Assembly (NCBI RefSeq): GCF_000020025.1 | Contig: NC_010632.1 | Span: 90,001-122,000, forward strand | Length of the DNA: 32,000 nt | Direction of reading: 5' to 3' | From: Nostoc punctiforme PCC 73102 | Lineage (GTDB): Bacteria > Cyanobacteriota > Cyanobacteriia > Cyanobacteriales > Nostocaceae | Part shown: piece after piece, positions 1-32,000 of the stretch | How the letters are laid out: each line of letters begins with the position of its first letter | How positions within the stretch are numbered: the stretch's first letter is position 1 | Notes under the pieces: model-generated | Told to the model about the DNA's origin: nothing | Seen by the model: the letters and a program-made list of their open reading frames with translations, nothing else | Database searches by the model: none | Translations under genes and position numbers: made by a program

Positions 1-432
1 TTTGATTATGTAACTAGACAAAAAATGGGTGGGACTGACTTTAGTTATTTTATTCTTAAACAACTACCTGTTATTCCTCCAGAAGCATATACTCAAGCAA
101 ATATTGAGTTTATTAACACTCGTATAATCGAATTAGTCTACACCGCCTGGGATATGCAACCCTTCGCCAAAGACATGGGATACAACGGCGAACCCTTTAT
201 TTGGAACAGCAATAGACGTGCATTATTAAAAGCAGAATTGGACGCATATTACGCCAAACTCTACGGACTTACCCGTGATGAACTGCGGTATATTCTTGAC
301 CCTGCGGATGTATATGGTGAAGACTTTCCTAGCGAAACATTCCGTGTCTTGAAGAATAACGAAATTAAGCAGTTTGGGGAATATCGTACACAAAGATTAG
401 TTTTAGAGGCATGGGACAGAATGTTTGGATAA
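1..432 (+). CDS. C-terminal end of a large N6-adenine DNA methyltransferase / type IIG RM-like defence methylase (5' part outside window)
   Basis: The frame is open from nt 1 (FDYVTRQK precedes the first Met at 25) and stops at 430-432. The tail LPVIPPEAY...ELDAYYAKLYGLTRDELRYILDP...FRVLKNNEIKQFGEYRTQRLVLEAWDRM matches, from memory, the conserved C-terminus of Eco57I-like/type IIG and defence-island adenine methylases. No catalytic motif lies inside the window, so the call rests on the tail only. Confidence 0.5.
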   Translation, partial: FDYVTRQKMGGTDFSYFILKQLPVIPPEAYTQANIEFINTRIIELVYTAWDMQPFAKDMGYNGEPFIWNSNRRALLKAELDAYYAKLYGLTRDELRYILDPADVYGEDFPSETFRVLKNNEIKQFGEYRTQRLVLEAWDRMFG

Positions 433-459
433 GCTAAAATATTATGTTTATTTGCTCAC

Positions 460-933
460 TTGATTAAATTTCAACTTTTTTCTATGTTTAACAACAACGA
501 TCTTATAGAGAAAAATAAAGAACTCAAAGAACAAATAAAAAATTCTAGAGATGCTTATCAAGCTAGATTCATCCGCAATCAGTACACAAATAATCTCATC
601 ATAGCTTTATCACTTATATTAAAAGTTCTAATTGCCGTAACTGGTACTAGCCCAGCTTTTAAAGATGCTAAAAACCCTTGGGCTGCTCCACTTGGAGTTT
701 CAGCCTCAGCTTGGTTAGGGCTAATATCAACTGCACTTGTAAGTATTCAAAGACTTTACAACATTCAAGAAAAAATTGCTTTCTATCCTGCTTATATAGT
801 TAAAGCTGAAGAACTACTTGAAGATTTTAATGCTATTACAAACCAAGAAGAACTAGAGTCTGTACGCAAGCAATTTAGACAAATGCGTGCAGATGAGGCA
901 CTCAAGCGACCTATAGAACGTTCAAATATTTAA
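460..933 (+). CDS. Small two-transmembrane-helix protein, SLATT/DUF4231-like
   Basis: 157-aa ORF with a TTG start at 460 (alternative ATG at 484). It sits 27 nt after the methylase stop and 13 nt before the helicase start. Layout: N-terminal amphipathic helix, two hydrophobic segments (LIIALSLILKVLIAVTG and SAWLGLISTALVSI), then a helical tail (LYNIQEKIAFYPAYIVKAEELLEDF). This is the SLATT 2TM effector architecture as I recall it. Confidence 0.55.
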   Translation: MIKFQLFSMFNNNDLIEKNKELKEQIKNSRDAYQARFIRNQYTNNLIIALSLILKVLIAVTGTSPAFKDAKNPWAAPLGVSASAWLGLISTALVSIQRLYNIQEKIAFYPAYIVKAEELLEDFNAITNQEELESVRKQFRQMRADEALKRPIERSNI

Positions 934-946
934 AACTCTAAAAATA

Positions 947-3900
947 ATGAAACTCCCAATTAAACTTCAGGACTTATTACAGCAAAATGAAAGTGCAATT
1001 GTAGCAGCCAGCACGTTTCTTAGCCAAAAACTAGCATTGTTAGATTGTACAGGTGTGGTAACTGTCACTTCTGAACAATTAGCTCTGTTATTTTCTAGCA
1101 TTCCTGAAGATTGGGATTTCCAAGAATTTGAAGAACTTCTCAACATATCTACTGTTAATCCTATTTTCTATCACCAACTGCAAGAATGGATTAATCAGCG
1201 ATTAGGAAATACTCAAGCCGAACCTCCAAGTACGAATGAAGAATTAGCAAATACTAACGATCTCGATATTTTTAACTTCCGCAACGAGGTAATAGACGAC
1301 TACCGCCGTTATATAGAAAGCTTTCTCAAAATCCGCGATCGCAAAGTCAAAGAATTTGTAGATGCAGAATTAGACAAGGGACAACTTTGGACTGATCCCT
1401 TAGTACAACTCAATCCCAGTTATAAAAAAGGTGCAACAGCCAAAGAATTAGTACAACAGCAAATTCTTCATCCAGACTCTGAGAAATACTTTTGTAGAAA
1501 AGACGGTACACCTTTTACTTTTCACTACCACCAAAAGCAAGCATTTGAAACTGCACAACGCCAACAACCTTACGTTGTTACCACAGGAACAGGTTCCGGT
1601 AAAAGCATGACTTACGTCGTGCCGATCTTTGATGATTTATTGCGTCATCCCGAAATTTTAGGAGTCAGGGCAATATTGGTTTATCCCATGAATGCCTTGA
1701 TTAACTCACAAAAAGAAGAACTCGACAAATTTTTACGCCAAGTTCCGAATACTCATATTCGTGTTGAAAAATACACTGGGCAAGAAAGTTTAACCAGGAA
1801 AACCGAAATTCAAAACAATCCACCCCATATTTTACTCACCAACTATGTGATGTTAGAGTTAATGCTCTCACGCACTCACGAAAATAAACTGGTAGAGTCT
1901 CCCAATTTAAAATTCCTGGTACTGGATGAATTACACACCTATCGGGGACGACAAGGCGCAGATGTTGCTATATTGATCCGCAAACTCCGTCAGCGTAGCA
2001 AAAGTAATGACGAATTACTCTGCATTGGTACAAGTGCCACTATGTCAACGGTCGGTTCCCGCGAACAACGCCGTCAGGTTGTGGCAGATGTCGCTAGTAA
2101 GTTATTTGGCGTGGAAATTAAACCCAGTAATGTCATTGATGAAACCCTAGAACGTTCTATCCAACGTGTTGAACCCACTATTGAACAACTGTGCCAAGGA
2201 ATCTTGGCAGGTTTACCAACCGAGTTAGAACAAACACTAACAGAATTCCGAAACCACTCCTTGAGCCACTGGATCGAGATGAACTTCGGTTTAGAAGAAA
2301 GAGAAGGGCATCTCGTTCGCCGTCAACCCATCAGCTTAGAAACAGGTGCAACTAAACTTGCCGAACAAACCCAGCTTGTAGAGGAAACTTGTTTAACAGT
2401 CCTCAAACAGATGTTCCTTTGGGGAAGCAAAACTAATGGACTTGCCTTTCGCCTACATCAGTTCATTTCTCAAGGGGGAAGCGTTTACGCCACTATTGAA
2501 AATCGAGACAAACGCCATTTAACCCTTGAAGGTCAATATACAACCACCGACAACCGCCTACTTTATCCCCTCGTTTTTTGCCGGGAATGCGGACAGGATT
2601 ACTATGTCGTGCGCTACGATGCCGATAAGCATATTATCCTGCCCCAATTGCCCACTGCATTAGATATTAGTCCTGATGATGCAGATATTACCGAAGGTTA
2701 TCTTACCCTCGATGAACCAGAACTGTGGGATACAAGCGATGAAGATAGACTTCCTGACTCTTGGTTTAGTGAAACCAAAAAGAAAGGACGGGTTGCCAAA
2801 AAAGACTTTGTACGGTTTATTCCTCGCAAACTCCAAATTCTACCTAATGGTAAAGTTACATCCTCCCTGTTGCAAGAAACCACTTGTTGGTTTATTCCCA
2901 AACCATTTTTAACCTGTCTCAACTGCGGTGTACTTCATGACAAAAAGCGAAACGAATTTGCTAAACTCTCTCGCCTCAGTAGTGAAGGACGCAGTACCGC
3001 TACCACTCTACTTTGTCTTTCTACCACTAGCCGCCTCAAGCAAGTATTTACAGGGGAAAAAGCCAAAGCTGCCAAAATCCTCAGTTTTACCGATAACCGT
3101 CAAGATGCGTCTTTACAAGCGGGGCATTTCAATGATTTTGTCCAAACCAGTTTCTTACGGGCTGCACTTTTAGGAGCAATTCAAGCCAAAGGGAAACTCA
3201 CCCATAGCGAATTAGCTAGTGTAGTCGTCCAATACATGGGAATTACTCAAAACGACTATGCCAAACAAGCAGCAGAATTTGGTGTCGGGAAGCGTCGCAA
3301 TGAAGAAGCCTTTCGTAAACTGATTGAATATCGTCTTTACGAAGACTTGCGTCGGGGGTGGCGCATTGTTCAACCCAACCTCGAACAGTGTGGACTGTTG
3401 ATAATTGAATATGACGGACTTCAAGAAGCCTGTGCTGACAACAACCTTTGGCAAAAACACCGCCATCCTCTTTTACTACAAGCTACTCCGCAACAACGTT
3501 TCATCATTACCCAAGCATTCCTCAACCATTTGCGACGAGAATTGGCAATTGATGCCAAACTTTTACAGCCAGATCAGAAAGATTCACTCAAAAGCGAAGT
3601 CATTCAAGCTCTTAAAGAACCTTGGGTATTCGATGAGAACGAATATTTATACTTAGCAACTTGGGCAACTATTAGCACTGGTGGTAATGAAAAAGCGAAA
3701 GTTAAACTTACTACTAGAAGTAAGATTGGACGATTTTTGCGATCGCCAAATACATGGTCGCTCCGCAGCCAACTTTTAACAGATGTAGAGTTCAACAGCT
3801 TAATCACTACTTTAATTGATGCTTTGTGTGATGCTGGCTACCTAGTGCAAGAAAAATCTGAGGTACAGCTACGCATAGACTCACTATTATGGAAAGCAAC

Positions 3901-6295
3901 CAATCTCAAGGAAATCCCTACCGATCCCTTAACATCCCGCCGCTTGCAGGGTAACGATAAACCCAATATTTCGGTTAACCAATTTTTCCAAGGTTTTTAC
4001 CAAACCAACGCCTTGCAAATCCAAACAATGGAAGGGCGAGAACATACCGGACAGGTAAGCAACAAAGACCGTCAAGAACGGGAAGAAAAATTCCGTCAAG
4101 GACAATTAGCTGCATTGTTTTGTTCTCCAACAATGGAATTAGGCATCGACATTTCCGACCTTAGCGTTGTCCATCTCCGAAACGTTCCTCCCAGCCCCGC
4201 TAATTACGCCCAACGTAGCGGTCGTGCTGGTAGAAGCGGACAGCAAGCTTTAGTCATTACTTATGCTTCCATTGGTAGCGGTCACGATCAATACTTTTTC
4301 AAACGACAAAATCAAATGGTTGCTGGGGTAGTTGCTCCACCAAAATTAGAATTGGCCAACCAGGATTTAATTAAATCTCATGTTTACTCGATTTGGCTGG
4401 CACATACTGGGGTTTACTTGGAAGATTCCATGAATAAAATCTTGGATTTAGAATTAGAAAACTATCCCCTCAAAGACAGCATTCGCCAACAACTTACCCT
4501 GAGCCAAGCCAAATTAACCCAATGTCTGCAAGCTGCCCAATCTATCTTCTCAGACTTTTTCTGCCAAGAGGATCTACAAAAAGCTTCTTGGTATTCTGTA
4601 AATTGGTTACAGAATACCATCGAAAATGCTCTGAATGCTTTTGACCGTGCCTGTAAGCGTTGGCGAGATTTATATATAGAGTCAGTTAAACAGTTAGAAT
4701 CTGCCCGTCGCACTATTGACCGTTTTGCTAGAGGTGATATTGCCCAGGAAGAACGTAACAATGCCGAAGCTCAGGCACGAGAAGCACAACGACAAATTGA
4801 TTTACTCGTAGGACACAGCCAAGGTAAGAGTAATTCCCAGTTTGAATTTTATCCCTATCGTTACTTTGCTGCCGAAGGGTTTTTACCAGGGTTCAACTTC
4901 CCCCGTCTGCCAGTCCGAGCATTTATTCCGGCTGGTGAAGGTGGTGAATTCATCTCTCGCCCTCGCTCAATGGCATTACGGGAATTTGCTCCCAATAATA
5001 TCCTTTACTACGAAGGTAGTAAATTCATGGTGGCCAAAACAAAAGTTCCCGTTGGGGGCATTGAAGGCGAGTATAAACGGGTGAGTGTCTGCGCTAACTG
5101 CGGGTATTACCACGACGGCGATTTTCGTGACACTTGTGAAAACTGCGGTGCAGAAATTAAACCTGATGCTCATGGCAATGTAGCCAAATTGACTCGTGTA
5201 CTGCCAATGGAAACTGCGATCGCTCGTCGTCGAGAACGCATTACCTGCGATGAAGAGGAACGGCTCAAGTACGGCTACAACATCACCACTCATTTCCGCT
5301 ACGCTAGCCAAAAGCGGGAATCAGCTATTGTTCAAGCTGCTGACGGTACGCCATTGTTCAAGTTAACCTATGGAGCTACAGCTACCATTTGGCGAATTAA
5401 TCGGGGACTGAAGAAGAATAGAGAAGAACGAGGATTTAAGCTCAATCCAACAACGGGTGTATGGGGCGACCATAAAAATCCACAGGCTCAACAGACACCC
5501 GATAGCTTGCATACCGAAGTGAATTTAATGGTCGATGATACTTGCAATATCTTGATTGTTGAGCCATTAAATGTTCCTGTTGAGGATAGAGAAGCTTTTA
5601 TTGCCACCCTGCAATACACTTTGGAAACTGCAATTCAAGCCGTTTACAAATTAGAAGCTGATGAACTCGACTCCGAACGACTAGGCGAAGGCAAGTATTT
5701 ACTGTTCTGGGAAGCTGCTGAAGGTGGTGCAGGTGTACTCTCTCAGCTATTAGAAAAACCAGAGGCATTTAGAAAAATTGCTGATGCAGCTTTCGACATT
5801 TGTCATTTTACACAACCTAAAGACAGTTGTATTCAAGCTTGCTATGAATGTTTGCTTTCTTACCGCAATCAATTTGATCATGCACTGATAAATCGTCATT
5901 TAATCAAACCTTGGCTTGACCTCTTACTGGAGAGTAGCGTTATTACTCAAGTCAAAGGGCTTTCTCGCGATCAGCAATATCAAAAATTGCTGGAACAGAC
6001 AGATCCTAACTCTGATTTTGAGCGTGTGGTTTTGCAAGAGATTTATCAACGGGGCTACAAATTACCCGATGCCGCACAGCAATTTATTCCAGAAGCAAAC
6101 TGTAAGCCAGATTTTGTTTATGAGGAGGAGGCGATCGCTGTTTTTTGTGACGGTTCTGTTCATGATAGCCCCGATCAGCGCAAGCAAGATAAAATTGAGC
6201 GCGATAATCTTAGGTATAATACTGGCTATACTGTGCTGACATTACGTCATGATGAGGATTGGCAAACAAAATTGGATATTTTAGCGGGTCTATAA
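947..6295 (+). CDS. Giant DExH-box SF2 helicase fused to MrfA/DUF1998-type Zn-binding domain and C-terminal DUF559/Vsr-like endonuclease domain
   Basis: 1782-aa ORF. Helicase motifs: TGTGSGKS (Walker A), DELH (motif II), TSAT (motif III), QRSGRAGR (motif VI). Cys pairs: CRECGQDYY/CLNCGVLH and CANCGYYHDG...CENCG. These are followed by EAAEGGAGVL and CIQACYECLLSYRNQFDH, which is DUF1998-like. The C-terminus KPDFVYEEEAIAVFCDGSVHD...RDNLRYNTGYTVLTLRHDE resembles the DUF559 PD-(D/E)xK fold. Confidence 0.9.
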   Translation: MKLPIKLQDLLQQNESAIVAASTFLSQKLALLDCTGVVTVTSEQLALLFSSIPEDWDFQEFEELLNISTVNPIFYHQLQEWINQRLGNTQAEPPSTNEELANTNDLDIFNFRNEVIDDYRRYIESFLKIRDRKVKEFVDAELDKGQLWTDPLVQLNPSYKKGATAKELVQQQILHPDSEKYFCRKDGTPFTFHYHQKQAFETAQRQQPYVVTTGTGSGKSMTYVVPIFDDLLRHPEILGVRAILVYPMNALINSQKEELDKFLRQVPNTHIRVEKYTGQESLTRKTEIQNNPPHILLTNYVMLELMLSRTHENKLVESPNLKFLVLDELHTYRGRQGADVAILIRKLRQRSKSNDELLCIGTSATMSTVGSREQRRQVVADVASKLFGVEIKPSNVIDETLERSIQRVEPTIEQLCQGILAGLPTELEQTLTEFRNHSLSHWIEMNFGLEEREGHLVRRQPISLETGATKLAEQTQLVEETCLTVLKQMFLWGSKTNGLAFRLHQFISQGGSVYATIENRDKRHLTLEGQYTTTDNRLLYPLVFCRECGQDYYVVRYDADKHIILPQLPTALDISPDDADITEGYLTLDEPELWDTSDEDRLPDSWFSETKKKGRVAKKDFVRFIPRKLQILPNGKVTSSLLQETTCWFIPKPFLTCLNCGVLHDKKRNEFAKLSRLSSEGRSTATTLLCLSTTSRLKQVFTGEKAKAAKILSFTDNRQDASLQAGHFNDFVQTSFLRAALLGAIQAKGKLTHSELASVVVQYMGITQNDYAKQAAEFGVGKRRNEEAFRKLIEYRLYEDLRRGWRIVQPNLEQCGLLIIEYDGLQEACADNNLWQKHRHPLLLQATPQQRFIITQAFLNHLRRELAIDAKLLQPDQKDSLKSEVIQALKEPWVFDENEYLYLATWATISTGGNEKAKVKLTTRSKIGRFLRSPNTWSLRSQLLTDVEFNSLITTLIDALCDAGYLVQEKSEVQLRIDSLLWKATNLKEIPTDPLTSRRLQGNDKPNISVNQFFQGFYQTNALQIQTMEGREHTGQVSNKDRQEREEKFRQGQLAALFCSPTMELGIDISDLSVVHLRNVPPSPANYAQRSGRAGRSGQQALVITYASIGSGHDQYFFKRQNQMVAGVVAPPKLELANQDLIKSHVYSIWLAHTGVYLEDSMNKILDLELENYPLKDSIRQQLTLSQAKLTQCLQAAQSIFSDFFCQEDLQKASWYSVNWLQNTIENALNAFDRACKRWRDLYIESVKQLESARRTIDRFARGDIAQEERNNAEAQAREAQRQIDLLVGHSQGKSNSQFEFYPYRYFAAEGFLPGFNFPRLPVRAFIPAGEGGEFISRPRSMALREFAPNNILYYEGSKFMVAKTKVPVGGIEGEYKRVSVCANCGYYHDGDFRDTCENCGAEIKPDAHGNVAKLTRVLPMETAIARRRERITCDEEERLKYGYNITTHFRYASQKRESAIVQAADGTPLFKLTYGATATIWRINRGLKKNREERGFKLNPTTGVWGDHKNPQAQQTPDSLHTEVNLMVDDTCNILIVEPLNVPVEDREAFIATLQYTLETAIQAVYKLEADELDSERLGEGKYLLFWEAAEGGAGVLSQLLEKPEAFRKIADAAFDICHFTQPKDSCIQACYECLLSYRNQFDHALINRHLIKPWLDLLLESSVITQVKGLSRDQQYQKLLEQTDPNSDFERVVLQEIYQRGYKLPDAAQQFIPEANCKPDFVYEEEAIAVFCDGSVHDSPDQRKQDKIERDNLRYNTGYTVLTLRHDEDWQTKLDILAGL

Positions 6296-6335
6296 CCTAT
6301 ACTAAATTCTGTTATTTCTACTTGATAAAAAGTTT

Positions 6336-7739
6336 TTAGCCAAATCCACGATTGGAACTACTTGAATTTCTAGTATTCCCACTTGCTTTGATTTTTACAA
6401 TGTGGATTGTCTCTGCCATAACTTGACCATTCTTTTCGATTTGACAGGTCATGCGGTGATTACCTTTATAGGCTGTGCTTGTCCACTTTGTGGTTGCGCT
6501 ATCGCTGCTTTCCCAACAAAGCTGTTCTGCCTCTTGTGCTTCATCTCCTTCGTTATTAACGATCCATCGTACACTATAGGGCTGTGGTACATTTGTTGAC
6601 ACGACAGTAAATTTGAGTGCAACACCTTTCGGTAAGATAGAGCTTCCACTCAAATAGTGCTTATAAGTCGGCCCATTTTCATATTTGGCGAGATCACAAC
6701 GAATTGTTAGATTGTATCTTGCTATAGCAATTACATCGCCAAAGTCAATAACCTTTTTACTCTCTTTCGCCACCCAAAATTGATGGTTAAAAACCCAATC
6801 CCAAGCCGAACGTGCTTTTTCTCTTGTACATGAATGGTTAAATAATACCTCAAGTTTATCAATTGCAACTTTAAGATTATCCCGAAGCCGAATAACTTGA
6901 TTTAATATTTCAGTTTTACCAGTTAGTTCCTGTGACTTATCAACTGGATTGTACACTTTACAAGAGACTGTTAACCGATTATGTAAAGCTACCATAGTGT
7001 CGTAAAGTGCAATATCGTCACGCTCACCGTTCGGTTTGTAAACTCCTGACTCAGCTATTAGTGTTGAGACAATCATGCCACCAGGTAAGCTCCAAGAGAT
7101 TCGGGAACGGCAAAACCATTTTAAAAAACGTACAATACGACGCATTTGCCCTTCTTTAACTTTGGGGTAATACCCAAGTATAAAATTGGCTTTTGGGCTG
7201 AATGTGTCAACACATTCAGCAAACCAATTATTAATCTGCATTGGATCTCGGCGTTTCCACTCTGTACTGGCGTGTTCGATACGTTTTATGCCAAATTCAT
7301 CTATATAGGTACGGTAGATTGCAAAGTCAATATGGTAGCCTTCTGCATACCAAACTGTAACTGCATTAGTACGAGCCTCTGGTTCTTTTGTAAAATTAGT
7401 GCAGCGTTTATATAAAGCGTCACGTACACGTTGGCGTGCTTTGAGTGGGTTTTCTGGTATTTCGTCTCTATGAAAAATTAGAGCAATATCAATATCGTAG
7501 TCATTATCATTATTTGGATCTTTATTAAGAGTATGCATGGCATAGCCACCTTGATTCTTAGAATCATAGGGATGTGGATGTAGACAATTAGTTTCTTTTT
7601 TAAGATCGTCTAATCCATTTTTAAGTCTGGTAATATTTAGATCCCGATAGCCAGCAAGCTGTTGTCTTAGTTCTCCTCCAAGACGAACATGATGGTCATA
7701 AAAATACTGTAAATCATTGGATATGTCATACATGAACAT
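6336..7739 (-). CDS. SMODS / CD-NTase-like nucleotidyltransferase with C-terminal AGS-C-like beta-rich sensor domain
   Basis: 467-aa ORF that starts 6 nt after the upstream stop. It has an N-terminal helix typical of CD-NTases. The Pol-beta NTase signature is GGYAMHT...DYDIDIA, with a third acidic strand YHIDFAIY and RDPMQINNWF. The tail (last ~135 aa: PYSVRWIVNNEGDEA...YKGNHRMTCQIEKNGQVMAE) resembles the AGS-C domain fused to SMODS enzymes and cyclases. Confidence 0.75.
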   Translation of the reverse strand: MFMYDISNDLQYFYDHHVRLGGELRQQLAGYRDLNITRLKNGLDDLKKETNCLHPHPYDSKNQGGYAMHTLNKDPNNDNDYDIDIALIFHRDEIPENPLKARQRVRDALYKRCTNFTKEPEARTNAVTVWYAEGYHIDFAIYRTYIDEFGIKRIEHASTEWKRRDPMQINNWFAECVDTFSPKANFILGYYPKVKEGQMRRIVRFLKWFCRSRISWSLPGGMIVSTLIAESGVYKPNGERDDIALYDTMVALHNRLTVSCKVYNPVDKSQELTGKTEILNQVIRLRDNLKVAIDKLEVLFNHSCTREKARSAWDWVFNHQFWVAKESKKVIDFGDVIAIARYNLTIRCDLAKYENGPTYKHYLSGSSILPKGVALKFTVVSTNVPQPYSVRWIVNNEGDEAQEAEQLCWESSDSATTKWTSTAYKGNHRMTCQIEKNGQVMAETIHIVKIKASGNTRNSSSSNRGFG

Positions 7740-7745
7740 ATAATT

Positions 7746-10700
7746 TTATTCCTGAGCATTACTAATAATTGGAGTAGTCCAGACAACTCTAGATTCAGGG
7801 GAATTACTACCATTAATCTTTATGCCCCAGGCATACCGAGGTTGTGTATGGGCTGTGTAATTGTAAACGATAACCTGATGATGAATAGTTCTACTGATTC
7901 TGCGTCCAAGACTAAAACCAAGGCTAACGGGCCCTGTGTAAAAGATATGCACGACAAGTGATTTATCAAGACGGTTATGCAAATCATCAAGTACCTGTCG
8001 AAAAGCTTGGCAGATTTTGTTTACCTGGCTATAATGACTAATTGCATCAATTCGTCGCTTCCCAATTTGAATCAAAATATCTTCATAGGGCTGAGATAAT
8101 ACATCATCTACATCACTCTTTAAGATGTCAAACGAAATGGCAATTCTGATAGCAACTGCAACAGGATTTTTTACTCGTGAGATAATAACATTTAACTCTA
8201 TCTCTGGACTATCGCTACTTGCAAGTTGATACCAGCAATTTGTATTACGATCTAACTCAAATAAAAACACCTTAGGCCAGGTTGAAAAAGCATAACCTAC
8301 ACAGAACTGAAGTGGAATGTGAACAATACCGTAGTAACCGATTTTTCCTTCTGAGTTAGCTTTGAATAATTTTAAAAAACCATTTATAAATTTGTCATTT
8401 TGTTTTACAGCACTACTAGGATCGCAAATGCCACCTATATAGAAAGATGACTGATCAAACTCTATATGTTGAATTTTATAATCTCGAATGTTATGTGGTA
8501 AATCTTCTTTTGAAATAAGACCAGTTAGCAGTTCAAATGAATGGTGACGAATAGCAAAGAATGTTCGCTGCGAAAACTGGACATTTGAGTTAGATATTAT
8601 TAATTGGTCTTCTTTTTTAAAAGTTCCATATCGCAATTTGATATCGTACCTTGGCACTGGATTATTTTTATCGCTCCAACGAGCATCCGCAGACCAAGCC
8701 CCGTCAGCCTTCTCTTTCTTTCGTGTCTCAACCGTCATCACTCCGCTTTCTGGGTCAAGAGTTAGCAAGTTGTACTGAAGTGGTATACCTGTAACCTGCT
8801 CCTTAGCAGGTGCGCCAAAAGTTCCAGCAGCAATAATTTTGATACCACGTCGTGTATCGTACTGAAAATTCTCGTCTTTTGCTTCATGGATGTGTCCGTG
8901 AATCCCAACTTGGAAATCATTAACTGCTAACTGTTCTAGAAAAGCTGTATTTTTCATTGACTCAGCACCATTAACTGGATGATGCCAGACAGCGATTTTC
9001 AGCCAGCCGTCGTAGTTTCCTGTAAGAATTTGGTCAAGCGCACTGGAGATTGCATTAGGATGAATACCAGCGCGATTTCTATATTCGTGGTCAATCTCCC
9101 AACAGGAATTAAGCCCTAAAAAGAGGATTTTATCTTCAGGACAAAAGTGAATAATTGCTTGCTGGTCATATTCTTGAGGATAAGGTTTATTGTAAATTTT
9201 TTTATAAAAGCGATCGCTAAAATATTCAAACCGTTTTTTATACTCACTCTCATCACAAATTAATGCGCCTGCACTACCTGCATCAATATATTTTCCTTGT
9301 GGTAAGGGATTAGGTAGTTTGCGCTTCGGAACGAAAGTATAAGCAGTTTCTGATAATTCCCAGTTGAGGTCATGGTTTCCAGGAACTATAACAATCCGGC
9401 TAGGGTCAAGCCCGTAGCGTTTGACCAGTTTATCAACCAGTTCAAAAGCTGCATCGTATTCCTCTTGTGTTGAACGATTGGCGATATCGCCGGAAATTAC
9501 CAAGTAGTTAAGCTGTTTTACATTAAGATTTTGGGTCAGGTCGGTAGCCAATTGCGTAAAGTAGCGTTGTGCTTGCGCTGTAGTCACTAAATGAATATCG
9601 GATAGATGGAGAATGCGTATTTGCTTGTCTGCATTGTTCATGTATATTTCTTTATCATGGTAGAATGCGTTAACTTCTTCTTCAGTGCGTTTTTCTACTG
9701 TAGTCCTTAGTTCCTGTTGTTTTTCAGGTAACAATTCAGGTGGCAGTTTGTCTATTGCAGATGCGGCAATCTTACGCACATCAGTATCTTTATCATTTAA
9801 AGTCTTGATGATTTCTTGTATTGAGATATTGTCCTGAGATAATTCTTGATAAGACGGCTCTAACTCTTTCGCTAACTCTGTATACTTTCCACCCAAACGC
9901 CTCAAAACCTTCGCTGTAATTTGAGCAAAAGGACGAATAAAAATACTACTACTTGAACTATCTACAGCCAACGCTGGATTCACTAACATTGCTGTGAATT
10001 CATCAACAGATAATCCAGCCCGTTGCGCCAAATACTCCGAAAGCCTACGCAATACCTCAGTTGATTCTGTTAGCGGAACTGCATCAAGCAGCAAATCTCG
10101 TATACCCTCAATAAAATCAAATTGAATTTTATCGGTATCTACATTATCATTGACTAGCGATAAAGGTTTTAAGATGCCAGCTAACAATACCTCAGCTACA
10201 TGAACTTGGCTCGACTTCTGTAGCATTGTCTGCTGTATCAATCTTACAATTGGTAAACTAATTGGGACAGCAGCCAAAAGTCCTGCCAGTTTCCTTGCCA
10301 TTGGCGAAGCAGTGAGGCGAAAGCGTTGCAAACGTTGTTTGGCTGTAAGCTCGATGTTGGAATTTTCTGTTGATTCGCTACTAACATCAAGTATTTCTCC
10401 ATCCAGTGCAAGCAAAAAACCTTTGGTTTGCACCTCTCCCGCACCTGCAACCATCCGCGTCCAATTTTTCAGCGATTCTGGTTCTAGCGTCACTACAGGG
10501 ATTTTTAGCTTGTTTACAACATCGCTTTCATTAAGCAAATCCAACGCTGTCATGATTAACTGTTGGTTGGGGACTCCAGGAGCCAAACTGCGTAGTAAAA
10601 TTGACTCGGCAAGACCCAAAGTGCTTCTTTCCCACAGCCACTCAGGTAATACTTGAATTATCGTTGTTGGGCTAGTATTAGCCCAAGCTGCTAAAGTTTT

Positions 10701-11459
10701 GGTAACAGCACCGTTATACCAAGCTGGGGAAACGCAATCGCTGATAATTATAAACAGCCGCCGACCGTTGGGATCAATTAGTTCTCTGGGGTTGTGTAAC
10801 CTTTTTTGCCGAGATAGGTTGCCAGTTCTGGGACGCAGCCAAACTTTGCTATCTTTATCGGTAAATAATCCCCAAGTTCGCACGTCTCGAAAAGCACCAT
10901 GTCTTTCCAGTAGTTGCTTAAATTCCTTAATGGTTTGCTGCCAGAGGAACATCGATGTTCCCTCGTCTATCACCAAAGCCACTTCTAGCCAGCGATCGCG
11001 TGCGGGACACATTACGGGTAATAAAAGCTTTTCTTCAGCAATGCGTTCTGCGGTAGCGATTTCGTCGAGGATAAATTCATTTCTGGAGGGAACTCGACGT
11101 TTTAAAGGTTTGAGGGAGCGGGATATTTCTAATTTGTTTCGTAATGCTTGAGCGGTAGGAACTTTAATGGGTAAACCGCTTGAGGTTTCGTTGTTATCCT
11201 GCGAAGATTGAGGATATACATTAGCATTAGCTTCAGTTTTATTGATAGATTTTGAGAAATTTATATTTTGCTCTAACGGTAATTGGGGTGAAGCTGAGAC
11301 TGTTTTTTGAGTAGATGCAGAGTTTTGTTGTTGCGTTTCAGATACAGATGAGGACTGAGAGCTACGCATTTGCACAGCCAACCAGAGGATATCTGCAATT
11401 TCGGTATCGGTTAAATCAAACCCCAGGTTTTGAAAAGCACCAATTACCCTTTCAATCAT
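7746..11459 (-). CDS. Multidomain vWA protein: SAV_2336-type N-terminal domain + vWA + helical region + HEAT-like repeat + calcineurin-like metallophosphoesterase + SAVED nucleotide-sensor domain
   Basis: 1237-aa ORF.
- aa 1-31: [31 protein letters not shown], the N-terminal domain typical of vWA partners of MoxR in ternary conflict systems.
- aa ~35-100: S/Q-rich linker.
- aa ~155-285: vWA, with [13 protein letters not shown] as the MIDAS region and LFIIISDC.
- aa ~545-580: HEAT-like ([17 protein letters not shown]).
- aa ~613-905: all five phosphoesterase motifs ([37 protein letters not shown]).
- aa ~995-1215: SAVED-like ([16 protein letters not shown]...[21 protein letters not shown]...VIVYNY...YAWG). 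Confidence 0.8.
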
Positions 11460-12406
11460 ATATCCTCTGCGCTTGTGAGATATTTCATTAGTGCATTGAG
11501 GAGTCGTTCTTTATCATCCCCGGCAGGACTCCTTTCACGGGTTACTAAATAAATAGCATTAAGCAACTGATCTGTTGCTAAATCGCCTGCATCGCTTCTG
11601 TCTCGACGCTTTACAAATTCACTAATTAAGACCTCTGCTTCTGACATTATCTCTTCCCCTAAATGTGCTTGCACAATTCTTTTTAATGCTGCTTCATCGG
11701 GGTTTTCCATTGTCAAGCGCAGACACCTCCGTAAAAATGCTGGAGGAAATTCCCTTTCTCCATTGCTAGTTAATAGCACAAAAGGAAATTGAGTACAACG
11801 CACCCGTCCTTTATTGATAGTGGCAACATTACCATCATAAGTGCGTACTTGTACCGTCTGGTATTCTTGGGGTAATCTGGCTAATTCGGGTATTTCAAAT
11901 TCACCTTCCTCAAATATATTGAGTAAATCATTCGGTAAATCAATGTCACTTTTATCAATTTCATCGATTAGCAAAACATGAGGATGAGATGATGGTAAAA
12001 GTGCTGTTCCCAAAGGGCCAAGTTGAATATATTTACCAATATTTTTGGTATTATCCTTGCCTTGAGAATCTTGTAGACGAGCGATCGCATCATAGCGGTA
12101 AAGCCCTTCTTGCAGAGTTGAGCGGGTGGTGATGGGCCATTGCAGTACAGAACCTAGTTGGAGTTCGTCAGCAACTTTGTAAGCAAGAGAGGTTTTACCA
12201 GTCCCCGGTTTTCCAGTCACCAGCAAAGGACGGCGCAGGTAAAGTGCTGCATTTACAAGCTCAATTTCATTACGACGAACTTGAAAGGTTTGTCCACGCT
12301 CCTTCTCCTTGGCATCCCCAAACTCACGCCATTTTGGTGGTTTTGGAAGATTCTTGATTCCATCATGTGGTGAGTCTGTACCTTGGAAAATCAGCCAATC
12401 GCTCAT
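11456..12406 (-). CDS. MoxR-family AAA+ ATPase (vWA-MoxR-VMAP system ATPase)
   Basis: 316-aa ORF. Motifs: Walker A GKPGTGKT, Walker B LLIDEIDK, sensor-1 LLTSN, Arg finger region PPAFLRRC, and an N-terminal [10 protein letters not shown] motif. An AGGAG sits 6 nt upstream of the ATG. The stop overlaps the next gene's start by 4 nt (ATGA). Confidence 0.85.
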
Positions 12407-12420
12407 TGCTTACTCCTAAA

Positions 12421-13641
12421 TTATGATGAAGAAAACTTCAATGCTGGGTTTGGCGGTATTCGATTGGGGTCATCCCACCATAAGACTAAATGATTACCCA
12501 AGTGCATTTCATGGTCAGATCCTAAACGACGTTGTTCTCTAACGCAGGTGGACAGTTCGTGCAATGGTTTTTTTAGTAACGCATCAAAGTGTTCAGGATT
12601 TTTGAGACTGTTTAGCTCACAACGTGACCAAATTATAATCGGTGTCCCAGCACTGTGGATTGCACTAAGTAGACCACTTCGCTCTGAGTCTGATAAATCA
12701 CAGCAGATTTTAAGAATAATTTTCTCAAATAGCATATCTCTCAATTTTTTGGGATCAAAACGAGCTTGAGAAACTGTTATAGCCTGCTCATAACAGGGAG
12801 GAGCTTGCCAAGTTAGTCGAACATTTTCCCAATTTCTGCGCCAATATGAACTTTGCTGTGTGCGTAATTTTTTCAGTCGATCGTAGGAACGCACTACAAC
12901 CCGAAAATCCTTACCAATAGTGATATTACAATCTTCGTCATCCTTATATTCCCATTTTTCCACCTCATCACATAGGTGATCGCGCGGTAGAAAAATTTCA
13001 ATAGTTAACTCTGTCGGTTGTCCTTGCAAGTATTCCTCAAAACATTGCTGGAGCAATTTACTGAGCAATATTGGTAATTTCTCCGGCACAAGTATAATTT
13101 CTGGCTGTTGCTCGTCAACAGTTAGAGGTTTAAAACGTTCCCAAGTATCTTCAATTGTATCGTCAGGAATAAACCAAGCTTTGACATATAATTCTCTGCT
13201 TCCTTCTGGTCGAAGTTGAATGAGCAGATAGGAATGCAGTGATTGTACGGATGTAGTTTTACTACTAGCTTCAAAAGATTCATTAGTTAATATCTGTTTG
13301 AGTTTTTGGCGGATAGTTTGAGGAATATTGTTGTCTTGAGTTAGCAAACAAATAAATTTTAATAAAGCAGAATTATTAGGGTTTGAGTAAGGAATTTCTT
13401 CTAATTGCTCAAGTACATCATTAACGTCTTTAGGTTTGTCTCTCCAGTCGAACCATCCATCAGGAGCGATTTTAGAGAAAGCTTTATTTATCGCATCATC
13501 ATCTGAAATATTTAAAAATAAAAGATTTATTTGGTTTTTAATATTTTGTTGTGTAATATCTCTTGTGGTTAAGTTTCCGCCCACTAGTAAATCTTTTAAA
13601 ATGTCTTGTTGGCTTTCTAAACTTAGTTTTTTCTCGCTCAT
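12421..13641 (-). CDS. VMAP (vWA-MoxR-associated protein) with VMAP-C-like C-terminal domain; no recognisable effector domain
   Basis: 406-aa ORF and the first gene of the operon. C-terminal half: LLIQLRPEG..YVKAWFIPDD, LTIEIFLPRDHLCDEVEKWEY, FRVVVRSYDRL, GTPIIIWSR. It ends in LGNHLVLWWDDPNRIPP, which matches the hallmark G-x-HL-x-LLWDDP-x-R-x-P ending I recall for VMAP-C. Confidence 0.65.
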   Translation of the reverse strand: MSEKKLSLESQQDILKDLLVGGNLTTRDITQQNIKNQINLLFLNISDDDAINKAFSKIAPDGWFDWRDKPKDVNDVLEQLEEIPYSNPNNSALLKFICLLTQDNNIPQTIRQKLKQILTNESFEASSKTTSVQSLHSYLLIQLRPEGSRELYVKAWFIPDDTIEDTWERFKPLTVDEQQPEIILVPEKLPILLSKLLQQCFEEYLQGQPTELTIEIFLPRDHLCDEVEKWEYKDDEDCNITIGKDFRVVVRSYDRLKKLRTQQSSYWRRNWENVRLTWQAPPCYEQAITVSQARFDPKKLRDMLFEKIILKICCDLSDSERSGLLSAIHSAGTPIIIWSRCELNSLKNPEHFDALLKKPLHELSTCVREQRRLGSDHEMHLGNHLVLWWDDPNRIPPNPALKFSSS

Positions 13642-13889
13642 TGTTGATAAGCTATTTATAGGTGATTAAATAGTTTGATTGGGATTAGGCTTAGGCAGAT
13701 TGCTCATACTTTATCGGGTTTATGTAAAATTTTTGTAACTAATAGTAAATCTAGATGAAATTATAATTATGAAAATAGACAATCGTATTTTTTACTAAAA
13801 CACTATTTTATCCGACATTTTCTCAAAAAAAGCTATATTTTAAATACTTGAAATTTTATACTTATTTATTTGTAAATGGAGAATAAAAC

Positions 13890-14375
13890 ATGATTGACCC
13901 AGTATCCCTTGTTGCTGGAGTAGTGACAACTGTTCTTCTGCCAAAAGCTTTAGAGAAAGTAGGCGAGAAAATTGGCGAGACTGCCTGGGATAAAAGTGCA
14001 GAAGCTATCCAGAATGTACGTGAAACAGTCCAAGCGAAGTTGCAAACTGCCGGGACTACTGGATTGCTAACACGAGCAGAAACCAACCCAAATGAAGTAA
14101 ATACGCAGGTCTTGCAAGCGGAAATTGTAACTCAGATGCAGGAAGACCAAGATTTTGCAACGAAGTTACAAGAGCTAGTTAAGCAAATGCAATCCCAATC
14201 TCCGACTGTACAAGTAATTCTGAAGGAGCTTCGAGTTAGGGGTAAGGTCGAAATTGGTAATATTAAACAAATCAATGAGGGGCAAAGCAATGCTCAACAG
14301 AAGTTTGGTAAGAATTGGCAAGTAGGCGGAGATGTTAAAGTTGGGGATGTAACCCAGGAAAACCGAAGTGTCTAA
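13890..14375 (+). CDS. Hypothetical small protein (hydrophobic N-terminus, Q/E-rich helical middle, G/V-rich repeat tail)
   Basis: 161-aa ORF with GGAG 8 nt upstream of the ATG. It is transcribed divergently from the VMAP operon across a 248-bp AT-rich spacer. No family was recognised. Confidence 0.6.
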   Translation: MIDPVSLVAGVVTTVLLPKALEKVGEKIGETAWDKSAEAIQNVRETVQAKLQTAGTTGLLTRAETNPNEVNTQVLQAEIVTQMQEDQDFATKLQELVKQMQSQSPTVQVILKELRVRGKVEIGNIKQINEGQSNAQQKFGKNWQVGGDVKVGDVTQENRSV

Positions 14376-14732
14376 TGATCAGTCGGGAGAAAATCAACAG
14401 CCGAACCTTAGTACATTGTTACAAAACCGAATGGCACGCCCCTTAAAGCTAAATCGACTATAAGACCTATGGGTGTGGGGTTTAGTAATAAAGGAATTTA
14501 TTAAGGTTGCACTTAATTTTGGCTTTTCTGATTTTTTTCCTACACCCTGCACCCAACCGTCTAAACTTAGCTACAGCAAGAGTTTCACATTTTCAAGCGG
14601 GATATACCTTTTCGCCTGCAACCCTGCCCAAACCTTTGATGCCGCAAGGTGTTTATCACCACTGCTAAATCTGGAAATTAAAACTCCTAAAGGCTTTCAG
14701 TGATTGGCCTCTCCCAAAGTTACAGAAGAGGG

Positions 14733-15083
14733 CTAATCGCTAATCCCATATTCCCGCTCAATCAAACCCAACAACTTCTCCTCTACTGTAGTCAAATAAG
14801 GTCGCTTCAACTCACCCAGGTACTTCAACATAGTACTTGGTGCATCTTCTAAGCTTTCATTTTCCCGTAACCGACCAATGCGATCGCAAATCACTCGCAT
14901 CTGCTCACACTCGGCAGGCAAGTAGTTGTACGACTTCAGGTATTGCAACCCAACTGTATACTCACCATCCCAGGTTTTGACGGTGCAGCTAAATTCATCC
15001 ACATGGTTGACTATGCCCCAGCAGCCGCCTTTATTTCTGAGTTCGGGATTATCTTTGGCAAGAATCTGACAGACTTCGCACAG
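14733..15083 (-). pseudogene. 5'-truncated paralogous copy of the 3' end of the 16340..17293 gene
   Basis: The frame is open only from 15083. Its translation, EVCQILAKDNPELRNKGGCWGIVNHVDEFSCTVKTWDGEYTVGLQYLKSYNYLPAECEQMRVICDRI..., is collinear with the last 115 aa of the 317-aa protein. The homologous segments are both 345 nt long (14733-15077 vs 16340-16684). Homology ends abruptly at ~15078, with a stop at 15084-15086. Confidence 0.6.
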
Positions 15084-15230
15084 TTAATAAAGCATAGGTG
15101 ATACCAAGACAAAGTAATACATTTTTCTGTAATTTACTTTGTATTATATAAGTAGCATAAGGAAAACTCTTATTCTTTCGTAACAAACCTGTGCCAGCTT
15201 TTACTTGATCGCGCTAAAAGGAGAGTGGTG

Positions 15231-15770
15231 ATGAAAAAAGTAGCAGTGTTTGGCAATACTGGAGGCGGTAAATCAACTTTAAGCAAGAGATTATCCCAAG
15301 TCACTGGTTTACCACTTCACGTCTTGGACAAGATTCAATTTGAATCAGGAGGAACCCAGGTTCCAGATGAAGACTTTTTAAGCGCCCATCATCAAATTTT
15401 AGCTACTGAGCGATGGATTATTGACGGGTTTGGTTGTATGGAAACCCTCTGGTTACGGCTGGACAAGGCGGATACTCTAGTTTTTGTGGATCTCCCGCTA
15501 TATCTGCATGGATGGTGGGTCACTAAACGACTAATCACTGGTTATTTTAAACCCCCAGATGGCTGGCCTTCTAATAGTCCAATTTTGAGGAGTTCCCTTA
15601 ATAGCTACCGTGTGCTTTGGTTATGTCACAAATATTTGACCCCAAAATATCGTGAGTATATCAAACAAGCTCAAAGCATCAAGAGTGTTTATCACATTCG
15701 CTCGACTAAAGAAATTTCACAATTTTTTGGATTAATTGAGCGTCAGACTAACTTAAAAGATGGTGTATAA
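15231..15770 (+). CDS. P-loop NTPase, adenylate-kinase / topology-modulation (FlaR)-like
   Basis: Walker A FGNTGGGKST sits at the N-terminus, followed by WIIDGFG and LVFVDLP strands. The ATG at 15231 is preceded by AAAGGAGAG. The ORF track instead starts at the GTG at 15225. Confidence 0.75.
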   Translation: MKKVAVFGNTGGGKSTLSKRLSQVTGLPLHVLDKIQFESGGTQVPDEDFLSAHHQILATERWIIDGFGCMETLWLRLDKADTLVFVDLPLYLHGWWVTKRLITGYFKPPDGWPSNSPILRSSLNSYRVLWLCHKYLTPKYREYIKQAQSIKSVYHIRSTKEISQFFGLIERQTNLKDGV

Positions 15771-15773
15771 ATC

Positions 15774-16295
15774 ATGGAAATCCGATTTTTAAACACCCAG
15801 GATGTCGTCGTTTACCGCGAACTACGTCTGCAAGCATTAAAAGACTCACCCACGGCTTTTGGTTCCAGTTATGAGGAGGAATCGTGTTTTTCTTTGCCCG
15901 ACTTTGCTGCCAGACTTCGCCCTCACAATGATCCTGCCAACAGTATTTTCGGTGCTTTTGGCAACACAGACAAACTTATTGGTATGCTCGGCTTCTCACG
16001 TGAGAACCGTTTGAAGCGTTTTCACATTGGTTCTCTGTGGAGTATGTATGTTTTGCCTGAGAATAGAGGGCAAGGCGTTGGAGCCGCGCTTCTTGATCGG
16101 GTATTATCCCATGCTCGATGCCTTAGTGGTCTGCGACAGATTTCCCTCACGGTCACTACAAACAATTTACCAGCCTGCTCTCTTTATCAGTCACGGGGTT
16201 TTGAGCGTTTTGGCAAAGAGCATAATGCTTTGTTTATTAATGGTACATATTTCGATGAGGAGCATCTGGTACTATACTTCAACCATGATGTCTAA
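15774..16295 (+). CDS. GNAT-family N-acetyltransferase
   Basis: 173-aa ORF that starts 3 nt after the preceding stop. The acetyl-CoA motif A is VLPENRGQGVGAALLDRVLSHAR, and there is a C-terminal YQSRGFERFG motif. Confidence 0.85.
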   Translation: MEIRFLNTQDVVVYRELRLQALKDSPTAFGSSYEEESCFSLPDFAARLRPHNDPANSIFGAFGNTDKLIGMLGFSRENRLKRFHIGSLWSMYVLPENRGQGVGAALLDRVLSHARCLSGLRQISLTVTTNNLPACSLYQSRGFERFGKEHNALFINGTYFDEEHLVLYFNHDV

Positions 16296-16339
16296 GGGGA
16301 GCTTATTGCACACTGACTCTACAAAAATAGACATGGTTC

Positions 16340-17293
16340 TTAGAACTGTATCTCATCATATTCCGATTCCAGAACATTCAACAATTTTTCTTCCAACCCA
16401 GTCAAATAAGCCCGATTGAGCTTCCCTAACGACTCCAAAAACTTTTGTACCGATTCCTCTAGCCCACTCGAATACACCTGATTAATGCGATCGCAAATCA
16501 CCCGCATCTGCTCACACTCCGCAGGCAGGTAATTGTAGGACTTCAGGTACTGCAACCCAACCGTGTACTCCCCATCCCAGATTTTGATAGTACAGCTGAA
16601 TTCGCCCACATGGTTAACTATGCCCCAGCACCCGCCCTTGCCTCTAAGTTCGGGGTTATCTTTGGCTAAAATTTGGCACACCTCCCCGATCTGGTAGGTA
16701 TTGGGTACTTTAGTGCGTTCCATTATCTGCTGCACCACATCCTTCACGATTCTACCACTTGGGACTTTACCCTCTGCTTGTTCTACCGCCTGCTGCCATG
16801 CTTCTGGCTGTTGTTGAGGTTCTAGCTTTGCCAGAGGGCGAACTTGTACTTCTGATGTAGGCAAAATTTGGGAACTATTAGTTCCCATTTCATGAGATTT
16901 TTCATTTTGGGAACTATTAGTTCCCATTTTTATGTTGTCAACTATCACTGAACCAGCTATTAAATAATTCACATGGCGGTAAGTGTATGCAAAGCGAAAA
17001 CGGCAATATTCCTCAAAAGTTTTGTGCGTGGAACGATATAATCTGCGATCACGGAGTTCCATCAAAGCCTTTCCTGCTTCAAAAAACGCCCTTTCTACTT
17101 TGCGTTCGAGGCTGAGGCGATCGCGTTCTTCTGCCTCTGTTAGCTCAGGGACTTCAACAGCAGTAACAGTGATTGTTGCTGAAGCTGGGTTTTTTTCTTG
17201 CGAGATATCCTCAAGGTCTTGGTCATCTGGTGATGTGCTGTCACTGGATGCAGAGATGGTGGCTTTTTTGCGCTTACGGGTTGATTTGTCCAT
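16340..17293 (-). CDS. Hypothetical phage/plasmid-type protein (acidic N-terminus, helical putative DNA-binding core, SH3/KOW-like C-terminal domain)
   Basis: 317-aa ORF and the last gene of the XRE-led minus-strand operon. The core ERAFFEAGKALMELRDRRLYRSTHKTFEEYCRFRFAYTYRHVNYLI resembles plasmid/phage ParB-associated helical domains. The C-terminal 115 aa are duplicated at 14733-15077. Confidence 0.7.
   Translation of the reverse strand: MDKSTRKRKKATISASSDSTSPDDQDLEDISQEKNPASATITVTAVEVPELTEAEERDRLSLERKVERAFFEAGKALMELRDRRLYRSTHKTFEEYCRFRFAYTYRHVNYLIAGSVIVDNIKMGTNSSQNEKSHEMGTNSSQILPTSEVQVRPLAKLEPQQQPEAWQQAVEQAEGKVPSGRIVKDVVQQIMERTKVPNTYQIGEVCQILAKDNPELRGKGGCWGIVNHVGEFSCTIKIWDGEYTVGLQYLKSYNYLPAECEQMRVICDRINQVYSSGLEESVQKFLESLGKLNRAYLTGLEEKLLNVLESEYDEIQF
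16867..16929. repeat. Two direct copies (39-bp period) of TTTGGGAACTATTAGTTCCCATTT, each containing the inverted repeat GGGAACTA-T-TAGTTCCC
   Basis: Read directly from the sequence: copies at 16867-16890 and 16906-16929, inside the 16340..17293 CDS. They encode MGTNSSQ twice. Confidence 0.8.
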
Positions 17294-17315
17294 AAAGCCG
17301 CCTCTAGGCTGATAT

Positions 17316-17615
17316 TTAAGCGGCTGACTGTCGATGCTCTACCAAATCAAGTAAAGGAGGAAATATTCGGGATTTATCACTAGAAACCAAAACAAACACT
17401 GCATTTGTCGAAAAAGGTTCTTGAATATAGTTGTAAAGAATCACAAATGCTCTGGTAGTTAGGTAATGAGCATTTCTCAGTAAAATCACAACTTTGCTTT
17501 CTTCTGACTCTGCTACCAAAGTTTTTACTTGCTCTATGAGCCTTTCAATATCTTGAGCTTCATAAGCACTGGCGGCCTCAAAATCTATTATTTGGTCACA
17601 TATAAACGATGTCAT
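17316..17615 (-). CDS. Short clamp-loader (DNA Pol III delta-prime/HolB)-like fragment lacking the P-loop
   Basis: 99-aa ORF. KVVILLRNAHYLTTRAFVILYNYIQEPFSTNAVFVLVSSDKSRIFPPLL parallels the KvviI..a..m...AaNaLLKtLEEPp...fiL......lp.TI segment of clamp-loader subunits. It has an ATGA overlap with the upstream ORF. Confidence 0.45.
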   Translation of the reverse strand: MTSFICDQIIDFEAASAYEAQDIERLIEQVKTLVAESEESKVVILLRNAHYLTTRAFVILYNYIQEPFSTNAVFVLVSSDKSRIFPPLLDLVEHRQSAA

Positions 17616-17806
17616 TGCTTTGCCTCTGTATCTTCAATTTTCTCAAAAGTTCCATCAGCACGTCGCCGCCAACCATCCACAATTACATCATCTTCAGGAT
17701 TACGAGGTTTTGAGGAATCACGCCAGTCGTAATCAACATTTTTATCGGACGATTCTTGCTTTTTGTCAGGTATTCTATCCTGATTAGATTCGTTCTGTTC
17801 AGTCAT
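17612..17806 (-). CDS. Hypothetical small acidic protein
   Basis: 64-aa ORF whose stop overlaps the next ATG (ATGA at 17612-17615), suggesting translational coupling. No family was recognised. Confidence 0.4.
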   Translation of the reverse strand: MTEQNESNQDRIPDKKQESSDKNVDYDWRDSSKPRNPEDDVIVDGWRRRADGTFEKIEDTEAKQ

Positions 17807-17874
17807 ACCGTTTTTCTTGTCAATAGCAACCTTAGTCTCAGAATCATCCTTACTTGGCTATTGTGTAATTTTTT

Positions 17875-18225
17875 TCATGTCACACCTCTATTACCATCAA
17901 TGACAATCATGTGTGCTTGACGTTTTGTTGGTTTTAGGGACTCACTTTTCCCTTCTACTTCCTCTGAAGCAGTCTTTAACACCTCATCATTTGATGAGTG
18001 TCCAGTTTTGTCATCAATATTGTTTGGTCGCCATTCCAAAATATCTCCAGGCTGACATTCAAGTACTTCACAAAATCTCCCCAAGGCATCAAATGTAATT
18101 GAGGCAGCTCTACCTTGTTCAATTTTTTGGATATTTTGCAAGCTGTAACCAGTTTTCCTAGCTAGTTCATTTTGAGACAAGCCTTTAGCTTCTCTCGTCT
18201 TTTTCAGTTTTACAAGCACAGGCAT
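17875..18225 (-). CDS. XRE-family helix-turn-helix transcriptional repressor (cI/Cro-like)
   Basis: The N-terminal HTH is LSQNELARKTGYSLQNIQKIEQGR. The gene faces a divergent gene set across a 229-bp spacer that carries palindromic sites. Confidence 0.85.
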   Translation of the reverse strand: MPVLVKLKKTREAKGLSQNELARKTGYSLQNIQKIEQGRAASITFDALGRFCEVLECQPGDILEWRPNNIDDKTGHSSNDEVLKTASEEVEGKSESLKPTKRQAHMIVIDGNRGVT

Positions 18226-18246
18226 TTCCTAATTCTTACTCCTTAA

Positions 18247-18382
18247 AGTAGCACTACTTTCAGTTGGTTATCTGTGGTATGTATATCCATAAGTAATCTA
18301 AATAATTACTAAGAGTAGCATTACTAATCGTAATACAAAAGTCAGACTTAGACTATTGCTAACTACTCACAGTAGCGCTACT
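18247..18382. promoter_or_regulatory. Three operator-like 12-bp palindromes AGTAGC-N2-TACT in the divergent XRE spacer
   Basis: AGTAGCACTACT at 18247-18258, AGTAGCATTACT at 18314-18325, and AGTAGCGCTACT (perfect palindrome) at 18371-18382. AGTAAT/ATTACT half-site-like copies lie in between. Confidence 0.45.
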
Positions 18383-18454
18383 ATAAGTAGTACATAAAGA
18401 AAAAGCAATACAAAAGACGACCGACTGAGCCTGAGAAACTTCCGCGATCGCCTT

Positions 18455-19276
18455 TTGTTCCACTCAATTATGGAGACTTCAATCATGACATATCCGAAAT
18501 ACACACAGCAAGCCCTCTCCCGCTATAACCTCCCCCGCCTCAAAAGAATCGCCACCGAACTTGGCGTTACACCTACTGGGGACAAAAGAGCGGCTGACAC
18601 CTGGGTAAACGCAATCATCATCCATCAATCCACTAAGCTTCAAAAGGTTGACAACCAAGCCCTCGCCCAAGCCGAACTCGACAGCTACATCGCTGACCAA
18701 GCCCAAGCCATAGCCCCCGAACCCCTCACAATAGTCGAAATCTCGTTTGACCATCACGAATATTACGCTGATGACAAACTGGTAGCCAGCATCAGCCATG
18801 ACGATAGCCACTTAACCCAACGCTGGGTAGTCATGATCAATGACAAAGAAATATTCCGTGCCAATACTCTAATGCATTGCGATCGCTTCATCTGCAATCA
18901 TTATAAAGACGGCTCATTACCTGTGCAGGAAAAAGAAGCAACACCCTCCACGATCGAAAACCAAATTATGGCGCATATCTTCAACGAGTGCCAGAATTAT
19001 GGGTTTGAAATTCTTGATGATGGCATTTACAACAACGGCGTGAAACTGGGGCAAGTCGGATGCACTGACGGGAACTGGTGGGTGAAAAGGCGTTATTCAG
19101 TCCAGCAGCAGTATTCTAACTCGGTGCTTGATGCTGTGCGATCGCTGTCAATGCTGGATGTGTCTAATGGTGGTAAATCCATTTTTGATGAATATATTTT
19201 AGACCAACCGTTAGAACAGCTAACTGGCGATAGATTGCAACGGCTGCTGGAGAGAGCAGAGTTAGTCACGGCGTAA
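18455..19276 (+). CDS. Hypothetical phage protein with N-terminal SAP/Rho-N-like helix-extended-helix
   Basis: 273-aa ORF. The start is uncertain: TTG at 18455, ATG at 18470 or 18485. The segment LPRLKRIATELGVTPTGDKRAADTWVNAI resembles SAP/HeH motifs. Confidence 0.6.
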   Translation: MFHSIMETSIMTYPKYTQQALSRYNLPRLKRIATELGVTPTGDKRAADTWVNAIIIHQSTKLQKVDNQALAQAELDSYIADQAQAIAPEPLTIVEISFDHHEYYADDKLVASISHDDSHLTQRWVVMINDKEIFRANTLMHCDRFICNHYKDGSLPVQEKEATPSTIENQIMAHIFNECQNYGFEILDDGIYNNGVKLGQVGCTDGNWWVKRRYSVQQQYSNSVLDAVRSLSMLDVSNGGKSIFDEYILDQPLEQLTGDRLQRLLERAELVTA

Positions 19277-19306
19277 GTCTTGGGCTTCGCTTGTGAAAAG
19301 GTTAAA

Positions 19307-19361
19307 GGGTAAGGGGGAAAGGTAAATTTCTTCATTCCCCTTTGCCCTTTCCCCCTTCCCC
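19307..19361 (+). terminator. Long G/C-rich hairpin after the 18455..19276 gene
   Basis: GGGTAAGGGGGAAAGG (19307-19322) pairs with CCTTTCCCCCTTCCCC (19346-19361) as a 16-bp stem with one mismatch. No clear U-tract follows. Confidence 0.45.
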
Positions 19362-19383
19362 TAATCATTTACTCATTACAAAT

Positions 19384-19710
19384 ATGCAACCCACAGTCTC
19401 CATCCCCCAACACTGGGCATACCCTCGCTTTACTTTGGATCAGCGCACAGAACAAGGCACAATTCTAGGACTTTACTACTACCCATCTGGTACAGAGTTG
19501 GCTGAACAATTTGATGAAGGATGGCGTTATGTATTGATGCCTAACAAGAATTCTGACGAGATATCGTACTTGAAAGAGGATCAAATCCAGCCGCTCACGC
19601 CAGAAGAATTATTCCAGCAAATTACCGCAGAGATTGACTTTTATCAACAGCAAATCTCTATTCTGCAACAACAGTTAGTCGTATTAACCGGAGGTTTCAC
19701 AAATGCCTAA
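19384..19710 (+). CDS. Hypothetical protein
   Basis: The ORF track starts at 19342, but that start lies inside the hairpin. The in-frame ATG at 19384 (MQPTVSIP...) is more plausible. No family was recognised. Confidence 0.55.
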   Translation: MQPTVSIPQHWAYPRFTLDQRTEQGTILGLYYYPSGTELAEQFDEGWRYVLMPNKNSDEISYLKEDQIQPLTPEELFQQITAEIDFYQQQISILQQQLVVLTGGFTNA

Positions 19711-19906
19711 GACGGTTGACCCCAGTTTTGACCGCAGAGCCAATCATTTGCTGCGTTCGATTCGACTTTGCGGTGGTTGTGTGCCTCTACATCGACTTCA
19801 GTTGCAATTCTCCGATTCAGTTATTCAAACACTACTGGATAAAGAACTGGTGCAAGTACAGAATACAGGACGCGGCTTTTTGTTGGAGATTGCCGAGGAT
19901 TTTTAG
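19703..19906 (+). CDS. Hypothetical small protein
   Basis: 67-aa ORF that overlaps the previous stop by 8 nt. Its composition looks protein-like, whereas the overlapping ORF at 19716..19955 does not. Confidence 0.5.
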   Translation: MPKTVDPSFDRRANHLLRSIRLCGGCVPLHRLQLQFSDSVIQTLLDKELVQVQNTGRGFLLEIAEDF

Positions 19907-19947
19907 ATTCTTGACCTTATTGAGATTGGAATCAACGAGGAAAAAGC

Positions 19948-20406
19948 ATGATTGACTACGTTAACGCTCTGAAAACAAGTTGGTATACCTCCCCACCTTG
20001 GGGTCAAAAAATTCCGCCTGTTGAGGTCAATTTATTAGAAAGGATCTACCTGAAAACCACAAGAACATTTGGTTACTGTTCTGGTATCCAGTGGAGACAT
20101 GAATGCTGGCTTTATACACTCATCTGTGGTGATGAAATTGTCCACGCTACAGAATATCAAATCATTGGGACTGGTCAATTAGAAGCTCTCACGGTGCAAA
20201 AACCTGCTTTCATTTTAGGGCAGAATGTAATCCTTTGTTCTTATGGGGACGACACAAAACAACGACTGATTCTAGGGGTTGTACTTGTGGATAAGTTTTG
20301 GTTTTACCTTGTCGAATTGGTATCACCAACATTGACCGAAACACCGACTATACTTAATCGCTTCTCATTGGTTGGCGAAAAAAGTTTGGTGCGCGTGAAT
20401 GCCTGA
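19948..20406 (+). CDS. Hypothetical protein
   Basis: 152-aa ORF in a co-oriented gene string. No family was recognised. Confidence 0.55.
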   Translation: MIDYVNALKTSWYTSPPWGQKIPPVEVNLLERIYLKTTRTFGYCSGIQWRHECWLYTLICGDEIVHATEYQIIGTGQLEALTVQKPAFILGQNVILCSYGDDTKQRLILGVVLVDKFWFYLVELVSPTLTETPTILNRFSLVGEKSLVRVNA

Positions 20407-20445
20407 ATTAATTAACTATTTTGTTCAATAACCAGGTAATGAATT

Positions 20446-21257
20446 ATGTTGACACACTTATGGCGCAACTCAGAAATTCAGCAAATGCCCCAAGATGGAG
20501 AAATAGGAAAATACAGTATCCCAAAGGGCTATGTGAATGCAACCCAGATGTGCGCGGCAAATGGGAAACTTTGGGGACATTACAAAGAAAATCTACAAAA
20601 GCTTACTGGTTAGAGCTTTCTAACGACATCGGAATCCCGATATCGTCACTGATAATCGAAGTTGAAGGACGTGGAAGTATCCAAGGGACTTGGGTATATC
20701 CAGAGGTAGCAATCGATTTAGCTCAGTGGGTATCAATTCCATTTCGCATCTGGGCAAACAGAACCCTAATGAAGGTAATGTTCTCCAGTGAAGTAGAGCA
20801 AGAACCAATACCAGAGCAAGAGAAACCGCTAAAAGCATTAGCCCCATCCCATGAAGCTGCACAGTTAGCCCTGCTGGTGGGTGAATTTGCCGGATTAGAG
20901 AAATCCCTTACCGCGCAGTTAGCTGTTAACGCTGCCACTAAAGTCAACCCCGCACTCAAGCCAGCAGCCGATGAACTCAAGACTGCGATCGCAATTACCA
21001 ATGTCAGCGATGACGCATATCTCAAGCCTACAGATATTGGCAAGAAAGTTGGAATGAGTGCGGTAGCTGTAAACAACCGGTTAGTCCATGCGGGTTTACA
21101 GTACCGTACTGATGACAAGAAAATTCCATATCGCCCAACCGAATCAGGTAAGGAATGGGGACGGATGGTTTCAGCAGTAGCCAAAGGTTCAAACCAGACT
21201 GTGTTTCAACTGCGGTGGCTGCCAACCATTACACAATTATTTAATGAACGCAACTGA
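20446..21257 (+). pseudogene. KilA-N domain (antirepressor-like) gene split by a frameshift near 20584-20592
   Basis: Frame 1 (ATG 20446 to TAG 20611-20613) encodes ...SIPKGYVNATQMCAANGKLWGHYKEN, the canonical KilA-N start. The rest of the domain (STKAYWLELSNDIGI...GTWVYPEVAIDLAQWVSIPFRIWANRTL) is in the frame of the listed ORF 20421..21257. One missing nucleotide in the A-rich run AAAGAAAA would join them. Confidence 0.7.
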
Positions 21258-21266
21258 GGTGAAACA

Positions 21267-21632
21267 GTGGAAGAACAGATTGACGAAATCGGTAAACAAA
21301 TCAGTCTTGCCTACAAATTTTACCAAGGATACGGCTACTTTCTCTCATCAACTGTAGCCGAATGGTTAGGTGTTGAGTCTCTAGATTGGCAGCACCAAAC
21401 AATTTTGGATCTGTGTGCAGTCGATTTAATTAGCAGTGCTGTCCACAACTTGGGAAATGAGCAAGGGAGACGATACCTTTCATACTTCATGCTGCATGGA
21501 ACTTACTCAGGCAGACAAACAGTTTTTGATGGTGGCGTGAATACATCCTCGCTTGAAACCATCTTAGTTGTAATTAACCTACACAAAACAATCGCACCCC
21601 AATTCATTCCAGATTTTGAGGTAGATAAATGA
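21267..21632 (+). CDS. Hypothetical protein
   Basis: 121-aa ORF with a GTG start. Its stop overlaps the next gene's start (ATGA at 21629-21632). Confidence 0.5.
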   Translation: MEEQIDEIGKQISLAYKFYQGYGYFLSSTVAEWLGVESLDWQHQTILDLCAVDLISSAVHNLGNEQGRRYLSYFMLHGTYSGRQTVFDGGVNTSSLETILVVINLHKTIAPQFIPDFEVDK

Positions 21633-22291
21633 CACGATTCCACGATCCAAGAGCAAGTGCGATCGCTAAACAGATAGACACTATCAACGCAACCGGTTGG
21701 CAGTCAGCGTGTGACCTTGCCCGACAAAACCACGCAGTAGAAGGTGGACTATCCCCAGTAGAAACAGTATTGAGTTTCGATATGTTTCTGGCTAGGTCAA
21801 AAGACACAGCCGATAAAAGACAGTCAATTTGGGCAGAACAAGTAAGCCAGGGTATTAGCGGAATCGAATGGTACACCGTCGAATATGGTGGTGTCACTGT
21901 AGAGCTTCCCAGGCTGTGTGAGGAACTAACGCTTGTGCCGGGGGATAAGGAAATATTGATGCAGTCCAAGCCGGTGGCGCTCGAGTTCCTCACACACTGG
22001 AACATCGTCTTCAAGCTGTGGCACTACAACCGCGAAGCTGAATCACGCTGGAATCAAAGTCGGTGGAGTCAGTTTTACGCCGAGTACTTGCATGGGGAAT
22101 GGCTGGAACTCTGGGCTGAAGATGAGGTTTCTACTGTTCTCCTGCAAGACGGAACTTATAACGAAGTTCCTACATTCGCCATCAACGCTTGCTGTTGTTG
22201 GGGTAATCCAGAAGCAATCCACCGTACTACTGCATACTCTGATTCTGGCTCAAGCTGGTTTCAATGGAATAATTTTACACCGTGGAAGTGA
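21629..22291 (+). CDS. Hypothetical protein (Trp-rich)
   Basis: 220-aa ORF, translationally coupled to the previous ORF. No family was recognised. Confidence 0.55.
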   Translation: MTRFHDPRASAIAKQIDTINATGWQSACDLARQNHAVEGGLSPVETVLSFDMFLARSKDTADKRQSIWAEQVSQGISGIEWYTVEYGGVTVELPRLCEELTLVPGDKEILMQSKPVALEFLTHWNIVFKLWHYNREAESRWNQSRWSQFYAEYLHGEWLELWAEDEVSTVLLQDGTYNEVPTFAINACCCWGNPEAIHRTTAYSDSGSSWFQWNNFTPWK

Positions 22292-22381
22292 GAGCAATGG
22301 CGTAATCGTCATGAGCCGATGGCATCACTTTCAAGTTCACAAACTTAAGACATCAAAAAAATTCGCTCTTTAAGGAGAGAT

Positions 22382-22627
22382 ATGAAAGCCATAGTTATAG
22401 TTGTTGAAAAAATCACATCTGAAGCCCACATTGATATTCCTGAAGGTTTAGAAGAATCTGCGATTAAACAGCATATTGTAGATAGCTACAACAGTGGACA
22501 AATGCTGACCGAAATGAATATTTACCAAGTAGATTTTGAATCCATCAGCGCCAAAATTATTAGCAATCAAAGCAACGTTGAATTGACGGTTGTAAACCAA
22601 ATCGAATGCAATCAAGAGGCAGTATGA
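22382..22627 (+). CDS. Hypothetical small protein
   Basis: 81-aa ORF with GGAGAG upstream of the ATG. Its stop overlaps the methyltransferase ATG. Confidence 0.5.
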   Translation: MKAIVIVVEKITSEAHIDIPEGLEESAIKQHIVDSYNSGQMLTEMNIYQVDFESISAKIISNQSNVELTVVNQIECNQEAV

Positions 22628-23316
22628 CTGTTGCCCAACTGCTGATACCACAAATGTACTCTTCTAAATCTACAGGAGAAGCTGTTGGTAGACATCCATT
22701 GAACTTTTATGAGTCTCCCTCATGGTTTACTACAGAACTACTGCGTCACGTTAGGTTGTCTGGTGTAGTTGGTGAACCATGTGTAGGGATGGGAGCGATC
22801 GCATCACTACTATCGGTGTGGCCCTACACCAAGCAAATGTGGACGAACGATATTGATCCACATAAATCGGCTAATTACCAAATGGACGCAACACTATCTG
22901 AGTCATGGGCTAAGTTTCCCGATTGCGATTGGATCTGCACTAACCCCCCATATTCGGAGTTTGCTGCACCAATTATCAAGAATGCCTACTGTAAAGCGCA
23001 CGTTGGTGTAGCCGCATTCCTTCTGACCAGCTTTCTCGAACCTTGCGATGATCGGGCTGACTTCTTACAACAGCACCCGCCATCACTTGTTCTAATCATG
23101 CCACGCTTCTGTTTTCGTAAGGATAAACGGGGCACTCGTTGGGCTACCGATAACGTTACCATCTCATGCTTTGTGTGGGACAAACGCGCTACTGGTCAGC
23201 AAATTATTGTACGTCCAAAGTCTGCGATCGCTGGATTCTATAAAAATCCAGAACAGGCTATTTCACAAGAACGGGCAGAAAAAATTGTTCGGGCGATTGC
23301 TAAAGGAGAATTATGA
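22624..23316 (+). CDS. Small orphan N6-adenine DNA methyltransferase (gamma-type motif order)
   Basis: The SAM motif is VGEPCVGMGAIAS and the catalytic motif is ICTNPPYSEF. The ATG at 22624 forms an ATGA overlap with the upstream stop. The ORF track instead begins at 22606. Confidence 0.75.
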   Translation: MTVAQLLIPQMYSSKSTGEAVGRHPLNFYESPSWFTTELLRHVRLSGVVGEPCVGMGAIASLLSVWPYTKQMWTNDIDPHKSANYQMDATLSESWAKFPDCDWICTNPPYSEFAAPIIKNAYCKAHVGVAAFLLTSFLEPCDDRADFLQQHPPSLVLIMPRFCFRKDKRGTRWATDNVTISCFVWDKRATGQQIIVRPKSAIAGFYKNPEQAISQERAEKIVRAIAKGEL

Positions 23317-23912
23317 AACAGATGTCGCTTTTTGATGAACCGACTGCTGTTTTACCAGTCAACTATTATCCAGAGTTTCTCACTCTTACTGAAGCTGACG
23401 CACTTTACCAACATTGTCAACAACTGCAATGGCAACAGAATCAAATACGTATGCTGGGTAAAACGATGCCTGTTCCTCGCTTGGAATGCATTTATGGGGA
23501 CGAAGGATGTGATTATCTCTACTCAAAAAGCGTACTGCTCAAACCATTGCCTTGGACTTCATCGCTGGCCCAACTGAGGCAGAGGATTACAGATATGACT
23601 GGTTACAGCTTCCGTATTGTCATTGGAAATCAGTATAGAAGTGGACAAGACAGCATCGGGTGGCACAACGATAGCGAAGCATCAATGGGATTTAACCCAG
23701 CAATCGCATCCATCAGTTTGGGTTCGATGCGGAAGTTTCAGATTAAGCCTATTGGGAGTAAGTCTACTGATTTTTGGCTGGAACACGGGAGTTTACTGGT
23801 GATGCACCCAGGTTGCCAATCAACACATCTGCATCAAGTTCCCAAAACTAACAAAGTCGTTAGTACACGGATTAATCTGACATTTCGCCCACACATTGGG
23901 GGCAAAAGATAA
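23313..23912 (+). CDS. alkB: AlkB-like Fe(II)/2-oxoglutarate-dependent dioxygenase (alkylation repair)
   Basis: GWHNDSE (HxD), GSLLVMHPGCQSTHLHQV (distal His) and RINLTFR (2OG-binding Arg motif). It overlaps the methyltransferase stop by 4 nt. Confidence 0.85.
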   Translation: MKQMSLFDEPTAVLPVNYYPEFLTLTEADALYQHCQQLQWQQNQIRMLGKTMPVPRLECIYGDEGCDYLYSKSVLLKPLPWTSSLAQLRQRITDMTGYSFRIVIGNQYRSGQDSIGWHNDSEASMGFNPAIASISLGSMRKFQIKPIGSKSTDFWLEHGSLLVMHPGCQSTHLHQVPKTNKVVSTRINLTFRPHIGGKR

Positions 23913-24045
23913 TGGCATTAGTGGGACAACGAAAGGGATCGGTTTGATGGGACTGCTGCTTTTAACAGATGAGGATATCTTGTTAACTACCTTGAACGAT
24001 TGAGTCAATAGAGAATTTAGGATATTGACCATCAACAGAATCTAT

Positions 24046-24075
24046 ACAATTGTCTGACAATTGTTATGCAATTGC
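24046..24075. promoter_or_regulatory. Three CAATTG-core palindromes at exact 11-bp spacing upstream of the RHH-like gene
   Basis: ACAATTGT at 24046-24053, ACAATTGT at 24057-24064, and GCAATTGC at 24068-24075. A TATAAT at 24089-24094 lies only 8 nt before the ATG at 24103. Confidence 0.4.
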
Positions 24076-24102
24076 AAGGAAACCTCGATATAATTTTAGT
24101 AC

Positions 24103-24360
24103 ATGAGTACTAACAGACGCGCAGAGCGTATTTTTGAATTATCTCAGATTTTGGAGAGCCTTATGCCAGAACGATATATGCTTTCAATCACTTTATCAGA
24201 AAAGGCTTACGAAGAATTTCGTCTTGTAGCTACATGGAAGAAAATTCCTATTGGTACTTTAATTAGACAGATTTTAGAACGAGAACATGAAAGCCAAGCT
24301 TTTGGAGAGCTGGTCAAACGCGCAATGGCAGATGGACAATTAAATGTTTCAGAAGACTAA
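24103..24360 (+). CDS. Small putative ribbon-helix-helix (CopG/Arc-like) DNA-binding protein
   Basis: 85-aa ORF. ERYMLSITLSEKAYEEFRLVATWKKIPIGTLIRQILERE fits a beta-strand / helix / helix pattern. Tandem palindromes lie immediately upstream. Confidence 0.5.
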   Translation: MSTNRRAERIFELSQILESLMPERYMLSITLSEKAYEEFRLVATWKKIPIGTLIRQILEREHESQAFGELVKRAMADGQLNVSED

Positions 24361-24451
24361 AGCTTACTTGTATTGCACAGATAGCAATTTTATCAACAGT
24401 AAAAATCAGAGCTAGATTCCAAATTTCAACCATTACAGAAGGAAATTCAAG

Positions 24452-25102
24452 ATGCAATTAAAAGAAGAATTTTATGAACACTACAAGAAAAATAATGGAT
24501 GGGTATATCTAGTCCATGCGGAAGGGACACTACGATTTAAGATTGGTAGATCAATAAATCCTATTGGTCGATTATCCCAGCTACAGGGACAATCACCTTA
24601 CCCATTAGTTATTCAAGAATGCATTTGGACACCAGATGCAATTTATTATGAACAGTATTTACATCAAGAATTTGGTAAATGTAGAGTTTTTGGTGAGTGG
24701 TTTGAGTTTGTAGAACCTTGGGATTTGTCAAATGCTTATAATAAATTTCGCTGGTATGGCAGGACAGATATTTCTGATATTTCTGACTGTATATTTAGTT
24801 GGTTTGTCAATAGATTTTATGAAGTAAAACCATTTTGTCATCTTGAAGCATTTACTCAAATTAATTCAATAATACAAGAAACTTTAGCTACATCACAATG
24901 CTTAGATGACTTAGCTGTTACTATCGATTTTTTCTTAGAATATCTCTTTGAAACTTGGATAACTAAAAAGTTTAATATTTGCCATATCTACGACGAAACT
25001 GAACACTTTTTAGATTTTGCCTGTTTTTTTAAAGGCTTACGAGAGCGTACTGACTGCTTCATTTACGGCTTACACAGAGGAAAAACTTATGAGTTTATCT
25101 AA
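24452..25102 (+). CDS. T5orf172 / MUG113 (GIY-YIG-related) domain protein
   Basis: GWVYLVHAEGTLRFKIGRSINPIGRLSQLQGQSPYPLVI...YEQYLHQEFGKCRVFGEWFEF is the T5orf172 signature as I recall it. Confidence 0.7.
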   Translation: MQLKEEFYEHYKKNNGWVYLVHAEGTLRFKIGRSINPIGRLSQLQGQSPYPLVIQECIWTPDAIYYEQYLHQEFGKCRVFGEWFEFVEPWDLSNAYNKFRWYGRTDISDISDCIFSWFVNRFYEVKPFCHLEAFTQINSIIQETLATSQCLDDLAVTIDFFLEYLFETWITKKFNICHIYDETEHFLDFACFFKGLRERTDCFIYGLHRGKTYEFI

Positions 25103-26594
25103 CAATACAAAAACACTTGAAAGTAGGAAAAATAACAAGTATGCTGAAATACTTGGTAGCCCAATAGCATTTCATCGAGTCTACGCCACAATAGCTGGTA
25201 GTGCTAGCGCTGGGCTTTTTTTGAGCCAAGCTATGTATTGGAATTCGAGAACTAATGATCCACAAGGATGGTTCTACAAGACCTATGAACAATGGACATC
25301 AGAAACAGCACTAAATCGCTATGAATTAGACAAAATTAGGCATCATCTTACCACTATCAATATCTTAGAAACCCAATTGAAAGGCTCTCCAGCACGACTT
25401 TATTATCGGATCAACCATAAAGTATTGAATAACTTCTTAGATGCCATTAAAAAAGGCTCTTTCACATCCATTAGACCAAAGAACAAGAATACAAAAAAAT
25501 ACTCTCAAATCTCTGAGTCTGTTGACAGTCAACAAACTGGCTCAGTTTGCTTACCCTCAACAAACTTGTCTGCTGAGGGTCAACAAGCTAGTCCGATGAC
25601 CCTCAACAATCCCAGTTGCTCACGGTCAACAAACTCTATATATATAGAATCTACAGAGATTACTTCAAAGATTACTTCAGAGATTACACACAATGCGCCC
25701 CTAGCTTCGCTACCCGCGCCCCCCACCCAAGAGAGTGTGTGTGAAAAAGAAGAACTTGATTTAACAACGAAAGAAATTGAACTTGAAGAACCAACTCCAG
25801 AAAAACCAAGTTTAGAAGAATCAACTCCAGAAGAACCAACCCCACAGCAACCCACTTCGTTGTTAAAAAATTCCGAGTCTTTGCAACAAACCGATAACCC
25901 CTCCAGAGGATCAACTATTGCGGCGGAGTCGTTCGAGAAATCCGAACAAGCGAATAAGCTGCAACTAACCTGTCCCTACAAGACAGCCCAGAACGTGAAA
26001 GAACTGATTGATGCCTGGCTAACAGACCCGACTGCTATGAGTGATGATTCTCTACCACTGCTTGTCAGAGAAACAATCAAGTGGAATCGCTGGGTTTTAC
26101 CTTGGCGCAATGGAGAGCGAAAGCTAAATAACCTCTACCAGAACTTCAACCCTGTAGTCGTGGATTTCCTAGCACAAGAATTAGCCACTAAGTCGAAACG
26201 CTCCGCACGACAGGAAATAGATCATGCGATCGCAGTAATGAACACCTGGGAGAAAACCAAGGGTGGGTGGACGAACCTGATGCAGCGTTATCACCAAGCA
26301 TTGCAAACAGAAAAACAGCCCCTACCTCAACAGCGCACTGCTTTGGCTCACAAAGTAAAAAATATCACTAGCAGTTCGCTCGAAGATGCCTTGGCACAAG
26401 ACCGGATACGACGTCAGCAAGAGCAATCTATTCAGGTTCCATCCAATGGGTATCAACACAGCCCACAAATGCTGGAACTAAAAGTAAAGCTTCAAGCCAA
26501 AGCAAATGAGCCAAAAGTTCTGAGCAACACCAGACCATCTTCCACGAATTTGCGAGAAGTTGAAGCGCAGTTAAAATTAGCACTAAGGGCATAA
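25089..26594 (+). CDS. Putative replication initiator (lambda O / DnaD-like winged-helix N-terminus, low-complexity linker, C-terminal helicase-recruiting region)
   Basis: The ATG at 25089 (MSLSNNTK...) is preferred over the ORF-track start at 25017. The N-terminal segment FHRVYATIAGSASAGLFLSQAMYWNSRT...GWFYKTYEQWTSETALNRYELDKIRHHL resembles phage/plasmid replication initiators. The gene contains an iteron-like array and sits directly upstream of dnaB. Confidence 0.55.
   Translation: MSLSNNTKTLESRKNNKYAEILGSPIAFHRVYATIAGSASAGLFLSQAMYWNSRTNDPQGWFYKTYEQWTSETALNRYELDKIRHHLTTINILETQLKGSPARLYYRINHKVLNNFLDAIKKGSFTSIRPKNKNTKKYSQISESVDSQQTGSVCLPSTNLSAEGQQASPMTLNNPSCSRSTNSIYIESTEITSKITSEITHNAPLASLPAPPTQESVCEKEELDLTTKEIELEEPTPEKPSLEESTPEEPTPQQPTSLLKNSESLQQTDNPSRGSTIAAESFEKSEQANKLQLTCPYKTAQNVKELIDAWLTDPTAMSDDSLPLLVRETIKWNRWVLPWRNGERKLNNLYQNFNPVVVDFLAQELATKSKRSARQEIDHAIAVMNTWEKTKGGWTNLMQRYHQALQTEKQPLPQQRTALAHKVKNITSSSLEDALAQDRIRRQQEQSIQVPSNGYQHSPQMLELKVKLQAKANEPKVLSNTRPSSTNLREVEAQLKLALRA
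25521..25691. repeat. Iteron-like array (5 x STCAACAA, mostly 23-bp spacing) + (TA)5 + 3 x AGATTAC(T/A)(T/C)CA 12-bp repeats: candidate origin inside the initiator gene
   Basis: TCAACAA occurs at 25529, 25557, 25580, 25603 and 25626, giving spacings of 28, 23, 23 and 23 nt. The first copy lies within the palindrome GTTGACAGTCAAC (25521-25533). TATATATATA is at 25637-25646. AGATTACTTCA is at 25657 and 25669, and AGATTACACAC is at 25681. Confidence 0.55.
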
Positions 26595-26596
26595 TT

Positions 26597-27946
26597 ATGC
26601 ACTCTAATCAAGACAACGTAGTTTCTTTTCACCCTGACAGGTCACTTGACAACTTACCCCCACAAAACATCGAGGCTGAAGAAGCGATTTTGGGTGGGAT
26701 TATGCTTGACCCAGAAGCAATGACTAGAGTCAGCGATCGCTTGAGTATTGAAGCCTTTTACATCAACGCCCATAAAGATATCTATCAAGCCGCAGTCCGA
26801 CTTCATGCTACATACCAACCTACAGATTTACTAAGCGTCACTGCATGGTTAGCTGACCACAATTTGCTCAATCGCATTGGTGGCAGGAATAAGTTAGCAA
26901 CTCTGGTAGACCGCACTGTATCCGCCGTTAACATCGACGCTTTGGCTGATCTGGTGATGGAGAAATATCGACGGCGGCAGTTAATCAAAGTGGGCAATGA
27001 AATTGTCCAACTCGGTTACGAGACGCAAACCGAACTACCACTTGTTCTTGGACAAGCCGAGGCGAAAGTTTTCACTGTAACCCAAAATCAAAGCGATGAA
27101 CGCTCTTTGGTTTTCTCAGCACAAGACATGGGCATTGAACTTTTTCAAAAACTGGAGATGGGAAACATGGCAGGGGAGAAGGTAGGTTGGTACGACCTCG
27201 AAACTATCATCGGTGGTATTTATCCCAGCAGTTTAGTTGTAGTGGCTGCTGAATCCCACATGGGCAAAACCCACTTCATGATTTCTTACGCTTACGAAAT
27301 CATGACCAAACTTGGAAAGCCAGTTCTGTATGTAACTCCAGAAATGGACAAGAATCAACTCAATGCCCGAATGCTAGCCCGAATCACTGGGGTAGACGCT
27401 TCTATGATTCAAACCAATACTCAATGCTACTGGGAGCAAATAGCACAGGGTATAGGACAGATGGTGGAGTTGCCTTGGAAGGTTTACGAGCATTCCTCCC
27501 CTACAACCGCAATGATTGCTTCTGCTGTGCGCCGTGCCATTGCCGAATTTGATGGTTCTATTGGTGCTGTGTTTATTGACTACTTGCAACAGATTCCTCT
27601 GGAGTCCGGCGGGAACATGGCCTTTGAAGTCGGCAAGATTACCCGCCAGATTCGGGACATTGCCAAATCTCACAAAATCCCTGTTTTCTTGGGCTGTCAA
27701 ATCAATCGGGGCAATCAAACTACGGCTGATAAACGCCCCAATCGGCATCTATTACGTAATTCTGGTGAAATCTTTGAGGTTTGTGACCAGTTAATCATGC
27801 TCTATCGGGATGCTGTCTACACAAAAGACCCAAGCGATCGCACTATCGAGTTAATTGTTGAGAAAAACCGCCTTTACGGTAAGCTCGGCACTGCGACCAT
27901 GTTGTGCGATTTATCAACCTCGAAATTTTTGAACTTGGCAAGATAA
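26597..27946 (+). CDS. dnaB: Replicative DNA helicase DnaB
   Basis: 449-aa ORF. Motifs: N-terminal PPQNIEAEEAILGGIMLDPEA, Walker A region ESHMGKTHF, FIDYLQQI, QINRG and EKNRLYGKLG. Confidence 0.92.
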   Translation: MHSNQDNVVSFHPDRSLDNLPPQNIEAEEAILGGIMLDPEAMTRVSDRLSIEAFYINAHKDIYQAAVRLHATYQPTDLLSVTAWLADHNLLNRIGGRNKLATLVDRTVSAVNIDALADLVMEKYRRRQLIKVGNEIVQLGYETQTELPLVLGQAEAKVFTVTQNQSDERSLVFSAQDMGIELFQKLEMGNMAGEKVGWYDLETIIGGIYPSSLVVVAAESHMGKTHFMISYAYEIMTKLGKPVLYVTPEMDKNQLNARMLARITGVDASMIQTNTQCYWEQIAQGIGQMVELPWKVYEHSSPTTAMIASAVRRAIAEFDGSIGAVFIDYLQQIPLESGGNMAFEVGKITRQIRDIAKSHKIPVFLGCQINRGNQTTADKRPNRHLLRNSGEIFEVCDQLIMLYRDAVYTKDPSDRTIELIVEKNRLYGKLGTATMLCDLSTSKFLNLAR

Positions 27947-27987
27947 TTTGATGCAATGAACTTTTTTAAAGTTTTAGAGGTCGATAT

Positions 27988-28392
27988 ATGAAAGCGCTAT
28001 CTGTTCGTCAGCCTTGGGCATGGGCAATAATTTATGCTCTCAAAAATGTTGAAAACCGTGGCTGGCCCATTCATTATCGCGGCGACATTTTGATTCACGC
28101 CGCCAAAACCTGTACCAAAAAAGAGTACCAAGTAGCGGAAGAATTTGGCCATTGCATGGGGGTAGTAATCCCAGAGTTAATCTCTCTCCGTCGCGGTCAA
28201 GTGATTGGCATTGTCACAATAGTAGACTGCCAATTTTCACAAGTTGCTTCTGGCTGGGGGATGCCTGGGCAGTACCATTGGAAGCTGGAGAATCCGCGCG
28301 AGATTACACCGATTCCTTACATTGGTCAACTGGGGATTTTTGAAGTGCCTGATGATTTGGTGAGAGAAGCGATCGCTCACAACCAGATATGA
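27988..28392 (+). CDS. ASCH (PUA-like) domain protein
   Basis: 134 aa. MKALSVRQPWAWAIIYALKNVENRGW...ILIHAAK is the typical ASCH N-terminal signature. Confidence 0.8.
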   Translation: MKALSVRQPWAWAIIYALKNVENRGWPIHYRGDILIHAAKTCTKKEYQVAEEFGHCMGVVIPELISLRRGQVIGIVTIVDCQFSQVASGWGMPGQYHWKLENPREITPIPYIGQLGIFEVPDDLVREAIAHNQI

Positions 28393-29309
28393 CCACAAAC
28401 AGCAACAGTCCTTATGCACTTCTGGTTAAGTTGAACCAGTAATGTTTATGTCAACTGCAATACCCGAAAAATTCTTAGAGGATGACCTTAAAGCTCAACA
28501 ACTTCGTAGCCAAGGATGCCTCTATCAGTACATAGAAAAGAAAAAGCTACTTGATGGCTCAACCGCTTTTTGCCCACGTATGATTGGTGAGCGTGACCCA
28601 GAAAATCCTCAAAGTTGGCGATGGGCCTACAACTGGGAAAGAGAAAGTGGGAGGGATATGGAAAGGGCGAAGTATTGGTTCGATTCCTTGTGGTGCCGTT
28701 ACCATGATTCGCTCTTTGCAGCAGCAGGGAGCGGACAGGGAGGATATCATCGCTTTCATCAAAAAAGCGAAAACCAAAAATTACTCCCCAAAAATTTTAG
28801 ATGTCTGCAAAAATTTTAATAACACAAATTTTAAGCCAACGCTACCAGATGATGCCCCGATCGCAGTAGTATTATTCGCGGGTGGCGGCGGCATTGAAGC
28901 GGGGATGGTCGAAGCCGGAATTCGTCCAGTCATCGCGGTGGAATTCGATCCAACTAAACCAGAATTGAGCCGAGCAATCGCTCTTACTCATCACTGCAAC
29001 TTCAGCGAGTATGGTTGTAGAGTCGTTCAGCTAACAGTTCAAGAAGTAGCGCAGTCAGGATTCATAGGGTTTCCCCGTTACCCCGACTATCTCCACGCCT
29101 CCCCGGTGTGCGCCAACTTTAGCCTTGCCCATACAGCAAAAGCGGGCAAGGGCATTGAATCGGCTGACGACCTGACAGCTGCGGCTTCTGTTGCTGAAGC
29201 CATCCGACAGTTGCAACCACGAGTGTTTACGCTAGAGAATGTCCCGCGCTAAGTAGGTCAACCTAAAAAAACGTAAGATAAATAGAGTCCACTAATTAAG
29301 TAAGCAGCA

Positions 29310-30361
29310 ATGCCAAAAGTATTAAAAATAATACTTAATAGCGAAGAAGACCGTACACTTAAAGAACTAAGTTGTGCTGATGGAGTAGCACGTCGAACCA
29401 AGCAAAGAGCGACCGCATTACGTCTCAATGCTCATGGATGGAATGTACCTCAGATTGCAGAGTATCTAGATTGGGCACAACAGACGGTAAGACAAACAAT
29501 TCGACGCTGGGAACTTCAAGGCTTAGGGGGTTTGTGGGAAAGACCTGGAAGGGGAAAGAAACGAAGTTGGCATGAAGTTGATTGGCAAGTAGTCGAAAAA
29601 TGCTTAGGACAAAATCGCCGATACAGTGCTCGCCAACTAAGTCAAAAGCTTTTAGAGGAACGACAAATTGAGTTAGGTGCCGAACAAATACGGCGACTAC
29701 TCAAAAAAAGGGGTGGCATTGGAAACGTATCCGCTACTGTCCGGCTCTAAATCTCAAGAAAGAATATTTACAAGCTAAAAGGCTTGATTGGGAATTACTT
29801 AAGCTCTGGTCACAATTAGGGTTAGTTTGTTTAAAGTACTTAGATGAATCTGGTTGCTACTGCACTAGCCCCACTGATTACGCTTATGGACGCAGGGGTG
29901 AGCAAAAACGTATTCGACAAAATAGACGACGTGGTAGACGTATCAATATCTTCGGTATTTGGGAACCAAAAGTTCGTTTTGATTATGCTTTGATGGTGGG
30001 AACTCTCAAAACACCAACCTATGTCCAGCTGATGAACTGGCAAGCTCAAACTGCTGCTACTCGCTTACTTGAAACTGGACAAATCACCGCGATCATTCAT
30101 GATAATGCCTCTGTCCATAAAAGCTCTTTGGCTTGCCAACAGCACCAACGTTGGCAGCAACAAGGTTTGTACATCTTTTTTCTTCCTCCCTATAGTCCCC
30201 AAATGAATCGGATTGAAGATGAATGGTTGCATCTCAAGCGTGACGAGCTTGCTGGTCAAGTTTTTGAGGATGAATATGAATTAGCGATCGCTATTATTGA
30301 TGGTATAAATAACCGAGCTAACCACGGACATTATCAAGTTGAGCGTTTTACGTTTAATTAA
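29310..30361 (+). CDS. IS630-family DDE transposase, expressed from two frames via -1 slippage at A7G
   Basis: ORF A (29310..29750) is the HTH region (RTLKELS...WNVPQIAEYLDWAQQTVRQTIRRW). The -1 frame is open from 29672 to 30361 and encodes LLKKKGWHWKRIR..., LKYLDESG (first D), IHDNASVH (second D) and PPYSPQMNRIEDEW (E). The two frames overlap at CTCAAAAAAAGGGG. Confidence 0.8.
29703..29710 (+). other. A7G slippery run joining transposase ORF A and ORF B (-1 frameshift or transcriptional slippage site)
   Basis: AAAAAAAG at 29703-29710 lies in the 79-nt overlap of the two frames. The joined product reads IRRLLKKKGWHWKRIR, which is the expected continuous IS630 transposase sequence. Confidence 0.6.
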
Positions 30362-31327
30362 ATTGATCTACTTATCAGAACAGTCGAAGTTTCAGTATCA
30401 TTCTGCAAACTTTGGAACTTGAAGGATATTCGGTCAGTTACAGCGTCGTCAATATGGCAGGCGAGATAATTGCCCCAGGCGCGTCGGCGGGTAGTTCTGA
30501 TTGCAAACAAGGGTTTTCAGGTTGGTTTACCTTTGGGAACTACACCTTGTGATTGGTACGAAGCGTTCACGAAGTGTGCCGAAGGTATCGCCCATCTCAT
30601 CCCCACGATGACCGATTCCCAACTACTCCTCAAACAACAGCAAGCTTTGGAGAAATTTTTAGCCGGGAATGCGCCTACACCTCTGTTAATTGAAAGAGTT
30701 GGAGGGCGCACAGAGTCCAAGTATAAACCTGGACATTTACCCTGCAATACCATCTTGCGATCGCCTCCGGCGGGCGGGTACGCCATCGCACTTCACGGAT
30801 CACAAGGGTTGCAACCGGAGCAAGTTCGCTGATATCTGGTTGCCTGATGGGACAGTCAAATCTTTGACAATCCAAGGTACAGCCATTTTGCAAGGTTTTC
30901 CCAGTTGGTATGAGTTCCCAAAAGAGACTACTACGGCTGGGTCAATTATCGGCTATTCTGTACCTCCCAGTTTTGCCGCGCAGTTATTTACTCACATACA
31001 GAAACAATTATCAGGAGCATTTTTATGACAAACCAAGAGCAACTCACTTAAAATGTGTTGGTACAGGTAAGGAAGAGGACAACCAACAAGCAGGGGACAG
31101 AAAAGAAGAAGCACAGAGGTTGTGCGGTGGGAGCGAATTTCCGCCTGCCTTAATGGTTTTCTTTCCTTAGCGACAGTTTACATCTGGGTTCGCAGAATTT
31201 TATTCGTGGGATAGATTCATAGCTGCCTTCAGCAAGAACTGCCCTCTGCCTTTCTCAATAAGTTATCTCAAAAAGATTAAGGGTAAGTAATTCGGATTAA
31301 CGACCAACAGTTTTAAAATCATTTTAG

Positions 31328-31597
31328 TTAAAATGCCCTAATTAAAGTGCCTAGAGTTGGCGTACCTAAAACTGAAGAGGCTAAATTCCCTGGGATATTC
31401 CCATCAATTATCCAGCAGTCAATCCCTAAGTTAGAAATAGTCAAAAACTCCTCAACTTTCTTAGCCATCCCGCCAGTAACATCTACTGATTTGCTCTTGC
31501 CCAAGAAAGGTTTAATCTGAGAATAGTTAGCTTGAGTAATATTGGAAACTACTTGCCCATCTCGATCATCAGAAATGTTGAATGCTGATACAAAAGT
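31328..31597 (-). pseudogene. 3' fragment of an amino-acid-kinase-family gene (isopentenyl phosphate kinase-like)
   Basis: The minus-strand frame has no start codon and is closed upstream by TAA at 31598-31600. It encodes FVSAFNISDDRDGQVVSNITQANYSQIKPFLGKSKSVDVTGGMAKKVEEFLTISNLGIDCWIIDGNIPGNLASSVLGTPTLGTLI. The DVTGGM motif and G-rich tail are characteristic of this kinase fold. The fragment is absent from the ORF track because it has no initiator. Confidence 0.55.
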
Positions 31598-31638
31598 TTA
31601 CATATCTAGTTACACTAACTCTAAAAAGCCTAAAATAG

Positions 31639-32000
31639 TCAACATGACATCATCTCTTCAAACCAATGAACATAACTTATTTTCTGACACATACAAGATT
31701 GTAAATAGCGGAATTTATCTAATAGCGTATGTCCCCATTGTTGTGGTACAGATAATATCTGTAAAATTAGATAAGCTATTAAAGTAACGTAAATTTGTAT
31801 GGTGATACCATTAACATTTTTAGTAATTAACTTGTCAAGTTTTAAGTGCATTTTCAAAAACTTCCACAACAATTCAACTCCCCAACGCAATCGATAAATA
31901 TCCCTGATTTCATAATCACTAACGGCAGCCTCTCCTAATGTTGGTAAATTGGTTACTAATCGAAACTCAGTTTTCGTTTCTAAATCACAAAAATTAATCA
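31639..32000 (-). CDS. IS4-family (DDE_Tnp_1-type) transposase, C-terminal part; gene runs off the window
   Basis: The frame stays open to nt 32000: ...DLETKTEFRLVTNLPTLGEAAVSDYEIRDIYRLRWGVELLWKFLKMHLKLDKL...IQIYVTLIAYLIL. The YRLRW-x-vE-x-fk-x-lK block is the conserved C-terminal region carrying the catalytic E of IS4-type transposases. Confidence 0.7.
   Translation of the reverse strand, partial: INFCDLETKTEFRLVTNLPTLGEAAVSDYEIRDIYRLRWGVELLWKFLKMHLKLDKLITKNVNGITIQIYVTLIAYLILQILSVPQQWGHTLLDKFRYLQSCMCQKISYVHWFEEMMSC

What the first reader, a model, noticed from the sequence alone, without database searches (positions are those of the whole stretch)
6336..13641. Hybrid of a vWA-MoxR-VMAP ternary system and a CBASS-like SMODS/SAVED signalling pair in one four-gene operon
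Seen in sequence: the minus-strand genes VMAP-C protein (406 aa), MoxR AAA+ (316 aa), vWA...phosphoesterase-SAVED (1237 aa) and SMODS-type NTase (467 aa) are packed together. There is a 14-nt gap with AGGAG, a 4-nt ATGA overlap, and a 6-nt gap. The catalytic motifs of the ATPase, phosphoesterase and NTase all look intact.

Established: vWA-MoxR-VMAP ternary conflict systems (described by the Aravind group) and CBASS (a CD-NTase/SMODS synthase plus a SAVED-fused effector) are each known as separate system types.

Inference:
- The nucleotide sensor (SAVED) is covalently attached to the vWA subunit that a MoxR chaperone is expected to remodel, and the synthase is the last gene of the same operon.
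- None of the usual CBASS regulators (E1/E2/JAB-type Cap2/Cap3, or HORMA plus TRIP13) is present. The MoxR/vWA/VMAP trio may play the gatekeeping role that the TRIP13/HORMA AAA+ pair plays in type III CBASS.
- I do not recall this architecture being described, so it is the best candidate for a new system.
Basis: partly seen in the sequence, partly recalled or inferred. Interest (0 to 1): 0.9.

Follow-up and report, generated by a model that had tools for sequence, protein, structure and literature searches.

The report
CBASS effector grafted onto MoxR–vWA system
In one strain of the cyanobacterium Nostoc punctiforme, recombination has welded the sensor and effector half of an ordinary two-gene anti-phage signalling system (CBASS) onto a subunit of a second, poorly understood defence machine (VMAP–MoxR–vWA), giving a real but so far one-off hybrid operon that could serve as an experimental handle on that machine.

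Summary
Four tightly packed minus-strand genes encode VMAP (M1+C), a MoxR-type AAA+ ATPase, a 1237-aa vWA–metallophosphoesterase–SAVED protein, and a CD-NTase with an AGS-C domain. All catalytic motifs are intact. The window is from Nostoc punctiforme PCC 73102 (ACC85233–ACC85236).

The operon is not a conserved system type. It is a strain-specific mosaic with two sharp in-frame breakpoints:
- Window 9724–13615 is 94% identical to a ternary system whose vWA protein carries HEAT-like repeats.
- Window 8623–9727 matches a phosphoesterase module found in other conflict proteins.
- Window 971–8622 is 93–94% identical (the synthase locally 98–100%) to two-gene Type I CBASS loci (CHAT–SAVED + CD-NTase) in other Nostocales, with the same downstream helicase.

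I found no other vWA…SAVED fusion in any collection searched.

Kaur et al. (2020) already list SAVED and calcineurin-type phosphodiesterase among vWA-fused domains and propose nucleotide-signal gating of such systems. They do not describe a linked SMODS/CD-NTase gene.

The idea that the MoxR trio gates the cyclase as HORMA/TRIP13 does is not supported, because near-identical AGS-C cyclases work in two-gene operons.

Most likely the cyclase signal acts on SAVED to activate the phosphodiesterase, and the ternary part adds control at the effector end. Verdict: new variant of a known kind, moderate interest.

The parts
12421..13641 (-). VMAP gene (406 aa). It has a short N-terminus with no peptidase, cyclase or EAD domain, then VMAP-M1 (residues 46-142) and VMAP-C (151-392).
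   Evidence: Pfam VMAP-C 114 bits and VMAP-M1 72 bits. It is 85% identical in amino acids to the VMAP of L021, with dN/dS 0.36.
11456..12406 (-). MoxR-type AAA+ ATPase (316 aa) with Walker A at 65-72, Walker B at 145-152 and Arg residues at 226-227.
   Evidence: Pfam AAA_5 36.7 bits. NCBI names it 'MoxR family ATPase'. It is 97% identical to the L021 MoxR, with dN/dS 0.13.
9729..11459 (-). vWA module of the 1237-aa protein (residues 1-577). It contains the SAV_2336 N-terminal region with the vWA domain (Asp165, Asp241). It ends in a single remnant HEAT-like repeat (about residues 547-577, window 9729-9821).
   Evidence: NCBIfam NF041121 scores 536 bits. Window 9724-13615 is 93.9% identical to L021, whose vWA protein continues with a repeat array. 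The best fold hits to the model are vWA domains (NorD, CMG2) but are weak.
9724..9729 (-). Breakpoint 1 (residue 577/578). The protein reads …[11 protein letters not shown]|[12 protein letters not shown]…. The junction is in frame with at most 2-3 nt of microhomology.
   Evidence: The homology ranges to L021 and L009 abut here.
8625..9728 (-). Calcineurin-like metallophosphoesterase module (residues 578-945) with all five metal-binding and catalytic motifs present.
   Evidence: Pfam Metallophos. It is 87.7% identical in DNA and 91% in protein to L009, and up to 92% to P0122. His46 (module numbering) is invariant in the family alignment. The nearest folds are YydB, Rv0805 and GpdQ.
8622..8623 (-). 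Breakpoint 2 (residue ~946). The protein reads …KLRYGT|[12 protein letters not shown]…. The CHAT domain present at this position in relatives is absent. The poly-A tract is interrupted (AAAAAAGAAG).
7746..8624 (-). SAVED sensor module (residues 946-1237) plus the stop codon.
   Evidence: Pfam SAVED 135 bits. It is 89% identical to the CHAT–SAVED proteins P0139 and L007. It matches solved SAVED proteins 9om7 and 7rws.
6336..7739 (-). CD-NTase (SMODS) with a C-terminal AGS-C domain (467 aa). The NTase core covers roughly residues 1-330 and AGS-C covers 340-451.
   Evidence: Pfam DncV-like_NTFase and AGS_C. PADLOC Cyclase 680 bits. The alignment to 8ysd and 7ljo shows conserved catalytic residues. 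It is 96% identical to the L022 and L023 cyclases.
8623..14876 (.). The ~6.25-kb segment (phosphoesterase module, vWA module, MoxR, VMAP, divergent orf161). Relative to the syntenic loci L022 and L023, it replaces ~1.55 kb carrying a 192-aa gene and the CHAT domain.
   Evidence: The window is collinear with L022/L023 over 971-8622 and again from 14877.
13890..14375 (+). orf161, a small gene with no family assignment. It is divergent from VMAP here and in the related contig L020, so it travels with the ternary cassette.
   Evidence: No Pfam, PADLOC or NCBIfam assignment.

Best explanation
What it is (shown): a strain-specific chimeric defence operon on a 254,918-bp replicon of Nostoc punctiforme PCC 73102. 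Recombination at domain boundaries joined three pieces:
- The VMAP–MoxR–vWA core of a HEAT-repeat-type ternary conflict system.
- A calcineurin-like phosphoesterase module that circulates among cyanobacterial conflict proteins.
- The SAVED sensor plus CD-NTase–AGS-C cassette of a Type I CBASS. In relatives this cassette has a CHAT protease as its effector.

How it most likely works (inferred):
1. The AGS-C cyclase senses infection by itself, as in Type I CBASS, and makes a cyclic oligonucleotide.
2. The signal binds the C-terminal SAVED domain of the 1237-aa protein.
3. SAVED-driven oligomerisation switches on the adjacent phosphoesterase. Its fold is closest to nucleotide and phosphodiester hydrolases such as Rv0805 and GpdQ. 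It would destroy nucleotides or phosphodiester substrates and abort infection.
4. The N-terminal vWA domain tethers this effector to the MoxR hexamer and VMAP. These add ATP-dependent restraint or release, or a second VMAP-M-mediated input, at the effector. They do not act on the cyclase.
For: Identity and domains.

Mosaic origin:
- Homology to L021, L009, L007, L010, L022 and L023 switches abruptly at window 9724-9727 and at 8622/8623.
- Independent database hits reproduce the same module boundaries: 1-577, 579-951 and 940-1234.
- L009/L020 shows the phosphoesterase–CHAT–SAVED + cyclase operon lying divergently next to a VMAP–MoxR–vWA operon. The parents are therefore natural neighbours.

CBASS half is a normal Type I unit:
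- CHAT–SAVED + cyclase pairs with the same 6-nt junction occur in L007/L008.
- AGS-C is typical of Type I.
- Phosphoesterase followed by SAVED is an existing CBASS effector layout, and PADLOC PDLC00736 aligns in one stretch over residues 614-1213. A review also lists calcineurin-like phosphoesterase–SAVED effectors (PMC10419184).

Effector chemistry:
- The nearest solved folds are Rv0805 (1.8e-9) and GpdQ (1.8e-7), well ahead of the DP1 exonuclease-type hit at ~5e-3.
- The catalytic residues are conserved.

Phosphoesterase is also a stand-alone effector fused to vWA in a canonical ternary system (L031).

No sign of decay:
- The 3.7-kb ORF is intact and both junctions are in frame.
- dN/dS is 0.06-0.40 for every module.
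- Private changes at invariant columns number 0-1 in the phosphoesterase, SAVED and cyclase modules.

A general framework of nucleotide-signal-gated deployment in ternary systems is already published (PMC7159879).
Against: - The fusion is a singleton, so there is no comparative evidence that selection maintains the four genes together. dN/dS against cousins mostly reflects history before the fusion.
- No experiment exists for any VMAP ternary system in the literature I could search, so the role of MoxR/vWA/VLAP-type control is extrapolated from other MoxR–vWA pairs. (Here the trio is MoxR, vWA and VMAP.)
- The substrate of the phosphoesterase is unknown. Fold similarity is modest (TM 0.44-0.68) and sequence-level PDB hits are marginal, with SbcD at E 0.006.
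- The ancestral executioner (CHAT) has been lost, so effector potency is uncertain.
- The vWA fold assignment rests on weak structural hits (E ≥ 0.017, model pLDDT 66).
Confidence: 0.6

Rival explanations
1. This is a neutral or recent recombination accident. The operon behaves as a plain Type I CBASS, or is partly crippled by loss of CHAT. The vWA/MoxR/VMAP part is a passenger with no functional coupling, and the fusion persists only because it is young.
For: - It is a singleton at 90% clustering, and no second instance was found in any search.
- Modules are 86-100% identical to unfused counterparts.
- The neighbourhood is in visible flux. There is a Tn3 insertion in the L009 cyclase, frame-shifted CHAT|SAVED alleles, and a duplicated gene fragment at the cassette edge.
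- Junctions have almost no microhomology, as expected for illegitimate recombination.
Against: - Both junctions are in frame and lie exactly at domain boundaries.
- The resulting phosphoesterase–SAVED spacing matches that of a known CBASS effector family.
- Translational coupling signals are preserved.
- All catalytic motifs are intact, and there is no excess of damaging private substitutions.
- The slippery poly-A tract at the junction has been interrupted, which fixes SAVED in frame.
Confidence: 0.27
2. The MoxR/vWA/VMAP trio is the regulator of signalling. It stands in for HORMA/TRIP13 or Cap2/Cap3, and it licenses or resets the cyclase, defining a new CBASS type.
For: - An AAA+ ATPase sits in the same operon as a CD-NTase, and no other CBASS regulators are present.
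- MoxR gives weak P-loop-only hits to the PADLOC TRIP13 models.
Against: - The cyclase carries AGS-C, reported only in Type I (regulator-free) CBASS.
- Cyclases 96% identical in protein, and locally 98-100% in DNA, sit in two-gene operons without any such trio.
- The trio is physically fused to the effector, not the cyclase.
- There is no HORMA-like or closure-motif partner.
- The TRIP13 similarity is limited to residues 52-89.
Confidence: 0.07
3. The phosphoesterase–SAVED tail is not the killer. It is a signal-handling or decoy module. One option is that SAVED captures the cyclic oligonucleotide and the phosphodiesterase cleaves it, giving a self-limiting off-switch. The other is that the tail baits phage anti-CBASS proteins. 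In either case the ternary machine would deliver the actual response.
For: - Kaur et al. classify the vWA-fused calcineurin domain as an enzyme 'cleaving cyclic nucleotides'. They also argue that many vWA-fused domains act as decoys or binders (PMC7159879).
- The nearest solved fold is the cyclic-nucleotide phosphodiesterase Rv0805.
- Papers returned report ring-nuclease activity associated with SAVED proteins (for example PMC12751052, title and abstract only).
Against: - No other effector domain is encoded in the operon. VMAP here lacks a peptidase, cyclase or EAD N-terminus.
- Phosphoesterase–SAVED proteins are listed as CBASS effectors.
- The same phosphoesterase is the only enzymatic domain on the vWA protein of a canonical ternary system.
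- The active site is intact rather than degenerate.
Confidence: 0.12

Closest known systems
vWA–MoxR–VMAP 'classical' ternary conflict systems (Kaur, Burroughs, Iyer & Aravind 2020, eLife, PMC7159879)
   Same: - Strict VMAP→MoxR→vWA gene order.
- VMAP-M1 and VMAP-C domains.
- A MoxR AAA+ ATPase with Walker and Arg motifs.
- A vWA protein with two conserved Asp residues and a hypervariable C-terminal effector region.
- A filamentous cyanobacterial host.
- That paper already lists SAVED and a calcineurin-type phosphodiesterase among the vWA-fused domains, and it suggests nucleotide-signal-dependent deployment.
   Different: - The signal generator is a separate SMODS/CD-NTase–AGS-C gene taken from a Type I CBASS. 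The paper discusses cNMP cyclase, GGDEF, RelA, TIR and PNPase domains instead.
- VMAP has no N-terminal peptidase, cyclase or EAD domain.
- The effector region is demonstrably a recent graft. It keeps one remnant HEAT-like repeat from the previous effector.
Type I CBASS with a CHAT–SAVED effector and a CD-NTase–AGS-C cyclase (e.g. loci L007/L008, L014, L022/L023 here)
   Same: - The SAVED module and cyclase are 84–96% identical in protein sequence.
- The 6-nt SAVED-stop to cyclase-start junction is the same.
- The downstream convergent DruE-like helicase is the same.
- No Cap2/Cap3 or HORMA/TRIP13.
   Different: - The CHAT protease is replaced by vWA + phosphoesterase.
- Two extra upstream genes (VMAP, MoxR) are translationally coupled to the effector gene.
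- The poly-A tract at the CHAT|SAVED boundary is disrupted.
CBASS calcineurin-like phosphoesterase–SAVED effectors (PADLOC PDLC00736; listed in review PMC10419184)
   Same: The domain order (phosphoesterase then SAVED) and spacing are the same. The model aligns in one stretch over residues 614-1213 at 137 bits.
   Different: - Here the arrangement was assembled secondarily from a phosphoesterase–CHAT–SAVED or equivalent parent.
- It carries a 577-aa vWA module at the N-terminus.
- No member of that effector family is biochemically characterised as far as I could find.
Type III CBASS (HORMA + TRIP13 AAA+ regulators)
   Same: An AAA+ ATPase is encoded in the same operon as a CD-NTase.
   Different: - There is no HORMA protein.
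- The ATPase is MoxR-clade, not TRIP13/Pch2.
- The ATPase's partner (vWA) is fused to the effector, not bound to the cyclase.
- The cyclase is of the regulator-independent AGS-C kind.

Membership tests
VMAP–MoxR–vWA ternary system | Conserved gene order: VMAP, then MoxR, then vWA, tightly linked. | tested here: met
   Coordinates and junctions show a 14-nt gap and a 4-nt overlap. The order matches that stated in PMC7159879.
VMAP–MoxR–vWA ternary system | A third component with a VMAP-C domain and a variable VMAP-M region. | tested here: met
   Pfam VMAP-C scores 114 bits (cut-off 27) and VMAP-M1 scores 72 bits (cut-off 25).
VMAP–MoxR–vWA ternary system | A MoxR-clade AAA+ ATPase with Walker A, Walker B and an arginine finger. 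| tested here: met
   AAA_5 scores 36.7 bits against a cut-off of 22. The motifs are located. NCBI names it 'MoxR family ATPase'. The clade-defining helix-2 insert was not examined.
VMAP–MoxR–vWA ternary system | A vWA domain with two conserved Asp residues at the ends of strands 1 and 4. | tested here: met
   Asp165 is more than 90% conserved and Asp241 is invariant in alignment A2. They lie at the ends of predicted strands 159-165 and 234-240. The fold search puts vWA domains on top, but only at E 0.017-0.05, so fold-level support is weak.
VMAP–MoxR–vWA ternary system | A hypervariable C-terminal effector region on the vWA protein that differs between close relatives. | tested here: met
   The top 120 relatives share 40-94% identity over the N-terminal ~45% of the protein. 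Their C-termini differ: HEAT, AAA_35, CHAT, caspase, FGS, GUN4, GTPase and others.
CBASS (Type I) | A CD-NTase with an intact catalytic G[GS]…[DE]x[DE]…[DE] active site. | tested here: met
   Pfam and PADLOC hits. The alignment to 8ysd and 7ljo shows NQGGYAM, D82-x-D84 and D138 conserved.
CBASS (Type I) | An adjacent effector gene carrying a cyclic-oligonucleotide sensor (SAVED) fused to an effector domain. | tested here: met
   SAVED scores 135 bits and lies C-terminal to Metallophos. The effector gene ends 6 nt before the cyclase start.
CBASS (Type I) | No ancillary Cap2/Cap3, HORMA/TRIP13 or other signature regulators; a two-gene core. | tested here: inconclusive
   None of the known regulators is present, and AGS-C is typical of Type I. 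However, the operon has two additional co-transcribed-looking genes (MoxR, VMAP), which the Type I definition does not foresee.
CBASS (Type I) | Phage-triggered synthesis of a cyclic oligonucleotide that activates the effector and protects the population. | not testable with these tools
   This needs phage challenge, LC-MS of the product and binding assays.
Type III CBASS | A HORMA-domain sensor plus a TRIP13/Pch2 AAA+ remodeller acting on the cyclase. | tested here: not met
   There is no HORMA hit in any ORF. The TRIP13 PADLOC models match only the P-loop of MoxR (residues 52-89, E 3e-6 to 5e-4).

The most novel reading that the evidence does not exclude
The fusion is a working dual-input device. 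A cyclic-oligonucleotide signal from a Type I CBASS cyclase (read by SAVED) and an ATP-driven MoxR–vWA–VMAP remodelling step (possibly triggered through the variable VMAP-M region) must both occur before the phosphodiesterase is released. That would be a previously undescribed mode of CBASS effector control. It would also be the first ternary conflict system with a chemically defined trigger.
Probability: 0.25. Interest if true: 0.75.

Novelty: new variant of a known kind. Interest (0 to 1): 0.45.

Why it matters
In the literature I could search, VMAP–MoxR–vWA ternary systems have only been described computationally, with no experimental study. This operon attaches a ligand-gated sensor from the well-understood CBASS pathway, and its dedicated synthase, to the vWA subunit. 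If the parts are functionally coupled, it gives a defined chemical input for probing how a MoxR–vWA–VMAP machine restrains or deploys its effector. N. punctiforme PCC 73102 is a cultured strain sequenced in many independent public runs.

Independently of function, the locus is a clean, nucleotide-resolved example of how defence systems are rebuilt. In-frame recombination at domain boundaries joins neighbouring modules on a mobile replicon. The same SAVED + cyclase cassette is found joined to CHAT, caspase, TCAD3–CHAT, phosphoesterase–CHAT and vWA–phosphoesterase heads.

Its general importance is limited because it is so far a single-strain construct, and because the underlying idea (nucleotide-gated ternary systems, SAVED on vWA) is already in print.

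Tried and rejected
Searches for a second instance of the fusion all came back negative:
- Full-length protein search: only P0001 itself carries vWA + SAVED among the best 120 hits.
- C-terminal half as query: no hit spans the phosphoesterase and SAVED together.
- HMMER search of the SAVED module against 1.84 billion cluster representatives: the best 150 are all 821 aa or shorter.
- Genome scan with the cyclase: 5 loci, none with VMAP, MoxR or vWA.
- Metagenome scan with the whole protein: 6 loci, each covering one module only.
- tblastn against 72,556 plasmids: 80 records, none with both ends.
- Neighbourhoods of eight cyclase, SAVED or phosphoesterase relatives.

These searches favour close relatives and one SAVED subfamily. 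More distant vWA–SAVED proteins, which Kaur et al. imply exist, may have been missed.

Other dead ends:
- Assembly artefact: rejected.
- Pseudogene or decay: no support.
- Promoter and terminator scans were at background level and uninformative.
- A sequence search of the phosphoesterase against the PDB gave only marginal SbcD hits, so I used a predicted structure instead.
- A simple single-inversion model from an L020-like ancestor explains the gene order. It also predicts a WD40 gene after orf161, which is not present in the window, so the exact path is unresolved.
- Literature searches for the accession numbers and for CBASS + MoxR found nothing relevant.
- I could not confirm from the tools that the 254,918-bp replicon is plasmid pNPUN02. 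That identification is my recollection only.
- Figures and source data of Kaur et al. are not held, so I could not check whether this very protein is shown there.

Full report
**1.

The window carries four contiguous minus-strand ORFs at exactly the stated coordinates. The stated junctions are all present:
- TAA, then 14 nt containing AGGAG, then ATG.
- An ATGA stop/start overlap.
- TAA, then 6 nt, then ATG.

Profile searches confirm every domain call.
- Pfam:
  - 406-aa protein: VMAP-M1 and VMAP-C.
  - 316-aa protein: AAA_5.
  - 1237-aa protein: Metallophos at residues 614-859 and SAVED at 1034-1215.
  - 467-aa protein: DncV-like NTase and AGS_C.
- NCBIfam: the 'SAV_2336 N-terminal' model scores 536 bits over residues 18-482 of the long protein.
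- PADLOC: a CBASS cyclase model matches the 467-aa protein end to end at 680 bits. A CBASS effector model (PDLC00736) aligns in one stretch over residues 614-1213. PADLOC has nothing for VMAP and only P-loop-level hits for MoxR.

The catalytic and nucleotide-binding motifs are intact.

Pfam gives no vWA hit, so I tested that claim separately.
- The two family-defining aspartates (Asp165, Asp241) are conserved in an alignment of 32 relatives.
- They sit at the ends of predicted strands 1 and 4 of an α/β domain in an AlphaFold model.
- The best structural matches are vWA domains, led by NorD of the NorQ(MoxR)–NorD complex, but E-values are weak at ≥ 0.017.

The proteins are ACC85233–ACC85236 of Nostoc punctiforme PCC 73102, on a 254,918-bp replicon. 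The same fused ORF recurs in assemblies of many independent sequencing runs, so it is not an assembly artefact.

**2. What it really is: a nucleotide-resolved mosaic**

Searching with the whole 1237-aa protein shows that the N-terminal ~45% is shared at 40-94% identity with hundreds of cyanobacterial proteins. Their C-termini are all different. Searching with the C-terminal half alone found no protein that covers both the phosphoesterase and SAVED. The two halves have separate close relatives:
- Up to 92% identity for the phosphoesterase, in proteins that also carry CHAT, EAD8, GTPase or SLOG domains.
- 89% identity for SAVED, in a 486-aa CHAT–SAVED protein.

DNA comparison gives two sharp breakpoints.

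Breakpoint 1:
- Window 9724-13615 (VMAP, MoxR and the vWA module) is 93.9% identical to a metagenomic Nostoc ternary system, L021. Its vWA protein continues with an array of HEAT-like 'KLPPELLP' repeats.
- The window's protein keeps the first repeat and then switches in frame (…[11 protein letters not shown]|[12 protein letters not shown]…) into the phosphoesterase module.

Breakpoint 2:
- Window 8623-9727 matches the phosphoesterase of locus L009 at 88%.
- At 8622/8623 the homology jumps over ~700 bp of L009 that encode a CHAT protease domain, and resumes in the SAVED module.
- At protein level, L009 reads …KLRYGT–[CHAT]–[14 protein letters not shown]…, whereas the window reads …[18 protein letters not shown]….

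Flanking synteny:
- From 8622 down to 971, the window is collinear at 93-94% with loci in Desmonostoc muscorum FACHB-395 and another Nostocales genome (L022, L023). This stretch covers the SAVED module, the cyclase and the convergent 1782-aa helicase.
- Upstream of SAVED, those loci have only a 192-aa gene and CHAT.
- Collinearity resumes at window 14877. A ~6.25-kb block has therefore replaced ~1.55 kb.

Finer mosaicism:
- The cyclase is 98-100% identical to L023 over window 6600-7800.
- The SAVED module is closer to L007.

Independent scans of metagenomes again return the three modules separately, with the same boundaries: 1-577, 579-951 and 940-1234.

One related contig (L009/L020) shows the two parents as divergent neighbours. 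A VMAP–MoxR–vWA(AAA_35) operon sits back to back with orf161–WD40–(N-term)–phosphoesterase–CHAT–SAVED–cyclase. An exchange of 3' parts between such neighbours would give the window's order. A single inversion does not explain everything, because the window has no WD40 gene after orf161.

**3. Is it a system type?**

I found no second instance of a vWA…SAVED protein, or of a cyclase next to VMAP/MoxR. The 1237-aa protein is alone in its 90% cluster. These searches favour close relatives and one SAVED subfamily, so distant analogues cannot be excluded.

**4. Is it functional?**

There is no sign of decay.
- Both junctions are in frame and lie at domain boundaries.
- Removing CHAT leaves a phosphoesterase-to-SAVED spacing that fits an existing CBASS effector family.
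- Every module shows purifying selection against its relatives, with dN/dS 0.06-0.40.
- The window's copies have 0, 1 and 0 private changes at otherwise invariant columns in the phosphoesterase, SAVED and cyclase modules. The vWA module has 4.

These tests mostly read history before the fusion, so they do not prove that the combination is selected.

**5. Likely mechanism**

The cyclase belongs to the AGS-C-fused class. That fusion is reported to be specific to Type I CBASS, which has two genes and no ancillary regulators. It is also implicated in phage-range specificity (bioRxiv 10.1101/2023.05.21.541620). Near-identical cyclases sit in two-gene operons. I therefore infer that the cyclase senses infection on its own and that its product is read by the SAVED domain.

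The phosphoesterase model (pTM 0.81) is closest to a B. subtilis YydB model, the cyclic-nucleotide phosphodiesterase Rv0805 and the diesterase GpdQ. It is further from nuclease-type members of the fold. This favours a nucleotide or phosphodiester hydrolase over the 'endonuclease' label that PADLOC carries. The same phosphoesterase is the only enzymatic domain on the vWA protein of a canonical ternary system in Moorena. It can therefore be a ternary-system effector in its own right.

The vWA/MoxR/VMAP part is fused to the effector, so any control it adds should act there. Options are ATP-dependent restraint or release, or a second sensing input through the variable VMAP-M region. This follows the general model of Kaur et al.. 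The steps from 'cyclase senses' onward are inference.

Rivals are:
- a passenger or accident model;
- a signal-degrading or decoy role for the tail;

The cyclase type, and the fact that its near-identical relatives lack the trio, argue against the last one.

**6. Comparison with what is known**

Kaur, Burroughs, Iyer and Aravind (2020, PMC7159879) define the VMAP ternary systems.
- In their list of vWA-fused 'nucleotide-dependent signalling' domains they name SAVED ('might recognize oligonucleotides') and 'a calcineurin-superfamily phosphodiesterase'.
- The N. punctiforme genome has been public since 2008, so this protein was within their reach. Their figures and source data are not available to me, and the main text mentions neither this organism nor a linked SMODS gene.

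No other paper in the library links CBASS with MoxR or vWA, and none cites these accessions.

The locus meets the tested criteria of a VMAP ternary system. It also meets those of a CBASS core (cyclase plus SAVED effector). It does not meet those of Type III CBASS.

I class it as a new variant of a known kind. The new elements are the separate CD-NTase–AGS-C generator and the reconstruction of how the hybrid arose.

**7. Side observations**

The most interesting concerns the CHAT|SAVED boundary in the two-gene relatives, which is a poly-A tract.
- It is A10 (in frame, a 486-aa protein) in one organism.
- It is A9 in at least five independent sources, including two isolate genomes. That explains why CHAT and SAVED are annotated there as separate genes.
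- In the A9 alleles the tract reads A_AAA_AAG in phase, the classical −1 slippery heptamer. A −1 shift would recreate exactly the A10 protein.
- The only predicted downstream structure starts ~29 nt away, so there is no canonical stimulator.
- Programmed frameshifting, transcriptional slippage or phase variation remain open.
- In the window the tract is interrupted (AAAAAAGAAG) and SAVED is fixed in frame.

**8. Verdict**

This is a real, intact and mechanistically suggestive hybrid. It is also a single-strain recombinant whose concept is largely anticipated in print. Interest is moderate (0.45). It would rise if coupling between the MoxR machine and the CBASS signal were shown, or if further independent instances were found.

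Noticed in passing
L007 5693-5712; L009 4871-4890; L010-L013, L019, L022 and L023 at the equivalent position; window 8600-8622: The CHAT|SAVED linker of the two-gene CBASS relatives is a poly-A tract. It is A10 (in frame) in L007/L008 and A9 in at least five independent sources, which splits CHAT and SAVED into two ORFs. The A9 tract reads A_AAA_AAG in phase, the dnaX-type −1 slippery heptamer, and a −1 shift restores the full CHAT–SAVED protein. This could be programmed frameshifting, transcriptional slippage or phase variation rather than pseudogenisation. The window's allele has the run interrupted. The nearest downstream RNA structure starts ~29 nt away (z −2.85), so there is no canonical stimulator.
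   Followed up: partly
window 947-6295 (+), with small ORFs at 25-432 and 460-933; L001, L022 and L023 downstream genes: A 1782-aa DEAD/DEAH helicase with MZB and REase_MTES_1575 domains lies convergent to the cyclase, 40 bp from its stop. PADLOC DruE models score up to 309 bits. In related contigs it is preceded by a 149-aa gene, a 1291-1326-aa MmeI/Eco57I-type methyltransferase and an SNF2 helicase. This Druantia-like set is conserved next to the CBASS cassette in several Nostocales genomes.
   Followed up: partly
L009 5756-11203 (same contig as L020): In the related metagenomic contig, a Tn3-family transposase plus an integrase gene split the cyclase gene (residues 1-51 and 46-467). That contig's phosphoesterase also has Gln in place of the first catalytic His (DIQ instead of DIH). 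This copy of the system looks inactivated.
   Followed up: partly
L024 8447-13132: A Cap15-like cyclic-dinucleotide receptor gene and an mCpol gene (a Panoptes-like pair) sit directly upstream of Trypco2, a TCAD3–CHAT–SAVED protein (732 aa) and a cyclase 80% identical to the window's. Here a CBASS effector carries an adaptor domain named for ternary complexes, with no MoxR or VMAP nearby.
   Followed up: partly
window 14733-15002 (−) and 16340-17293 (−): The 89-aa ORF at the right edge of the imported cassette is a duplicated copy of the 3' part of the 317-aa gene 1.3 kb away, with a shared …WDGEYTVGLQYLKSYNYLPAECEQMRVICDRI… stretch. Both map to the same region of L023. A P-loop kinase-like gene (15225-15770) and a GNAT acetyltransferase (15774-16295) lie between the copies. 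This is a further rearrangement scar.
   Followed up: no
window 13890-14375 (+): orf161 has no family assignment. It is divergent from VMAP both here and in L020, where it heads the WD40–phosphoesterase–CHAT–SAVED operon. It may belong to one of the two systems.
   Followed up: no
window 17875-31028: The rest of the window looks like mobile-element or plasmid backbone. It contains a Cro/C1 HTH, DUF1392, KilA-N, a 2OG-Fe(II) oxygenase, a T5orf172/MUG113 protein, a DnaB-type helicase, an ASCH protein, a truncated C5 DNA methylase, and HTH + DDE_3 transposase fragments.
   Followed up: no
L021 3900-13144: The closest ternary-system relative has EAD8–NACHT, EAD8–trypsin and EAD8–VMAP genes upstream of MoxR and a vWA–HEAT-repeat protein. 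The window's VMAP lacks the EAD8 head, and homology to L021 stops 26 nt inside the VMAP ORF. The ternary cassette is therefore itself mosaic.
   Followed up: partly

What the first reader, a model, noticed from the sequence alone, without database searches (positions are those of the whole stretch)
7746..9842. HEAT / calcineurin-like phosphoesterase / SAVED extension on a vWA protein: effector or signal-degrading brake?
The last ~700 aa of the vWA protein are an add-on not expected in ordinary vWA partners of MoxR. All five metallophosphoesterase motifs (DxH, GD, GNHD, H, GHxH) are intact. They resemble class III cyclic-nucleotide phosphodiesterases (CpdA-like) as much as Mre11/SbcD-type nucleases.

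Fused to a SAVED sensor, this domain could act in one of two ways. It could be a ligand-activated nuclease or nucleotide-depleting effector, or a self-limiting enzyme that destroys the second messenger. These two alternatives give opposite system logic.
Basis: partly seen in the sequence, partly recalled or inferred. Interest (0 to 1): 0.7.

Follow-up and report, generated by a model that had tools for sequence, protein, structure and literature searches.

The report
Cyclic-nucleotide-gated phosphoesterase grafted onto vWA protein
The tail of this Nostoc punctiforme protein is a real, catalytically intact phosphoesterase followed by a cyclic-nucleotide sensor. Both were pasted as ready-made cassettes onto the vWA subunit of a known MoxR-vWA-VMAP defence machine, so the gene joins two already described immune systems and is most likely a nucleotide- or NAD-destroying suicide effector, not a signal brake.

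Summary
Amino acids 540-1237 of the 1237-aa ORF (7746-11459, minus strand) contain a calcineurin-like phosphoesterase with all five metal motifs and a strong SAVED domain. The "HEAT" part is a single sub-threshold repeat.

The operon is VMAP, MoxR, vWA fusion, then a CD-NTase with an AGS-C domain. That is a VMAP ternary system (Kaur et al. 2020) joined to a two-gene CBASS pair.

DNA comparisons give sharp breakpoints:
- 9724-13615 is 94% identical to a metagenomic VMAP system whose vWA carries a HEAT-like repeat array and has no cyclase.
- 8622-9727 is 93% identical to a phosphoesterase cassette inside a Nostoc flagelliforme NACHT protein.
- 7525-8622 is 92% identical to a SAVED plus CD-NTase pair in Nostoc sp. 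NMS7.

The same phosphoesterase cassette sits in effector position on STAND, GTPase, CHAT, TIR and EAD proteins that have no cyclase. Its best profile matches are anti-phage phosphoesterase families, including the PUA-Calcineurin-CE/MisA family shown to cleave NAD+ and (d)NDPs. Its fold is nearer small-molecule phosphodiesterases than Mre11.

I favour a SAVED-gated nucleotide/NAD-depleting effector (confidence about 0.6). A signal-degrading brake and a nuclease are less likely. The exact fusion is a singleton, so I rate it a new variant of known kinds, of moderate interest.

The parts
12421..13641 (-). VMAP gene (406 aa): VMAP-M1 middle region plus VMAP-C, with no N-terminal effector-associated domain
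   Evidence: Pfam VMAP-C E = 1.2e-32 and VMAP-M1 E = 6.6e-20. It is 85% identical to aa 105-501 of an EAD8-bearing VMAP in L016. It is collinear at 92% nt identity with the EAD-less VMAP of N. flagelliforme pNFSY08.
11456..12406 (-). MoxR-type AAA+ ATPase (316 aa). Its stop overlaps the vWA start by 4 nt.
   Evidence: Pfam AAA_5 and AAA. Walker A is GKPGTGKT (aa 65-72) and Walker B is VLLIDEID (aa 144-151). The family-specific N-terminal motifs DWLIFQG and PPKWREF are present. It is 97% identical to the L016 MoxR.
7746..11459 (-). 1237-aa fusion protein: vWA core, one HEAT-like repeat, phosphoesterase, SAVED
   Evidence: Identical to P0121, N. punctiforme 'SAV_2336 N-terminal domain-related protein'.
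10014..11408 (-). vWA core with flanking helical extensions (aa 18-482)
   Evidence: NCBIfam SAV_2336_NTERM, E = 1.1e-160. It is 75-92% identical to about 120 cyanobacterial vWA proteins that carry unrelated C-terminal domains.
9735..9833 (-). Single HEAT-like repeat (aa 543-575), ending in KLPPELLP; a vestige of a repeat array
   Evidence: Pfam HEAT E = 0.03, below cutoff; alphaRep PDB matches. In P0122 (92% identical over aa 1-579) the same unit is followed by further KLPPELLP-type repeats.
8622..9727 (-). Phosphoesterase cassette (aa 578-946): N-terminal linker helix, calcineurin-like catalytic core, and a clade-specific C-terminal extension
   Evidence: 93.1% nt identity to a segment inside a 1731-aa NACHT protein gene of N. 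flagelliforme pNFSY08, with exactly these ends. 107 of 120 homologues match only this segment. AF2 model pLDDT 80.8. Motif residues are listed.
7749..8624 (-). SAVED sensor domain (aa 946-1237)
   Evidence: Pfam SAVED E = 2.6e-39. 92% nt identity with the SAVED gene of Nostoc sp. NMS7, starting exactly at nt 8622. Sequence matches to BtCap14 and 3TM-SAVED structures, E about 1e-8. All of the top 50 Foldseek hits are SAVED domains, although the model has pLDDT of only 49.
6336..7739 (-). CD-NTase with C-terminal AGS-C domain (467 aa), starting 6 nt after the fusion gene
   Evidence: PADLOC Cyclase PDLC00799 E = 2.9e-205. Pfam DncV-like_NTFase E = 2.4e-13 and AGS_C E = 3.6e-31. Catalytic GG (aa 64-65), DxD (DYDIDI, aa 80-85) and HID (aa 136-138) are present.
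13890..14375 (+). Conserved divergent 161-aa ORF upstream of VMAP; function unknown
   Evidence: 145 of 161 residues are identical to the ORF in the same position beside the N. flagelliforme VMAP system, annotated there as a Fis-family regulator. No Pfam or PADLOC family.

Best explanation
The four minus-strand genes form one operon. It joins a VMAP-MoxR-vWA ternary conflict system to a minimal CBASS pair (CD-NTase plus SAVED effector).

The C-terminal 660 aa of the vWA subunit is a CBASS-style effector. It consists of a calcineurin-like phosphoesterase of the conflict-effector clade ('Calcineurin-CE') placed directly N-terminal to a SAVED sensor.

Proposed mechanism:
1. On infection, the adjacent CD-NTase (with its AGS-C domain) makes a cyclic oligonucleotide, probably a cyclic dinucleotide.
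2. SAVED binds it and drives oligomerisation.
3. The phosphoesterase is switched on and hydrolyses phosphoanhydride or phosphodiester bonds of free nucleotides. Likely reactions are NAD+ to NMN plus AMP and/or (d)NDP to (d)NMP.
4. Nucleotide or NAD pools collapse and the infection aborts.
5. Because the effector is tethered to the vWA subunit, the MoxR ATPase and the VMAP sensor/adaptor can add a second, ATP-dependent gate or reset.

Status of each step:
- Shown: domain composition, intact catalytic motifs, operon structure, the cassette origin of each part, and the effector-position context of the cassette elsewhere.
- Inferred: effector rather than brake, the substrate class, the ligand class, activation by oligomerisation, and any role of MoxR/VMAP.
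For: Operon and families:
- Gene order is VMAP, MoxR, vWA, with a 14-nt gap, a 4-nt overlap, and a 6-nt gap before the CD-NTase.
- PADLOC CBASS effector model PDLC00736 covers aa 614-1213 in the same phosphoesterase-then-SAVED order, E = 1.8e-40.

Cassette structure at the DNA level:
- nt 9724-13615 is 93.9% identical to L016.
- nt 8622-9727 is 93.1% identical to a segment in the N. flagelliforme NACHT gene.
- nt 7525-8622 is 92% identical to Nostoc sp. NMS7 SAVED plus CD-NTase.

Effector position:
- The cassette (50-92% aa identity) is fused to CHAT, STAND/NACHT, Roc-type GTPase with WD40, TIR, caspase, SLOG and EAD modules, across cyanobacteria, proteobacteria and an archaeon. None of these carries a cyclase or SAVED.
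- In Moorena it is the terminal domain of a vWA protein (vWA-EAD1-phosphoesterase) in a VMAP system with no cyclase.
- Relatives of this CD-NTase sit next to 2TM-SAVED or CHAT-SAVED genes and lack VMAP, MoxR, vWA and the phosphoesterase. The part N-terminal to SAVED is therefore the swappable killing module.
- No other effector domain exists in this operon.

Enzyme class:
- Best NCBIfam matches are the anti-phage families DS8 (E = 2e-21) and DS9_1 (E = 2e-20, aligned to profile positions 187-444, where the Calcineurin-CE domain of PUA-Cal begins). SbcD scores 6.5e-6.
- PUA-Cal/MisA cleaves NAD+ to NMN plus AMP and dNDP to dNMP, and is activated by filament formation (preprints 10.1101/2025.11.05.686725 and 10.64898/2026.01.15.699771).
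- Foldseek ranks YydB, Lmo2642, Rv0805, GpdQ and SMPDL3A/B above Mre11.

Ligand class:
- The SAVED is closest in sequence and predicted fold to the 2'3'-cGAMP-binding BtCap14 and 3TM-SAVED, then to Cap5.

Defence setting:
- A DruE-like helicase lies convergent at 947-6295, and an Eco57I/MmeI-type methyltransferase lies beyond it.
Against: - There is no biochemistry for this protein or for any close homologue of the cassette.
- The link to PUA-Cal/MisA rests on a domain-level profile match far below that family's equivalog cutoff (73 bits against 420). I could not obtain a PUA-Cal sequence for direct alignment.
- The nearest solved folds include enzymes that hydrolyse cyclic nucleotides (Rv0805, Lmo2642) and 2'3'-cGAMP (SMPDL3A, from my own knowledge). 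This is also what a brake would look like. Kaur et al. 2020 filed the calcineurin domain under 'enzymes cleaving cyclic nucleotides'.
- The exact fusion is a singleton among 5.8 billion protein clusters. It could be a recent recombinant whose parts are not functionally coupled.
- The SAVED model is low confidence (pLDDT 48.9), and the phosphoesterase-SAVED interface was not modelled.
Confidence: 0.6

Rival explanations
1. Signal-degrading brake. The phosphoesterase hydrolyses the cyclic oligonucleotide bound or sensed by the adjacent SAVED. This limits CBASS signalling, and the actual output is delivered by the MoxR-vWA-VMAP complex or by something encoded elsewhere.
For: - The closest solved folds are cyclic-nucleotide and small-molecule phosphodiesterases: Lmo2642, Rv0805, GpdQ and SMPDL3A/B.
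- Kaur et al. 2020 list the vWA-fused calcineurin domain as an enzyme cleaving cyclic nucleotides.
- Automated annotations of some homologues read 'CpdA'.
Against: - The same cassette, at 50-92% identity, is the terminal domain of STAND, GTPase, CHAT, TIR and EAD proteins, and of a Moorena VMAP system that lacks any cyclase or nucleotide sensor. There is no signal to degrade in those systems.
- This operon would then have no effector at all. Its VMAP has no N-terminal effector or EAD, and there is no peptidase gene.
- No CpdA-type family matches at E <= 0.01.
- In this SAVED clade the position N-terminal to SAVED is always the killing module.
- Later work from the Aravind laboratory states that Calcineurin-CE domains are 'invariably' in effector context.
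Confidence: 0.13
2. Ligand-activated nuclease. The phosphoesterase acts like Mre11/SbcD and degrades DNA or RNA once SAVED is occupied, as Cap4, Cap5 and NucC do.
For: - PADLOC labels the matching CBASS effector model PDLC00736 'Endonuclease'.
- By sequence profile the best PDB match is SbcD, E = 3.8e-5, and TIGR00619 sbcd scores E = 6.5e-6. Both matches cover the N-terminal approx. 90-100 residues (motifs I-III) only.
Against: - The SbcD/Mre11 similarity is confined to the generic motifs I-III and is far below the family cutoff.
- Foldseek places Mre11 well below the small-molecule phosphodiesterases (E = 5.6e-6, TM 0.39, against E = 1e-10 to 1e-8, TM 0.46-0.49).
- The experimentally studied relatives of the conflict-effector clade act on NAD+ and nucleotides, not on nucleic acids.
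- The PADLOC label is a class name, not an assay.
Confidence: 0.15
3. Uncoupled evolutionary accident. A recent three-way recombinant happens to keep open reading frames, but the VMAP/MoxR part and the CBASS part do not work together. Either the CBASS half works alone, or the whole locus is on its way to decay.
For: - The fusion is a singleton found only in N. punctiforme.
- Breakpoints are sharp, and the flanks are 92-94% identical at the nucleotide level to three different donors. This indicates recent events.
- The locus is rearranged relative to L016.
Against: - All four ORFs are intact, with tight spacing or overlap.
- All catalytic, Walker and metal motifs are retained.
- Junctions fall exactly at domain linkers, as expected for selected cassette exchange.
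- vWA fusions to SAVED and to calcineurin domains recur in other VMAP systems. CARF/SAVED proteins coupled to vWA-MoxR-VMAP are reported near type III CRISPR loci.
Confidence: 0.1

Closest known systems
VMAP ternary systems (vWA-MoxR-VMAP; Kaur, Burroughs, Iyer & Aravind 2020, eLife, PMC7159879)
   Same: - Same strict gene order: VMAP, MoxR, vWA.
- VMAP-M1 plus VMAP-C domains.
- MoxR with the family-specific N-terminal motifs.
- vWA core of the SAV_2336 type followed by variable C-terminal effector domains.
- SAVED and a calcineurin-superfamily phosphodiesterase are both listed among known vWA fusions.
- Host is a multicellular cyanobacterium.
   Different: - A CD-NTase gene is attached as a fourth operon gene.
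- The two nucleotide-related domains occur together as a phosphoesterase-SAVED tandem.
- There is no peptidase or EAD partner.
- I found no other instance of this exact architecture.
Type I CBASS with a SAVED-fused effector (Cap4, Cap5, TIR-SAVED, 2TM/3TM-SAVED Cap14; phosphoesterase-SAVED effector class, PADLOC PDLC00736)
   Same: - CD-NTase adjacent to a gene whose product ends in SAVED, with the enzymatic module directly N-terminal to SAVED.
- Close relatives of both the CD-NTase and the SAVED form ordinary two-gene CBASS pairs.
   Different: - The effector is embedded in a 1237-aa vWA protein and co-transcribed with an AAA+ ATPase and VMAP.
- The SAVED clade is otherwise 2TM-, CHAT- or caspase-linked, never phosphoesterase-linked.
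- The known CBASS ancillary modules (Cap2/Cap3, HORMA-TRIP13, QueC/TGT/OGG) are absent.
Calcineurin-CE conflict effectors: PUA-Cal-HAD / Metis MisA (preprints 10.64898/2026.01.15.699771 and 10.1101/2025.11.05.686725; clade defined by Nicastro et al. 2023 NAR, which I could not read here)
   Same: - Calcineurin-like phosphoesterase fused to a small-molecule nucleotide sensor and used as the terminal effector of an anti-phage system.
- Best NCBIfam matches of the window domain are to these anti-phage families.
- Both have an invariant extra Asn-containing motif between motifs III and IV.
   Different: - The sensor is SAVED (cyclic oligonucleotide) and is C-terminal, not PUA (m6dAMP) and N-terminal.
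- There is no HAD partner.
- Similarity is at domain level only (73 bits).
- Substrate is untested.
Type III CBASS (HORMA plus TRIP13 AAA+ remodeller)
   Same: As an analogy only: an AAA+ ATPase and an adaptor protein are encoded with the CD-NTase and effector, which suggests ATP-dependent gating or reset of signalling.
   Different: - The proteins are unrelated (MoxR, vWA and VMAP versus TRIP13 and HORMA).
- Here the remodeller's partner is fused to the effector, not bound to the cyclase.
- There is no experimental support.

Membership tests
VMAP ternary system | Conserved gene order VMAP, MoxR, vWA in one operon | tested here: met
   Genes at 12421-13641, 11456-12406 and 7746-11459, all on the minus strand, with a 14-nt gap and a 4-nt overlap.
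VMAP ternary system | VMAP with a VMAP-C domain and a VMAP-M middle region | tested here: met
   Pfam VMAP-C E = 1.2e-32 and VMAP-M1 E = 6.6e-20.
VMAP ternary system | MoxR with an N-terminal unstructured region bearing the WxhapG and PsWRxa motifs | tested here: met
   DWLIFQG (aa 3-9) and PPKWREF (aa 23-29), read directly from the sequence. In the second motif the 's' position is K, which is not a small residue.
VMAP ternary system | vWA with flanking helical extensions followed by hypervariable C-terminal domains | tested here: met
   NCBIfam SAV_2336_NTERM E = 1e-160. Homologues that are 40-92% identical over aa 1 to approx. 545-590 carry HEAT, AAA-CHAT, caspase, NACHT, FGE, GUN4, TIR, Roc or WD40 tails.
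CBASS | CD-NTase with intact catalytic G[GS], [DE]x[DE] and D residues | tested here: met
   PADLOC Cyclase E = 2.9e-205. GG at aa 64-65, DIDI at aa 82-85 and HID at aa 136-138.
CBASS | Adjacent effector carrying a cyclic-oligonucleotide sensor domain | tested here: met
   SAVED lies at the C-terminus of the gene 6 nt upstream. PADLOC CBASS effector model PDLC00736 E = 1.8e-40.
CBASS | The cyclase makes a cyclic oligonucleotide that activates the effector and protects against phage | not testable with these tools
   Requires biochemistry and phage assays.
SAVED domain | Sequence membership | tested here: met
   Pfam PF18145 at 135 bits against a cutoff of 26; NCBIfam NF033611 at 99.6 bits against a cutoff of 33.
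SAVED domain | Tandem CARF-like fold | tested here: inconclusive
   The AF2 model has pLDDT of only 48.9 with a 12-sequence alignment. Even so, all top 50 Foldseek PDB hits are SAVED domains (Cap14, 3TM-SAVED, Cap5, Cap4, CalpL), with TM 0.4-0.5.
Calcineurin-like metallophosphoesterase superfamily | Five metal-binding motifs: DxH, GD, GNH[DE], H, GHxH | tested here: met
   D621/H623, D658, N695/H696, H826/H827 and H856/H858. These are invariant or near-invariant in 35 homologues. AF2 pLDDT is 80.8 with an alpha/beta sandwich core.
Calcineurin-CE (conflict-effector clade) | Occurs in the effector position of diverse conflict systems | tested here: met
   Fusions to STAND, CHAT, GTPase-WD40, TIR, caspase, SLOG, EAD and vWA.
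Calcineurin-CE (conflict-effector clade) | Closer to experimentally defined anti-phage phosphoesterases (PUA-Cal/MisA) than to housekeeping clades | tested here: inconclusive
   NCBIfam DS9_1 E = 2.4e-20 (profile positions 187-444) and DS8 E = 2e-21, against SbcD at 6.5e-6 and no CpdA match. The scores are far below the equivalog cutoffs. No PUA-Cal sequence was available for alignment or a tree, and the defining paper is not held.
Calcineurin-CE (conflict-effector clade) | Hydrolyses NAD+ and/or nucleoside di- or triphosphates | not testable with these tools
   Known only for PUA-Cal/MisA.
Class III cNMP phosphodiesterase (CpdA/Rv0805) | Sequence membership in the CpdA/Icc family | tested here: not met
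   No CpdA/Icc NCBIfam model matches at E <= 0.01. Against the PDB sequences, Rv0805 scores E = 0.41 with the family profile. Fold similarity exists, with TM 0.47.
Mre11/SbcD nuclease | Full-length match, including the nuclease-specific regions beyond motifs I-III | tested here: not met
   TIGR00619 scores 26 bits against a cutoff of 77.65 and covers aa 614-704 only. Foldseek gives Mre11 TM 0.39, E = 5.6e-6, ranked 14th.
HEAT repeat protein | An array of HEAT repeats | tested here: not met
   One unit only, 15 bits against a cutoff of 23.5. It is homologous to the first unit of the arrays in P0122, P0124, P0126, P0128 and P0130.

The most novel reading that the evidence does not exclude
This operon would be a previously unclassified CBASS configuration. 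A MoxR AAA+ ATPase, a vWA scaffold and a VMAP sensor would act as the ancillary regulatory module, playing the part that HORMA-TRIP13 plays in type III CBASS. Because the module is covalently tethered to the effector, killing would need two keys: a protein-level event sensed by VMAP and remodelled by MoxR, and a cyclic nucleotide sensed by SAVED. The output would be a Calcineurin-CE nucleotide/NAD-depleting enzyme, an effector class not yet demonstrated for CBASS.
Probability: 0.25. Interest if true: 0.7.

Novelty: new variant of a known kind. Interest (0 to 1): 0.45.

Why it matters
- It would give a natural, genetically tractable example of cross-wiring between two large families of bacterial immune systems, in Nostoc punctiforme, a model cyanobacterium. 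The two families are the ATP-dependent MoxR-vWA-VMAP machines, for which I found no experimental mechanism in the papers I could search, and cyclic-oligonucleotide signalling.
- It offers a handle on what MoxR, vWA and VMAP actually do, because the effector end now has a predictable small-molecule trigger and a measurable enzymatic read-out.
- It would extend the newly characterised Calcineurin-CE nucleotide/NAD-depleting effectors to CBASS.
- The nucleotide-precise breakpoints are a clean illustration of how effector cassettes, each with its own linker, move between STAND, vWA and SAVED scaffolds.

Tried and rejected
- **One model of phosphoesterase plus SAVED together.** MAFFT placed the SAVED-only homologues under the phosphoesterase region, both with full-length sequences (A1) and with trimmed ones (A2). 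I therefore modelled the two domains separately, and the interdomain interface was not assessed.
- **SAVED model.** It came out at low confidence (pLDDT 48.9). I use it only as weak support.
- **A second phosphoesterase-SAVED fusion.** P0020 (648 aa) looked like one, but profile comparison shows its C-terminus is not SAVED.
- **A PUA-Cal/MisA sequence for direct alignment.**
  - The plasmid tblastn hits turned out to be a YydB-YydD-like pair (H3) and a DS8-like 869-aa protein (H12).
  - Nicastro et al. 2023 is not held.
  - The literature search on YydB/YydD was uninformative.
- **Promoter and terminator scan of the operon.** Counts were at chance level.
- **Search for 'CBASS + SAVED + metallophosphoesterase' papers.** It returned nothing.
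- **Idea that the window VMAP is a truncated one-off.** It lacks the EAD8 seen in L016. I rejected the idea because N. flagelliforme has the same EAD-less VMAP with the same divergent 161-aa neighbour.


Full report
**What is there**

The finding lies in the 3' part of a 1237-aa ORF on the minus strand (7746-11459). The ORF is third in a tight four-gene operon:
- a 406-aa gene at 12421-13641;
- a 316-aa gene at 11456-12406, separated by a 14-nt gap, whose stop overlaps the next start by 4 nt;
- the 1237-aa gene;
- a 467-aa gene at 6336-7739, after 6 nt.

Profile searches identify the four products:
- VMAP: VMAP-M1 E = 6.6e-20 and VMAP-C E = 1.2e-32.
- A MoxR-type AAA+ ATPase.
- A SAV_2336-type vWA protein: NCBIfam E = 1e-160 over aa 18-482.
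- A CD-NTase with a C-terminal AGS-C domain: PADLOC cyclase E = 2.9e-205.

The 1237-aa protein is identical to an NCBI Nostoc punctiforme entry and occurs on 50 independent assemblies. The fusion is therefore real.

**Checking the observation**

- Amino acids 614-859 match Pfam Metallophos (E = 1.4e-13), and aa 1034-1215 match SAVED (E = 2.6e-39).
- The five metallophosphoesterase motifs are D621/H623, D658, GNHD 694-697, H826/H827 and H856/H858. They are invariant or near-invariant across 35 aligned homologues.
- The cassette also has clade-specific invariant residues: H618, N784-S-x-W787-x-x-D790-H791, R913-K-K-E916, W922, D925, R927 and W928.
- An AlphaFold2 model of aa 577-950 is confident through most of the catalytic core (mean pLDDT 80.8), though several segments of the C-terminal extension fall below 50.
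- The 'HEAT' element is one repeat (aa 543-575) that scores below Pfam's cutoff.

**How the gene was built**

Three nucleotide-level comparisons give sharp breakpoints.

1. Window 9724-13615 is 93.9% identical to a metagenomic locus, L016.
   - L016 encodes EAD8-NACHT, EAD8-trypsin, EAD8-VMAP, MoxR (97% aa identity) and a 1047-aa vWA protein.
   - That vWA protein is 92% identical to ours up to aa 579-591. It then continues as an array of KLPPELLP-type HEAT-like repeats.
   - Our single 'HEAT' is the first unit of that array. Homology stops right after KLPPELLP.
   - L016 has no CD-NTase.
2. Window 8622-9727 (aa 578-946) is 93.1% identical to a segment inside a 1731-aa NACHT protein gene on Nostoc flagelliforme plasmid pNFSY08.
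   - That gene lies about 2.3 kb from the nearest gene (the VMAP) of a VMAP-MoxR-vWA system there, and about 4.6 kb from its vWA gene.
   - That system shares our EAD-less VMAP and the divergent 161-aa neighbour at 92% nt identity.
3. Window 7525-8622 is 92% identical to a SAVED gene plus CD-NTase in Nostoc sp. NMS7. Homology begins exactly at nt 8622, which is aa 946.

The protein is therefore made of three parts: vWA core plus one repeat, a phosphoesterase cassette, and SAVED. The SAVED arrived together with its cyclase.

**What each cassette normally does**

*The phosphoesterase cassette*
- It is highly mobile and well conserved, at 50-92% aa identity across cyanobacteria, gammaproteobacteria and a Methanoperedens archaeon.
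- It is fused at either end of CHAT, STAND/NACHT/AAA-like, Roc-GTPase-WD40, TIR, caspase, SLOG and EAD proteins. In 29 of the 120 hits of the first homologue search (107 of which match only the cassette) it travels with its own N-terminal linker helix.
- None of these partners is a cyclase or a nucleotide sensor.
- In Moorena it ends a vWA protein (vWA-EAD1-phosphoesterase) in a VMAP system with EAD1-trypsin and no cyclase.

*The SAVED*
- It belongs to a clade of 75 detectable homologues. Most are 345-375-aa proteins in which SAVED is the only Pfam domain, and 55 of 62 in the 330-430-aa range have N-terminal hydrophobic helices.
- The Nostocales members instead carry CHAT or caspase domains.

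*The CD-NTase*
- Its relatives in Stenomitos, an Oceanospirillaceae MAG and Nostoc sp. NMS7 sit directly after such SAVED genes.
- None of those loci has VMAP, MoxR, vWA or the phosphoesterase.

In this lineage, what sits N-terminal to SAVED is the exchangeable killing module.

**Which enzyme class**

By profile:
- The best named matches are two NCBIfam anti-phage families, DS8 (E = 2e-21) and DS9_1 'anti-phage phosphoesterase' (E = 2.4e-20).
- The DS9_1 match aligns to profile positions 187-444. That is where the Calcineurin-CE domain starts in the PUA-Cal protein (residues 186-549).
- SbcD reaches only E = 6.5e-6, over the first 90 residues.
- No CpdA/Icc model appears at E <= 0.01.

By predicted fold (Foldseek against the PDB), in rank order:
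- B. subtilis YydB (E = 6e-16, TM 0.62). A YydB-like phosphoesterase plus ATPase pair lies beside another defence system on a Pseudomonas megaplasmid.
- Lmo2642.
- Rv0805.
- GpdQ.
- SMPDL3A/B.
- Mre11 only at rank 14 (TM 0.39).

Two recent preprints show that the PUA-fused member of the conflict-effector clade cleaves NAD+ to NMN plus AMP. One of them reports that it also converts (d)NDPs to (d)NMPs and is activated by ligand-induced filament formation. That preprint states that Calcineurin-CE domains are invariably in effector context.

**Which ligand**

- By sequence, the SAVED is closest to BtCap14 (9om7, E about 1e-8) and to a 3TM-SAVED (9wq2). Both were solved with 2'3'-cGAMP.
- The SAVED model is weak (pLDDT 48.9). 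Even so, all top 50 fold hits are SAVED domains, with cyclic-dinucleotide binders (Cap14, 3TM-SAVED, Cap5) ahead of Cap4 and CalpL.
- The CD-NTase is nearest to Deinococcus and CdnG-type enzymes in the PDB.
- A cyclic dinucleotide is the best guess, held loosely.

**Mechanism and rivals**

I favour the following, at about 0.6 confidence:
1. The CD-NTase makes a cyclic (di)nucleotide.
2. SAVED binds it and oligomerises.
3. The tethered Calcineurin-CE-type phosphoesterase depletes NAD+ and/or nucleotides.
4. Infection aborts.
5. MoxR and VMAP provide an ATP-dependent second gate or reset. [quoted passage not shown]

The rivals:
- **Brake (about 0.13).** Fold similarity to cyclic-nucleotide phosphodiesterases and the 2020 classification keep it alive. 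It would leave the operon with no effector, and it cannot explain the cassette's use in cyclase-free systems.
- **Nuclease (about 0.15).** It rests on a PADLOC class label and on generic similarity over motifs I-III.
- **Uncoupled recent recombinant (about 0.1).** This cannot be excluded, because the architecture is a singleton.

**Comparison with what is known, and novelty**

Every component and both parent systems are already described:
- VMAP ternary systems with SAVED or calcineurin fusions on the vWA subunit.
- Phosphoesterase-SAVED CBASS effectors.
- Calcineurin-CE effectors.
- CARF/SAVED proteins coupled to vWA-MoxR-VMAP near type III CRISPR loci.

What I did not find elsewhere is a CD-NTase operonically attached to a VMAP ternary system through a vWA-phosphoesterase-SAVED fusion. 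I rate it a new variant of known kinds, of moderate interest. Its main values are as a tractable entry point into MoxR-vWA-VMAP function and as a clean example of effector-cassette exchange.

The locus lies in a defence island. A DruE-like helicase is convergent at 947-6295, and a type IIG-like methyltransferase lies beyond it.

Noticed in passing
window 947-6295 (+), and beyond the window start in L001: A 1782-aa helicase (DEAD, Helicase_C, MZB, and a weak REase_MTES_1575 match) matches the PADLOC Druantia DruE models (E = 1.8e-92). It is convergent with the CD-NTase, 40 nt apart. In longer contigs it is preceded by a 149-aa gene and a 1291-aa Eco57I/MmeI-type methyltransferase. This is a Druantia-like system next door, so the locus is a defence island.
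   Followed up: partly
window 13890-14375 (+): A 161-aa ORF lies divergent from VMAP. It has a hydrophobic N-terminus and no Pfam or PADLOC family. 145 of 161 residues are identical to an ORF in the same position beside the N. flagelliforme pNFSY08 VMAP system, annotated there as a Fis-family regulator. It may be a conserved regulator or an accessory of EAD-less VMAP systems.
   Followed up: partly
window 9636-9731 (aa 577-608): A roughly 30-residue helix ([18 protein letters not shown]...) precedes the phosphoesterase core. It travels with the cassette in 29 of the 120 hits of the first homologue search and has low model confidence. The upstream recombination junction lies exactly at its start. 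It may be a portable linker that makes the cassette transferable between scaffolds.
   Followed up: partly
window 10950-10973 (aa 163-170): The vWA MIDAS-like motif reads D165-E-G-T-S169, not the canonical DxSxS. Across 120 homologues the D and the last S are conserved, while the middle position varies among S, G and A. This is a family trait, not a loss specific to this gene.
   Followed up: yes
L016 11084-11692 versus window 18482-19081: A gene that lies about 1 kb downstream of the vWA gene in the metagenomic relative is found, at 77% nt identity, on the other side of the operon and in the opposite relative orientation in the window. N. flagelliforme shares several flanking pieces with window 14740-19912. 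The island has been rearranged around the operon.
   Followed up: no
window approx. 19900-30000 (+): A run of same-strand genes typical of a mobile element or prophage remnant: DUF1392, KilA-N, a 2OG-Fe(II) oxygenase, a T5orf172/MUG113 domain protein, a DnaB-type replicative helicase, ASCH, a C5-cytosine methylase fragment and a transposase-type HTH protein.
   Followed up: no
L013 6001-10352 (Symploca sp. SIO1C2): A stand-alone copy of the phosphoesterase cassette (358 aa, 66% identical) is followed immediately by a 1074-aa protein that combines a Metallophos domain with GAF domains. This is another case of the enzyme paired with a small-molecule or cyclic-nucleotide sensor.
   Followed up: no
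L012 4995-8764 (P. aeruginosa plasmid pPUV-9): A 483-aa metallophosphoesterase (28% identical to the cassette over 82% of the query) overlaps by 1 nt the start of a 772-aa ATP-binding protein gene. The pair lies beside an ABC-three-component system and resembles B. subtilis YydB-YydD, the top structural match. It is possibly an uncharacterised two-gene defence system.
   Followed up: no
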